Source of the DNA: Blastocystis sp. Blastoise
Lineage: Eukaryota > Protista > Bigyra: Opalinata
Assembly (NCBI GenBank): GCA_039096225.1
Contig: JBBPEB010000013.1
Location: 868,001 to 932,000, forward strand
Reading direction: 5' to 3'
Length of the DNA: 64,000 nt
Position 1 is the stretch's first letter; every line of letters begins with the position of its first letter. Shown in pieces: positions 1-64,000 of the stretch. The notes beneath the pieces were generated by a model. The model did no database searches. It was not told the DNA's origin and was given only the letters and a program-made list of their open reading frames with translations. The position numbers and the translations under genes are program-made.

Positions 1-759
1 CGTAAAATCAAAATTAGTCCAATGAAATCGTTATGTGAATTGATTTTATTTATTATACGTAATGTTTCTTCATTAAATAAAGAAGGTATTTTAAATAAAT
101 GGTGTGAATTTTATGTGATTATCAATTCAATGTATGAAAAATATCTGGATAATAAGAAACGTACTTTAATTCAAGATCTTATTAAAGATGGTATTACGAC
201 TCCATATTTACATGAATATCACGATAAATTAGAAAATTATAATCCATTACGATTAATATTAGATTTTTACTCCTATCTTCCTCCTGCTCGTGCTGATTAT
301 GCTCAATTATTCATTCTATCACCAGAAGATACTATTGATCCAACTATTCATAAGAATTATATTGTTTATGATAAAGAGAAACACACTGGTTCTATTCTAT
401 TAAATGATTATAAAACTGCTGGTAAATACTCTACAATTCAATTAGATGCACCAAAAGAATTGATTGAAGATCTAGAATTACTCTTAAAAAGAAATCCAAA
501 TCGTAAATTTATATTTGAATCTTCTGTAAGAACTGGATTTACTACTAAAGCATTTGATTGGTTTGTGAATAAGCATTTAAAACAAATCCATCCAAAATTA
601 ACCATTAATGCATTAAGAAAATTATATGCTACAACTACAACCAATACATTCCAAGATATAGAAAATTCTGCTTCTGCTTTATGTCATAATGATTATACAC
701 ATATTAATTCTTATGTATCTTTAGAAAATAATAATTTATTTAAAAAATTAATTGAATAA
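1..759 (+). CDS. Tyrosine recombinase 1, PLV/virophage type (5' truncated by window edge)
   Basis: Motifs LPPARADY (R), DYKTAGKY (K), NALRKLYAT (R), LCHNDYTHINSY (H...Y); full-length version in copy B. Confidence 0.85.
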   Translation, partial: RKIKISPMKSLCELILFIIRNVSSLNKEGILNKWCEFYVIINSMYEKYLDNKKRTLIQDLIKDGITTPYLHEYHDKLENYNPLRLILDFYSYLPPARADYAQLFILSPEDTIDPTIHKNYIVYDKEKHTGSILLNDYKTAGKYSTIQLDAPKELIEDLELLLKRNPNRKFIFESSVRTGFTTKAFDWFVNKHLKQIHPKLTINALRKLYATTTTNTFQDIENSASALCHNDYTHINSYVSLENNNLFKKLIE

Positions 760-832
760 TTTTATGTTTTCATGTTTGTTTTGCTTTAATTTTGAATATA
801 ACTAAACAACTAGTAATAAAAGGATATAAAAA

Positions 833-1207
833 TTAATTAAAAGGTAAGAAAGATAGATTATTATTATTATTTTGATATTGATTTTGTTGTTGATTACTTT
901 TCATAGTTGGCATAAACATATTATTGGGTTGAATAAGATTCTTATCATCTTGATATTGATTCTCATTCTTCATATATTGTTTATCCAATAGCATTTCAAG
1001 ACGTTGATGAATCACAGGATCATCTATATAAAGTAGCATATTTCTACAATAACTCAATTGCAAATCACTAAGATTTTTGTTGTTATTGTTATTTAAAAAT
1101 TGTTCTAATAGATTTGCTATTTCATTCTTTTTGGACTTAATTCCTTCTTCTTTTAGATTCTTCATCACACGACAAAAATAAGAATAACTAAGATATTTCT
1201 TGTTCAT
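833..1207 (-). CDS. Hypothetical viral protein, 124 aa
   Basis: ORF conserved in copy B with many synonymous changes; HSE array upstream. Confidence 0.75.
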   Translation of the reverse strand: MNKKYLSYSYFCRVMKNLKEEGIKSKKNEIANLLEQFLNNNNNKNLSDLQLSYCRNMLLYIDDPVIHQRLEMLLDKQYMKNENQYQDDKNLIQPNNMFMPTMKSNQQQNQYQNNNNNLSFLPFN

Positions 1208-1302
1208 TATTTAAATTAACCAATGATTAAACAAAACAAATTAATTATATAAAACACTAATATAATAAATTAAAGATTCTACAAATAGAGCCAGTTCAAA
1301 AT

Positions 1303-1325
1303 GAATGTTCTAGAATGTTCTAGAA
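1303..1325. promoter_or_regulatory. Heat shock element-like array (5 nGAAn units)
   Basis: GAA tg TTC ta GAA tg TTC ta GAA, ~100 bp upstream of the 124-aa gene. Confidence 0.7.
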
Positions 1326-1465
1326 CGTTTCTTGGACATATAAAAGTAAAGTAAAATATATATAATAATAAGAACAATTTCAATAACTGACAATATTTCA
1401 TTTACATTCTCTAAAGTTTCTGCACTACGATCTAAGTAGTAATTGCCAAATCGTTTCTTTGTCAT
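1310..1465 (-). CDS. Small single-pass membrane protein, 51 aa (MTKKRFGNYY...)
   Basis: ATG at 1465; hydrophobic stretch IVLIIIYILLYFY followed by basic tail; protein identical in copy B despite nucleotide changes. Confidence 0.6.
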   Translation of the reverse strand: MTKKRFGNYYLDRSAETLENVNEILSVIEIVLIIIYILLYFYMSKKRSRTF

Positions 1466-1529
1466 TATAGTATTAAATAATAAACAAAACAAATTAATTA
1501 TATAAAATATTAATATAATAAATTAAAGA

Positions 1530-1547
1530 TTCTAGAATATTCTAGAA
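1530..1547. promoter_or_regulatory. Heat shock element-like array (4 units)
   Basis: TTC ta GAA ta TTC ta GAA upstream of the 51-aa gene. Confidence 0.6.
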
Positions 1548-1551
1548 TGTT

Positions 1552-2139
1552 TTAACAAGGCATAAGATTTCCATTAGAAAGTAAATAAAGTAAAGAATAA
1601 TAAAAGCAACCATTTGCATTACTTGTAGTTTTTTGGTGTTGAATAGGATTATATTGAATATTATGATTTTGAATAAATGATTTTGAAAAAGTAGGTTCAT
1701 TTCCTAATGATGAATAGTGTTCTATGTTTTTATTACCATTATAAATAACAGCTTCAAAATGACCATTATAAGGATCACTAGGACTTTCATGAAAGATCAT
1801 ATTAAATTTAGTTTGATCTTGATCTATATTTTGTTCAAAATCATCATAACTATTATAATAATTATAAGATTGAGAATTCGTTTTATTTAATTGTTTCATA
1901 ACATTTTCAGCACGATCACAAGCAACAGAAGAGGTAGGTTTATTTAAATAAGCATAATTATATAATTGAGATATTAAAGAATTGGGTATATTACAATATT
2001 GAGATAGAGTTTGTTTGAAATTATCAGGGGATCTAGGAGTAACATGACGAGTTTTATCAGATATAATAGGATTATCGCAATTCATTGAATTTTGAATTAA
2101 TTTCTCATCTTTACTCTTTACCAGATCCCCTCCCCTGAG
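1552..2139 (-). CDS. Adenain/Ulp1-like (clan CE) cysteine maturation protease, probably expressed as a -1 frameshift extension of the upstream ORF
   Basis: NGHFEAV (His), HYSSLG, IQHQ (oxyanion Gln), NGCFYYSLLYL (Cys) in the order typical of polinton/virophage proteases. Confidence 0.75.
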   Translation of the reverse strand, partial: LRGGDLVKSKDEKLIQNSMNCDNPIISDKTRHVTPRSPDNFKQTLSQYCNIPNSLISQLYNYAYLNKPTSSVACDRAENVMKQLNKTNSQSYNYYNSYDDFEQNIDQDQTKFNMIFHESPSDPYNGHFEAVIYNGNKNIEHYSSLGNEPTFSKSFIQNHNIQYNPIQHQKTTSNANGCFYYSLLYLLSNGNLMPC

Positions 2140-2145
2140 TTTTTT
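2026..2145 (-). other. Predicted -1 programmed ribosomal frameshift signal
   Basis: In-phase A AAA AAC at 2145-2139, 7-nt spacer, then AGGGGATCT (2131-2123) complementary to AGATCCCCT (2034-2026); conserved in copy B. Confidence 0.7.
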
Positions 2146-3746
2146 GATAACATATATTTCTTTTTTTTCCAAAACAATTCGTCACCTGTATTTAATGTTT
2201 CATTATTATCTATTTTCTGTTTTATAATTTGTAATTGTTTTAAATCAGCCTCTTGTATTTTACGTTTTTTTCGTGCCACTCCTGCAGGTATTATAAAATC
2301 TGTATAAAATGATACTAATGGATTCAAATCACCACCTCTTTTCTTTTTAGCTTCTTTTCCTCTTCTCATTCGTTCTAAGAATTCTGCTTTACTTAATTTA
2401 ACTCGACCACCATAACCTCTACGTTTAGCTCTTCTTGCAGCTATTCGTTTATCCCTTTCATCTTCTTTCCATTTTCTATCGACTTTCTCTTTATCATTTT
2501 GAGGGAAACCATAAATCTTATAAGGATAACTTTGTTCATCACGAGACATTGGTTTATAAGGTTGAGGAGGTTGAGATTGAGGATGTCTAGCAACTTGTTG
2601 TTGTGGAGGTGGTGGAGGTTGAACAACGGGTTGTGGATGTAGTCTATCATCTTCATCAAGAGCATCTTGCATTTCATCAGCTACATCATAATATCCTTCA
2701 AACATTTTATTTATTGTATTTCCTGAACCTATTTGTTTTTTCATTTCATTTAATGCTTGTTGACGTTTTAATTTTTCCATTTCAAATTCCATATCATTTA
2801 ATTCACTTGATTGTTGTGCCAAATGTGTATCATAATAAGCTTTTCTACCTTTAGCAAAAGAATCCATACCTTTATCAACTACACCTAATAGAGCTGGTGC
2901 ATAATCCATCAATCCGCTCCAGAATCCACCACCTCTTTTTACTCTTAATATACCATCACCACTTTGAGCTGAATCTAAATCTATATATTTTGGTATAATT
3001 GAAGGTCTTAACATTCTTCTTAATTTTGGATTATTAATTATTTTCTTATTTTTAATTGCATTCATAATTGCTGAAGCAACTGATATAGGAATCTTTCCAC
3101 CACGTTTAATTTTATGTTCATAGAATCTTTTGAATTCATCATCAAGATCATGATGACCGTCACCAACATATTGAGCTAAAATAGCTAATGCATCACGAGC
3201 TTTTCTATTAGCTTTTTTATCTACAATAGCATCTCTTATATCTAATACATTTCGTTGATACATATCTTTTACTTTATTTTTAATTGCATCACCAATACCA
3301 GAACCTTGATTATTCTCTAATTTATTGATTTCTGATTTATTTGGAATAATACCTCTACCAGATTTACGTCTTGGTTTACATGGATTTAATACCTTATATT
3401 GACGATCTTCACCATCTATTTTATCTTCTTCTGGACCAGCTGCTTTCATTACACCTTTACCTGCTGCTCTAGCACGAATTAAAGCACCATTTCCTTGTGG
3501 AACAGCATCTTTACCAAATGTTTTAGAACGATCTACATAATCATCTTCTTTACCATCATGTATTTCTTTACTTTCTAAAGTAGACACAGGCATAGATGAA
3601 TTTGGACCTATTTCATGAAATATTGGATTATATTGATCCATTTTATGTAATGGTTGTGTATTATATCGCCTATATTCTTTTCCAGTTGAAATTAAATTCA
3701 TACCAAAAGTACCAGGACTTGGCATTCCTAATATACAACTTTGCAT
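2118..3746 (-). CDS. Basic, Gly-motif-rich putative virion core precursor protein, 542 aa
   Basis: K/R-rich, with repeated xRGG/GxG motifs (IKRGGK, VKRGGG, GYGGR, KKRGGD) resembling adenain cleavage sites; adjacent to the protease. Confidence 0.6.
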   Translation of the reverse strand: MQSCILGMPSPGTFGMNLISTGKEYRRYNTQPLHKMDQYNPIFHEIGPNSSMPVSTLESKEIHDGKEDDYVDRSKTFGKDAVPQGNGALIRARAAGKGVMKAAGPEEDKIDGEDRQYKVLNPCKPRRKSGRGIIPNKSEINKLENNQGSGIGDAIKNKVKDMYQRNVLDIRDAIVDKKANRKARDALAILAQYVGDGHHDLDDEFKRFYEHKIKRGGKIPISVASAIMNAIKNKKIINNPKLRRMLRPSIIPKYIDLDSAQSGDGILRVKRGGGFWSGLMDYAPALLGVVDKGMDSFAKGRKAYYDTHLAQQSSELNDMEFEMEKLKRQQALNEMKKQIGSGNTINKMFEGYYDVADEMQDALDEDDRLHPQPVVQPPPPPQQQVARHPQSQPPQPYKPMSRDEQSYPYKIYGFPQNDKEKVDRKWKEDERDKRIAARRAKRRGYGGRVKLSKAEFLERMRRGKEAKKKRGGDLNPLVSFYTDFIIPAGVARKKRKIQEADLKQLQIIKQKIDNNETLNTGDELFWKKKKYMLSKNSGEGIW

Positions 3747-3821
3747 TTTTTTATTTCAATTATAAAATTATTTATAAACAAAACAAATATATTAATAAAA
3801 AATAAATTTAACATTAAAAAT

Positions 3822-4415
3822 TTATAAATTAGTTAAATCAATAATAGTATCATTACTATTAGTATTCTTCGTAGATTTATCGATGACTTTAATAGAACGA
3901 GCATATAAACCAATATAATACTTGTTATTATAACGATGAATACCATGTATTGTAAATAATACTTTACATAACGTATTTGGTGGAATATACTTTTCACGTA
4001 TTTCTTCGTAAGTTAACTTAGGATCTTTACCGATATTAATCTTCTTATCTCTTTTATCAGTAATATCAATAGTAACATTCTTCGATGCATTAATAGGTAC
4101 TTTAATTGTAATCTTATATTTACCATTATCCATACGTACAAAATTAACAATATCACCATCAGGACATAATTCACATAATTTACGATAAAGTTCTTTATAA
4201 GCAGTTAAGAATACTTGATTATCATCTTCAATTGTTAATAAAGTCCATTTATCACGTGTAACAATATAACCAAATAAACATGGTGTAGCATCAGTAGAAA
4301 TACATACACGATGATTATTATTTAAAAGAACAGCATTTTCTTTGGTGTCATCCCATTGTAAATTAAAGTTAGAAGTATCAAGAATAGTAGGTTTTTTAAA
4401 TTCAGTTGTAGACAT
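3822..4415 (-). CDS. Putative ssDNA-binding (OB-fold-like) protein, 197 aa
   Basis: C-terminal beta pattern VLFTIHGIHRYNNKYYIGLYARSIKV resembles viral T7 gp2.5-like SSBs; function is inference, ORF conserved in copy B. Confidence 0.45.
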   Translation of the reverse strand: MSTTEFKKPTILDTSNFNLQWDDTKENAVLLNNNHRVCISTDATPCLFGYIVTRDKWTLLTIEDDNQVFLTAYKELYRKLCELCPDGDIVNFVRMDNGKYKITIKVPINASKNVTIDITDKRDKKINIGKDPKLTYEEIREKYIPPNTLCKVLFTIHGIHRYNNKYYIGLYARSIKVIDKSTKNTNSNDTIIDLTNL

Positions 4416-4492
4416 TTTTAGTTAAGTATTTAGTAAAAATATAAGTATTTTAATACTAATATTTTACGATATTCTTTTCAAATGAATCAATT

Positions 4493-4540
4493 TTCGAGAA
4501 GGTTCTAGAAGGTTCTAGAAGGTTCGAGAAGGTTCTAGAA
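4493..4540. promoter_or_regulatory. Heat shock element-like array (10 perfect units)
   Basis: TTC ga GAA gg TTC ta GAA gg TTC ta GAA gg TTC ga GAA gg TTC ta GAA, 78 bp upstream of the 197-aa gene. Confidence 0.8.
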
Positions 4541-4733
4541 AAAAAGAACACTTGAATAATCTAATGGAAACATTTTAACGGAATCGAACCATGATACTGT
4601 GGTTACATATTTCTTTAATAGATCCATTAGACCATTCAAGAATTCTATTTGAAACTATTCTATTCTCAATTTAAACTTTGTGTAATTAATTTAAAAAATA
4701 AACAAAACAAAATAATTAATTAAATAAAAATAA

Positions 4734-5261
4734 TTAATGATCAAATATTTCAGACATAGAAGGAATAGAATATTCGGATAATAATGAAACAATTTCTTTA
4801 GAATCATCATGAATCTGTTTCAAATCTTGTTTCTGACTTTCAATCTTTGTTTTTAAATGATCAACAGTACAATAAATACCATTTAATATATTATCAGCTG
4901 TTTCAATAGTTTGAAATAAAGATTCGAATTGACTGGATATATTTGTTAACTCCTCATTTGTAAATAATAATGCTTGCTTATCAGGATTTGTATTTACTTG
5001 ATCTTGAAATTGTATTGGTTGATTGTTAACGGAATGATATCTATCTGGATTTTTAGATACGTAAACATCATTGATTGGATGAATTTCTTGAGGTGGATCT
5101 TCAAACATGATTTCGTCACGCGAATTAAAACAGAAATCATTATCATTGGGTAAAGCCATAGGATTTGCAGAAACACTATTTTCAAATGGATTCAACAAGG
5201 GGGATATCATGGCTTGACCGAAAGGGGATAAACTGGCGGAAAGATTATCAGGAATTTCCAT
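4734..5261 (-). CDS. Hypothetical viral protein, 175 aa (acidic N-terminus, coiled-coil C-terminus)
   Basis: ORF conserved in copy B. Confidence 0.7.
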   Translation of the reverse strand: MEIPDNLSASLSPFGQAMISPLLNPFENSVSANPMALPNDNDFCFNSRDEIMFEDPPQEIHPINDVYVSKNPDRYHSVNNQPIQFQDQVNTNPDKQALLFTNEELTNISSQFESLFQTIETADNILNGIYCTVDHLKTKIESQKQDLKQIHDDSKEIVSLLSEYSIPSMSEIFDH

Positions 5262-5377
5262 GATTATTTAAACCTTCAAAAGTATTTTTATACAATATAT
5301 TAAATATACTATTTTTAGTGTACAGTTCTTCATTTCAGTTGCTAACAAAAGCCTATTGCTTCCAGCTGGAAAATAAG

Positions 5378-5548
5378 CCAATAAAATAGCTTATTTCGTA
5401 TGACAAGTCGTCGTCATCGTCTAATTGTGTTTTACTAATTTTTTTATCCAATCAGATTACAGATGCCGACTATACTCGTCATCGAAACACAAATAAAAAA
5501 TGCTAAGTCGACAAAATTAGCCAATCAAATGAACCTTCTAGAACATTC
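5378..5548. promoter_or_regulatory. Divergent promoter with three CCAAT boxes and a 4-unit HSE
   Basis: CCAAT at 5378, 5448 and 5521; GAA cc TTC ta GAA ca TTC at 5531-5548; all retained in copy B. Confidence 0.55.
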
Positions 5549-5659
5549 CATAGAGATTCTACACTGTCTCCTAGAATATTTAATATTCCATTTAAATGTA
5601 TTATTTATTTCATTTTGATAAATACAAATTTTCTCTCTGTAACGATATTCGCGATTATA

Positions 5660-6283
5660 ATGCAATTTAATCTTTCTGCTGATTCCCGTAAATGTCTTCA
5701 AACTGTTCGTATGGAACTTCTAAAGAATTCTAAGAAGGCTGTTGAAGTTCATAAGAATGTTCTTCGTGATATTGATTTACATCAGTCTCAATTGAATAGA
5801 GAAAAGAATCTATTGGGTATTGCAAAATCTAAAGAACGTCTTGCTTCTTTCGAAGTCGAAAACTATAGATCAGCTTTAAAACGTATAAACGCGGTTATTA
5901 AAGGTCTTGAAGATTATGAAGAATTCGCTGCTGATATTTATACTCAACAACTTAATGAAGAACAAGATATTCAAGATATTATCAATACTGAAGATCTTTT
6001 AGAAAGTGATAGAACTACTATTTTATGTTCTGAAGATTCTAAAGAACATTCGAATTCTCAAGATGATGATTTTGATATTATGAAATTCCATATGGAAGAT
6101 GGATTCCTCTATGATGAAAAAGGTAAAGTTTATTCTTATGAAGTTGTTCATGCTAAGAGTATTAACAAGATTAAAAGAGATCCTTCAAAACAAATGTATT
6201 TCTGGGATGGTATTTTATATGATAAGAATGGATGGCCTCATTCATGTACATATATTAATAGTCAAGAACCAATTGAAATTTAA
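5660..6283 (+). CDS. Hypothetical viral protein, 207 aa from ATG 5660
   Basis: Coiled-coil N-terminus and duplicated C-terminal motif DGFLYDEKG / DGILYDKNG; conserved in copy B. Confidence 0.7.
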   Translation: MQFNLSADSRKCLQTVRMELLKNSKKAVEVHKNVLRDIDLHQSQLNREKNLLGIAKSKERLASFEVENYRSALKRINAVIKGLEDYEEFAADIYTQQLNEEQDIQDIINTEDLLESDRTTILCSEDSKEHSNSQDDDFDIMKFHMEDGFLYDEKGKVYSYEVVHAKSINKIKRDPSKQMYFWDGILYDKNGWPHSCTYINSQEPIEI

Positions 6284-6393
6284 TTATTTTTCTTGTTTAT
6301 TTTTCTATTTTTACTTATAAACTTGTAAAAAATCATTGAAAATTGTTTTGTTTATTGTATATACATTTAAAACACTAAAGTATAAAAAGGATG

Positions 6394-6523
6394 TTCTAGA
6401 AGGTTCTAGAAGGTTCTAGAATGTTCTCGAAGGTTCTAGAACATTTAAAAATATAAAGTAATATTTACTATTATAGAATGTTCTAGAAGGTTCTAGAAGG
6501 TTCTTGAATGTTCTAGAAGCTTC
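6394..6523. promoter_or_regulatory. Two heat shock element-like arrays (10 units each: 6394-6441, 6476-6523)
   Basis: Perfect alternating TTC/GAA triplets with variable 2-nt spacers directly upstream of the primase-helicase ATG at 6610. Confidence 0.8.
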
Positions 6524-6609
6524 CAAAACTGACTTCTAGAATCTTTAATATATTATTTGTTTTAAATGTTGTATTATAATTATTTTCATTATTTATAAGT
6601 CAAATAATC

Positions 6610-9600
6610 ATGGAAAATTCACAAATTCATTTTGTTTATACTTTTGGTTCCTTTAATCATGATAATTCAAAAGATAATCATAGTGAAATTATTATACCAA
6701 ATCCATTACCATTTTATAAAAGTCTATTTACTAATTATCAAAATCCAAAAGAATTATTACATTATATTGATTGTACTCCTTGTAATACATCAACTAATTA
6801 TAGAAGATTATGGTTTGATTTAGATTATCACCAAATATCTGATGATTTTTCTTTTCTAACAGATTCTTTTATTCATGAATTTATTGAAGAAATATGTAAT
6901 CATTGTATTCATTATTATAATCAAGAATTTATTTCGCTTGTGTATACAAAGAAAGAAGTGAATAAGAAGACAGTTCATAATGAAATACATTATTCATGGG
7001 GAATTCATATATATACGAATTGGTTTGTAAATGGTGATTATTTATTTTTCTTATATAATAGTATGATTCTGAATACCAAATTGGTTGATTTATGTAAAAC
7101 ATATAATTTAGATATAAAAGAATTCATTGATTATAATGTTATTGGTAAACCCAGAAAGAATAATGGTTGTATGTTTCTTGGTTGTAGTAAAGATAATTCT
7201 CCATCTACTTATAAATTATATGAAGAATATACCAATAAAACATGGAAGAAAATAGATGATGAAATCGATGAACATTATTATTTCAAAACATTATTGAATT
7301 ATAAGAATGAAGATGATCTTATAAGTGATATTATTAATCCTATTATCTTTTCTAAATTAAAACAATATTCACGTTATAAACGTTATTATGCAAGATTAAA
7401 TAATTGTTCACGTACTATATTATGTTCTATACAAGATATTAAAGATATTCCTATGTTGATTTCTACAGATACTATATTGGATACTACAGCATCTAAAGAA
7501 GCTTTATTGGAACGATATTTATTATTGATTGGTTCTATTGAAGATATGAATTATTTTGAATCTCATAATACTTGGTATAAATTATGTTGTGCAGCAAAAC
7601 AGATTTGTAATACAACAAGAGGATTAGAATTATTTAAAAATTATTCATTACGTTATGGTCATGATCGAAGTGATGATGTAATTGAATCTACATGGAATCA
7701 TATACAAGTTGATCCTACTCATTTATCGAATAATTATATTTTGAAGATATTAATGGAGAATAAATTATTTAATAAAGATGATGATAATGATTTCATATTT
7801 ATGTCTATTTTAGAATGTATTCAATCCTTTAATCTTGTAGATTCACAAACATTAGTTATGTTATTTCAATTATTAGAATTTAATGAAATTGTTTCTATTA
7901 TATTAGATAAAGATAATTTTATCTTATATACATTTGATGAATATAATATCTTAAGACGTTGTAAGAATAATTATGATATTAATTTCTTTGAAACCAAAAT
8001 AACTACATTTATGAAATCGATTGTAGAGAAATTCAAATTATCAAGATTATATTCCAAAGAGAATGAACAACATCAAAAAATAGTTGATAAAATAATGTCT
8101 GCTTCTGTTACTAATGAATATCATTATAAAGAATGGTTGAATCGTTATTTGAAGACTTATGGTAAATCTTATAAAGAATATTTAGATACGTATATGGTTC
8201 ATAAAGAACGTGTTATCTATACACAACTTGGTTATTTATATCCAAAAGAATCTACAGAAGAAGATCCTAGACAATATTATATCCAACCATATCATAAAGA
8301 AGATATGGTGTTTGAAGATTTATTAATTGATACTGAATTTAATGTAAGTTGGAATATTAATAATGAACAGAAAGATATTATCCAATTATTTGAACAACAT
8401 ATTGCAAGATATTGTGAATTCGATAAGAAATATGAAAGTATTATGTTACGTATCTTAACCACTGCTTTCTATGTCAATACTCAGAAAACTGTTTCTTATA
8501 TATTATATGGTAGTACAGGTAGTAATGGTAAAACAATAACAACTGATTTAATTTCTCGTATTGTAGGTAGTAATCAATGTATTATAGTAAATCCAGATAA
8601 TTTAGAAGAAACATCTATAGCTCCTAAGATTGTAGATATGTCTAATAAAACAATGTATTATATGAATGAATTAATAGAAGAAGATGTTACTGGTAGAAAG
8701 AAAACATTTAATCCATTCTCTTCTAAAGTCTTTAAAGAAATAGCAGAAAAGAAAGAAGGTGCTAGTGCTCGTAAATTATTCAGTAATATATTTACAAAAG
8801 TTCATTTCACGGGTACTTTATTTATGACAAGTAATATCCAACCTACTGCTGTGAATGCTGGTCCTATTGAAAGAAGAGTCTGTTTCTTACCATCATGTTG
8901 TCGTTATTTCCCTCCTGGTAATGCTAATTTATATGAAGATTATGTAGATCATAATTTACCTAAACGTAAACAGACAGTAGAAAAGAGATTGAAACCAAAT
9001 CATTATGAAATGGATTATACTCTATCTGATAAATTCTATCAGAATCGTTCAATTATCTTTAGTTATCTAGTAAGTAATTATTTCTATTCTAGTATGCAAT
9101 TAGATATGCATGAATTAGATAATGAATATCATATAAGTGAATGTAAGAAACGATTCTTTGATCGTAGTACAGAAGGATATGATTTGAAATCTTTTGTTGA
9201 TAACCATATTACTATAGATCCTTATTATTTGAATGTAGTTACTATTGAAGATATTTTTAATAGTTATAAGAAAGTGAATAATAATAATCAATTTACGATT
9301 AAGAAAGATTTAGATAAATTTACAAATGCTTTATTTGGTTGTTTAAGTAGTAAAGATACATTTAATTCTATAGATATTGTGAATATTCATAGAAAACATA
9401 CTTCAAATTTTTATAAGGGAGGGAATGCTATTGGTATTTGTGGTTTAATGATTGATAATACTTATAATGAATGTGTGGATACAGATTTATTCTGTTTATC
9501 CAATTGTTTATCTAAGAAAGAAGAAATTGTTTATAGTGAAGATCAATATCATAATACGTCATCAACAAAACGAATTTTAATAGATAATACTTTATATGCT

Positions 9601-9612
9601 ATACCAAATTAA
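6610..9612 (+). CDS. AEP primase / PriCT-2 / SF3 (D5-like) helicase fusion, 1000 aa
   Basis: RLWFDLD and GIHIY (AEP motifs); HNTWYKLCCAAK (PriCT-2-like); Walker A GSTGSNGKT, Walker B MYYMNE, motif C LFMTSN, Arg finger IERR. Confidence 0.9.
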   Translation: MENSQIHFVYTFGSFNHDNSKDNHSEIIIPNPLPFYKSLFTNYQNPKELLHYIDCTPCNTSTNYRRLWFDLDYHQISDDFSFLTDSFIHEFIEEICNHCIHYYNQEFISLVYTKKEVNKKTVHNEIHYSWGIHIYTNWFVNGDYLFFLYNSMILNTKLVDLCKTYNLDIKEFIDYNVIGKPRKNNGCMFLGCSKDNSPSTYKLYEEYTNKTWKKIDDEIDEHYYFKTLLNYKNEDDLISDIINPIIFSKLKQYSRYKRYYARLNNCSRTILCSIQDIKDIPMLISTDTILDTTASKEALLERYLLLIGSIEDMNYFESHNTWYKLCCAAKQICNTTRGLELFKNYSLRYGHDRSDDVIESTWNHIQVDPTHLSNNYILKILMENKLFNKDDDNDFIFMSILECIQSFNLVDSQTLVMLFQLLEFNEIVSIILDKDNFILYTFDEYNILRRCKNNYDINFFETKITTFMKSIVEKFKLSRLYSKENEQHQKIVDKIMSASVTNEYHYKEWLNRYLKTYGKSYKEYLDTYMVHKERVIYTQLGYLYPKESTEEDPRQYYIQPYHKEDMVFEDLLIDTEFNVSWNINNEQKDIIQLFEQHIARYCEFDKKYESIMLRILTTAFYVNTQKTVSYILYGSTGSNGKTITTDLISRIVGSNQCIIVNPDNLEETSIAPKIVDMSNKTMYYMNELIEEDVTGRKKTFNPFSSKVFKEIAEKKEGASARKLFSNIFTKVHFTGTLFMTSNIQPTAVNAGPIERRVCFLPSCCRYFPPGNANLYEDYVDHNLPKRKQTVEKRLKPNHYEMDYTLSDKFYQNRSIIFSYLVSNYFYSSMQLDMHELDNEYHISECKKRFFDRSTEGYDLKSFVDNHITIDPYYLNVVTIEDIFNSYKKVNNNNQFTIKKDLDKFTNALFGCLSSKDTFNSIDIVNIHRKHTSNFYKGGNAIGICGLMIDNTYNECVDTDLFCLSNCLSKKEEIVYSEDQYHNTSSTKRILIDNTLYAIPN

Positions 9613-9656
9613 ATATATATTTATTTTTTATTATAAAAAGTTGTTTTGTTTTAAAA

Positions 9657-11453
9657 TTAATAAAATTTAAATTGAATTCCATGAAAATGCTTTTTAGGGA
9701 CTTTGACTTTAAAGAATGCATTACTTTTATGTTTTTTCAATAAACCATGACCACGATGAATAGGTTCTAAAGGAGGCATAGTAGAAAGACTACGTAATGC
9801 ATAAGTATCTGAATTATTCATAACTATAGGTGTAGAGTTTTCATCTTGGGTATTCTGTTGCATAAGAGATGCTTGAGTATTCGTTAATTCTGAATCTGTT
9901 GTATTATTATGTAAATGATCAGGTAATAATTGTTTATTACGTATAAAACGATTATAACGATCTCTAGAATTCTCTGGAACTTCTTCAGGTTCTAATGAAC
10001 ATCCTACAGGTAATTCATTTTCTAAATCTGTTTTATCTGGATAATGATGCTTTAATAGATCTTTATAATATCTTAATGTAATCATTATAGTATCATTATC
10101 TGATGAATATTGTTCTAATGTAGATAATATCGATTCTGATTTCATATTGAAATTCTCTTTACCAAATACATCTTCATAATCTTCATCATATTGTTCTATA
10201 CGATCATTAAATCGTTTACATAAAAATAATAATTTATTCAATTGATTAATTTCTCTTGTATAAGTAATATTATTCATATCAATATGAAATGTTCTTGTTT
10301 TATTATCTAAATCTTGCAATTTAGTTGAATGAGAAGATAAATAAGGAGATATATAATTTTCCATATGTGTTGATTGACTATGTAACATCTTCATAATAGA
10401 GTTTTCAAAGAGTTCTACACCTTTAGATTCATGTTCTGAATCATCATGTTGGAATTGTGCTTCTCTTGATAATCTATAATAATATTGAGCAAATAAATGT
10501 CTTATAATATCACAACCATTAATTAAAGAATTATTCTGTTGTGTTTTATAAATCCATCCTAAATGAGGTTTTATATATTCATCACCAAATTTCAAATCAC
10601 GTACTTTACCACCATTCTCAGTAACAAATAAATAATGTCTTGGAAATAAACGTAAGGATCTAGCTAAGACATTTAGATATTCTTCTGATAAATACTGATA
10701 AGTAGGATATTCATTCTTACCAATTTCAAATCGATTCTTTGTATCATTCACATGAATAGTCAAAGTATTTAAATCAATATAATTGGTTGTTCTTCTTAAC
10801 GATAAAGGAATTTGTTGACCACGAGTATAGATTACACAATCATTATAATCATTACGAGCACATAATGTATCATAAGTTAAAACTAATAAATAACTATTCA
10901 CATAATATAAATCATTAGGATTTTCTAAATAATTCTTTTTGGTGATATTAATGATTTCTCCCCAATCAGCTTCACAATTAATAATTTTCTGAGTGATTTC
11001 ATAATGTCTTGAATAAGTAGCATCTATTTGTAAAGAACCCCATAAATGTTCCCATTTCTTTATATTTTGTGGAGTAAATGCTTTATAATTAATGATATCT
11101 TCATCATCTGTACAAATAGATATATTCTTCATTATATAAGTAATCATTTGCATATAATTAGCTACAGTAGTATTGGATAATCCACCTTGTTGTCCAGGAG
11201 CTTCTGTTTGTGTATGTTGCATAACATTTTGAAATTGAAATGGATCTGTTAACACTTCTACACAAAAGAATGGTTCTTCCATATCATCTATTTGAATTCG
11301 TTCTTCATTACGAAATTTCTTACATATTGTCTTTATCCATTTCTTCCAATTTATACTTGTTGATAATTGTATTTTCTTCCAATGTAATAATTGATCTATA
11401 CAATTTGTAAAGAATTCTTCACAATCTTTATCTGAATAACCTGTTGATTGCAT
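9657..11453 (-). CDS. Tyrosine recombinase 2, 598 aa
   Basis: LCARNDY (R), DTKN (K), DIIRHLFA (R), MLHSQSTHMENY (H...Y), same motif order as recombinase 1. Confidence 0.75.
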   Translation of the reverse strand: MQSTGYSDKDCEEFFTNCIDQLLHWKKIQLSTSINWKKWIKTICKKFRNEERIQIDDMEEPFFCVEVLTDPFQFQNVMQHTQTEAPGQQGGLSNTTVANYMQMITYIMKNISICTDDEDIINYKAFTPQNIKKWEHLWGSLQIDATYSRHYEITQKIINCEADWGEIINITKKNYLENPNDLYYVNSYLLVLTYDTLCARNDYNDCVIYTRGQQIPLSLRRTTNYIDLNTLTIHVNDTKNRFEIGKNEYPTYQYLSEEYLNVLARSLRLFPRHYLFVTENGGKVRDLKFGDEYIKPHLGWIYKTQQNNSLINGCDIIRHLFAQYYYRLSREAQFQHDDSEHESKGVELFENSIMKMLHSQSTHMENYISPYLSSHSTKLQDLDNKTRTFHIDMNNITYTREINQLNKLLFLCKRFNDRIEQYDEDYEDVFGKENFNMKSESILSTLEQYSSDNDTIMITLRYYKDLLKHHYPDKTDLENELPVGCSLEPEEVPENSRDRYNRFIRNKQLLPDHLHNNTTDSELTNTQASLMQQNTQDENSTPIVMNNSDTYALRSLSTMPPLEPIHRGHGLLKKHKSNAFFKVKVPKKHFHGIQFKFY

Positions 11454-11520
11454 TATTAAAAATTAAATTATTTATAAACAAAACAAATTTATTATTAATA
11501 TTTTATAACATTTCATAGAA

Positions 11521-11943
11521 TTATAAATGAAGAGATTGAACAATAGAATCAACACTTATATTTAATTTCATTAATTGAACAGCTAATTCTTGTATTGATT
11601 CATTTTGATTAGAATCAATTTCTTCTAATTCATTCAAGACTTCTGATATATGTTTGACTTCTTCTTCAATAATAGTTTGTTGTATTTTCATTGTCTTATA
11701 ATAGACTTTCTTTGTTTGTGGATTACAACAATTACAATGAATATCTATATTTTTAACAATTAATTGAAAGAATTCAGTTGATTTCTCAAATAAACATTTT
11801 ATAGCTTTTATAATAAATTCTAATAAAGTATTTTTCTTTTCTATTTCTTCTTCTGATAATGTGGTTGTTGTTGAACTATCTGAACTTGTTGAACTTGTAC
11901 TTGATAAAGAATGTAAGGATTCAGATACAGATTTAGGCTCCAT
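11521..11943 (-). CDS. Hypothetical viral protein, 140 aa (S/T-rich N-terminus, coiled coil)
   Basis: ATG ORF filling the intergenic gap; TGTTTTGTT motif downstream. Confidence 0.6.
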   Translation of the reverse strand: MEPKSVSESLHSLSSTSSTSSDSSTTTTLSEEEIEKKNTLLEFIIKAIKCLFEKSTEFFQLIVKNIDIHCNCCNPQTKKVYYKTMKIQQTIIEEEVKHISEVLNELEEIDSNQNESIQELAVQLMKLNISVDSIVQSLHL

Positions 11944-12012
11944 TTTTTAATAATTTTTAAATGAATAATATAACAAAACATTTTTTAATTTAAATGAAAT
12001 GAATTAAAATAT

Positions 12013-14448
12013 TTATATATAAGAGATAGTTAATAAAACAACACAAGGATAATCACAAGTAATAAAGAACATATTATCATGAGGTAATAACTTTAATAAT
12101 TTACGATTACAATAGTAAACATTCTTATTGATCTTATTTGATATACCTTCATATTTAATACCATTCGAATAGTAATAAGGTAGATTTGTAGTATCAATAA
12201 CATGAATATTATTCTCATATTCATTAGTAAAGCATCTTAATGAAATAGGATATAAGTAATCAGTGGATTGACCATACACTGATATAATTTGTATATTTGT
12301 TAAATATTGATATCCATACACATTGGTTTTCTTCAATTCATAAATTAGATTCTTACTTGTACTAAAATCACAATATACTTCATCATAAGCTTTGAAACGT
12401 ATATCACTACCATTAGGTTCACATATATTACAAATGATATTTCCTTTGAATAATTCATCAAATCTTAAATCTATATGATGATCAATTGTAATTGGAGAAT
12501 TTATATTACTATAAGTAACATATTTATCAGATAAAGGAAAACTAAATGTAGGATAATAAGATCCATTTATATATCCAGTACATAATTTAGATGCATTTGT
12601 TTGGATCGTATCAGTATCATTCTGAATAATAATATCTTTCAAGATCTTATTCTGGATATTCAATGTAGGATATTCAGAATAGAATTGTGTGTCTGCTGTT
12701 AAACAATTCAAACATAATTTCTTAATGGTTTCACTAGGTTGAATCGTATCTACTGTATCTGAGAATTCTAAGAATCCTCTTAAAATACAATTATCATTGA
12801 AATTCACATATTGTTTATTTTTATCAGTATATCGTATTGTAATATCTTGTATTGTATTCAAATAAGGAGACACATTAATATTCATAATATCATGAAATTC
12901 ATTATTTCCTTTATAATTATTCACATTGAATGAATATAAAGAATTTTGACTATTATCTACTATATTCGATTGAGCTATTAACATTCCTTTTGGACGACTA
13001 CTATCAATATTATGAATACCATAATTAATAATTTCATCATGACCTAATTTATTATATCCTAGGATTTCACCTAATTCTTGAGCTTGAGAGAAATCTATAT
13101 GATAACTATCAGTATAACACTTATAATTACCATCTAAATCAAGTGTATTCAAATCAGCTATTTTGTCTGGTATTAATTGTTTACCATAAGATACATACCA
13201 AGCAAAACATCCTTGTTCATCATAAACCAGATCAGGTCGTATATTATGTAGAGCACCACGATACTTAAATAAGGAGTGCTCTATATCTGTAGCTGTAAAC
13301 GTGAATGACGTAGAATCAGTACCTTTACAAGATAAATATATTATATATCCATCCTTATTGTCCATAGTCTGAGTATCTTTGGATATACTTAAATAATCCG
13401 TATAAATTGTATTATTGATTGAACTTTCTAATAATTCATAGAATTTGTTTTCTGTGTAATTTCCAGGAGGAACAGTGAATGTAGTTTCATGAACACCATC
13501 ATAACCACTCAATTGTCGAACAATCATTGTATTATATCCATCTTCCACAAAGACTGTTCTTTTAATTCTATTTAATGTAATTTCCTCTTGAAGTGAAGTA
13601 TATGTCAATGTTTCTGAATCTTCAAATAAGCCAGTGAATAATTGTTTTTCTAAACTGAGTATATTATTACTTGACCATTGGAAATAAAATTTATGTTCAT
13701 CAGCTAATACACATTTCATAATTCCATTAGAACCTTGTGTTGGAACAATATAACTTGAATGATCACTCACACCATCAGTAAAGAATTCATTCAATTCATA
13801 GATTCCTGTTGATGTAACAGGAACATTATAAGAAGTTAATTGAGGTCGATATATGGTTATAGTATCATCATCATATCTCATCATTAAACGATTAAATTTA
13901 TCACCCCATTTAGCTGATACACAACATACAGCTATCCACCAAAACTCTATATCCGTATAAGTACCTTTTGGAAAGTAAAAACCACGTCTTTTATTATAAA
14001 TTGTAATTTCACAATACCAATCATCTCTATCAATGGTTATTGTTGGGGCTTCATTAATTTTGACAGTGGGATCAATATCAGGAGAATCTTTTATTACTGG
14101 TCTATCACATATATCAAAATGACATAGTTCTAATAATTGTGGAATTGAATAATTTTTCTGATCTAAAGTAATTGTTTGAATTTGTTCATTACCATTGACA
14201 CGAGTATTTATATATTTGAATATTTGTGTTTTTGTGAAAGTATCAAATAGAGGCACACTTTCACTACCAATTAAATTAAGATCAATATAAGAAATGATAT
14301 TTTTAGTGATATCAATAGAATTCGATAAATGTATATTGAATTGATTATCAATACAACGAGCATCAATAGGGACTACATGTGTTTTAATACGAGTATCCTT
14401 CTCTTCTAATGAAGTCTGTTCTTCATAATTATCATCATCAAGTTCCAT
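12013..14448 (-). CDS. Large minor capsid (penton-like) protein with repeated insertion domains, 811 aa
   Basis: Repeated xPxGxYT motifs (FPKGTYT, VPPGNYT), LGEILGY, IQDITIRYTDKNKQYVNFN as in PLV/polinton pentons. Confidence 0.65.
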   Translation of the reverse strand: MELDDDNYEEQTSLEEKDTRIKTHVVPIDARCIDNQFNIHLSNSIDITKNIISYIDLNLIGSESVPLFDTFTKTQIFKYINTRVNGNEQIQTITLDQKNYSIPQLLELCHFDICDRPVIKDSPDIDPTVKINEAPTITIDRDDWYCEITIYNKRRGFYFPKGTYTDIEFWWIAVCCVSAKWGDKFNRLMMRYDDDTITIYRPQLTSYNVPVTSTGIYELNEFFTDGVSDHSSYIVPTQGSNGIMKCVLADEHKFYFQWSSNNILSLEKQLFTGLFEDSETLTYTSLQEEITLNRIKRTVFVEDGYNTMIVRQLSGYDGVHETTFTVPPGNYTENKFYELLESSINNTIYTDYLSISKDTQTMDNKDGYIIYLSCKGTDSTSFTFTATDIEHSLFKYRGALHNIRPDLVYDEQGCFAWYVSYGKQLIPDKIADLNTLDLDGNYKCYTDSYHIDFSQAQELGEILGYNKLGHDEIINYGIHNIDSSRPKGMLIAQSNIVDNSQNSLYSFNVNNYKGNNEFHDIMNINVSPYLNTIQDITIRYTDKNKQYVNFNDNCILRGFLEFSDTVDTIQPSETIKKLCLNCLTADTQFYSEYPTLNIQNKILKDIIIQNDTDTIQTNASKLCTGYINGSYYPTFSFPLSDKYVTYSNINSPITIDHHIDLRFDELFKGNIICNICEPNGSDIRFKAYDEVYCDFSTSKNLIYELKKTNVYGYQYLTNIQIISVYGQSTDYLYPISLRCFTNEYENNIHVIDTTNLPYYYSNGIKYEGISNKINKNVYYCNRKLLKLLPHDNMFFITCDYPCVVLLTISYI

Positions 14449-14522
14449 ATTTTTCTAATTTATAAAATAATAATTTATATTAATTTTATTTTATTTATTA
14501 ATATTTTTTTATTTAAAAAAAA

Positions 14523-15995
14523 ATGAGAATCTTAAGAATTAAAGATAATATTCCTATTCAAAGCAATACTGATATTCTATCAAGTCCTTATATCTTTCAA
14601 TATCATTGGACTAATGTGGATAACACTTATATCAATTTCAATCAATCCTATTTGGATCTTACTGTCAAAGCAACTGTCACAGATAAAGCTGGACCAGTTT
14701 CTGTTTATTTAGATGAAACAGGTACTTCTGTTAGTTTCACCTATGATCAATTATGTCAATATTTCTTGGATCAATTAGTTCAAAAAGCAAATATTTATTC
14801 TATTATTGATTCCACTGATGTTGAAATGGTTTATACTTTACCTGATGGATCCGATCGTGCTTTGAAATATGAAGAAAACTGTACACATGCTTCACGTGGT
14901 CGTAAAATGATTTTATTAAAAGATATCAGTAAGAATGATTTAGAAAAATCTATGTATGGTGAAGATTTATCTGCAGATACTTATGAATTGAATTCTATTC
15001 GTTATATACGTGCACATCCAAATGAATCTATTCATATTGCTATTCCTTTATATCTCATTAGTGGTTTAGGTGTTGATGGAGATTCTTTAATATTAACTAA
15101 ACATTTCAATATGCTATTTAGAACGAGTACAATTGAATCCTTAATTGATAATAATATGAGTATTTATTTCAAGAATGGTGGTGCTAAATTATCAACACAA
15201 TGGTTACATCTAACTGATGAAAAATGGTTTAAGACATTTGAATTGGAATCAGCTACTATGAATTTAATGACTTATAAAGATATTCAATTCCAAACGAATG
15301 AATTATATAAAACTATACCTACATGTATTCAAGTCGATTATCAAAATACAAGAATAACTAGTGATCATTTCAATATCAATAGAGCTTTACCATTTATACC
15401 TGAATATATATTATACTGGTTTACAAATGGTTATAGTTCAACAACTATTAGTAATGTAGCTAGTCCATCTGTATGGCCTAAATATCAAAGTTGTTTGATT
15501 GGTGATGTTCAAATGTTCCCTCAAACTGAATTCCCTACTCAAATGTATTATCATAATCTTACTACTAAAGGTCATGTCTTCAATAATGAAGAAACTGCTA
15601 GTTTATCTTGTCCTAATAAAAATCTATATTGTTTATGGGCTGATAATTCAAATCCTGAAACTATTCTTAAATATGATGAATGGATTAAACATCCTATTTA
15701 TATTATTCCAACTAAAGCATTAATGAATATCCAATCAGATAGTGGTATAGAAATGAATTTTGATTGTAATCTAGATGTCCATGATATTGAATATGGTCAT
15801 GCTGATTCATCTACTGTTCCTGATGGATATACATGTACATATAATGAAACTACTAAAATATGGACACCTGACACTGGTGCTTCTTATGCCGTTGCTTCTC
15901 ATGCTGGTATTTATAAACATATTAATACTGAACTAAATGAGAAGCATCCTTATACCTTACATATGATTGCTGTACGTAGTGTACGTGATATTTAA
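14523..15995 (+). CDS. Major capsid protein paralog 1 (putative double jelly-roll), 490 aa
   Basis: YINFNQSYLDLTV N-terminal motif, beta-rich, homologous to the next ORF, located in the virion gene cluster. Confidence 0.65.
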   Translation: MRILRIKDNIPIQSNTDILSSPYIFQYHWTNVDNTYINFNQSYLDLTVKATVTDKAGPVSVYLDETGTSVSFTYDQLCQYFLDQLVQKANIYSIIDSTDVEMVYTLPDGSDRALKYEENCTHASRGRKMILLKDISKNDLEKSMYGEDLSADTYELNSIRYIRAHPNESIHIAIPLYLISGLGVDGDSLILTKHFNMLFRTSTIESLIDNNMSIYFKNGGAKLSTQWLHLTDEKWFKTFELESATMNLMTYKDIQFQTNELYKTIPTCIQVDYQNTRITSDHFNINRALPFIPEYILYWFTNGYSSTTISNVASPSVWPKYQSCLIGDVQMFPQTEFPTQMYYHNLTTKGHVFNNEETASLSCPNKNLYCLWADNSNPETILKYDEWIKHPIYIIPTKALMNIQSDSGIEMNFDCNLDVHDIEYGHADSSTVPDGYTCTYNETTKIWTPDTGASYAVASHAGIYKHINTELNEKHPYTLHMIAVRSVRDI

Positions 15996-16165
15996 ATTTA
16001 ATATTTCTTACTTACTATTCTTAACGTTAACTTGTTTAATTAATTCTATTCTATTCTATATTCCAATCATTTGTTTTGTTATGAATTTCAAATAATTTTA
16101 TAATTATAAAATATCATTATTATTTTATTTTTTATTTAAAAAATACATAAACAATAATTATTAAC

Positions 16166-17389
16166 ATGGAAGGATTCCCAAGACAATTCTTACCTTCAAA
16201 GGCAAATCAAACTATTAAACCTGTACAAATTCCTATTCTAGTTTCTACTAGTCAAGATTTATTAAATCAACCTTATCCATTTGAATTCTTATATAATTCA
16301 GTTGATAGTCCTTTTATTGATTTCAGTAATTCATTCTTAGAACTGAATTTCAATATTACAACAAATGCAGCTACAACTAGTTCTGTTGTACAACATTCTA
16401 ATATCTATAGTATTATTGATAAAATTACTACAGATCTTACGTTTGTATCTCCTACGGGTCAAGATATTCTTATTAATTATTCTGAATCTTCTATTGAATC
16501 CAGTAAAGCAAGAAAATTTGTTACTATTAAAGAATTAAGTAAAGATGAAATTGATAAATCTATGTATAGTATGACAGAATGCTTATATAATACAACCTTA
16601 AGCAGTATTTCTGGAATGCAAAGTTCTACTAAAGCTCAAGTTATTATTCCTTTATCTCTTATTACTGGTCTTGGTACATTTGATTGTGCTATTAAAGTAA
16701 AATCTTTGAAGATGCAATTCGTTACAAATTATTTAAAGAATCTATTTACAGGTACGACTAAAATCACTGCATTAACTTTTGATCGTGTTTATATTCATCT
16801 TCAACAAATTTATGATATTAATTTTGGTAATGATCCACGTGCTTTAATTAAATGTATTCCTAATAATTGTCAAATATCTGCATTTACTACACCTGTTTAT
16901 TCAGAAACATTCACAACAGCAGGTAAACCAACTCCACAACAATTCTTATCCAATAGAAGTGTTGTTTTCGTACCTGATTACTGTATGCTATATTTTACAA
17001 CTCAAGAGAAGAGTATGATCCCTATTAAGACTGAATTATTGAAGATGTGTCAATTCCAAATTGGTGGTCAAAATATCTTACCTAAGACGGATTTCCCTAC
17101 TACGTATAAAACAACGAATCCATCACAAATTATTCCTAATGCTATGCTTTATAATACTTGGAGATGTAATAGTCATCCTCAATCTCCTTTAAACGGTGAA
17201 AAGTGGTATGAACAACCTATTTATATATTCCCTATTTCAAGTGTTGTTGATGTCAATACTCGTAGTGGTTGTGAAGTTAATATCTCCTTATTAACTGAAT
17301 ATAATGGTGCAAATATTACTAGTGGTACTTATACTTTATATGCTCATTTTATATTTGTTAAATTTGTTAGAGATGGTGCAACCAATTAA
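16166..17389 (+). CDS. Major capsid protein paralog 2 (putative double jelly-roll), 407 aa
   Basis: FIDFSNSFLELNF, NIYSIID, IPLSLITGLG, PIYIFP shared with the 490-aa ORF. Confidence 0.7.
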   Translation: MEGFPRQFLPSKANQTIKPVQIPILVSTSQDLLNQPYPFEFLYNSVDSPFIDFSNSFLELNFNITTNAATTSSVVQHSNIYSIIDKITTDLTFVSPTGQDILINYSESSIESSKARKFVTIKELSKDEIDKSMYSMTECLYNTTLSSISGMQSSTKAQVIIPLSLITGLGTFDCAIKVKSLKMQFVTNYLKNLFTGTTKITALTFDRVYIHLQQIYDINFGNDPRALIKCIPNNCQISAFTTPVYSETFTTAGKPTPQQFLSNRSVVFVPDYCMLYFTTQEKSMIPIKTELLKMCQFQIGGQNILPKTDFPTTYKTTNPSQIIPNAMLYNTWRCNSHPQSPLNGEKWYEQPIYIFPISSVVDVNTRSGCEVNISLLTEYNGANITSGTYTLYAHFIFVKFVRDGATN

Positions 17390-17479
17390 TTTATTTAAAT
17401 AACTTTCTATTTTATCAATTTATTCAATTTAATAAATATTGTTTTGTTTATCAATACATAATTAATTTATTTAATAAAA

Positions 17480-18151
17480 ATGACATCAATATCTCATCTA
17501 AGTAAAATTACAAGTCAAATCTGTCATGAACAATTCAATTATACTTTGGATTTAGTAGGTAAAAATATAACTCATATCAATACATTAGTGAATACAAGTG
17601 ATATCATTAATATTCCAGAATTCAATATTAAGATTTATAATAGTGATGGTAGATATACATTTCCAGCTGGAAATTATACTTTAGAAGATTTTTTAGATCA
17701 ATTATATGAAATTGGAAAAAAATTGAAATCCTATGTTGAAGGAGAACCTTATGGTTTCAGCTATAATAAAGAAACTAAAACTTTTAAATCAAATCATTGG
17801 TTTGAATGTGGTCTTAGTTCTGGACTATTTAAATACTTAGGCATTAAATCACCATACTTTAGTCCGGGTGATACAATCGTATTTACTGATGAATATATAT
17901 CCAATAATATTTCATGGTATAAGATCTATATGTTACGTGTGTATTGTGATATTATTAATAAAGATAATGATTTAATTTCTATTCCTTTATATGCTAAACA
18001 AGGATTTGATAATACATTTGCTTTAAGTGATTTATCTATTCCATGTATTGATGGTAAATATACAGATATCCAATGGGAAGTATATGATCAATTAAATAAT
18101 CCAATTGATTTATCAAATACAAATCTTTATATATACTTTACTGCATCTTAA
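17480..18151 (+). CDS. Minor capsid (penton-like) protein, 223 aa
   Basis: FPAGNYTLEDFL, LFKYLGI, LRVYCDII, IQWEVYDQLNNPIDL. Confidence 0.7.
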   Translation: MTSISHLSKITSQICHEQFNYTLDLVGKNITHINTLVNTSDIINIPEFNIKIYNSDGRYTFPAGNYTLEDFLDQLYEIGKKLKSYVEGEPYGFSYNKETKTFKSNHWFECGLSSGLFKYLGIKSPYFSPGDTIVFTDEYISNNISWYKIYMLRVYCDIINKDNDLISIPLYAKQGFDNTFALSDLSIPCIDGKYTDIQWEVYDQLNNPIDLSNTNLYIYFTAS

Positions 18152-18220
18152 TAAAATCATTTATTTATCTTTAACTTATCATTAATTATTTTTTGTTTTG
18201 TTGATTAAAATCATATAAAA

Positions 18221-18536
18221 ATGGTGAATAAAATAAATCCATTAAAAGAAACACGTAAAGGATGTGGAGTCTTAGAATTTAAATATGGAAAATCACATCA
18301 TAAAACATATGAATCAAAATTTATATTGATTATTGCAAGAACATTCTCAGGTAAATCTTTCTTAACTGTGAATCTCTTATGTTCTATGGATCTTAAAAAT
18401 AAATATAAACAAGTCACAGTAATTTGTCCTGATGCATCCAATAAGAATGAATGTTATACATCCTTTCAAGATATTTGTGAACATGCTGGAATTGATTATA
18501 AATGGTATGATTCTGTAGATGATAAATTTAAAAAGA
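18221..18536 (+). pseudogene. A32/FtsK-like genome packaging ATPase, 5' part (interrupted by Helitron 1)
   Basis: Walker A IIARTFSGKS; joins in frame to 32116-32843 when the Helitron is removed (347 aa). Confidence 0.9.
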
Positions 18537-18574
18537 CAAGCGTTTCACGGCCTGCCTACGCAGGCCTACGCTTG
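18537..18574 (-). terminator. Helitron 3' terminal hairpin
   Basis: GGCCTGC-ctac-GCAGGCC (18549-18566) nested inside CAAGCGT...ACGCTTG (18537-18574). Confidence 0.85.
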
Positions 18575-18769
18575 AGTTTTATTTTAAAATATCTATTTTT
18601 AGTTTTTGGTTTTTAAGTTTTAACAAAACAATAGAATATTCTATATTTAACTTTTAAGACAACAAATAAAAATTGAAAAGAGAAAAATAATAAATAAAAA
18701 CAAATATATTAACAGACAATAACAAATATAAAAGAAATCAAAAAACAAATAAAACAAATAAAACAATAA

Positions 18770-21700
18770 CTAATTTAAAACTCCATCAAAAATGCAATTA
18801 GTCGTAAATACCTTATTAGGATAGTCTTTACTAAGATGTCCTTGATTATTGTTATTACAATTTTCAGCATAAATATGTAAACCATTAAAAGAACGAACTC
18901 TACTAAAAGCAACATATAATTGACCATGACTAAATACAGGTCTCTTTAAATATAATCCAACATTTTTAAATGTTTGACCTTGTGATTTATTAATAGTCAT
19001 AGCAAAAGCTAATCGAACAGGAAATTGTTTTCTTCTCATCTTAGTAGGAAGTGAATCATCTGAAGTAATTAAACTGATTCTTGGAATAAATACAATATCT
19101 TCACCAGGTAATAAATTATCTGGCTTATTTAATAATTGAGCACGAATAACATTATTTAATGTTTCAAGAACAACTAATCTTGTTCCATTACATAAACCCT
19201 TCTTTATATTAAGATTTCTCAATAACATAATAATACAGCCTTTTCTTAATCTTAATTTATGAGGAGGAAATCCTTGAGGAAGAAGAGTATTAAGAAATTC
19301 AGGAGAATAAGCAGCTCTTTCAGAATCATTAACTATTTCATCTTCTAAAGTATCAAAACTATAATATATTTTTTCTGATTCTGAAGAAGGTATTAAATCT
19401 AATACTTTCTCATTTATATCAAAAGTATCTTCATTCGTACAACATAAAATACAATTCTCAGATAAATCTTTTCTATGTTGTTCTGATAAAATATTTCTAT
19501 TATGAAGTATATTCTCCCATATCTCTTTATATAAATTTTCTGTACTTATACATTGTGAAGGTATTTCTACAATATTATCATTCAAATCAGATTCATTATT
19601 TAATCGTTCACCATTTCCTACTTTCATTAACCATTCTTTAAAATCTAAAGCATCTCTATCTGCTCTCATATTCTGAACTAAATGACATTGTATAAAATTA
19701 TTCCAATATTTAAATCTTTTCAAACATACACCAACAGTAGATGATTCATTTCCATTTTTAACTACTGGTAAACATTGTCTAAAATCTCCACCTAAAACAA
19801 TAGTTTTACCAACAAAAGGATATTGAAGACATGGATCTTCAGAATCTATTGAACTAAATAAATCATGTAATAAATTATCAAGAACTTCTAAAGCATAAAT
19901 AGAAGCCATAGGTGCTTCATCCCAAATAATAATAGCACATTTTCTTAAATCATTTGCTTTTGCACTACTTCTTGTTATATGTGAAATAGACATTTCATTT
20001 AGATCAAGTGGTAATCCAAATACAGAATGAGAAGTACTTCCTCCTGATAATAAAGTAGCTGCTATTCCTGTGAATGCAACAGCTAATACAGGTTTTTCTC
20101 TTGTACGAATCATCTTGATCAAAGTATTATATAAGAATGTTTTTCCAGTTCCACCAGGACCATCAATAAAGAACATATTATTATTATGAGGTTGAGTATT
20201 ATTAACAGATACCATAATTCTATCAAATATTTCTTTTTGTTCTCTATTTAACATTTGATAATTTCTTTCTGCTTCTCTATGTGCAACATCAAAATCATAA
20301 AATTCTAATGTAGAAACACCACTATTAGGATTAAAATGTGAAGTATATTGAATAGTAGGCATATTAGTATATTTACCTCCATTTGATTCTATTAATGTTT
20401 TGATATTATATAAAGCTCTTGGATAACAATAATTGATTACAATAGGATCTTGATCAATAATATCAGGATCAGTTGAAAGAGAATGATTAATACGTTCATT
20501 TATAGTAAAATGATCTATTGTATATTGATAATATATATCAGAAATCATTTCATATTTAAATTCATTCCATAAATCCATTGCTTTATCAGTAATATTATAA
20601 TATACAAATAATAAAGCAAATACTAATCGTAATTGAGAAGGATGACAATCATGCATTACTTCATCTAATATATGTCTATATTCATTAGTATCATCTAATA
20701 ATCCTCTTGCTATACATACTCCTTCATAAGTTGGATAAGGTAATTCTCCATCATACATTCTTAATGATTCAAAACTTGTTGGTCTATTTACATGAGTTAA
20801 TAATAATTTTAAACAAAATGCTTCTTTATTAGTTGGATTTATATAAGGTATTCTTCCAAGTGTCTTCGAATTCTTTTGTCTTGGTTTCCATATATGTTCT
20901 CCTTTACACCATGTATAATATTGAGGAAACATATCATATGTCATAAACTCTGGTTCTTCTAAAGTAGGAACATATAAATGATTATTTAAATCATCATTTG
21001 CTTTGAAATATGCTTCTAACATAGATAATTTATTTCCTTGTATTTCTTCTGCTTGTTCTTCTGAACCATCTGTATATACTATATTCTTATCATTCTCATC
21101 ATGAATCAATAATATTTGAACAGCTATATTTGATTGTACTATAGGAAATCCTAATATTCTCCAAACTGCTTCAGTTGATGATATATATCTTGCATCTAAA
21201 TATTGTTTAACTTCATTATTATTTGTTTCATTTGAAGAAGCTGATAATTCAGCTCTCATTGAATCATGACCTTTTGTTGTATATTTATATAGATATTTTA
21301 CTGTATGTAAACTATAAACTGCTTCAACATTAATATGTGCTTCTAATTTGAGTGATAAATATGGATTATATGGAACAACATATTCATTAGTAGCTTCTAA
21401 ATCACCATTAGTACGATGAAATACTACTTTTCTTCCATCATTTGGTCTAAAATATAAAGGATAAGAATCATTAGGAATTGTAGTACATTCTTGAAATGGT
21501 TTAGGAAATCCTTTCTTACATATTCCATGAGAATCTAAACATGGAGAATTAGATACATGAGGACCATGTATATTCATTGTACTTACTATTTTAAATAATC
21601 TAGGATTCTTTTCTTCATCAGGAAGATAAGCACATATAATAGAATCAAGTTCATTAGTATCATGTATTTTATCTTGTTGTTCAACATTCAATAAGATATG

Positions 21701-23645
21701 AGCATGAGGTAATCCTCTCTTTTGAAATTCAACAGTATAAGTAATAGCTTGTGCTTTACCAAATACATTCTCATCTTTTAATAAATGATATAAATATTTC
21801 AATTTAATTGCAAATACTCTACAAACTAAATCAGGTCTTTCCCATGCTTCTTGATTAGGATATAAATTATCTACTATTTCTTTCCATTTTGGATTACATG
21901 TAAAAGTAATAAAATAATCTGGTTTACCATAATATCTTACTATTGTCATTGCATCTAAATAAGCTCCTTTCATATATCTAGGTCCTCCTACAAAACCACT
22001 ATTTAATATAATAGGTTTTCCTATTCCATTTGTTACTTCTTCATCTGTTACTTGTTCTCTTCTTCTCTGATTATATTGTCGTAACACATTATAAGATTCT
22101 GCTCTTAATTTTGATTGATTCATTTCTATAAATGATAATCGTTGTTCTTCTATTTTAGAATAAGCATCTACAATATATTGTAAGAATAATTTTCCTCCTG
22201 ATAAGAAATAATTCTTATTAGGAAATGATCTTGGAAAACAAAGAAAAGAATAAAAATCTTTTAAAGTAAAAGATGATTTCTCATATACAGGATTTCCTAT
22301 TAAATCTATAGGATATCCTTCATTATTAAATTGTTGATAATTAGCTAATAAAGTAATTGATTTTGAAAAATCATCATGAGTTTGTCTTGAAGACTCTCTA
22401 TCATCATTATCTATTTCATCTTCTTCATTATCTAATAATTGATTTCTATTATTATATCTACTATTTCTATTTGATTCTCTTTCTATTTGTTCTACTTGAA
22501 TGTTAGTATTTTCTATTGTATTTGAATTGATTTGAGAATGTATTTCTATATTATTATTTCTTCTTGGAATATAATTAGGATTTCTTCTTAACTCACTTTT
22601 AGATGCAAGAATAAATAATGGAATTCCTGTGGGATAAAATATAGGATAAACCATAGGATCACAAAATGGATTATCATATTTCATTCTTGTGAAATGTTGT
22701 CTTATTTCTTCATTCATATTCATATGATTTGTATTATTATTATTATTAAGATGAATTCTTGGATAGCATCTAAATTCTGTATGAGGAAATGTTTCCATAG
22801 AATTAATAGGAACTATAAGTGCTATTTCATGAGAAGCAGAAGGAGTATTATATCTTCTTTGATCATCTGAATGTAATGTTTTGAATTTTAATGAAACATC
22901 TACTTGTGATATATGAAGATTATTATTATTATTTGTAGCAGTAGTTACTTCTTCATGTAATGTCTTAAAAGCATTCATTAATTCATTATTTAATAATGAA
23001 TTATGTAATACTCTCATTATTTCTGTATTTAAATTATCATAATATTGATTATTTGATCGAAGTTGAAAAGCTTCTTCTTGATCATAAATATATATTTGAT
23101 TATAATTAGGAGTAATACCTTCAGGAGGATATAAATCTGCCATAGAATGATATATATTTCCATGTACTTTATAGAAATATATTCCATTATTATCTAATCT
23201 TGTTTGTGTATCAGTACATGACATAGAAGCAAAAGCTATTGAATTATTATACCTACGAATATCTTTCTTAAATTGTTTTGAAGAATCTGTATTATCATTC
23301 AATAAGTTTTGTATTGATATATCTGGCTCTGATAATGAACCTAAACGTACTTTTCCACTACGACAACAACCACTATATTGACTATTCTTTAATATAATAT
23401 TTCCTTCTGTGTCAAGTGTCCATTGTCTTCTTCTTTTTGTATATATTATTGTATTATTTATTGTATCATTATATGAATTTGATGGTTCTTCAAAAAATGT
23501 TGTATCATAATTAGTTGAAAACTTAAAGTTGTTTCTTTCATGTTCAAAATGTAAAGCATTACAACATGAACATTTAAATATCATTTTACCCAAGTCATAA
23601 TAGTCATACTTATTATCATTTTCATCAATTATTTGATATGAGCTT
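18770..23645 (-). CDS. Helitron Rep-helicase (HUH endonuclease plus Pif1-like SF1 helicase), large final exon
   Basis: LGKMxxxCxxC, FITFTCNPKW, VEFQKRGLPHAHILL (HUH), YLYKYTTKG (Y2), DGPGGTGKT, IIWDEAPM, AMTINKSQGQT, HGQLYVAFSRV; the TTG start in the ORF track is preceded by an in-frame splice acceptor (tatatAG at ~23646). Confidence 0.95.
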
Positions 23646-26600
23646 CCTATATATAAAAGAATTGTTTAATATTTTTCAAGATTCATATTTAAAAACAATA
23701 TATTACTATTATTCATACTTATTGGAGAAAAAGCCAAAATGTCTCTTCTTGTAAAAATTAAATTATTTAATTCATCGTTATTGTCTAGAAGTATATCTAT
23801 ATATTATTATTTATAATTCATAATTATATCAAACATATAATATATATTTATATTAAAAAAAACTGTTATAAAAACAAAAAAATATAATTAAAGTTGTAAT
23901 TACTTGATAGATTTTGATTATTCTCATCATTAGTTAATTGATCACTAATATCATGATTATTTATTATGTAATCATCGTTTTGTTCACTTAGTAAATTTAT
24001 GCTGTTAGCAACATTTTCTTCGTTTATATTATTATTATCCAATTCTATTAAGTTATTTACACTATGAGGTACTATTATTATCCTATTTTCAACGTCATTC
24101 ATTTCTATCATATTTTCATCATTAATAGTTACTTCAGAATGATCATTAACATTAGATGTCGTTATGTCATTTAAGTTCCTAGAGATACTATTATTCATAT
24201 CAATAATATCCATGTTATTATATAAAGCAAGTGCTTCGTCATTGATTATTGATTCAGATGATGATTTTTCTCTATTTTCAATTATATTATTGTTTGTGAT
24301 ATTTATATCTTCCAAATGTACTGTCAAATTTAAGTCATTGGAATCAATAATGTTGTTATAAGTTGGAAAAGTATTATTTTGTGAGTTGTTACTATTAATA
24401 GTTTCTTTATCCTGATTTAAATCTTCAACATTTTTTTCATCATGAAAGTCATCATCAATTAAATCGTGTATACCATTATTAATTTGGAACTCAAAGTTAT
24501 CAGTAACATTTTTGTTAAATTCAGTGTCATCATTGTTTTCGATTACCGATTGATAATCAGAACAAATACATTCATTGTCATCTGTTTTATTGAGATTAGA
24601 TACTATAAAATATTTTTTATCATTTCTATTATTATTATATTCATTTGAATCTCTATTAGTTAAGCTAGGTTCATAATGTGTTAAACTTCTTTGCAATATC
24701 TCTTTATTACTCATTAAATCAGGGAACAACTGTGTCGATAAAACATGTTTTTCAGTATCATTAATTGATATTTTTTTGTTTTTATTTTTTTCACCTATAT
24801 ATATTATTGAATAGTCTAAAAATATTGTTAAATGAAAGAAAAATCCTAATAAAAGAAAAAAAAAGTAAAACATGTTAAAAACTGACTATGGAAATTATTA
24901 TATAAACATTTCTTATGTTGTAATATATTTTTAATGTTTTAAAAACTAAAATTTTATTCATTAATTTAAAAAACAATCATTTAATTTGAAAACATTCAAA
25001 AAAAAAAAGGTTAATAAAAATAAATATAGAAAATAATTAATTAACAATTAAATAAATAAAATTATAATATGAAATATATATTTAATTAGTACATACTATC
25101 AGAGTCACTATTCTCCAAAAATGTTTTCAAAAGTTTTGCTTTCATATCATTTCTTGCTGTTCTTTTTATTGTTTTATTATCTAAAAAAAAAGAATATTAA
25201 GAAATATAATAAAAATATTAAATTATATCAAAATAATATATATATATATATACTATCGATCTTTGATTCCAAAGTGGAATCATCATTTGATCTAAAACTG
25301 AATAAAGAGCTTTGATTTCTAAGTATTATTTCATTTGTGACATTCCCATGATTATTCTCATTAAGAGAATCTAAAGAAATATATAATCATAAAAATAATC
25401 ATTAAAATCATCATTAAAATAATCATTCAAATAGTCATAATCATAATAATCATGGAAATAATAATGAAAAAAGTCATAAAAATAATCATTAAAATAGTCA
25501 TAAAAATATCCATAAGAATAGTCATAAAAATAATTATAATAGTCATAATAGTCATAATAGTCATAGAAATAATAATAATAAACCAACATATTCATGAAAC
25601 ATTATATATATATTACTATATGAAATTAATATAATTACTTACCTGAATTTGTAAAGCCAAAAACCTTCGATAAAACTTCTAGAGTTTGTGGAATTAAATC
25701 ATTAAGTATTTCTTTAGCTAGAATAATAAAAAATGATAACAATAATAATGAATACATAATATACATATTTATATATATATACAATAATGCATCCCACTAA
25801 CGCTCAGCATAGTACTTCTATCGAATTCTATTCTATTTGTTGCATTTTTATAGCCTATAAAAAATAAATAATTCATATAAAAAATATATATATATACCTT
25901 TGTTAGATATACTAACACCATATTTTGAGAAATTCTTCGTATTCAGATTAGTATTACAATTTTGGTTTGATATATTTCCATATTTGTGTTTCTTTGCTTT
26001 TTTATGTTTCTTATTTTTCTTTTCCGCCGATCCATCTTTCGCTGAATTTTCATTAAGTTTATTATCAGAAGCAGAAGTAATATTAGAAGAATTATATATA
26101 TCTTTTGAATTATTAGTAGTAGTATTAGTTACATCAATAGCTTCTTTCCTTTCTTTTTGTTTAAAAGAGACATAATCTGATAAACTTAATATCTTTTTAA
26201 ATTCAATTGGATTATCATTTTTATCGTCATTATTTATACCTATAATTCATATAAAAAAAATAAAAAAATAATTTCAATATAAAATTTACAATATAGAAAA
26301 TATATATATATATATATATATATTCATACCTATTTGTTTAGATGATTCAAGAGGAGGAGCAGAAGAAAAACTGTGAAGAACTGGATATTCATCTATATAT
26401 TTATAAGAAAAGTAATAAAAATTATTATCAAATATAAAAATTACCACAGTCTGATTGATCTATATCTATAAATTTAGAATGAACTATAGATATTATCTTA
26501 TATATATATATTTAAATAATATACCTAAATAATCTTTATCACTATTTATTTTTTCTTTATTCCTTTCATTTGAATCAATACCGCTAGGAGTTTTATCTTC

Positions 26601-26960
26601 TTTATATCTATTATTATAACTTTTATCATGAATACCTATAAATGTATAAAGAAAAAAGAAATAATATATTCATTAGTATTAATATAATATAAATATAAAT
26701 GTTTCATGATGATTATTTTTATTTGAATATACTAATAATTGTACATATTTTGATAAATAAAAATATAATAATAATATAGAAAAATTGTAATAATACTATT
26801 TAAGAAATAAAGAATAATTATTACAAAATAATTATCACATAAACATAAATATATAATAATAGTAGAAATAAATAAAAATGTATACGTTGAGATGAATTTA
26901 ATATTTGAGAAGAAACCATATTCGTATTACTTTTTTGTATATCTAAAATGAATTGTTTTT

Positions 26961-27009
<49 letters not shown>

Positions 27010-28120
27010 TATTCAATGATGAAATGTTATTGGTTTTAGGTGCTTCTACAATGCTGTTTTTATTTTTAATACCTATATATTACAGTAATAGATATATCAG
27101 TATTAGAATATAAAATAAATAATTAATATAAGATATAATAAAAAAAAATAATAAATGAATAATAATATAGTTATATATTGAGTTAAATATTTAATGTAAT
27201 CATTTTTATATTAATAGATATTTGCTTATAATGTATCGAGAAATAATACTAATAAAGAAATAAATTATAATAATAGAATATTATGATAGGAACAATAGTA
27301 GATATAATGAAAATAAATAACAATAGAATACTTTAGTAACAATAATAGAAATAATAATATGAGAATTAATAAACATATATTCTATTGTACATACTACTGG
27401 GAGTATTTGAAGGTTTATTATTGCCAAGTAACTCCTTATTTTCCTGAATATTTTTATCACCTATACAAAAATAAGTATTATAAAAAATAAGTAATAATTA
27501 TATACTAACTGTACTATTGGTACATTTCTTGTTATTTAATAAATCATTGTTATTTGATTTTGATTTAATACCTATGGAGAGTAATTAATTTATTAATAAT
27601 AAATGTTATACCAATATCTTTTGAAGGCTTATTCAAATCCGAAATCTTTTTACTTACAGAATTATTTTTATTACCTAAATAATAATAAGAGTAGCGAGAT
27701 TTGAAATTATACTTATATTATAATAGCGGATAATTAATGAAATAGTAAGAATTTCTAAAAGAAAGTAATCACAGTAAATTATATATACATTCTCGCACAG
27801 GTGAAAGATCAGGAAGTGATATAGGTTTATAATGTTTCACTATATATAAACATATAAATATATATAAATATATATATGATACTTTTTGATAATGGTAATG
27901 GAAGAATAAGTGACGATTCATCAATAGATTCTTTTGAAGAAGATAATAATTTATTTTGGTCTGCTTTTTTTTCTAAATATATATATATATATATACAGTA
28001 TTCATTTAATATAATATTTAAAAAATTATGATTATATTATTATTATATATAGTTTAGATATATTTATGATTAATAATGGTAAATACTTTCTATTCCCACG
28101 TTTTCTACTTTATTTGTTGC

Positions 28121-28197
<77 letters not shown>

Positions 28198-29635
28198 CCA
28201 TCTTTATTTGTAGCCATTAAATCATCTGTTGTCTTACTTATTTGTTCTAAGTAATAAGTATAAGAATAGTAATTATATATATAAAGTAATAACAAAGATA
28301 ATAATAAAATAAAATATTGAAAATATATATATATATATAAATAAAATAAAAATAATATATAAAACATTGTTATTATCTTTATATGAATAATAATGTTAAT
28401 TATAATTGACAATAATGAATGCAATATTAATAATTATTATGATATATATATACTCTCTATAACATGACTGTTTTCTTGAGTTGACGATTGACTTATAGAT
28501 AGAATCATTGAATCCATTACTATATAATATAAAAAATAAAAATATTTAAAACATTCGTGTTGTTAAAAAAATTATAATAAAGAAATAAAATATATATACC
28601 TGATGCAATTGTTGCAATATTGCTATTGTTACGTTTAGCTTCACTCCCAGTTGGATTTTGAGCTGCATTGTCTATAGATGTTAAGTACCTATCATAAAAT
28701 AATAAATATACCTTGAGACTCTAAATCTTCTGACTTCTTATTGTCCCTCTGTTTATCAATATTAACTGATTCTGCTGATTCTAAAGATACATTATATATT
28801 TAGAATAATGGAGTATAAGAATATACCTTCAGTTGTTGTTGAAACCTGAGATACATCTATTTCTTGCTGAGCTATATACATGTAAAGATAAAACATGAAT
28901 ATATTGATATATATAATAAAATATGTGACAGAATGGTAAGATATATAAGAAAAACATACAGCTTTGAGATCTGCGTTGTTGCATATCTTCTTTGTGTTGC
29001 TTTTTCTTTGAATACTCTTTGCCAAATGTCATGATAGCTTATTAATATATATGTTTTTCTTTGACAGAAGATATTATTTATAAGATAATAGTTCTTATAT
29101 TCTTGTTAATAATAAATAATAGAGTGAAAAAATCTTTTTCCCCATGTTTTTGTTTTAGTAGATGACCTTCAAAAAACAAACTTTCAGCTGGAAGATCAGT
29201 TTTAAAATGTCTTTTCTTAAATAAATATTTAAAAAGAATATATCCATTTTATAAATCTAACACTGGTTTGATTCATGAAGTCAACAGAAGCAAATATAAA
29301 GGCATAGTAGTAGAAATTATGAACAAAATCCGCCAATTTGTTTGTATCATATCAAATAACTTTATAGCTTCAAATGGAAGCATGTAGTGTGTGTAAATCC
29401 TGATTGTGGTGAAGTCTAAATTTAGTTATAATTACTAAAACCGTATTTAGCCAGATTTTGAAAAGTATTGCTTTTTTAAAGTATATATATTTAGAATAGC
29501 ATTATATTTACTCTTATTTTCTATTTGAATCGCTTTATCTATAGTAGATAAATAAAAACACGTAAATGAGTAAAGAATTGTCAGTATCATAAAATAAAAA
29601 GGACTTCCTACGTCATAGTAATCGTTTACAGCCAT
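23646..29635 (-). CDS. Multi-exon coding region inside the Helitron (RepHel N-terminal extension or second/captured gene)
   Basis: Many short N/K/S-rich exons bounded by ...tatAG and GTata... with (TA)n-rich introns, e.g. exon 26239-25898; exact exon chain not resolved. Confidence 0.6.
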
Positions 29636-30470
29636 TGTAGTTTACTAAACTGAACAAACATGATGTTGACACATGTTATAGAATGCATTCTTATTTTTAA
29701 GACTGACTCAAACATGGTCATTGATATTAAATATGCTATAAAGTACTGCTGGTAATAGTTTGTTATTCACTTATGATTCTCATATATGGAATCACTTTTA
29801 ATAAATAATAAATTGTAAAAATATATATATATTTGGGGTATCTATAATATTAGATAAGCAAAACCATTTATGTAATAAACGCTATAACTACAGCCTAGTA
29901 GTTTTAATCTTTATTAATCAAAAGTATACACATTTTGACACATAGGTAAAAAAACAACCACGTTTATTTCCAATAATGTTTTGACTAATAACAGTATTAA
30001 ACACTCTAATAATTAATTTTACAAACAGTGAATTGAATCTCTTGTTTTAAGGCACGTAAACACACAATTCAAAACTGTTTTAACCTTAAAATTTGATATT
30101 TAGACGTAATATTTACACATTAGACTATATGTATCCTTCAAGACATATTTGACTACTTTTTAACAACTTTAGAGCCAACATGTCCAGTTTGTCATTCACT
30201 CCTCAACTCCACTTTTGACTATTTCTTTTAGAAATGCAATACACATATACTCTAGTTTTCAAATATATAAAAATTAATTGTCAAATATGAATTTGATTTG
30301 TCAACTTTCGGAAAATTTTTAGAAAAATGATTTTTCAATTTTCAGTTTTTTAACATGTTATACTATTGACTCTACTAAACTCATTTCTTAATTAATTTTA
30401 AATATTAAAACTTATATTATTAATATGTTTTATTCTCTATATTTATTTGTTAAAATTATTTAAAATAATT

Positions 30471-31450
30471 AAATATTGACTGAGAAATTAATGTTATAAA
30501 GTATACCCTTTTTTCAAAAATTAATTTTTTTATGTTTTGCATATATAATTTTTTATCTCAAAAGTTATTATATATTTAGATAAAATTTTTATAAATATTA
30601 AAACTATAGGTTATCTATTTTATAAATAAGTTTTATTTATTTTTTAAAAATTAATATTGATGGAGAAATTGTCAAAATAAATTATAGTATCAAAAACATT
30701 TTCTTTTTTTAAACGATTTATTTCACTAATTAAAGACTTATAAAAACATATTTATTTATTTAAAGCTTATTTATGACATTTACAACTCATAATGACTCAT
30801 AACTAACTTTTTAGAACAAACATTGTCTGTATCAGTTCAACATGTTGTCTTAAAATTTTCAAATAAGTCACACAAAGTGTCCATATATGATTCTAAACAC
30901 GAATTGAAACGTTTTAAGAGTTTATTGAGTTAACATTGTCTGGTGATCTGTTGTCAAAGTCTTTTAAAAACAAAATAAAATTGTAAAATATGTTTATTTT
31001 GGTATTTAGTGATTCAATATGAAGTCAAATGTCAAAAATATTTATTATTGATGAGAATATTGACAAAAAACAAATAAAAAAGTTTTGAGAAAAATTTCGA
31101 ACCTTATTTTTTTATTGAGTTCAACTATTGTCTCCTGTAACATCATTTTTTAATTATTTAAAAAAGTGACAAAAACGCATCATGTTTTGGTTGTCTTATA
31201 TCTAAATATGTTTTAACTTTATTATTTTATAAAATATTGACTGAGAAATCACAATCACAAAATATACCCTTTTTAGAAAATTTTCATTTTTATGTTTTTA
31301 ATATAAACGTAGATATTTTAGTCAATATTGAATATTTAGATAAAATATTAAAAATGCATCATATTTATGTTATCTAGTTTCAAGATATGTTTTTACTTTT
31401 TTTATATTTTGAATATTGACAGAAATATCAAGATCACAAAATTGGGTATC
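30471..31450. repeat. Degenerate ~180-bp repeat in the Helitron 5' subterminal region
   Basis: AATATTGA(C/T)...GAAAT recurs at ~30471, 30653, 31232 and 31412, with downstream TATACCCTTTTT or GTATCAAA motifs. Confidence 0.55.
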
Positions 31451-32115
31451 AAAGAAGAAAAAATTTTAAAAGCTAATACTTCTTTATTAAAAAGTATATG
31501 ACAAATATAAAACACATTTATGATGGATATAGAGTTAAATAAATATAAAACAGCTCAAATAAGTTTATATAAAAGGAATGTGTTGGATATCAGTTTGTCT
31601 TTTGTCGTTATTTAAAGGAATTATTGTTGTTTCAGAGTAGTTGAGGTCATATTCATTACATATGAAATGGTTTTAGAGTTTAAAGTTAGTAATGTGTGTA
31701 TTGATATGTTGTCAAGTCATAAATATAAACGAATCTACCCGTCAAAACTATATATAAGACCAACCCGTCAATAAAAGTTAATTTTATAAAAATAAATATA
31801 AAGTATGTGAATAGATATAGGAAAAATAAGAAAACAATAAAAAATGAAAAACGAAAAATGTGTGTTTTCATAAAAATGAAAAATATTGGATAAAATAAAA
31901 ATAATCCAATAATTTTGGTTAAAATTTTGTGCGAAAATGGTTTTTTGCGTTTTTTAGCCAGAAACTTAGAGTTTTCGAAAAATTTCTTTAACAGTCATTT
32001 TTAGAATTGTGTTCCGGATTTTTTGATGTTATTTTTATTTTATAAAAGTTAATAACAAAGTCAATAATACGAAAAATGTGTGAGACACCGTACTTTTGGG
32101 CTGCTAAATTAAGGA

Positions 32116-32843
32116 TATTAATTAAAACTGTTGATGAATTAGTCAATACATATAAATTACCAGAACATAATTTTATTGTATTGGATGATATCTATCCATT
32201 ATCTAGACAAACCAAACAATTGATTGTATCTATATTATCTAAAGGTCGTCATTATAAACAGAATGCTATTATATGTCTTCAAAGTCATACAGATGTTACC
32301 AATCAATCTATATTAAGTCAAGTATCTCATTTCTTTATTAATAGTCAAATCTTAAAACGTGATCCTGGATTCTTACCAGATAAATTAAAGATTATGCCAT
32401 CGAATCTAAATGAAATTCTTACAGATGAAGAATTAATGAATGATCCACATCAATTCTTTATGTTGAAACAAGGTAGTGATGATTTAACAATATGGACTAA
32501 TCCTGATTGTGGTAGTAAACAGAATGTATATAAGATGGTAAAGAAAAGGAAATGGACAGAAGAAGATAGTGAAAAAGAGAAACGAGAAGAACAAGGTGAA
32601 GTATCAGGTAGTGGCATTAAACGTCCTAATGAACATATATCTACATATGAAAAGAAAATGAAGAAGTTTTTACCTGTTGAAGAAGAAGTCTCATTGAAAG
32701 GTATTGAACGAGATGAAAAAGATAAACCTAAAGAATCCATCTTACAAATCATACAAGATCAAATCATACAAGATAGTCAACGACGCATTTTTAATCCTTA
32801 TTTAAATAAAAAACATTATTCTGGTTATCCTTCTTTTCATTAA
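32116..32843 (+). pseudogene. A32/FtsK-like packaging ATPase, 3' part
   Basis: Walker B FIVLDDI, SKGRHY and ICLQS motifs. Confidence 0.9.
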
Positions 32844-32896
32844 TTTTTTTATATTTTAATTTGTCATATAAACCATAATTATTTTATTGTTTTGTT

Positions 32897-33934
32897 ATGA
32901 GTTCAATTACAAAAAGATATTTAAAACAAAATTGTGATCCACGATTATTTGGAGGATCACCACCAAAATCAAATAGACGTGATCTTTATCATAAACGATA
33001 TGTAAGATATGGAGGAACAGGCTTTGAAGAAATTGTTAGACAACAAACTAGAGATGCTGATTGGGCTGATTTTAAAAATGGTGTCTATACTGCATTACCT
33101 ATTTTAGGTACATTAGGAGCATTTGCTGGATATAATTATTATCAGAAACGTAAAGAACAAAAACGTCAAGAAAAAGCAAAAGAAGAAAAGAAAAGACAAT
33201 TTGAAGAACATATTGAAGATGCTAATAGAGATGATGAATTATATAATGATGATGCTACTTATCAACCAAAGAGAATAACAAGAAAAATGATGGCTGATGA
33301 TGATAAAGATTATAATAATGCAAATCTTGAAGATGAAAATTATGATGATATATTTGGTCAAGGTATACATAGAAGGCATCAGAAACATCGTAAAGAACAT
33401 GGGAGTCACCGAGAAAAAGAAAAGAAAACAAGTAAATTCGTAACTCCTCAAATAAGAATTATTGCTAAGAAGGCTATTCGTTCTAGTAATGTAAAGTCTA
33501 ATAAGAAGAAATTACAAGATATTAAAGAACGATTACCTAAAAATGATGAGCATGTGTCTGTACGTGATATTGTTAATGTCGTTATCGATAAAGAATATCC
33601 TATGGATCCAAAACAAAAGCATTCTATTATTGCGAATACTGCTATTAAAACTATTAAAACGATTGTTCCTATTGTAGTGAATGCATTAAAATACTATTAT
33701 CCTTCTCTTGGTATCCCTATTGATTTCGCTTATAATATGATTACTACTGATGATGATAAGAAACGTAAAGAAACTGCTGATAACTATTTTAAAAATCCTA
33801 GTGGAAGTGGTGTTACAAAAGAGAATGCTGAACGTTGTGGTGGTGCTCTTGTCAACTCTACATCCTTTGATACTACTACTAATTTAATTATTAATCTTGT
33901 TCAATTCTTCTTAAAAAAATTCCATTTAAATTAA
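32897..33934 (+). CDS. Putative virion protein with GG cleavage-like motifs and a hydrophobic segment, 345 aa
   Basis: LFGGS, RYGGT, RCGGA motifs; ALPILGTLGAFAGYNYY hydrophobic stretch. Confidence 0.6.
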   Translation: MSSITKRYLKQNCDPRLFGGSPPKSNRRDLYHKRYVRYGGTGFEEIVRQQTRDADWADFKNGVYTALPILGTLGAFAGYNYYQKRKEQKRQEKAKEEKKRQFEEHIEDANRDDELYNDDATYQPKRITRKMMADDDKDYNNANLEDENYDDIFGQGIHRRHQKHRKEHGSHREKEKKTSKFVTPQIRIIAKKAIRSSNVKSNKKKLQDIKERLPKNDEHVSVRDIVNVVIDKEYPMDPKQKHSIIANTAIKTIKTIVPIVVNALKYYYPSLGIPIDFAYNMITTDDDKKRKETADNYFKNPSGSGVTKENAERCGGALVNSTSFDTTTNLIINLVQFFLKKFHLN

Positions 33935-34010
33935 TTATTTTAACTTTTATTATTTCATAATTAATTATTTGTTTTGTTATATAATTATTTTCGAATTAAT
34001 ACAATAAATA

Positions 34011-34808
34011 ATGCAAAGTAATTTAGGAGATAGTGTAACTCTCTATGATATTTTATCAAGAAATCAGAAAAAACAATCTTGGGATCCATGGTTACCCAAT
34101 TCATATATTTGTCAAGATGAACAACCTGTACAACCATTAGCACATGATCCTAATGCACAAGGATCTATGTATAGTTCAATGGCAGTTCAAGCATTAAGAA
34201 ATCATGGTCAATCACCTGAAGATATGTTTATAGCTACTATGAATTCAGCTAAAGCTAATGGTGATACCAATAGATATACATCCATGTTATCTCAATGGCA
34301 AACGAATTATGGTATTCCTACTACAAGTAAGATATGGTATGATGCTAGTAATCCTAATAACTATCAATATGAAAAACTTATTCATACTGTAAGAAATCCT
34401 AATGAAGACTATACAGTGAAACCACAACCAGAATCCATGAATTCTAATTTCACTGAAGAACAACCCAAACCAGAACCTGAAAAGAAACCTGAACACGAAA
34501 AGAAACCAGCTAAAGAACCTGAAACTAAACCTGAAACTGAAAAGAAACCAGATAAAGAAGATGATAATACTCCAAAGAAATTTGAATTCGATATGAATTT
34601 ACAACAAGATACCGACGAAAAAACATATTATAACGCCACTTATGGAAAGTATAAATTCAAATGGTATACTGATGGACCTATTGAATGCACCAATAGTGAT
34701 GTTTTTGGAAATAATAATATATTCTACAAAAATAAAACATTATTTGTTGAAGCTAATGATAAATCAATGAATATTGACGATTATTTAAAAAATACTCATA
34801 ATAATTAA
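34011..34808 (+). CDS. Hypothetical viral protein with a K/P/E-rich linker, 265 aa
   Basis: ATG ORF; its TGTTTTGTT motif lies beyond Helitron 2 at ~48401. Confidence 0.7.
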   Translation: MQSNLGDSVTLYDILSRNQKKQSWDPWLPNSYICQDEQPVQPLAHDPNAQGSMYSSMAVQALRNHGQSPEDMFIATMNSAKANGDTNRYTSMLSQWQTNYGIPTTSKIWYDASNPNNYQYEKLIHTVRNPNEDYTVKPQPESMNSNFTEEQPKPEPEKKPEHEKKPAKEPETKPETEKKPDKEDDNTPKKFEFDMNLQQDTDEKTYYNATYGKYKFKWYTDGPIECTNSDVFGNNNIFYKNKTLFVEANDKSMNIDDYLKNTHNN

Positions 34809-35049
34809 TGATACTACAAGCGTTTCACGGCCTGCCTACGCAGGCCTACGCTTGAGTTTTATTTTAAAATATCTATTTTTAGTTTTTGGTTTTTAAGTTT
34901 TAACAAAACAATAGAATATTCTATATTTAACTTTTAAGACAACAAATAAAAATTGAAAAGAGAAAAATAATAAATAAAAACAAATATATTAACAGACAAT
35001 AACAAATATAAAAGAAATCAAAAAACAAATAAAACAAATAAAACAATAA

Positions 35050-38000
35050 CTAATTTAAAACTCCATCAAAAATGCAATTAGTCGTAAATACCTTATTAGG
35101 ATAGTCTTTACTAAGATGTCCTTGATTATTGTTATTACAATTTTCAGCATAAATATGTAAACCATTAAAAGAACGAACTCTACTAAAAGCAACATATAAT
35201 TGACCATGACTAAATACAGGTCTCTTTAAATATAATCCAACATTTTTAAATGTTTGACCTTGTGATTTATTAATAGTCATAGCAAAAGCTAATCGAACAG
35301 GAAATTGTTTTCTTCTCATCTTAGTAGGAAGTGAATCATCTGAAGTAATTAAACTGATTCTTGGAATAAATACAATATCTTCACCAGGTAATAAATTATC
35401 TGGCTTATTTAATAATTGAGCACGAATAACATTATTTAATGTTTCAAGAACAACTAATCTTGTTCCATTACATAAACCCTTCTTTATATTAAGATTTCTC
35501 AATAACATAATAATACAGCCTTTTCTTAATCTTAATTTATGAGGAGGAAATCCTTGAGGAAGAAGAGTATTAAGAAATTCAGGAGAATAAGCAGCTCTTT
35601 CAGAATCATTAACTATTTCATCTTCTAAAGTATCAAAACTATAATATATTTTTTCTGATTCTGAAGAAGGTATTAAATCTAATACTTTCTCATTTATATC
35701 AAAAGTATCTTCATTCGTACAACATAAAATACAATTCTCAGATAAATCTTTTCTATGTTGTTCTGATAAAATATTTCTATTATGAAGTATATTCTCCCAT
35801 ATCTCTTTATATAAATTTTCTGTACTTATACATTGTGAAGGTATTTCTACAATATTATCATTCAAATCAGATTCATTATTTAATCGTTCACCATTTCCTA
35901 CTTTCATTAACCATTCTTTAAAATCTAAAGCATCTCTATCTGCTCTCATATTCTGAACTAAATGACATTGTATAAAATTATTCCAATATTTAAATCTTTT
36001 CAAACATACACCAACAGTAGATGATTCATTTCCATTTTTAACTACTGGTAAACATTGTCTAAAATCTCCACCTAAAACAATAGTTTTACCAACAAAAGGA
36101 TATTGAAGACATGGATCTTCAGAATCTATTGAACTAAATAAATCATGTAATAAATTATCAAGAACTTCTAAAGCATAAATAGAAGCCATAGGTGCTTCAT
36201 CCCAAATAATAATAGCACATTTTCTTAAATCATTTGCTTTTGCACTACTTCTTGTTATATGTGAAATAGACATTTCATTTAGATCAAGTGGTAATCCAAA
36301 TACAGAATGAGAAGTACTTCCTCCTGATAATAAAGTAGCTGCTATTCCTGTGAATGCAACAGCTAATACAGGTTTTTCTCTTGTACGAATCATCTTGATC
36401 AAAGTATTATATAAGAATGTTTTTCCAGTTCCACCAGGACCATCAATAAAGAACATATTATTATTATGAGGTTGAGTATTATTAACAGATACCATAATTC
36501 TATCAAATATTTCTTTTTGTTCTCTATTTAACATTTGATAATTTCTTTCTGCTTCTCTATGTGCAACATCAAAATCATAAAATTCTAATGTAGAAACACC
36601 ACTATTAGGATTAAAATGTGAAGTATATTGAATAGTAGGCATATTAGTATATTTACCTCCATTTGATTCTATTAATGTTTTGATATTATATAAAGCTCTT
36701 GGATAACAATAATTGATTACAATAGGATCTTGATCAATAATATCAGGATCAGTTGAAAGAGAATGATTAATACGTTCATTTATAGTAAAATGATCTATTG
36801 TATATTGATAATATATATCAGAAATCATTTCATATTTAAATTCATTCCATAAATCCATTGCTTTATCAGTAATATTATAATATACAAATAATAAAGCAAA
36901 TACTAATCGTAATTGAGAAGGATGACAATCATGCATTACTTCATCTAATATATGTCTATATTCATTAGTATCATCTAATAATCCTCTTGCTATACATACT
37001 CCTTCATAAGTTGGATAAGGTAATTCTCCATCATACATTCTTAATGATTCAAAACTTGTTGGTCTATTTACATGAGTTAATAATAATTTTAAACAAAATG
37101 CTTCTTTATTAGTTGGATTTATATAAGGTATTCTTCCAAGTGTCTTCGAATTCTTTTGTCTTGGTTTCCATATATGTTCTCCTTTACACCATGTATAATA
37201 TTGAGGAAACATATCATATGTCATAAACTCTGGTTCTTCTAAAGTAGGAACATATAAATGATTATTTAAATCATCATTTGCTTTGAAATATGCTTCTAAC
37301 ATAGATAATTTATTTCCTTGTATTTCTTCTGCTTGTTCTTCTGAACCATCTGTATATACTATATTCTTATCATTCTCATCATGAATCAATAATATTTGAA
37401 CAGCTATATTTGATTGTACTATAGGAAATCCTAATATTCTCCAAACTGCTTCAGTTGATGATATATATCTTGCATCTAAATATTGTTTAACTTCATTATT
37501 ATTTGTTTCATTTGAAGAAGCTGATAATTCAGCTCTCATTGAATCATGACCTTTTGTTGTATATTTATATAGATATTTTACTGTATGTAAACTATAAACT
37601 GCTTCAACATTAATATGTGCTTCTAATTTGAGTGATAAATATGGATTATATGGAACAACATATTCATTAGTAGCTTCTAAATCACCATTAGTACGATGAA
37701 ATACTACTTTTCTTCCATCATTTGGTCTAAAATATAAAGGATAAGAATCATTAGGAATTGTAGTACATTCTTGAAATGGTTTAGGAAATCCTTTCTTACA
37801 TATTCCATGAGAATCTAAACATGGAGAATTAGATACATGAGGACCATGTATATTCATTGTACTTACTATTTTAAATAATCTAGGATTCTTTTCTTCATCA
37901 GGAAGATAAGCACATATAATAGAATCAAGTTCATTAGTATCATGTATTTTATCTTGTTGTTCAACATTCAATAAGATATGAGCATGAGGTAATCCTCTCT

Positions 38001-39925
38001 TTTGAAATTCAACAGTATAAGTAATAGCTTGTGCTTTACCAAATACATTCTCATCTTTTAATAAATGATATAAATATTTCAATTTAATTGCAAATACTCT
38101 ACAAACTAAATCAGGTCTTTCCCATGCTTCTTGATTAGGATATAAATTATCTACTATTTCTTTCCATTTTGGATTACATGTAAAAGTAATAAAATAATCT
38201 GGTTTACCATAATATCTTACTATTGTCATTGCATCTAAATAAGCTCCTTTCATATATCTAGGTCCTCCTACAAAACCACTATTTAATATAATAGGTTTTC
38301 CTATTCCATTTGTTACTTCTTCATCTGTTACTTGTTCTCTTCTTCTCTGATTATATTGTCGTAACACATTATAAGATTCTGCTCTTAATTTTGATTGATT
38401 CATTTCTATAAATGATAATCGTTGTTCTTCTATTTTAGAATAAGCATCTACAATATATTGTAAGAATAATTTTCCTCCTGATAAGAAATAATTCTTATTA
38501 GGAAATGATCTTGGAAAACAAAGAAAAGAATAAAAATCTTTTAAAGTAAAAGATGATTTCTCATATACAGGATTTCCTATTAAATCTATAGGATATCCTT
38601 CATTATTAAATTGTTGATAATTAGCTAATAAAGTAATTGATTTTGAAAAATCATCATGAGTTTGTCTTGAAGACTCTCTATCATCATTATCTATTTCATC
38701 TTCTTCATTATCTAATAATTGATTTCTATTATTATATCTACTATTTCTATTTGATTCTCTTTCTATTTGTTCTACTTGAATGTTAGTATTTTCTATTGTA
38801 TTTGAATTGATTTGAGAATGTATTTCTATATTATTATTTCTTCTTGGAATATAATTAGGATTTCTTCTTAACTCACTTTTAGATGCAAGAATAAATAATG
38901 GAATTCCTGTGGGATAAAATATAGGATAAACCATAGGATCACAAAATGGATTATCATATTTCATTCTTGTGAAATGTTGTCTTATTTCTTCATTCATATT
39001 CATATGATTTGTATTATTATTATTATTAAGATGAATTCTTGGATAGCATCTAAATTCTGTATGAGGAAATGTTTCCATAGAATTAATAGGAACTATAAGT
39101 GCTATTTCATGAGAAGCAGAAGGAGTATTATATCTTCTTTGATCATCTGAATGTAATGTTTTGAATTTTAATGAAACATCTACTTGTGATATATGAAGAT
39201 TATTATTATTATTTGTAGCAGTAGTTACTTCTTCATGTAATGTCTTAAAAGCATTCATTAATTCATTATTTAATAATGAATTATGTAATACTCTCATTAT
39301 TTCTGTATTTAAATTATCATAATATTGATTATTTGATCGAAGTTGAAAAGCTTCTTCTTGATCATAAATATATATTTGATTATAATTAGGAGTAATACCT
39401 TCAGGAGGATATAAATCTGCCATAGAATGATATATATTTCCATGTACTTTATAGAAATATATTCCATTATTATCTAATCTTGTTTGTGTATCAGTACATG
39501 ACATAGAAGCAAAAGCTATTGAATTATTATACCTACGAATATCTTTCTTAAATTGTTTTGAAGAATCTGTATTATCATTCAATAAGTTTTGTATTGATAT
39601 ATCTGGCTCTGATAATGAACCTAAACGTACTTTTCCACTACGACAACAACCACTATATTGACTATTCTTTAATATAATATTTCCTTCTGTGTCAAGTGTC
39701 CATTGTCTTCTTCTTTTTGTATATATTATTGTATTATTTATTGTATCATTATATGAATTTGATGGTTCTTCAAAAAATGTTGTATCATAATTAGTTGAAA
39801 ACTTAAAGTTGTTTCTTTCATGTTCAAAATGTAAAGCATTACAACATGAACATTTAAATATCATTTTACCCAAGTCATAATAGTCATACTTATTATCATT
39901 TTCATCAATTATTTGATATGAGCTT
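35050..39925 (-). CDS. Helitron Rep-helicase, large final exon (copy 2)
   Basis: Translated ORF identical to copy 1. Confidence 0.95.
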
Positions 39926-42900
39926 CCTATATATAAAAGAATTGTTTAATATTTTTCAAGATTCATATTTAAAAACAATATATTACTATTATTCATACTT
40001 ATTGGAGAAAAAGCCAAAATGTCTCTTCTTGTAAAAATTAAATTATTTAATTCATCGTTATTGTCTAGAAGTATATCTATATATTATTATTTATAATTCA
40101 TAATTATATCAAACATATAATATATATTTATATTAAAAAAAACTGTTATAAAAACAAAAAAATATAATTAAAGTTGTAATTACTTGATAGATTTTGATTA
40201 TTCTCATCATTAGTTAATTGATCACTAATATCATGATTATTTATTATGTAATCATCGTTTTGTTCACTTAGTAAATTTATGCTGTTAGCAACATTTTCTT
40301 CGTTTATATTATTATTATCCAATTCTATTAAGTTATTTACACTATGAGGTACTATTATTATCCTATTTTCAACGTCATTCATTTCTATCATATTTTCATC
40401 ATTAATAGTTACTTCAGAATGATCATTAACATTAGATGTCGTTATGTCATTTAAGTTCCTAGAGATACTATTATTCATATCAATAATATCCATGTTATTA
40501 TATAAAGCAAGTGCTTCGTCATTGATTATTGATTCAGATGATGATTTTTCTCTATTTTCAATTATATTATTGTTTGTGATATTTATATCTTCCAAATGTA
40601 CTGTCAAATTTAAGTCATTGGAATCAATAATGTTGTTATAAGTTGGAAAAGTATTATTTTGTGAGTTGTTACTATTAATAGTTTCTTTATCCTGATTTAA
40701 ATCTTCAACATTTTTTTCATCATGAAAGTCATCATCAATTAAATCGTGTATACCATTATTAATTTGGAACTCAAAGTTATCAGTAACATTTTTGTTAAAT
40801 TCAGTGTCATCATTGTTTTCGATTACCGATTGATAATCAGAACAAATACATTCATTGTCATCTGTTTTATTGAGATTAGATACTATAAAATATTTTTTAT
40901 CATTTCTATTATTATTATATTCATTTGAATCTCTATTAGTTAAGCTAGGTTCATAATGTGTTAAACTTCTTTGCAATATCTCTTTATTACTCATTAAATC
41001 AGGGAACAACTGTGTCGATAAAACATGTTTTTCAGTATCATTAATTGATATTTTTTTGTTTTTATTTTTTTCACCTATATATATTATTGAATAGTCTAAA
41101 AATATTGTTAAATGAAAGAAAAATCCTAATAAAAGAAAAAAAAAGTAAAACATGTTAAAAACTGACTATGGAAATTATTATATAAACATTTCTTATGTTG
41201 TAATATATTTTTAATGTTTTAAAAACTAAAATTTTATTCATTAATTTAAAAAACAATCATTTAATTTGAAAACATTCAAAAAAAAAAAGGTTAATAAAAA
41301 TAAATATAGAAAATAATTAATTAACAATTAAATAAATAAAATTATAATATGAAATATATATTTAATTAGTACATACTATCAGAGTCACTATTCTCCAAAA
41401 ATGTTTTCAAAAGTTTTGCTTTCATATCATTTCTTGCTGTTCTTTTTATTGTTTTATTATCTAAAAAAAAAGAATATTAAGAAATATAATAAAAATATTA
41501 AATTATATCAAAATAATATATATATATATATACTATCGATCTTTGATTCCAAAGTGGAATCATCATTTGATCTAAAACTGAATAAAGAGCTTTGATTTCT
41601 AAGTATTATTTCATTTGTGACATTCCCATGATTATTCTCATTAAGAGAATCTAAAGAAATATATAATCATAAAAATAATCATTAAAATCATCATTAAAAT
41701 AATCATTCAAATAGTCATAATCATAATAATCATGGAAATAATAATGAAAAAAGTCATAAAAATAATCATTAAAATAGTCATAAAAATATCCATAAGAATA
41801 GTCATAAAAATAATTATAATAGTCATAATAGTCATAATAGTCATAGAAATAATAATAATAAACCAACATATTCATGAAACATTATATATATATTACTATA
41901 TGAAATTAATATAATTACTTACCTGAATTTGTAAAGCCAAAAACCTTCGATAAAACTTCTAGAGTTTGTGGAATTAAATCATTAAGTATTTCTTTAGCTA
42001 GAATAATAAAAAATGATAACAATAATAATGAATACATAATATACATATTTATATATATATACAATAATGCATCCCACTAACGCTCAGCATAGTACTTCTA
42101 TCGAATTCTATTCTATTTGTTGCATTTTTATAGCCTATAAAAAATAAATAATTCATATAAAAAATATATATATATACCTTTGTTAGATATACTAACACCA
42201 TATTTTGAGAAATTCTTCGTATTCAGATTAGTATTACAATTTTGGTTTGATATATTTCCATATTTGTGTTTCTTTGCTTTTTTATGTTTCTTATTTTTCT
42301 TTTCCGCCGATCCATCTTTCGCTGAATTTTCATTAAGTTTATTATCAGAAGCAGAAGTAATATTAGAAGAATTATATATATCTTTTGAATTATTAGTAGT
42401 AGTATTAGTTACATCAATAGCTTCTTTCCTTTCTTTTTGTTTAAAAGAGACATAATCTGATAAACTTAATATCTTTTTAAATTCAATTGGATTATCATTT
42501 TTATCGTCATTATTTATACCTATAATTCATATAAAAAAAATAAAAAAATAATTTCAATATAAAATTTACAATATAGAAAATATATATATATATATATATA
42601 TATTCATACCTATTTGTTTAGATGATTCAAGAGGAGGAGCAGAAGAAAAACTGTGAAGAACTGGATATTCATCTATATATTTATAAGAAAAGTAATAAAA
42701 ATTATTATCAAATATAAAAATTACCACAGTCTGATTGATCTATATCTATAAATTTAGAATGAACTATAGATATTATCTTATATATATATATTTAAATAAT
42801 ATACCTAAATAATCTTTATCACTATTTATTTTTTCTTTATTCCTTTCATTTGAATCAATACCGCTAGGAGTTTTATCTTCTTTATATCTATTATTATAAC

Positions 42901-43240
42901 TTTTATCATGAATACCTATAAATGTATAAAGAAAAAAGAAATAATATATTCATTAGTATTAATATAATATAAATATAAATGTTTCATGATGATTATTTTT
43001 ATTTGAATATACTAATAATTGTACATATTTTGATAAATAAAAATATAATAATAATATAGAAAAATTGTAATAATACTATTTAAGAAATAAAGAATAATTA
43101 TTACAAAATAATTATCACATAAACATAAATATATAATAATAGTAGAAATAAATAAAAATGTATACGTTGAGATGAATTTAATATTTGAGAAGAAACCATA
43201 TTCGTATTACTTTTTTGTATATCTAAAATGAATTGTTTTT

Positions 43241-43289
<49 letters not shown>

Positions 43290-44358
43290 TATTCAATGAT
43301 GAAATGTTATTGGTTTTAGGTGCTTCTACAATGCTGTTTTTATTTTTAATACCTATATATTACAGTAATAGATATATCAGTATTAGAATATAAAATAAAT
43401 AATTAATATAAGATATAATAAAAAAAAATAATAAATGAATAATAATATAGTTATATATTGAGTTAAATATTTAATGTAATCATTTTTATATTAATAGATA
43501 TTTGCTTATAATGTATCGAGAAATAATACTAATAAAGAAATAAATTATAATAATAGAATATTATGATAGGAACAATAGTAGATATAATGAAAATAAATAA
43601 CAATAGAATACTTTAGTAACAATAATAGAAATAATAATATGAGAATTAATAAACATATATTCTATTGTACATACTACTGGGAGTATTTGAAGGTTTATTA
43701 TTGCCAAGTAACTCCTTATTTTCCTGAATATTTTTATCACCTATACAAAAATAAGTATTATAAAAAATAAGTAATAATTATATACTAACTGTACTATTGG
43801 TACATTTCTTGTTATTTAATAAATCATTGTTATTTGATTTTGATTTAATACCTATGGAGAGTAATTAATTTATTAATAATAAATGTTATACCAATATCTT
43901 TTGAAGGCTTATTCAAATCCGAAATCTTTTTACTTACAGAATTATTTTTATTACCTAAATAATAATAAGAGTAGCGAGATTTGAAATTATACTTATATTA
44001 TAATAGCGGATAATTAATGAAATAGTAAGAATTTCTAAAAGAAAGTAATCACAGTAAATTATATATACATTCTCGCACAGGTGAAAGATCAGGAAGTGAT
44101 ATAGGTTTATAATGTTTCATTTTTGATAATGGTAATGGAAGAATAAGTGACGATTCATCAATAGATTCTTTTGAAGAAGATAATAATTTATTTTGGTCTG
44201 CTTTTTTTTTCTAAATATATATATATATATATACAGTATTCATTTAATATAATATTTAAAAAATTATGATTATATTATTATTATATATAGTTTAGATATA
44301 TTTATGATTAATAATGGTAAATACTTTCTATTCCCACGTTTTCTACTTTATTTGTTGC

Positions 44359-44435
<77 letters not shown>

Positions 44436-45873
44436 CCATCTTTATTTGTAGCCATTAAATCATCTGTTGTCTTACTTATTTGTTCTAAGTAATAAGTATA
44501 AGAATAGTAATTATATATATAAAGTAATAACAAAGATAATAATAAAATAAAATATTGAAAATATATATATATATATAAATAAAATAAAAATAATATATAA
44601 AACATTGTTATTATCTTTATATGAATAATAATGTTAATTATAATTGACAATAATGAATGCAATATTAATAATTATTATGATATATATATACTCTCTATAA
44701 CATGACTGTTTTCTTGAGTTGACGATTGACTTATAGATAGAATCATTGAATCCATTACTATATAATATAAAAAATAAAAATATTTAAAACATTCGTGTTG
44801 TTAAAAAAATTATAATAAAGAAATAAAATATATATACCTGATGCAATTGTTGCAATATTGCTATTGTTACGTTTAGCTTCACTCCCAGTTGGATTTTGAG
44901 CTGCATTGTCTATAGATGTTAAGTACCTATCATAAAATAATAAATATACCTTGAGACTCTAAATCTTCTGACTTCTTATTGTCCCTCTGTTTATCAATAT
45001 TAACTGATTCTGCTGATTCTAAAGATACATTATGTATTTAGAATAATGGAGTATAAGAATATACCTTCAGTTGTTGTTGAAACCTGAGATACATCTATTT
45101 CTTGCTGAGCTATATACATGTAAAGATAAAACATGAATATATTGATATATATAATAAAATATGTGACAGAATGGTAAGATATATAAGAAAAACATACAGC
45201 TTTGAGATCTGCGTTGTTGCATATCTTCTTTGTGTTGCTTTTTCTTTGAATACTCTTTGCCAAATGTCATGATAGCTTATTAATATATATGTTTTTCTTT
45301 GACAGAAGATATTATTTATAAGATAATAGTTCTTATATTCTTGTTAATAATAAATAATAGAGTGAAAAAATCTTTTTCCCCATGTTTTTGTTTTAGTAGA
45401 TGACCTTCAAAAAACAAACTTTCAGCTGGAAGATCAGTTTTAAAATGTCTTTTCTTAAATAAATATTTAAAAAGAATATATCCATTTTATAAATCTAACA
45501 CTGGTTTGATTCATGAAGTCAACAGAAGCAAATATAAAGGCATAGTAGTAGAAATTATGAACAAAATCCGCCAATTTGTTTGTATCATATCAAATAACTT
45601 TATAGCTTCAAATGGAAGCATGTAGTGTGTGTAAATCCTGATTGTGGTGAAGTCTAAATTTAGTTATAATTACTAAAACCGTATTTAGCCAGATTTTGAA
45701 AAGTATTGCTTTTTTAAAGTATATATATTTAGAATAGCATTATATTTACTCTTATTTTCTATTTGAATCGCTTTATCTATAGTAGATAAATAAAAACACG
45801 TAAATGAGTAAAGAATTGTCAGTATCATAAAATAAAAAGGACTTCCTACGTCATAGTAATCGTTTACAGCCAT
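39926..45873 (-). CDS. Multi-exon coding region inside Helitron copy 2
   Basis: Same as copy 1 but lacking one intron. Confidence 0.55.
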
Positions 45874-48425
45874 TGTAGTTTACTAAACTGAACAAACATG
45901 ATGTTGACACATGTTATAGAATGCATTCTTATTTTTAAGACTGACTCAAACATGGTCATTGATATTAAATATGCTATAAAGTACTGCTGGTAATAGTTTG
46001 TTATTCACTTATGATTCTCATATATGGAATCACTTTTAATAAATAATAAATTGTAAAAATATATATATATTTGGGGTATCTATAATATTAGATAAGCAAA
46101 ACCATTTATGTAATAAACGCTATAACTACAGCCTAGTAGTTTTAATCTTTATTAATCAAAAGTATACACATTTTGACACATAGGTAAAAAAACAACCACG
46201 TTTATTTCCAATAATGTTTTGACTAATAACAGTATTAAACACTCTAATAATTAATTTTACAAACAGTGAATTGAATCTCTTGTTTTAAGGCACGTAAACA
46301 CACAATTCAAAACTGTTTTAACCTTAAAATTTGATATTTAGACGTAATATTTACACATTAGACTATATGTATCCTTCAAGACATATTTGACTACTTTTTA
46401 ACAACTTTAGAGCCAACATGTCCAGTTTGTCATTCACTCCTCAACTCCACTTTTGACTATTTCTTTTAGAAATGCAATACACATATACTCTAGTTTTCAA
46501 ATATATAAAAATTAATTGTCAAATATGAATTTGATTTGTCAACTTTCGGAAAATTTTTAGAAAAATGATTTTTCAATTTTCAGTTTTTTAACATGTTATA
46601 CTATTGACTCTACTAAACTCATTTCTTAATTAATTTTAAATATTAAAACTTATATTATTAATATGTTTTATTCTCTATATTTATTTGTTAAAATTATTTA
46701 AAATAATTAAATATTGACTGAGAAATTAATGTTATAAAGTATACCCTTTTTTCAAAAATTAATTTTTTTATGTTTTGCATATATAATTTTTTATCTCAAA
46801 AGTTATTATATATTTAGATAAAATTTTTATAAATATTAAAACTATAGGTTATCTATTTTATAAATAAGTTTTATTTATTTTTTAAAAATTAATATTGATG
46901 GAGAAATTGTCAAAATAAATTATAGTATCAAAAACATTTTCTTTTTTTAAACGATTTATTTCACTAATTAAAGACTTATAAAAACATATTTATTTATTTA
47001 AAGCTTATTTATGACATTTACAACTCATAATGACTCATAACTAACTTTTTAGAACAAACATTGTCTGTATCAGTTCAACATGTTGTCTTAAAATTTTCAA
47101 ATAAGTCACACAAAGTGTCCATATATGATTCTAAACACGAATTGAAACGTTTTAAGAGTTTATTGAGTTAACATTGTCTGGTGATCTGTTGTCAAAGTCT
47201 TTTAAAAACAAAATAAAATTGTAAAATATGTTTATTTTGGTATTTAGTGATTCAATATGAAGTCAAATGTCAAAAATATTTATTATTGATGAGAATATTG
47301 ACAAAAAACAAATAAAAAAGTTTTGAGAAAAATTTCGAACCTTATTTTTTTATTGAGTTCAACTATTGTCTCCTGTAACATCATTTTTTAATTATTTAAA
47401 AAAGTGACAAAAACGCATCATGTTTTGGTTGTCTTATATCTAAATATGTTTTAACTTTATTATTTTATAAAATATTGACTGAGAAATCACAATCACAAAA
47501 TATACCCTTTTTAGAAAATTTTCATTTTTATGTTTTTAATATAAACGTAGATATTTTAGTCAATATTGAATATTTAGATAAAATATTAAAAATGCATCAT
47601 ATTTATGTTATCTAGTTTCAAGATATGTTTTTACTTTTTTTATATTTTGAATATTGACAGAAATATCAAGATCACAAAATTGGGTATCAAAGAAGAAAAA
47701 ATTTTAAAAGCTAATACTTCTTTATTAAAAAGTATATGACAAATATAAAACACATTTATGATGGATATAGAGTTAAATAAATATAAAACAGCTCAAATAA
47801 GTTTATATAAAAGGAATGTGTTGGATATCAGTTTGTCTTTTGTCGTTATTTAAAGGAATTATTGTTGTTTCAGAGTAGTTGAGGTCATATTCATTACATA
47901 TGAAATGGTTTTAGAGTTTAAAGTTAGTAATGTGTGTATTGATATGTTGTCAAGTCATAAATATAAACGAATCTACCCGTCAAAACTATATATAAGACCA
48001 ACCCGTCAATAAAAGTTAATTTTATAAAAATAAATATAAAGTATGTGAATAGATATAGGAAAAATAAGAAAACAATAAAAAATGAAAAACGAAAAATGTG
48101 TGTTTTCATAAAAATGAAAAATATTGGATAAAATAAAAATAATCCAATAATTTTGGTTAAAATTTTGTGCGAAAATGGTTTTTTGCGTTTTTTAGCCAGA
48201 AACTTAGAGTTTTCGAAAAATTTCTTTAACAGTCATTTTTAGAATTGTGTTCCGGATTTTTTGATGTTATTTTTATTTTATAAAAGTTAATAACAAAGTC
48301 AATAATACGAAAAATGTGTGAGACACCGTACTTTTGGGCTGCTAAATTAAGGATATTAATTAATATACTAACTATATAATATAAATAATTTCTTTTTTTT
48401 TGTTTTGTTTTAAAATTCATAATAA

Positions 48426-48543
48426 TAATTCTTCCGTCTTCGAACTGCAGAAGGGGGTATGCAAACCCCGCATAGAGTCTGCGCGACGCGCGCAGCCATA
48501 AGCGGGGAAGACAACCCCCTTTTTGTTCTCGACGGAAGAATTA
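48426..48543. other. 118-bp GC-rich imperfect hairpin in the viral non-coding region
   Basis: TAATTCTTCCGTC/GACGGAAGAATTA, AAGGGGGT/ACCCCCTT, CCCCGC/GCGGGG, CTGCGCG-acg-CGCGCAG. Confidence 0.85.
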
Positions 48544-49146
48544 ATAACATTTCTGAAGTAAAATAACCATGGGAGTGTAGGGTAGTGTGTGTGTGTATTT
48601 ATTTTTTCCCATGTTTATTTATTTTTAATTTATTTGTGTTCCGATTCCAACGTGAAACGTAAAGTGATCAAGGAGAAACTCATAGTAATCATAAAAGAAA
48701 TAAAATACACAGTCCAACCCTCCCCTTTACAGGAAATATTCATGGAAAATGGCTCCATCGTTGGTAAAGTGAGTAAAATAATCACGGGAATACAGAAAGA
48801 AATACGAAAAGAAGCACAGAATGTGCTAAATAAACACACACCCCGACCCTCCCTTTATATAGAGAAAAGATGAAATGGATGGTTCTATCTAAAAAGAAAT
48901 AATAAAAATAATCACGGGAATATATAAAAATAAAAATGTATGTATAGTGATCAATAAATAATATAAAAAGTCATGATAATCATAAAAAAAATTTATATAA
49001 AAAGAGTAAAGTGATCAAGGTATGTATTTATAGTGGGTGAAAGAAAAGCTGGTGGTGGTGTGGTCTTGTAAAAAGATGTACCCACCACCACGATTATAAC
49101 GAGAGACTTTTGGAAACAAGGGTAACCGTTATGGAAAATATAAATT

Positions 49147-49194
49147 TTCTAGAACATTCTAGAACATTCTCGAAACTTCTAGAACATTCGAGAA
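49147..49194. promoter_or_regulatory. Heat shock element-like array (10 perfect units) upstream of recombinase 1
   Basis: TTC ta GAA ca TTC ta GAA ca TTC tc GAA ac TTC ta GAA ca TTC ga GAA, ~90 bp before ATG 49283. Confidence 0.8.
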
Positions 49195-49282
49195 CATGAG
49201 AATCTTAGATATTTTATTTTGATTTTCTTATGTATTATTCTTTTGAAAATAGAAGTTTTAAAGATTCTACTTGAGAAAATCA

Positions 49283-50218
49283 ATGAAAAATACAAATTAT
49301 GACAAGTATCTTTTGGTTATACAGAATTCAAATTATTCTGATATTTGGAAAAAACGTTTAACCAATTATTTCAATTTATATATTTTCCCATTACCATTTA
49401 AAAAGTTCTCAGAATTCTTAAAGAATCCTTATTCATTCATGGATTATATGGTAAATGAACGTAAAATCAAAATTAGTCCAATGAAATCGTTATGTGAATT
49501 GATATTATTTATTATACGTAATGTTTCTTCATTAAATAAAGAAGGTATTTTAAATAAATGGTGTGAATTTTATGTGATTATCAATTCTATGTATGAAAAA
49601 TATCTGGATAATAAGAAACGCACTTTGATTCAAGATCTTATTAAAGATGGTATTACGACTCCATATTTACATGAATATCACGATAAATTAGAAAATTATA
49701 ATCCATTACGATTAATATTAGATTTTTACTCCTATCTTCCTCCTGCTCGTGCTGATTATGCTCAATTATTCATTCTAACTCCAGAAGATAGTATTGATCC
49801 AGCTATTCATAAGAATTATATTGTTTATGATAAAGAGAAACACACTGGTTCTATTCTATTGAATGATTATAAAACTGCTGGTAAATACTCTACAATTCAA
49901 TTAGATGCACCAAAAGAATTGATTGAAGATCTAGAATTACTCTTAAAAAGAAATCCAAATCGTAAATTTATATTTGAATCTTCTGTTAGAACTGGATTTA
50001 CTACTAAAGCATTTGATTGGTTTGTGAATAAGCATTTAAAACAAATCCATCCAAAATTAACCATTAATGCATTAAGAAAATTATATGCTACAACTACAAC
50101 CAATACATTCCAAGATATAGAAAATTCTGCTTCTGCTTTATGTCATAATGATTATACACATATTAATTCTTATGTATCTTTAGAAAATAATAATTTATTT
50201 AAAAAATTAATTGAATAA
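49283..50218 (+). CDS. Tyrosine recombinase 1 (copy B, full length, 311 aa from ATG 49283)
   Basis: Same catalytic motifs as copy A. Confidence 0.85.
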   Translation: MKNTNYDKYLLVIQNSNYSDIWKKRLTNYFNLYIFPLPFKKFSEFLKNPYSFMDYMVNERKIKISPMKSLCELILFIIRNVSSLNKEGILNKWCEFYVIINSMYEKYLDNKKRTLIQDLIKDGITTPYLHEYHDKLENYNPLRLILDFYSYLPPARADYAQLFILTPEDSIDPAIHKNYIVYDKEKHTGSILLNDYKTAGKYSTIQLDAPKELIEDLELLLKRNPNRKFIFESSVRTGFTTKAFDWFVNKHLKQIHPKLTINALRKLYATTTTNTFQDIENSASALCHNDYTHINSYVSLENNNLFKKLIE

Positions 50219-50284
50219 TTTTTAATATTTGTTTTGTTGAATAATTTTAATAACTAAACAACTAGTAATAAAAGGATATAAAAA

Positions 50285-50659
50285 TTAATTAAAAGGTAAG
50301 AAAGATAGATTATTATTATTATTTTGGTATTGATTTTGTTGTTGATTACTTTTCATAGTAGGCATAAACATATTATTGGGTTGAATAAGATTCTTATCCT
50401 CTTGATATTGATTCTCATTCTTCATATATTGTTTATCCAATAACATTTCAAGACGTTGATGAATCACAGGATCATCTATATAAAGTAACATGTTTCTACA
50501 GTAACTTAGTTGTAAATCACTAAGATTCTTGTTGTTATTATTATTCAAGAATTGTTCTAATAGATTCGCTATTTCATTCTTTTTGGATTTAATTCCTTCT
50601 TCTTTTAGATTCTTCATCACACGACAAAAATAAGAATAACTAAGATATTTCTTGTTCAT
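50285..50659 (-). CDS. Hypothetical 124-aa protein (copy B)
   Basis: Ortholog of 833-1207. Confidence 0.75.
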   Translation of the reverse strand: MNKKYLSYSYFCRVMKNLKEEGIKSKKNEIANLLEQFLNNNNNKNLSDLQLSYCRNMLLYIDDPVIHQRLEMLLDKQYMKNENQYQEDKNLIQPNNMFMPTMKSNQQQNQYQNNNNNLSFLPFN

Positions 50660-50761
50660 TATTTAAATTAACCAATGATTAAACAAAACAAATTAATTAT
50701 ATAAAATACTAATATAATAAATTAAAGATTCTACAAATAGAGCCAGTTCAAAATGAATGTT

Positions 50762-50917
50762 CTAGAATGTTCTAGAACGTTTCTTGGACATATAGAAGTA
50801 AAGTAAAATATATATAATAATCAGAACAATTTCAATAACTGACAGTATTTCATTTACATTCTCTAAAGTTTCTGCACTACGATCTAAGTAGTAATTGCCA
50901 AATCGTTTCTTTGTCAT
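50762..50917 (-). CDS. Small membrane protein, 51 aa (copy B)
   Basis: Ortholog of 1310-1465. Confidence 0.6.
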   Translation of the reverse strand: MTKKRFGNYYLDRSAETLENVNEILSVIEIVLIIIYILLYFYMSKKRSRTF

Positions 50918-51003
50918 TATAGTATTAAATAATAAACAAAACAAATTAATTATACAAAATATTAATATAATAAATTAGAGATTCTAGAATATTCTAGAAG
51001 GTT

Positions 51004-51591
51004 TTAACAAGGCATAAGATTTCCATTAGAAAGTAAATAAAGTAAAGAATAATAAAAGCAACCATTTGCATTACTTGTAGTTTTTTGGTGTTGAATAGGA
51101 TTATATTGAATATTATGATTTTGAATAAATGATTTTGAAAAAGTAGGTTTATTTCCTAATGATGAATAGTGTTCTATGTTTTTATTACCATTATAAATAA
51201 CAGCTTCAAAATGACCATTATAAGGATCACTAGGACTTTCATGAAAGATCATATTAAATTTAGTTTGATCTTGATCTATATTTTGTTCAAAATCATCATA
51301 ACTATTATAATAATTATAAGATTGAGAATTCGTTTTATTTAATTGTTTCATAACATTTTCAGCACGATCACAAGCAACAGAAGAAGTAGGTTTATTTAAA
51401 TAAGCATAATTATATAATTGAGATATTAAAGAATTTGGTATATTACAATATTGAGATAGAGTTTGTTTGAAATTATCAGGGGATCTAGGAGTAACATGAC
51501 GAGTTTTATCAGATATAATAGGATTATCGCAATTCATTGAATTTTGAATAAGTTTTTCATCTTTACTCTTTACCAGATCCCCTCCCCTGAG
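51004..51591 (-). CDS. Adenain-like protease (copy B), -1 frame
   Basis: Ortholog of 1552-2139; slippery site at 51597-51591. Confidence 0.75.
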   Translation of the reverse strand, partial: LRGGDLVKSKDEKLIQNSMNCDNPIISDKTRHVTPRSPDNFKQTLSQYCNIPNSLISQLYNYAYLNKPTSSVACDRAENVMKQLNKTNSQSYNYYNSYDDFEQNIDQDQTKFNMIFHESPSDPYNGHFEAVIYNGNKNIEHYSSLGNKPTFSKSFIQNHNIQYNPIQHQKTTSNANGCFYYSLLYLLSNGNLMPC

Positions 51592-53216
51592 TTTTTTGAT
51601 AACATATATTTCTTTTTTTTCCAGAACAATTCGTCACCTGTATTTAATGTTTCATTATTATCTCTTTTCTGTTTTATAATTTGTAATTGTTTTAAATCAG
51701 CCTCTTGTATTTTACGTTTTTTTCGTGCCACTCCTGCAGGTATTATAAAATCTGTATAAAATGATACTAATGGATTCAAATCACCACCTCTTTTCTTTTT
51801 AGCTTCTTTTCCTCTTCTCATTCGTTCTAAGAATTCTTCTTTACTTAATTTAACACGACCACCATAACCTCTACGTTTAGCTCTTCTTGCAGCTATTCGT
51901 TTATCCCTTTCATCTTCTTTCCATTTTCTATCGACTTTCTCTTTATCATTTTGAGGGAAACCATAAATCTTATAAGGATAACTTTGTTCATCACGAGGCA
52001 TAGGTTTATAAGGTTGAGGAGGTTGCGAATGTTGAGGAGGTCGAGGTTGAGGAGGTCGATCAACTTGTTGTTGAGGAGGTGGTGGAGGTTGAACAACGGG
52101 TTGTGGATGTAGTCTATCATCTTCATCAAGAGCATCTTGCATTTCATCAGCTACATCATAATATCCTTCAAACATTTTATTTATTGTATTTCCTGAACCT
52201 ATTTGCTTTTTCATTTCATTTAATGCTTGTTGACGTTTTAATTTTTCCATTTCAAATTCCATATCATTTAATTCACTTGATTGTTGTGCCAAATGTGTAT
52301 CATAATAAGCTTTTCTACCTTTAGCAAAAGAATCCATACCTTTATCAACTACACCTAATAGAGCTGGTGCATAATCCATTAATCCGCTCCAGAATCCACC
52401 ACCTCTTTTTACTCTTAATATACCATCACCACTTTGAGCTGAATCTAAATCTATATATTTTGGTATAATAGAGGGTCTTAACATTCTTCTTAATTTTGGA
52501 TTCTTAATCATTTTCTTATTTTTAATTGCATTCATAATTGCTGAAGCAACTGATATAGGAATCTTTCCACCACGTTTAATTTTATGTTCATAGAATCTTT
52601 TGAATTCATCATCAAGATCATGATGACCGTCACCAACATATTGAGCTAAAATAGCTAATGCATCACGAGCTTTTCTATTAGCTTTTTTATCTACAATAGC
52701 ATCTCTTATATCTAATACATTTCGTTGATACATATCTTTTACTTTATTTTTAATTGCATCACCAATACCAGAACCTTGATTATTCTCTAATTTATTGATT
52801 TCTGATTTATTTGGAATAATTCCTCTACCAGATTTACGTCTTGGTTTACATGGATTTAATACTTTATATTGACGATCTTCACCATCTATTTTATCTTCTT
52901 CTGGACCAGCTGCTTTCATTACACCTTTACCTGCTGCTCTAGCACGAATTAAAGCACCATTTCCTTGTGGAACAGCATCTTTACCAAATGTTTTAGAACG
53001 ATCTACATAATCATCTTCTTTGCCATCATGTATTTCTTTACTTTCTAAAGTAGACACAGGCATAGATGAATTTGGACCTATTTCATGAAATATTGGATTA
53101 TATTGATCCATTTTATGTAATGGTTGTGTATTATATCGCCTATATTCTTTTCCAGTTGAAATTAAATTCATACCAAAAGTACCAGGACTTGGCATTCCTA
53201 AGATACAACTTTGCAT
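51570..53216 (-). CDS. Basic core precursor protein, 548 aa (copy B)
   Basis: Ortholog of 2118-3746 with a 6-aa longer Pro/Gln-rich segment. Confidence 0.6.
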   Translation of the reverse strand: MQSCILGMPSPGTFGMNLISTGKEYRRYNTQPLHKMDQYNPIFHEIGPNSSMPVSTLESKEIHDGKEDDYVDRSKTFGKDAVPQGNGALIRARAAGKGVMKAAGPEEDKIDGEDRQYKVLNPCKPRRKSGRGIIPNKSEINKLENNQGSGIGDAIKNKVKDMYQRNVLDIRDAIVDKKANRKARDALAILAQYVGDGHHDLDDEFKRFYEHKIKRGGKIPISVASAIMNAIKNKKMIKNPKLRRMLRPSIIPKYIDLDSAQSGDGILRVKRGGGFWSGLMDYAPALLGVVDKGMDSFAKGRKAYYDTHLAQQSSELNDMEFEMEKLKRQQALNEMKKQIGSGNTINKMFEGYYDVADEMQDALDEDDRLHPQPVVQPPPPPQQQVDRPPQPRPPQHSQPPQPYKPMPRDEQSYPYKIYGFPQNDKEKVDRKWKEDERDKRIAARRAKRRGYGGRVKLSKEEFLERMRRGKEAKKKRGGDLNPLVSFYTDFIIPAGVARKKRKIQEADLKQLQIIKQKRDNNETLNTGDELFWKKKKYMLSKNSGEGIW

Positions 53217-53290
53217 TTTTTTATTTCAATTATAAAATTATTTATAAACAAAACAAATATATTAATAAAAATAAATTTAACATTAAAAAT

Positions 53291-53884
53291 TTATAATTTA
53301 GTTAAATCAATAATAGTATCATTGCTGTTAGTATTCTTCGTAGATTTATCGAATACTTTAATAGAACGTGCATATAAACCAATATAATACTTGTTATTAT
53401 AACGATGAATACCATGTATTGTAAATAATACTTTACATAACGTATTTGGTGGAATATACTTTTCACGTATTTCTTCGTAAGTTAACTTAGGATCTTTACC
53501 GATATTAATCTTCTTATCTCTTTTATCAGTAATATCAATAGTAACATTCTTCGATGCATTAATAGGTACTTTAATTGTAATCTTATATTTACCATTATCC
53601 ATACGTACAAAATTAACAATATCACCATCAGGACATAATTCACATAATTTACGATAAAGTTCTTTATAAGCAGTTAAGAATACTTGATTATCATCTTCAA
53701 TTGTTAATAAAGTCCATTTATCACGTGTAACAATATAACCAAATAAACATGGTGTAGCATCAGTAGAAATACATACACGATGATTATTATTTAAAAGAAC
53801 AGCATTTTCTTTGGTGTCATCCCATTGTAAATTAAAGTTAGAAGTATCAAGAATAGTAGGTTTCTTAAATTCAGTTGAAGACAT
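53291..53884 (-). CDS. Putative ssDNA-binding protein (copy B)
   Basis: Ortholog of 3822-4415. Confidence 0.45.
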   Translation of the reverse strand: MSSTEFKKPTILDTSNFNLQWDDTKENAVLLNNNHRVCISTDATPCLFGYIVTRDKWTLLTIEDDNQVFLTAYKELYRKLCELCPDGDIVNFVRMDNGKYKITIKVPINASKNVTIDITDKRDKKINIGKDPKLTYEEIREKYIPPNTLCKVLFTIHGIHRYNNKYYIGLYARSIKVFDKSTKNTNSNDTIIDLTKL

Positions 53885-53960
53885 TTTAGTTAAGTATTTA
53901 GTAAAAATATAAGTATTTTAATACTAATATTTTACGATATTCTTTTCAAATGAATCAATT

Positions 53961-54008
53961 TTCCAGAATGTTCGAGAAGGTTCTAGAATGTTCGAGAAGG
54001 TTCTAGAA
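53961..54008. promoter_or_regulatory. Heat shock element-like array (10 units, copy B)
   Basis: Four substitutions versus 4493-4540, all in spacer positions. Confidence 0.8.
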
Positions 54009-54203
54009 AAAAAGAACACTTGAATAATCTAATGGAAACATTTTAACGGAATCGAACCATGATACTGTGGTTACATATTTCTTTAATAGATCCATTAGAC
54101 CATTCAAGAATTCTATTTGAAACTATTCTATTTTCCATTTAAACTTTGTGTAATTAATTTTAAAAAAAATAAACAAAACAAAATAATTAATTAAATAAAT
54201 AAA

Positions 54204-54731
54204 TTAATGATCAAATATTTCAGACATAGAAGGAATAGAATATTCGGATAATAATGAAACAATTTCTTTAGAATCATCATGAATCTGTTTCAAATCTTGT
54301 TTCTGACTTTCAATCTTTGTTTTTAAATGATCAACAGTACAATAAATACCATTTAATATATTATCAGCCGTTTCCATAGTTTGAAATAAAGATTCGAATT
54401 GACTGGATATATTTGTTAACTCCTCATTTGTAAATAATAATGCTTGCTTATCAGGATTTGTATTTACTTGATCTTGAAATTGTATTGGTTGATTGTTAAC
54501 CGAGTGATATCTATCTGGATTTTTAGATACGTAAACATCATTGATTGGATGAATATCTTGAGGTGGATCTTCAAACATGATTTCGTCACGCGAATTAAAA
54601 CAGAAATCATTATCATTGGGTAAAGCCATAGGATTTGCAGAAACACTATTTTCAAATGGATTCAACAAGGGGGATATCATGGCTTGACCGAAAGGGGATA
54701 AACTGGCAGAAAGACTATCAGGAATTTCCAT
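54204..54731 (-). CDS. Hypothetical 175-aa protein (copy B)
   Basis: Ortholog of 4734-5261. Confidence 0.7.
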   Translation of the reverse strand: MEIPDSLSASLSPFGQAMISPLLNPFENSVSANPMALPNDNDFCFNSRDEIMFEDPPQDIHPINDVYVSKNPDRYHSVNNQPIQFQDQVNTNPDKQALLFTNEELTNISSQFESLFQTMETADNILNGIYCTVDHLKTKIESQKQDLKQIHDDSKEIVSLLSEYSIPSMSEIFDH

Positions 54732-55129
54732 GGTTATTTAAACCTTCAAAAGTATTTTTATACAATATATTAAATATACTATTTTTAGTGTACAGTTCTT
54801 CATTTCAGTTGCTAACAAAAGCCTATTGCTTCCAGCTGGAAAATAAGCCAATAAAATAACTTATTTTGTATGACACATCGTCGTCATCGTCTAATTGTGT
54901 TTTACTAATTTTTTTATCCAATCAGATTACAGATGCCGACTATACTCGTCATTGAAACACAAATAAAAAATGCTAAGTCGACAAAATTAGCCAATCAAAT
55001 GAACCTTCTAGAACATTCCATAGAGATTCTACACTGTCTCCTAGAATATTTAATATTCCATTTAAATGTATTATTTATTTCATTTTGATAAATACAAATT
55101 TTCTCTCTGTAACGATATTCGCGATTATA

Positions 55130-55753
55130 ATGCAATTTAATCTTTCTGCTGATTCCCGTAAATGTCTTCAAACTGTTCGTATGGAACTTCTAAAGAATTC
55201 TAAGAAGGCTGTTGAAGTTCATAAGAATGTTCTTCGTGATATTGATTTACATCAGTCTCAATTGAATAGAGAAAAGAATCTATTGGGTATTGCAAAATCT
55301 AAAGAACGTCTTGCTTCTTTCGAAGTCGAAAACTATAGATCAGCTTTAAAACGTATAAACGCGGTTATTAAAGGTCTTGAAGATTATGAAGAATTCGCTG
55401 CTGATATTTATACTCAACAACTTAATGAAGAACAAGATATTCAAGATATTATCAATACTGAAGATCTTTTAGAAAGTGATAGAACTACTATTTTATGTTC
55501 TGAAGATTCTAAAGAACATTCGAATTCTAAAGATGATGATTTTGATATTATGAAATTCCATATGGAAGATGGATTCCTTTATGATGAAAAAGGTAAAGTT
55601 TATTCTTATGAAGTTGTTCATGCTAAGAGTATTAACAAGATTAAAAGAGATCCTTCAAAACAAATGTATTTCTGGGATGGTATTTTATATGATAAAAATG
55701 GATGGCCTCATTCATGTACATATATTAATAGTCAAGAACCAATTGAAATTTAA
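55130..55753 (+). CDS. Hypothetical 207-aa protein (copy B)
   Basis: Ortholog of 5660-6283. Confidence 0.7.
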   Translation: MQFNLSADSRKCLQTVRMELLKNSKKAVEVHKNVLRDIDLHQSQLNREKNLLGIAKSKERLASFEVENYRSALKRINAVIKGLEDYEEFAADIYTQQLNEEQDIQDIINTEDLLESDRTTILCSEDSKEHSNSKDDDFDIMKFHMEDGFLYDEKGKVYSYEVVHAKSINKIKRDPSKQMYFWDGILYDKNGWPHSCTYINSQEPIEI

Positions 55754-55863
55754 TTATTTTTCTTGTTTATTTTTCTATTTTTACTTATAAACTTGTAAAA
55801 AATCATTGAAAATTGTTTTGTTTATTGTATATACATTTAAAACACTAAAGTATAAAAAGGATG

Positions 55864-55983
55864 TTCTAGAAGGTTCTAGAAGGTTCTAGAATGTTCTCGA
55901 AGGTTCTAGAACATTTAAAAATATAAAGTAATATTTACTATTATAGAATGTTCTAGAATGTTCTTGAATGTTCTAGAAGCTTC
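55864..55983. promoter_or_regulatory. Two HSE-like arrays (10 and 8 units) upstream of the primase-helicase, copy B
   Basis: Second array is exactly one 10-bp period shorter than in copy A, phase preserved. Confidence 0.8.
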
Positions 55984-56069
55984 TAAAACTGACTTCTAGA
56001 ATCTTTAATATATTATTTGTTTTGAATTTTATACCATATTTATTTTCATTATTTATAAGTCAAATAATC

Positions 56070-59000
56070 ATGGAAAATTCACAAATTCATTTTGTTTATA
56101 CTTTTGGTTCCTTTAATCATGATAACTCAAAAGATAATCATAGTGAAATTATTATACCAAATCCTTTACCATTTTATAAAAGTCTATTTACTAATTATCA
56201 AAATCCAAAAGAATTATTACATTATATTGATTGTACTCCTTGTAATACATCAACTAATTATAGAAGATTATGGTTTGATTTAGATTATCACCAAATATCA
56301 GATGATTTTTCTTTTCTAACAGATTCATTTATTCATGAATTTATTGAAGAAATATGTAATCATTGTATTCATTATTATAATCAAGAATTTATTTCGCTTG
56401 TGTATACAAAGAAAGAAGTGAATAAGAAGACAGTTCATAATGAAATACATTATTCATGGGGAATTCATATATATACAAATTGGTTTGTAAATGGTGATTA
56501 TTTATTTTTCTTATATAATAGTATGATTCTGAATACAAAATTGGTTGATTTATGTAAAACATATAATTTAGATATAAAAGAATTCATTGATTATAATGTT
56601 ATTGGTAAACCAAGAAAGAATAATGGTTGTATGTTTCTTGGTTGTAGTAAAGATAATTCTCCATCTACTTATAAATTATATGAAGAATATACCAATAAAA
56701 CATGGAAGAAAATAGATGATGAAATCGATGAACATTATTATTTCAAAACATTATTGAATTATAAGAATGAAGATGATATTATAAGTGATATTATTAATCC
56801 TATTATTTTTTATAAATTAAAACAATATTCACGTTATAAACGTTATTATGCAAGATTAAATAATTGTTCACGTACTATATTATGTTCTATACAAGATATT
56901 AAAGATATTCCTATGTTGATTTCTACAGATACTATATTGGATACTACAGCATCTAAAGAAGCTTTATTGGAACGATATTTATTATTGATTGGTTCTATTG
57001 AAGATATGAATTATTTTGAATCTCATAATACTTGGTATAAATTATGTTGTGCAGCAAAACAGATTTGTAATACAACAAGAGGATTAGAATTATTTAAAAA
57101 TTATTCATTACGTTATGGTCATGATCGAAGTGATGATGTAATTGAATCTACATGGAATCATATACAAGTTGATCCTACTCATTTATCGAATAATTATATT
57201 TTAAAGATATTAATGGAGAATAAATTATTTAATAAAGATGATGATAATGATTTCATATTTATGTCTATTTTAGAATGTATTCAATCCTTTAATCTTGTAG
57301 ATTCACAAACATTAGTTATGTTATTTCAATTATTAGAATTTAATGAAATTGTTTCCATTATATTAGATAAAGATAATTTTATCTTATATACATTTGATGA
57401 ATATAATATCTTAAGACGTTGTAAGAATAATTATGATATTAATTTCTTTGAAACCAAAATAACTACATTTATGAAATCGATTGTAGAGAAATTCAAACTA
57501 TCAAGATTATATTCCAAAGAGAATGAACAACATCAAAAAATAGTTGATAAAATAATGTCTGCTTCTGTTACTAATGAATATCATTATAAAGAATGGTTGA
57601 ATCGTTATTTGAAGACTTATGGTAAATCTTATAAAGAATATTTAGATACGTATATGGTTCATAAAGAACGTGTTATCTATACACAACTTGGTTATTTATA
57701 TCCAAAAGAATCTACAGAAGAAGATCATAGACAATATTATATCCAACCATATCATAAAGAAGATATGGTGTTTGAAGATTTATTAATTGATACTGAATTT
57801 AATGTAAGTTGGAATATAAATAATGAACAGAAAGATATTATCCAATTATTTGAACAACATATTGCAAGATATTGTGAATTCGATAAGAAATATGAAAGTA
57901 TTATGTTACGTATCTTAACCACTGCTTTCTATGTCAATACTCAGAAAACTGTTTCTTATATATTATATGGTAGTACAGGTAGTAATGGTAAAACAATAAC
58001 AACTGATTTAATTTCTCGTATTGTAGGTAGTAATCAATGTATTATAGTAAATCCAGATAATTTAGAAGAAACATCTATAGCTCCTAAGATTGTAGATATG
58101 TCTAATAAAACAATGTATTATATGAATGAATTAATAGAAGAAGATGTTACTGGTAGAAAGAAAACATTTAATCCATTCTCTTCTAAAGTCTTTAAAGAAA
58201 TAGCAGAAAAGAAAGAAGGTGCTAGTGCTCGTAAATTATTCAGTAATATATTCACAAAAGTTCATTTCACGGGTACTTTATTTATGACAAGTAATATTCA
58301 ACCTACTGCTGTGAATGCTGGTCCTATTGAAAGAAGAGTTTGTTTCTTACCATCATGTTGTCGTTATTTCCCTCCTGGTAATGCTAATTTATATGAAGAT
58401 TATGTAGATCATAATTTACCTAAACGTAAACAGACAGTAGAAAAGAGATTGAAACCCAATCATTATGAAATGGATTATACTTTATCCGATAAATTCTATC
58501 AGAATCGTTCAATTATCTTTAGTTATCTAGTAAGTAATTATTTCTATTCTAGTATGCAATTAGATATGCATGAATTAGATAATGAATATCATATAAGTGA
58601 ATGTAAGAAACGATTCTTTGATCGTAGTACAGAAGGATATGATTTGAAATCTTTTGTTGATAACCATATTACTATAGATCCTTATTATTTGAATGTAGTT
58701 ACTATTGAAGATATTTTTAATAGTTATAAGAAAGTGAATAATAATAATCAATTTACGATTAAGAAGGATTTAGATAAATTTACAAATGCTTTATTTGGTT
58801 GTTTAAGTAGTAAAGATACATTCAATTCTATAGATATTGTGAATATTCATAGAAAACATACTTCAAATTTCTATAAGGGAGGGAATGCTATTGGTATTTG
58901 TGGTTTAATGATTGATAATACTTATAATGAATGTGTAGATACAGATTTATTCTGTTTATCCAATTGTTTATCTAAAAAAGAAGAAATTGTTTATAGTGAA

Positions 59001-59072
59001 GATCAATATCATAATACGTCATCAACAAAACGAATTTTAATAGATAATACTTTATATGCTATACCAAATTAA
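56070..59072 (+). CDS. AEP primase-SF3 helicase (copy B)
   Basis: Ortholog of 6610-9612; ATG at 56070. Confidence 0.9.
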   Translation: MENSQIHFVYTFGSFNHDNSKDNHSEIIIPNPLPFYKSLFTNYQNPKELLHYIDCTPCNTSTNYRRLWFDLDYHQISDDFSFLTDSFIHEFIEEICNHCIHYYNQEFISLVYTKKEVNKKTVHNEIHYSWGIHIYTNWFVNGDYLFFLYNSMILNTKLVDLCKTYNLDIKEFIDYNVIGKPRKNNGCMFLGCSKDNSPSTYKLYEEYTNKTWKKIDDEIDEHYYFKTLLNYKNEDDIISDIINPIIFYKLKQYSRYKRYYARLNNCSRTILCSIQDIKDIPMLISTDTILDTTASKEALLERYLLLIGSIEDMNYFESHNTWYKLCCAAKQICNTTRGLELFKNYSLRYGHDRSDDVIESTWNHIQVDPTHLSNNYILKILMENKLFNKDDDNDFIFMSILECIQSFNLVDSQTLVMLFQLLEFNEIVSIILDKDNFILYTFDEYNILRRCKNNYDINFFETKITTFMKSIVEKFKLSRLYSKENEQHQKIVDKIMSASVTNEYHYKEWLNRYLKTYGKSYKEYLDTYMVHKERVIYTQLGYLYPKESTEEDHRQYYIQPYHKEDMVFEDLLIDTEFNVSWNINNEQKDIIQLFEQHIARYCEFDKKYESIMLRILTTAFYVNTQKTVSYILYGSTGSNGKTITTDLISRIVGSNQCIIVNPDNLEETSIAPKIVDMSNKTMYYMNELIEEDVTGRKKTFNPFSSKVFKEIAEKKEGASARKLFSNIFTKVHFTGTLFMTSNIQPTAVNAGPIERRVCFLPSCCRYFPPGNANLYEDYVDHNLPKRKQTVEKRLKPNHYEMDYTLSDKFYQNRSIIFSYLVSNYFYSSMQLDMHELDNEYHISECKKRFFDRSTEGYDLKSFVDNHITIDPYYLNVVTIEDIFNSYKKVNNNNQFTIKKDLDKFTNALFGCLSSKDTFNSIDIVNIHRKHTSNFYKGGNAIGICGLMIDNTYNECVDTDLFCLSNCLSKKEEIVYSEDQYHNTSSTKRILIDNTLYAIPN

Positions 59073-59114
59073 ATAATAATATTCTTTATTATAAAAAGTT
59101 GTTTTGTTTTAAAA

Positions 59115-60555
59115 TTAATAAAATTTAAATTGAATTCCATGAAAATGTTTTTTAGGGACTTTGACTTTAAAGAATGCATTACCTTTATGTTTTTTCAATA
59201 AACCATGACCACGATGAATAGGTTCTAAAGGAGGCATAGTAGAAAGACTACGTAATGCATAAGTATCTGAATTATTCATAACTATAGGTGTAGAGTTTTC
59301 ATCTTGAGTATTCTGTTGCATAAGAGATGCTTGAGTATTCGTTAATTCTGAATCCGTTGTATTATTATGTAAATGATCAGGTAATAATTGTTTATTACGT
59401 ATAAAACGATTATAACGATCTCTAGAATTCTCTGGAACTTCTTCAGATTCTAATGAACATCCTACAGGTAATTCATTTTCTAAATCTGTTTTATCTGGAT
59501 AATGATGCTTTAATAGATCTTTATAATATCTTAATGTAATCATTATAGTATCATTATCTGATGAATATTGTTCTAGACTACTTAATATCGATTCTGATTT
59601 CATATTGAAATTCTCTTTACCAAATACATCTTCATAGTCTTCTTCATATTGTTCTATACGATCATTAAATCGTTTACATAAAAATAATAATTTATTCAAT
59701 TGATTAATTTCTCTTGTATAAGTAATATTATTCATATCAATATGAAATGTTCTTGTTTTATTATCTAAATCTTGCAATTTAGTTGAATGAGAAGATAAAT
59801 AAGGAGATATATAATTTTCCATATGTGTTGATTGACTATGTAACATCTTCATAATCGAATTTTCAAAGAGTTCTACACCTTTAGATTCGTGTTCTGAATC
59901 ATTATGTTGGAATTGTGCTTCTCTTGATAATCTATAATAATATTGAGCAAATAAATGTCTTATAATATCACAACCATTAATTAAAGAATTATTCTGTTGT
60001 GTTTTATAAATCCAGCCTAAATGTGGTTTTATATATTCATCACCAAATTTCAAATCACGTACTTTACCACCATTCTCAGTAACAAATAAATAATGTCTTG
60101 GAAATAAACGTAAGGATCTAGCTAAGACATTTAAATATTCTTCTGATAAATATTGATAAGTAGGATATTCATTCTTACCGATTTCAAATCGATTCTTTGT
60201 ATCATTTACATGAATAGTCAAAGTATTTAAATCAATATAATTAGTTGTTCTTCTTAACGATAAAGGAATTTGTTGACCACGAGTATAGATTACACAATCA
60301 TTATAATCATTACGAGCACATAATGTATCATAAGTTAAAACTAATAAATAACTATTCACATAATATAAATCATTAGGATTTTCTAAATAATTCTTTTTGG
60401 TGATATTAATGATTTCTCCCCAATCAGCTTCACAATTAATAATTTTCTGAGTGATTTCATAATGTCTTGAATAAGTAGCATCAATTTGTAAAGAACCCCA
60501 TAAATGTTCCCATTTCTTTATATTTTGTGGAGTAAATGCTTTATAATTAATGATA
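59115..60555 (-). pseudogene. Tyrosine recombinase 2 (copy B), 5' end cut off
   Basis: Matches 9657-11097, then switches to unrelated sequence. Confidence 0.8.
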
Positions 60556-60660
60556 GGAAAAATGTTAGAAATACCCAGATTTCCCTATTGATTTGTATAC
60601 ATACCCAATTTTTTGTATGATTTGGTAGAAATACCCAAAAATATCTGTTAACATTTTGAT
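60556..60660. mobile_element. Probable terminal inverted repeat of a Mutator-like (MULE) DNA transposon; other end not in window
   Basis: Sharp breakpoint; begins GGAAAAATGTTAGAAATACCC with internal repeats of TAGAAATACCCA (60566, 60626), resembling MULE TIR starts. Confidence 0.45.
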
Positions 60661-61862
60661 TTCATTGTCCAATCGTATTAATTTATATAATAACCGTGTT
60701 TATTAGATGTATTTATAGAATTTAAATTAATAAAAAATTAAAAGAATAATTCATATTATGACGTTAGGATTTGACAATTTGATCCAATCAATCGATTTTT
60801 AAGTTTCTATTAGAAGTTCGTTTATTGTACTATATAATTCTAAGAATTTTCTTTTTGGCAATTTTATCTATTTTTATTTATTTATATTCATTCCTTATTT
60901 TAATCAATATATACATTTATTTTGTTATATAACTTGTATTTATACTATTAATTCAATAGAATAACAATATAGACAAGGATCATAACATAATTGTCTGTAA
61001 TTGTTTTAAAAAATAAGTTTGATAGACAAATAAGCCATAAACAGCTATGAAATAAACTTCATTAAAAAGATAACATAGAATTACGTTATATAACATACTT
61101 TTAATTTACTGACAAATTAAATTAATCAATGAATACTTTATATAAGATCTATATATTTATAATATATGAGTTTATAAATATTATAAAGATGTTTTTAGAA
61201 AATAGAACTTATTTTTTGATAATTAACAGATTTGTTGATTCTTTATATTTTCATATATACTATTACAATGTCATAGTTACATTGTTTAAAGACAAATATA
61301 TAAATATTAATCTCAAATAACTGTTTTAAGAGTATGAACTGTGAATTGATTAACAAAAATATTTAATAGATGACGAGATTCATGTTAACAAGTTTTGATT
61401 GGTATATGGTATTAGTTTCTCTATACTATATCAAAAGGACAGATAGTTTTATAATGGATCAAGTAAAATGTCGAAATGGAAAATGTTGTTTAAAAATCAT
61501 GAATGTGTATGTGTTGTGTTTGGTTGCTTATGTTGAGCATACTGACCAGAATTCAGTTTAAAATAATAAACTACAGTCATTAAATTATTAATGATTGCTG
61601 AATATACTCTGTATTTGAGTATATTTTGAAAATAAAAAATGAATCTAAGTTTTAAAACTGCATTTAACTCAATTCTAACATATTTTGAATAAGATACACT
61701 GTTGAGAATAAAACAGATTACAACTCATTTCAGAAACTATGAAGTTTTGAAGGATGAAGAGCTATAAATAATTTAATAAATGCATTCATAAGTGTAAAAA
61801 GAACATATAATTAAAATGTTTATTAAATAAAATATCAATATATATATATATATAAGGAATGA

Positions 61863-61928
61863 CTTATGTCAGGAGTTGAACCTGATTGCTATCTAATTAT
61901 GATAGCCTCTCACCTTATAGAGCATAAG
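61863..61928 (-). ncRNA. tRNA-like cloverleaf (pseudo-tRNA or tRNA-derived element)
   Basis: CTTATG/CATAAG acceptor, CTCT/AGAG D-stem, GCTATC/GATAGC anticodon stem with 7-nt loop, TCAGG-TTCAACT-CCTGA T-arm containing a B box; linkers are non-canonical. Confidence 0.5.
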
Positions 61929-61967
61929 AGTAATAATAATAATGATAATAATATTAAAATACATAAT

Positions 61968-62026
<59 letters not shown>

Positions 62027-62899
62027 TTATAAATAAATAAAAAAATATTAAAATATATATAAAAAAAAACATAAATAAGTAGTATATAAATTAATGAAAT
62101 AATTAGTATAAATAAGAAATAAAAATGGGAAAATCTTTTTATTAATAAAAATAAATATTATATTAATAAGTATAACAGATAGAAATAATTAAAATATGAA
62201 GAGAAGTATGTATATATATATATATATATATATAGATATAAAAGATAATGAAAAATAAGAATTGAATATAGAAAAAAATTGAAGACAAGAATAAGGAGAA
62301 TAAGGGAAAATAAATAAAGAAGAAGAAAAATATTAATTAAATGAGAAGAAGAAGGAATTGATTAGAAGGATAAAGAGCGAAAAGAATTTATATGTATAAA
62401 GAAGAATTAGAGGAAGAGGAAGTACATATAGATAATAAGATAAGAAGATAAAAAAAAAAGAAAGATGGAGACTAGAAAGTCAAGTATAAGAGATAAAGAA
62501 GAAAGAATGTAGAGAAGAGTTAGAAGAACTATAAAGGAAAATCTATTAGAAAAGAAATAAAAATATGAGGAGAATACACATAAGAAGAACAAGTGAAGAT
62601 GTAGGAAAAGCAAATAAGACTATAATGTATATGGAAAAGATAATGAAAGTGAAAAACATTAAATATAAATGATATTCTGTATAATAAATATTGAAAATAA
62701 TGAGATATAGAAAAATAGATGAAATGGAATGAAATGAGAATAATATAAAGAGGAAAGAATTATAAGATATAAAAAGAAGATGCTGAAGAAGAAGGAGAGG
62801 AATGATATACAGAAGATATAGAAAGATAAGAAGCGAAAAATATAGAAAAAGTGGAAAAAGGATAAAAAGAAAGAGATATAGAGAAGGAGATTGAGAAGG

Positions 62900-63117
62900 A
62901 AAAACAGGAGATAAAGGATATATAGGAGAATAGAAAGAGAAGAAGGATAAATAGAAGAAGAAGACAGAGGAGGAGAAGAAGCATTAAATGAAGAAGAAGA
63001 AGGATTAAATGAAGAACAAGAAGAAAGATGAATAGAAGAAGAAGAAGATGATGATGAATAGAAGAAGAAGAAGAAATATGAATAGGAGAAGAAGAAGAAG
63101 AAGAAGAAGAAGAAGAA

Positions 63118-63150
<33 letters not shown>

Positions 63151-63323
63151 TAGAAGAAGAAGGAGAAGGAGACAGAGGAGGAGAAGAAGATGAATAGAAG
63201 AAGAAGAAGAAGAAGGAGAAGGAGAAGTAGAAGAAGAAGAAGAAGAAGAAGAAGAAGAAGAAGAAGAAGAAGAAGAAGAAGAAGAAGGAGAAGAAGAAGA
63301 AGAAGAAGAAGAAGAAGAAGAAG

Positions 63324-63355
<32 letters not shown>

Positions 63356-63480
63356 GAAGAAGAAGAAGAAGAAGAAGAAGAAGAAGAAGAAGAAGAAGAA
63401 GAAGAAGAAGAAGAAGAAGAAGAAGAAGAAGGAGAAGGAGAAAAAGATGAATAGAAGAAGAAGAAGGATATCAATGAAGA
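62900..63480 (+). repeat. (GAA)n/(GAT)n microsatellite within a purine-rich low-complexity tract
   Basis: Long GAA runs, 63190-63430. Confidence 0.95.
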
Positions 63481-64000
63481 GAAGGAGATTGAGAAGGAGA
63501 ACAAGGAAAAGAACGAAAAGAAAAAAAAAGAATATATCGAAAAAGAAGAATATATATATAAAGAAGAAGAAGAAGGAGAATAATTATATATAGACGAAGA
63601 ATAAGATAAACAGAAGATATAGAAAAGAAGGAGAAGGAAGAGAAAAGAAGAAGTACCATAGAAAAATATGTTGGAAAATAATGATAAATAGAAGATATAG
63701 AAGAAGAAGTAGAAGCAGAAAATATAGAAGAAAGATATATAGACAAGGATAGAGAAGAATAAGTAGAATATATATATATAGAAGAAGAAAAAAGGTGAAG
63801 AAGAATAAATAGAAGACATAGACGAAGAATAAGAAGATAAAGGAGGTACATAAGATATAGGAGGAGAATAATATGGAGAAAATGTAGAATAAGAATAATG
63901 ATAAATAGAAGAGGAAATGTAGATGAAGGAGATAGAAAGAAAAAGAATATACAGAGAAGAATGTATAGAAAGAGAAGAAGAAGAGAAGAAGAAAAATAAG

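Follow-up and report, generated by a model that had tools for sequence, protein, structure and literature searches.

Protist genomes hold thousands of integrated Polinton-like viruses (PLVs), and the question of what wakes such viruses is raised by a 64,000-nucleotide stretch of Blastocystis sp. Blastoise DNA (hereafter the window), in which two copies of such a virus are integrated. In the parts of the literature surveyed, the one trigger demonstrated for an integrated relative is a giant virus. Here the PLV DNA itself names a candidate trigger: several of its genes are preceded by perfect arrays of contiguous inverted nGAAn units, which are what eukaryotic heat shock factor (HSF) binds.

Endogenous PLVs are units of 15-30 kb in protist genomes, often with TIRs. 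The viral unit here, of approximately 22 kb, encodes several of the features by which PLVs are recognised, namely a double jelly-roll capsid protein together with a replication gene (primase-helicase) and a tyrosine recombinase (YR) integrase. Among named relatives, the closest occur in multiple copies in Blastocystis sp. Blastoise, and near-identical viral proteins were detected on Mb-size Blastocystis contigs. The model of the 407-aa double jelly-roll major capsid protein (16166-17389, + strand; pLDDT 74) matched Sputnik (E 5e-11) and PBCV-1 (E 3e-10) in Foldseek; no Pfam match was found for the protein, and relatives at 57-61% were found in ENA and Logan only, on contigs of up to 27 kb. A second capsid-protein paralog of 490 aa (14523-15995, + strand) shows 28% identity to it (E 5e-38). 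The 1000-aa primase-helicase (6610-9612, + strand) matched PHROG 1156 DNA primase over residues 574-749 (E 2e-9) and had 0 matches among PDB sequences. In tyrosine recombinase 1 (311 aa; 49283-50218, + strand, with copy A at 1-759 and the 5′ part of that copy outside the window), R156, K197 and R265 are invariant and H288 and Y296 near-invariant over 40 homologs, 11 of which match PF00589, and the profile matches integrase 3nkh. Tyrosine recombinase 2 (598 aa; 9657-11453, − strand) aligned to the recombinase 1 profile with 95.5% probability (hhalign, E 1.4e-8). The first-pass annotation had described an endogenous virus with two recombinases, and both the capsid fold and the two recombinases were confirmed.

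Among the other genes, a putative packaging ATPase (18221-32843, + strand) is split by a Helitron into pieces at 18221-18535 and 32126-32843, of which only the first gave P-loop matches, and these were weak. A 542-aa basic protein (2118-3746, − strand) had been given the putative label "core", and a 177-aa protein (1552-2085, − strand) has a His followed by a Gln..Cys motif, which we take to mark a possible maturation protease. A 223-aa minor capsid candidate had no significant match, and no repressor family was found among the viral genes, several of which are orphans. No related locus was recovered with the primase from viral contigs, with the capsid protein from viral, metagenome and genome collections, or with tblastn of 20 window proteins against 253 loci.

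Scanning the window for the motif, we identified 13 perfect nGAAn arrays of 4-10 units each, which include all those listed in the first-pass annotation and are the only perfect arrays of at least 3 units within the 64 kb. In 100 local shuffles of the window, 4-unit arrays arose by chance at a mean of 0.01, and the 4-unit pattern with at most one mismatch had 33 matches against 0.51 expected, every one of them at the 13 arrays. Seven arrays are distinct and six are their counterparts in the second viral copy, copy B (starting at 50755, 50982, 53961, 55001, 55864 and 55946, and spanning 50755-55983). As in a heat shock element (HSE), at least 3 nGAAn units alternate contiguously at all seven distinct sites, A is preferred as the first base (43/53 units), and the position is promoter-proximal. 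The preferred form, AGAAN, is given as the in vivo HSF unit in the available part of a study (PMC2936546) which also puts the strong HSE motifs occupied in vivo in Drosophila at less than 15%. For 7/7 distinct arrays the array end lies 64-168 bp before the ATG; this zone, which was picked after the data had been seen, makes up 9% of the viral unit. CCAAT and TATA-like boxes adjoin some of the arrays.

A role in replication or recombination is firm for only two array-target genes. These are recombinase 1, which in copy B has a 10-unit array (49147-49194) 88 bp before it, and the primase-helicase, whose ATG lies 168 and 86 bp after the ends of two 10-unit arrays (6394-6441 and 6476-6523). Another 10-unit array (4493-4540) lies 77 bp upstream of the gene for a putative SSB (197 aa; 3822-4415, − strand). 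This is a weak call: the look-alikes of the protein in the Atlas are NCLDV clusters, in which DUF5871 or DUF2738 (the latter presumably with an SSB role) occurs in 10-18% of the members, and they fall below the recognition threshold, the model has a pLDDT of 37 with no fold match, and a literature search on DUF2738 found nothing. A 5-unit array (1303-1325), which extends over the final codons of the 51-aa gene and has a TATA-like box about 50 bp downstream, lies 95 bp upstream of a 124-aa gene for which no family was found (833-1207, − strand; 14 synonymous and 1 nonsynonymous codon changes between copies). The 51-aa gene itself (1310-1465, − strand; one hydrophobic segment; 3 synonymous and 0 nonsynonymous changes) has a 4-unit array (1530-1547) 64 bp upstream, in a promoter that resembles the one at 1303 and is likely a duplicate of it.

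The last 4-unit array (5531-5548) is located, together with three CCAAT boxes, within a divergent promoter (5262-5659) common to two genes. It lies 111 bp upstream of the 207-aa gene (5660-6283, + strand), whose product has a Blastocystis sp. Blastoise hypothetical protein as its single match, and 269 bp from the 175-aa gene on the other strand (4734-5261, − strand), whose product has a coiled-coil-like C-terminus. The 175-aa protein was considered as a mimic of HSF-binding protein 1, an idea rejected for now since Pfam, with E allowed up to 5, lent it no support and the Atlas gave no match. A poly(A) loose end at 4730 was set aside, being on the wrong strand for this gene. Altogether, four or five array-target genes are without assigned function. 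The first-pass statement that arrays precede recombinase and replication genes only was therefore overstated, since no role is known for several targets (the 124-, 51- and 207-aa genes, and the 175-aa gene across the divergent promoter) and the SSB assignment is a weak one. Its complement, the absence of arrays before the capsid, ATPase, core and recombinase 2 genes, held: in 11/11 other viral genes, including these, the capsid paralog and the 177-aa gene, the 300 bp upstream contained no 3-unit site, even when one mismatch was allowed.

Since the arrays precede likely early genes and none is found before the capsid and other likely particle genes, host stress would likely switch the virus on. 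We lean towards the reading that the arrays are binding sites of host HSF which would co-switch the likely early viral genes under stress. Proteins with an HSF-type DNA-binding domain (IPR000232) are listed for 8/8 Blastocystis genomes of a published table, 2-3 in each (PMC10690189 supplement 7), so the objection that the host has no HSF fails. No host hsp promoter was found in the text and supplement of PMC6395660. A scan of metagenomes for arrays, intended as a positive control, failed as such because no chaperone gene lay beside the arrays: there was no adjacent hsp gene, 0 chaperone motifs occurred in 117 of about 190 loci (with full flanks for 80 of the 117 loci listed), and neither 73 scanned ORFs nor the additional ORFs from 16 selected metagenome loci included a chaperone family.

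In CRESS viruses, arrays were observed 36-134 bp before Rep in 10/13 loci, and the array-bearing loci belong to about six Rep lineages that are less than 50% identical to one another. The presence of arrays before Rep in several unrelated CRESS lineages fits convergence on a host factor.

Every sequence result in favour of HSF binding fits equally well with HSF sites that are strong early promoters and not a latency switch, at which HSF would be constantly bound, or activated by the infection itself or another virus co-infecting the cell, and the provirus would not be excised by heat. The CRESS viruses with arrays before Rep mostly have, to our knowledge, no latent state, which is in line with this. 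Likewise, 59 contigs of one of three sequencing runs (RNA by guess, from one study) map to 1-6200, and within this region they cover both array-bearing and array-free genes. In the available part of PMC12047821, HSF2 supports herpesvirus promoters via HSEs; however, the same source describes HSF1 as favouring long HSEs, and the perfect 10-unit arrays are of the long cooperative type tied to HSF1. Moreover, an element with many integrated copies, as in the named relative, would need off/on control. We regard promoters of this kind, without a role as latency switch, as unlikely, though to be taken seriously.

A considerably less probable reading has a viral protein binding the arrays, which would then be replication iterons, recombinase arm sites or operators of a viral regulator whose likeness to HSEs is convergent. 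The GAA/TTC pattern alone is undiagnostic because the same period is found inside phage replication-initiator genes: the pattern was present inside long ORFs in 49/68 viral loci, and 7/9 such ORFs tested are phage replication initiators. Lambdoid-type origins lie inside genes of this kind. Three or four orphan target genes could also encode the binder, but a search of these orphans gave no DNA-binding family. The arrays in phage initiators have the same period with different spacer bases, and A is the first base in 17/82 units of 13 phage arrays against 43/53 here, the units being non-independent and the window AT-rich. Rather than lying at one origin or unit end, the arrays here are distributed over six promoters in about 7 kb; they do not cluster as iterons or arm sites would, and the array of recombinase 1 is the only one close to the unit junction. 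The noncoding stretch from the last copy A gene to copy B recombinase 1 (48364-49146), a candidate end, att or origin region, carries its own, different short direct and inverted repeats, and an Rfam search of 48300-50300 gave 0 matches.

The arrays were also compared between the two copies, which are the only ones in the comparison and are 98% identical. In six array pairs, changes were found at 0/123 core and 5/70 spacer positions; the lack of core changes has a P of about 0.07 at the intergenic rate (24/1101), and 4/5 spacer changes are in one array. As had been annotated, all four changes between 4493-4540 and 53961-54008 are at spacer positions, and the array at 55946-55983 has exactly one 10-bp period fewer than its copy A counterpart. 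The core count is in line with the conservation of GAA/TTC proposed from these differences. It is very improbable that the arrays are neutral 10-bp minisatellites, propagated by slippage and conversion. The lost period could be cited for this, as could spacer changes in excess of the intergenic rate (P 0.02), which shuffling of units would produce; but all seven arrays are in promoter position before one gene class with none elsewhere in the 64 kb, and the spacers vary from unit to unit but the cores are constant.

Host HSF trimers would very probably bind the arrays cooperatively, with about 3 on each 10-unit array, and bring in RNA polymerase II. Given such binding, it would probably be stress-inducible, not constant, so that heat or proteotoxic stress would lead to a sharp rise in recombinase 1 and replication proteins. 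In the last step, which is the weakest, recombinase 1, the predicted excising enzyme, may excise or circularise the unit and the primase-helicase may amplify it, with the genes that lack arrays (capsid, ATPase and recombinase 2) following as late genes. More tentatively, the PLV might wake without a giant-virus helper, its early module being an HSF regulon through which stress leads to excision and virions, and, with the same wiring recurring before CRESS Rep, HSF might be a general eukaryotic counterpart of SOS.

If the virus is indeed woken by stress, its release from this common gut protist could be governed by the body temperature of an ectotherm host or by stress in the gut. Blastocystis is culturable and transiently transfectable, and its genetics lacks an inducible promoter (PMC6395660), for which the arrays are a candidate. 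HSE control had been thought undescribed for PLVs, and our literature searches found no description of it; the available portions of PMC10871703, PMC12859917 and 10.64898/2026.06.19.733378 make no HSE-PLV link. HSE-driven mobile elements as such are already known (ONSEN and herpesvirus promoters).

In lambdoid SOS induction, host stress leads to excision and replication through the destruction of one phage repressor. In the Blastocystis PLV, by comparison, the host activator is proposed to act directly on each early promoter, each early gene having its own activator site, and no repressor was identified; the analogy with an SOS-induced prophage is thus a loose one.

According to the parts available of the studies cited here and below, ONSEN (ATCOPIA78) of Arabidopsis is likewise an integrated mobile element with nTTCnnGAAn sites, at which binding of host HSF gives transcripts and extrachromosomal DNA under heat (PMC3907296). 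ONSEN is an LTR retrotransposon with a single LTR promoter, and its heat response has been proved by experiment, whereas the Blastocystis PLV, described here from its sequence, is a capsid-coding dsDNA virus with seven arrays, each before its own gene. The HSEs of KSHV ORF50 and of EBV BZLF1 and Qp (PMC12047821) similarly place host HSFs on promoters of a latent DNA virus, but they consist of 2-3 units and tune a single master switch, in contrast to the 4-10 perfect units across a likely early module in the PLV. DIRS-1 of Dictyostelium (PMC3950715) is also a protist tyrosine-recombinase element with heat-shock-induced transcription; it is, however, a retrotransposon, and its heat-induced RNA is a 900-nt antisense transcript.

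Regarding viruses of the same kind or host, endogenous PLVs (PMC10120064) likewise have a capsid, primase-helicase and YR integrase in approximately 22 kb. The Blastocystis PLV differs from them by two capsid paralogs, two recombinases and a capsid without a Pfam match, and in its available part that study gives no promoter or stress mechanism, the word "stress" occurring 0 times. Among the rows listed in supplement 2 of Bellas 2023, Blastocystis appears only in the genome list. MELD viruses were described from data of Blastocystis hominis, of the same host genus (PMC8502044), and have PolB and an adintovirus-like integrase, unlike the primase-helicase and tyrosine recombinases found here. Egovirus was considered as a helper and rejected, as the available part of a preprint reports no gene flux with Blastocystis. 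The Mavirus/EMALE provirophages of Cafeteria (PMC10945749) are, as here, double jelly-roll viruses integrated in multiple copies in a stramenopile, and their promoter motif, like the PLV arrays, points to the inducer. In EMALE04 this motif is the CroV late promoter and the provirus is woken by the giant virus, whereas the motif of the Blastocystis PLV, which has no known helper, points to a host stress factor.

Scanning the window for alternating GAA/TTC at 5-bp spacing, the shape of a heat shock element (HSE), we identified 13 perfect arrays of 4–10 units, all at the sites claimed by the first-pass annotation or at their second-copy counterparts, and the array feature is real. The distance from array end to ATG is 88 bp for recombinase 1 (array starting at 49147), 77 bp for the putative SSB gene (4493), 111 bp for the 207-aa gene (5531), 168 and 86 bp for the two arrays of the primase-helicase gene (6394 and 6476, respectively), and 95 and 64 bp for two small genes of 124 and 51 aa (arrays at 1303 and 1530). 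The 5531 array is shared with a 175-aa gene 269 bp away on the other strand, and three CCAAT boxes stand between the two. The first-pass annotation had noted that arrays are absent before the capsid, ATPase, core and recombinase 2 genes; 11 of 11 other viral genes have no three-unit site of fewer than two mismatches in the 300 bp upstream. Judging by their changes between copies (14 synonymous and 1 nonsynonymous for the 124-aa gene; 3 and 0 for the 51-aa gene), the small targets appear to be genuine genes. The claim that arrays precede only recombinase and replication genes holds for recombinase 1 and the primase-helicase, whereas the restriction is not established, since the small targets have no recognised function.

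The arrays belong to an integrated Polinton-like virus (PLV) in two copies, of which 1–11097 and 49460–60555 are 98% identical; copy A extends across the structural genes, and next to it, in head-to-tail order, lies copy B, which stops within recombinase 2, at 60555. The 407-aa protein is a double jelly-roll capsid protein (model pLDDT 74, matching Sputnik and PBCV-1 capsids) and the 490-aa protein is its paralog (both in 14523–17389), while the same single element has two tyrosine recombinases (9657–11453 and 49283–50218). Recombinase 1 matches an integrase structure and keeps its R-K-R-H-Y residues in 40 homologs, PF00589 being matched by 11/40 family members; recombinase 2 matches the recombinase 1 profile. 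Recombinase 1 alone has an array, and the two could possibly share labour, with excision early and integration late. The 1000-aa protein matches a primase PHROG. The 197-aa gene product is at most tentatively an SSB: its look-alikes in the Atlas come from NCLDV clusters, in which 10–18% of the members show DUF5871 or DUF2738, and a fold model gave no support. Of the two proteins encoded in 1552–3746, one of 177 aa carries His followed by Gln..Cys, resembling adenain-type proteases, and the other, basic and 542 aa long, contains many Gly-x-Gly sites; they may form a protease and substrate pair.

Two near-identical Helitrons (18536–32125 and 34816–48363; 9.3 kb at 100% identity and 4.3 kb at 99.8%, terminal hairpin present) are both inserted within the virus, one interrupting the putative ATPase gene and the other directly after the last gene, and without them the viral unit is about 22 kb. 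With the ATPase split and copy B truncated, both window copies may be defective. The head-to-tail junction (48364–49146), with no evident host DNA, carries the repeats GTAAAGTGATCAAGG and AAAATAATCACGGGA plus several inverted repeats, which could mark att or origin sites. Beyond copy B, in 60556–64000, come 30-bp repeats and AT-rich sequence, and 62938–63466 is a long (AGA)n tract.

The best capsid match (92%) is from Blastocystis sp. Blastoise, and the relative's genome of that name holds many further copies, with clusters of near-identical proteins on many Mb-size contigs (capsid 9, recombinase 2 21 and primase 19 members). About 80 further capsid relatives (55–63% identity) are metagenomic and presumably of gut type; in the alignment of P0007–P0076 from this set, the core is nearly invariant and several short segments occur in a few alternative versions in shuffled combinations, as if capsid loops were exchanged through recombination. 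Given the named relatives and the flank GC of 20%, near the 21–23% of tortoise Blastocystis isolates (PMC10690189), we infer a tortoise-clade host. The objection that the host might have no HSF fails: supplement 7 of that paper places the HSF DNA-binding domain IPR000232 in 2–3 proteins of each of 8/8 Blastocystis genomes, and it also lists hsp70, hsp90, small hsps and NF-Y.

The arrays are most probably bound by host HSF, which would make the early genes a distributed regulon. It is less sure that they form an inducible switch leading on to provirus excision and replication, and we favour this by a little over even chances. Clearly less likely is the main alternative, in which HSF binds the arrays without any latency switch; contigs from one sequencing run, guessed to be RNA, lie on both array-bearing and array-free genes in 1–6200, and are blind to strand, level and induction.

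Binding by a viral protein is improbable, though phages supply its precedent. Scanning IMG/VR for six units yielded 68 loci, none akin to this virus; in 49 the array falls within a long ORF, and 7 of 9 array-containing ORFs tested are phage replication initiators, so bacterial viruses, which have no HSF, make the same pattern. These period-10 TTC-nn-GAA arrays (L002:10001–10028, L006:3870–3902, L019:7017–7044, L048:5265–5292 and others alike) have G/C-rich spacers and are likely origin iterons. Units of the window arrays start with A in 43/53 cases vs 17/82 in phages (13 distinct arrays from 20 hand-picked loci; Fisher P 3e-12, overstated since units are not independent), and the in vivo HSF consensus, AGAAN, has the same first base (PMC2936546).

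Also on the opposing side, among the metagenome loci listed, an array next to an hsp gene, put forward as a positive control, was not found; many contigs are short, and spliced genes would escape. On the supporting side for HSF, retrotransposon domains lie near long arrays in at least six metagenome loci (L142, L148, L150, L153, L169 and L186). Likewise, a four-unit IMG/VR scan gave CRESS DNA viruses in 12/69 loci, to be read against their presumably small share of IMG/VR sequence, and a thirteenth (L064) came from the six-unit scan. In 10 of the 13, representing about six Rep lineages <50% identical, Rep follows 36–134 bp after the array end (L049:1484–1511 and 4545–4567, L064:998–1025, L080:1376, L090:917, L097:4978, L105:254, L111:315, L116:455, L132:3767 and L135:863; for L105 counted across the circular junction), with a TATA box in between in L049; in the other three the array lies before Cap or at the Rep end.

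Neutral repeats are a very remote prospect. In 100 local shuffles, arrays of three units came up 0.74 times per window and arrays of four units 0.01 times, and a dinucleotide-shuffle test agreed (33 matches vs 0.51 expected). Between copies, the 4493 array has four changes, in spacers only, and the 6476 array lost one 10-bp period, both as first described. Over six array pairs, differences fall at 0/123 core and 5/70 spacer positions (P 0.006 under uniform change). The evidence from this is modest: four changes fall in one array, where one round of shuffling may have produced them all, and zero core changes at the intergenic rate (24/1101) has P of about 0.07.

After the stop codon, TGTTTTGT is present on the sense strand in 15/18 viral genes (777, 1231, 1484, 3778, 4702, 6344, 9642, 11478, 11973, 16072, 17440, 18194, 32888, 33970 and 48401). 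It resembles TGTTTGTT, the polyadenylation motif of human-associated Blastocystis (PMC4159000). Since tortoise isolates reportedly show no enrichment of TGTTTGTT (PMC12129017), TGTTTTGT is not counted as proof of host processing; it could be a relic of an earlier host, or a 3′ signal specific to the virus.

In the open-licence literature, with bioRxiv supplements outside that scope, no report of HSEs in PLVs was found, in keeping with the first-pass annotation. Activation by HSF has been proven for ONSEN (PMC3907296), whereas the PLV arrays are known from sequence; herpesvirus promoters are a further described case of it (PMC12047821), and DIRS-1 is noted to have transcripts induced by heat (PMC3950715). 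For integrated virophages, the trigger shown is instead a giant virus, acting through its late promoter (PMC10945749).

Follow-up and report, generated by a model that had tools for sequence, protein, structure and literature searches.

In the betaretrovirus MMTV the structural precursor is fused to the maturation protease by a -1 ribosomal frameshift between gag and pro, and the slippery heptamer is A AAA AAC. In alpharetroviral Gag-PR the two parts lie in one frame and the protease is made 1:1. The stimulator of the MMTV gag/pro site has been shown, and A_AAA_AAC is counted among the most shift-prone heptamers, with spacers of 5-9 nt (available text of PMC5009743). When it comes to eukaryotic DNA viruses, few are reported to use frameshifting (PMC8310308, as far as its available text goes). 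Hypothetical Penton and Hexon-Adenain -1 shifts, based on KnotInFrame, have been put forward for adintoviruses and their relatives in the accessible part of a preprint (PMC11071296), the supplements of which list 'Hexain' proteins. In the available portions of PMC7998265 and PMC6048507 the adenovirus protease AVP, mavirus MVP, and ASFV pS273R are described as separate proteins and no recoded fusion is mentioned; the same portions give 7-50 protease copies per adenovirus virion vs. 500-800 copies of pVII. Clan CE proteases cut at GG↓X or GX↓G according to the latter source (PMC6048507), and the former gives a stricter adenain consensus at P4, (M/I/L)xGG↓x (PMC7998265). A literature search that covered few subscription papers turned up no Polinton-like virus or virophage with a core-protease frameshift. 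The term 'frameshift' is absent from PMC12220804, 10.1101/2023.08.22.554363, PMC11161782, and PMC12129017, and refers to decay in PMC8097293.

The locus described here lies in a 64,000-nucleotide stretch of DNA from Blastocystis sp. Blastoise, hereafter the window, which holds two tandem copies (A and B) of a ~22-kb AT-rich virus-like element; positions 1-11097 match 49460-60555 at 98%. Two near-identical 13.6-kb Helitrons sit in the first copy, and both copies are damaged elsewhere. A first-pass annotation of this DNA proposed that a putative core protein is fused to a maturation protease by a Gag-Pro-like -1 frameshift. The present analysis points the same way: programmed -1 frameshifting at A AAA AAC probably yields a minority 731-aa core-protease precursor. 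The features on which this reading is built are collected in Table 1.

Table 1. Features of the core-protease junction and its second copy (window coordinates).
Feature	Position	Strand	Remarks
Putative core polyprotein ORF, 542 aa	2118..3746	-	basic (102 K+R); four GG sites (three KRGG), eight GxG
Second in-phase heptamer A AAA AAG	2160..2166	-	inside A8 run; weak downstream fold at canonical distance
Slippery heptamer A AAA AAC	2139..2145	-	in phase with 542-aa ORF (TCA AAA AAC; Ser-Lys-Asn)
Spacer UCAGGGG, 7 nt	2132..2138	-	between heptamer and hairpin
Predicted stimulatory hairpin	2026..2131	-	stem parts of 11, 6, and 6 bp, the first two split by a UAAA bulge, the last two by an internal loop; arms 2131-2104, 2051-2026
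LRGG↓DL, -1 frame, putative cleavage site	2122..2139	-	repeats RGGDL of core; rare codons CTC, AGG, GGG, CTG
0-frame stop TAA	2118..2120	-	within 4-nt bulge of predicted hairpin
Protease frame	1552..2139	-	195 codons counted from the shift or 177 counted from Met 2085; predicted fold of clan CE
Protease catalytic residues	His 1761-1759, Gln 1635-1633, Cys 1608-1606	-	invariant in 9 aligned proteins
TGTTTTGTT gene-end motif	1483..1491	-	after protease; first one downstream of core start
Copy B frameshift cassette	51478..51597	-	heptamer, spacer, and lower stems as in copy A; lacks one upper pair, -29.4 kcal/mol
Copy B core (548 aa) and protease frames	51004..53216	-	6 nt and 1 amino acid changed in the protease frame relative to copy A

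The element encodes a primase-helicase (phrog_1156, E 2e-9), while the match to a tyrosine recombinase is weak (E 0.06), as are the FtsK/P-loop matches of the ORF at 18221 (E 0.02); the P-loop ATPase gene is split by a Helitron. Two capsid-like genes are paralogous (407-aa ORF vs. 490-aa ORF, E 3e-39). The 407-aa ORF has an Atlas score of 0.97 to viral clusters, one of which carries the DJR-like PF21738 in 10% of its members, and its single-sequence capsid model is unusable (pLDDT 32). The 223-aa and 811-aa ORFs are candidates for minor capsid (penton) proteins by position only. No PolB or rve integrase family was found among 20 ORFs, and since there is no match to protein-primed PolB or rve the element is classed as Polinton-like and not as a Polinton (Maverick) sensu stricto. 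Other, PolB-bearing viruses of Blastocystis have been noted (available text of PMC8502044), and virophages (Maveriviricetes) are recognized by matches to virophage MCP, ATPase, and protease profiles (PMC9952930, in the part available). A retroviral Gag-Pro proper was considered and rejected, as the protease is clan CE-like and not a retropepsin, and no Gag, RT, or rve family was found among the 20 ORFs. The core-protease arrangement works like Gag-Pro without being Gag-Pro.

Eukaryotic -1 frameshift sites canonically combine a heptamer of the form X XXY YYZ that is in phase with the upstream ORF, a stable structure 5-9 nt further 3', and an open, conserved -1 frame leading into a functional domain. 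All three are found here, the structure by prediction only. The heptamer at 2145-2139 is in phase, as the first-pass annotation had stated, and lies seven codons before the core stop; the 7-nt spacer and the -1 position of the protease were likewise borne out, the latter frame opening after a TGA at 2184-2182 (from 2181) and running to 1552. A shift at this site would give a fusion of 536 + 195 = 731 aa. In-phase canonical heptamers number 21 among the 6,284 codons of 17 ORFs, and the chance of one falling in the 21-codon overlap is about 7%, taken alone. Fifty-nine would have been expected; selection against slippage was considered as an explanation and rejected, since the Helitron gene shows the depletion as well and none of the three phases is exempt from it, which indicates a general avoidance of runs. 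The second heptamer, A AAA AAG, absent from the first-pass annotation, also opens onto the protease frame, and its Lys run is interrupted (KEKK) in 9/21 database copies. The overlap includes codons that are rare in the element (CTC, 6/501 Leu; AGG, 5/214 Arg; GGG, 4/229 Gly; CTG, 4/501), and a candidate near-cognate start is its CTG codon (2124-2122).

Downstream of the spacer a 9-bp GC-rich stem (2131-2123/2034-2026) had been proposed. It is present, but the structure was understated: a long bulged hairpin with 23 bp in total is predicted, with pair probabilities of 0.84-1.0. Its lowest part comprises 11 contiguous pairs (2131-2121/2026-2036, one of them G-U) and is followed by the 4-nt bulge, UAAA, which contains the 0-frame stop, and by two upper parts of six pairs each (2116-2111/2037-2042 and 2109-2104/2046-2051). 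By prediction the stimulator is a long-loop stem and not a pseudoknot, which counts against the frameshift reading. The calculated stability is -33.8 kcal/mol (z -3.65), equalled by one of 200 dinucleotide shuffles. Codon use does not explain it, since none was as stable when the -1 peptide was recoded synonymously 2,000 times (mean -17.9, sd 3.3); with the overlap held fixed, 2/2,000 were. The junction fold also surpasses all 1,799 sliding 115-nt windows along the 17 ORFs of the element (best -30.3), and the fold downstream of A AAA AAC outranks those of all other in-phase heptamers (24 in total; mean -16.7, sd 6.4, next -27.9). In an alternative register, where the spacer pairs with 2031-2024, -31.6 kcal/mol is reached vs. 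-33.8. No Rfam family covers the hairpin at threshold, and a miRNA-type match (E 0.12) was dismissed as chance.

The junction DNA was compared in two copies only, which are 99% alike; scans of viral, metagenome, and genome contigs found no DNA of relatives at the junction. Contigs of X1 span 1910-2062, which leaves out the junction, and X2 and X3 yielded no match. No compensatory base changes are present in the stem between copies A and B. In the protease frame there are five silent changes and one replacement, and judged from the sequence this frame is under purifying selection between the copies. The three differences between the core stop and Met 2085 (at 2104, 2100, and 2098) are all synonymous in the -1 frame, and the TTG of copy A at 2172 is CTG in copy B, both as previously annotated; the latter difference is uninformative in a eukaryote.

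The core ORF has no Pfam, PHROGs, or Atlas match, and 'core' is a putative assignment made from composition, cleavage motifs, and position. NCBI hypothetical proteins of Blastocystis sp. Blastoise, a stramenopile of the tortoise gut, are 82-98% identical to it. All 21 database copies, the window's two included, end in KKYMLSKNSGEGIW (...SKNSGEGIW), even though two clearly diverged types can be told apart in the 26 residues that precede it, and the frame break is therefore a fixed property of the family and not the lesion of one copy. SKN is kept in all 21 at the protein level, AAA AAC being seen as DNA in two copies. There is no ATG-initiated extension of the core into the protease.

That core and protease are made as one protein, as the first-pass annotation held, is supported by relatives that encode both in one ORF, by conservation of the residues preceding Met 2085, and by loss of this Met in the sister family. 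P0055 (617 aa, ENA, from a cluster of 30) was retrieved by a profile search (6 matches) and a longer-protein search (4 matches). Its N-terminal 338 residues match the window core (E 1e-26), a second match is found at RLSKEEFLERMRRGKEAKK just before the junction (E 8e-11), and the protease then follows without a stop. Among the 15 members listed of the 30 in this cluster, 11 read from core into protease, one starts at the Met, and three are short, while two of three members of the P0044 cluster read through. P0045/51/52 (533 aa) are single-ORF core-protease gene models from Blastocystis sp. Blastoise, and as such were given less weight than the ENA/Logan metagenomic calls, which were assumed to be intron-free. 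The residues SKDEKLIQ before Met 2085 are conserved in the P0001/2, P0043/71, P0044/50, and P0055 groups, and the 13 residues preceding this Met in all but one relative group. The Met itself is kept in most relatives (the P0001/2, P0044, and P0055 groups); sister family P0043/P0071 has Leu at this position (IQEHLDC), and P0045 has none there.

Other relatives seem to be broken at the same place. In the P0001 and P0002 clusters (protease ~60% identical; several contigs of 16-24 kb) none of 21 members reaches into a core, the calls beginning at most 13 residues ahead of the Met, which suggests a frame break there too; the codon with which they start at that distance could be a true ATG. For the sister family the NCBI models show three junctions in four proteins (QQWGGLEESK, QQYCDN twice, and KLKEESK), as expected if the predictor had bridged a break with invented introns, and P0043/48/56/71 were left out of the in-frame fusion count because of this disagreement. 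At the residues encoded by the 3' stem arm, the window and the sister family have TPRSP (4/4 with this block), the P0001/2 group has RPKSL or QPKSL (18/18), and the in-frame groups have AKSI or AVSI (15/15); members lacking the block (1, 3, and 3, plus all three of P0045) were set aside. It is suggestive that P-[RK]-S-[PL] tracks the frame-broken groups, a protein-level pattern that may reflect a single event. None of the seven inner branches of the protease tree is starred, and with this poor support no order of events is claimed.

The protein encoded by the -1 frame is, according to its modeled fold, a clan CE (adenain/Ulp1-like) protease with the residues His...Gln...Cys in that order. Ulp1-type proteases usually have Asp where this one has the Ser of a YSSLG motif. 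The model has a pLDDT of 64 and was built from four sequences. Its top viral structure matches are the MELD virus protease (E 2.4e-4), the Tetraselmis virus 1 protease, and ASFV S273R, and three among at least 500 matches reach E 0.001 or better. The best PDB rows are of the Ulp1/SENP/pS273R type with E about 1e-3 to 1e-2, none of them at 0.001 or better. The single match in a sequence search of solved structures was discarded as chance. The 177-aa protease is without an entry in the protein collection. An adenain consensus site had also been placed just before the protease; LRGG fits it here, but the (M/L/I) residue at P4 is not kept in the family, the relatives' junctions being PTGG/PSGG and KGKG and the other core sites KRGG. 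On the sequences compared, the conserved junction feature is Gly-Gly or Gly-x-Gly only.

Core and protease are presumably carried on one mRNA. Of the 19 ORFs examined, 13 have an exact copy of the motif TGTTTTGTT 12-77 nt past their stop, and three more have one with a single mismatch. The core lacks it, as do two ORFs with Helitron-cut ends. Convergent pairs carry the motif on their downstream side and divergent gaps are free of it, so that it is taken to mark gene ends, its presumed role in this element. It resembles the TGTTTGTT element found in Blastocystis 4 nt downstream of poly(A) sites (available text of PMC4159000), an element for which PMC12129017 (as far as available) reports no enrichment in tortoise isolates. 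The earlier observation that no such motif separates the two ORFs was confirmed, in that TGTTTTGTT never occurs with fewer than two mismatches between 3785 and 1491, and no site within 120 nt of the core stop on its 3' side has fewer than three. Since this is a gene-end motif, its absence after the core argues for a shared 3' end and not against an internal promoter. On a shared mRNA scanning to the protease is implausible, as 57 AUGs lie between the core start and Met 2085.

Frameshifting is, on these data, likely to be the route to the fusion and the best explanation at hand, but other ways of expressing the protease have to be weighed. It could be made from a nested transcript that arises in the 3' end of the core and shares its 3' end, with initiation either at Met 2085 or at the upstream CUG (2124-2122). 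Such a transcript would account for the retention of the Met in most relatives and for the P0001/2-type calls that start at the CUG position, a codon with G at both -3 and +4, and the missing gene-end motif is silent on promoters. However, the Met is lost in P0043/P0071, the calling of identical proteins at either 177 or 190 aa points to a weak codon (TTG/GTG) and not an ATG, and among 17 upstream regions GC content is highest in the 60 nt that precede Met 2085 (0.33 vs. 0.00-0.22). Both the AUG and the CUG would be buried in the predicted hairpin, and the heptamer, the hairpin, and the upstream RGG are left unexplained; initiation on a nested transcript is therefore considered unlikely. Slightly less likely again is an inefficient intron joining the frames, for instance 2175-2135 (41 nt), 2185-2160 (26 nt), or 2185-2130 (56 nt). 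There are 22 frame-joining GT-AG pairs within 250 nt, the sister-family models do join core and protease by apparent introns, and intron lengths vary in the tortoise isolates (available text of PMC12129017). The acceptors are however purine-rich and without a pyrimidine tract, the 41- and 56-nt versions would cut the Arg of RGG, and the sister-family models, besides disagreeing on the junction, run into the next gene like prediction artefacts. Furthermore, all 21 window-family models stop at the W, the longer-protein search found no spliced form, and the other genes of the element are single long ORFs.

The break could also be a fixed lesion or a form of silencing, the element having little or no protease of its own (or one made by reinitiation only) and borrowing it from an in-frame sister element. 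The in-frame models P0045/51/52 do come from the Blastocystis sp. Blastoise genome, and the damage to both copies and the missing database entry for the protease would fit. Against this, the protease frame is intact, with its excess of silent changes and its catalytic His, Gln, and Cys kept, the break coincides with a specific heptamer and a predicted hairpin, and the 57 upstream AUGs make scanning or reinitiation improbable. Loss of function is accordingly rated as very unlikely. The least probable proposal, to which hardly any weight is given, is RNA polymerase stutter on A8 (2168-2161) or A6 (2145-2140). Both runs lie in the overlap, and insertion of one A would give an mRNA in the protease frame, but the Lys run is interrupted in close to half of the database copies, A6 is short, and a 3' hairpin at ribosomal spacing would have no role.

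If frameshifting is indeed used, ribosomes would be stalled by the predicted hairpin 7 nt downstream, and a minority of them would slip back one base by tandem slippage at A AAA AAC. Unshifted ribosomes would stop seven codons on, inside the hairpin, giving an abundant 542-aa core precursor, while the scarce 731-aa product would read ...SKN-LRGG↓DLVK... and thereby repeat the RGGDL of the core. The fusion would then enter the particle together with the core and be cut at Gly-Gly to release a protease of about 191 aa, the ratio of protease to core being set by the slip. A wider proposal, for which the chances appear about even, is that a Polinton-like lineage of gut protists has independently evolved the logic of Gag-Pro in both of its forms, as an in-frame polyprotein in some members and as a conserved -1 shift with a long hairpin in the window family, the sister family, and P0001/P0002.

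Should the core-protease frameshift prove real, this Polinton-like lineage would offer one core-protease gene in two natural versions, in-frame and frameshifted, with which protease dosage and recruitment in virion maturation are directly testable, and a case of convergence with retroviral Gag-Pro. 'Separate' or unannotated protease ORFs in such elements may then be recoded fusions; the sister family appears to have been annotated with false introns. The junction would also provide a first -1 reporter for translation in Blastocystis-type protists.

The in-frame relatives P0055 and P0050/P0044 have homologous core and protease parts in the same order, with Gly-Gly or Gly-x-Gly just before SKDE. 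They differ in that a single ORF would give protease 1:1 with core, and in that the 3'-arm residues are not kept. AVP, MVP, and pS273R share the fold class, and GG↓X or GX↓G sites are found in the precursors. The adintovirus 'Hexain', from a virus group related to this one, is similar in that -1 slippage is predicted to join a virion protein to a protease of the adenain type, but the partner there is the major capsid protein, while here it is a putative core, and the fusion proposed here is backed by in-frame relatives. The same heptamer and the same order of structural precursor and maturation protease are found in MMTV. However, the present element is a Polinton-like dsDNA element, its protease is a cysteine enzyme of clan CE, not an aspartic one, and a long bulged hairpin is predicted in place of the compact MMTV pseudoknot. 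The likeness to MMTV gag-pro is convergent, not homologous.

The NCBI gene models of the sister family (P0043, P0048, P0056, and P0071, database relatives of the core polyprotein and protease) connect the core to the protease by three different junctions, and they continue into the next gene. These models probably contain false introns that span a frame break. In the protease family this motif reads YSSLG, against YSDSLG or YYDPYG in the related proteases P0046 and P0047; a serine seems to replace the acidic triad residue in all close relatives. The 345-aa basic ORF is possibly a second precursor cleaved by the protease.

Features of the viral element and its insertions
Feature	Window position	Strand	Remarks
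YSSLG of the protease family	1716-1702	-	
51-aa ORF	1465-1310	-	hydrophobic stretch; between protease and 124-aa ORF
Capsid-like gene 1	14523-15995	+	paralogue of adjoining capsid-like gene
Capsid-like gene 2	16166-17389	+	paralogue of adjoining capsid-like gene
Helitron 1	18536-32125		Rep-Pif1 ORF of 1,604 aa
345-aa basic ORF	32897-33934	+	three Gly-Gly sites: RLFGG, VRYGG, ERCGG
Helitron 2	34816-48363		Rep-Pif1 ORF of 1,604 aa

The neighbouring capsid-like paralogues share 28% identity (E 3e-39). Two Helitrons, 13.6 kb each and 99.7% alike, have inserted into a single viral copy. The first interrupts the gene for the putative packaging ATPase (18221.. / 32076..), and the second lies 8 nt past the stop of the 265-aa ORF. 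Copy B terminates at about 60555 and carries the 598-aa ORF in shortened form (59115-60555). The intergenic gaps hold 10-bp TTCTAGAACA-type repeats (49147-49197, 55844-56009, about 1300-1330, and about 1530-1550), which build a long imperfect palindrome ahead of the primase-helicase gene and are candidate origin or protein-binding sites.

The gene-end motif TGTTTTGTT follows most element ORFs, for example at 1491, 3785, 9642, 16072, and 50230, and the 51-aa ORF has one of its own at 1238. It resembles the Blastocystis downstream element, for which PMC12129017 reports no enrichment in tortoise isolates; the virus may have retained an older or foreign 3'-end signal.
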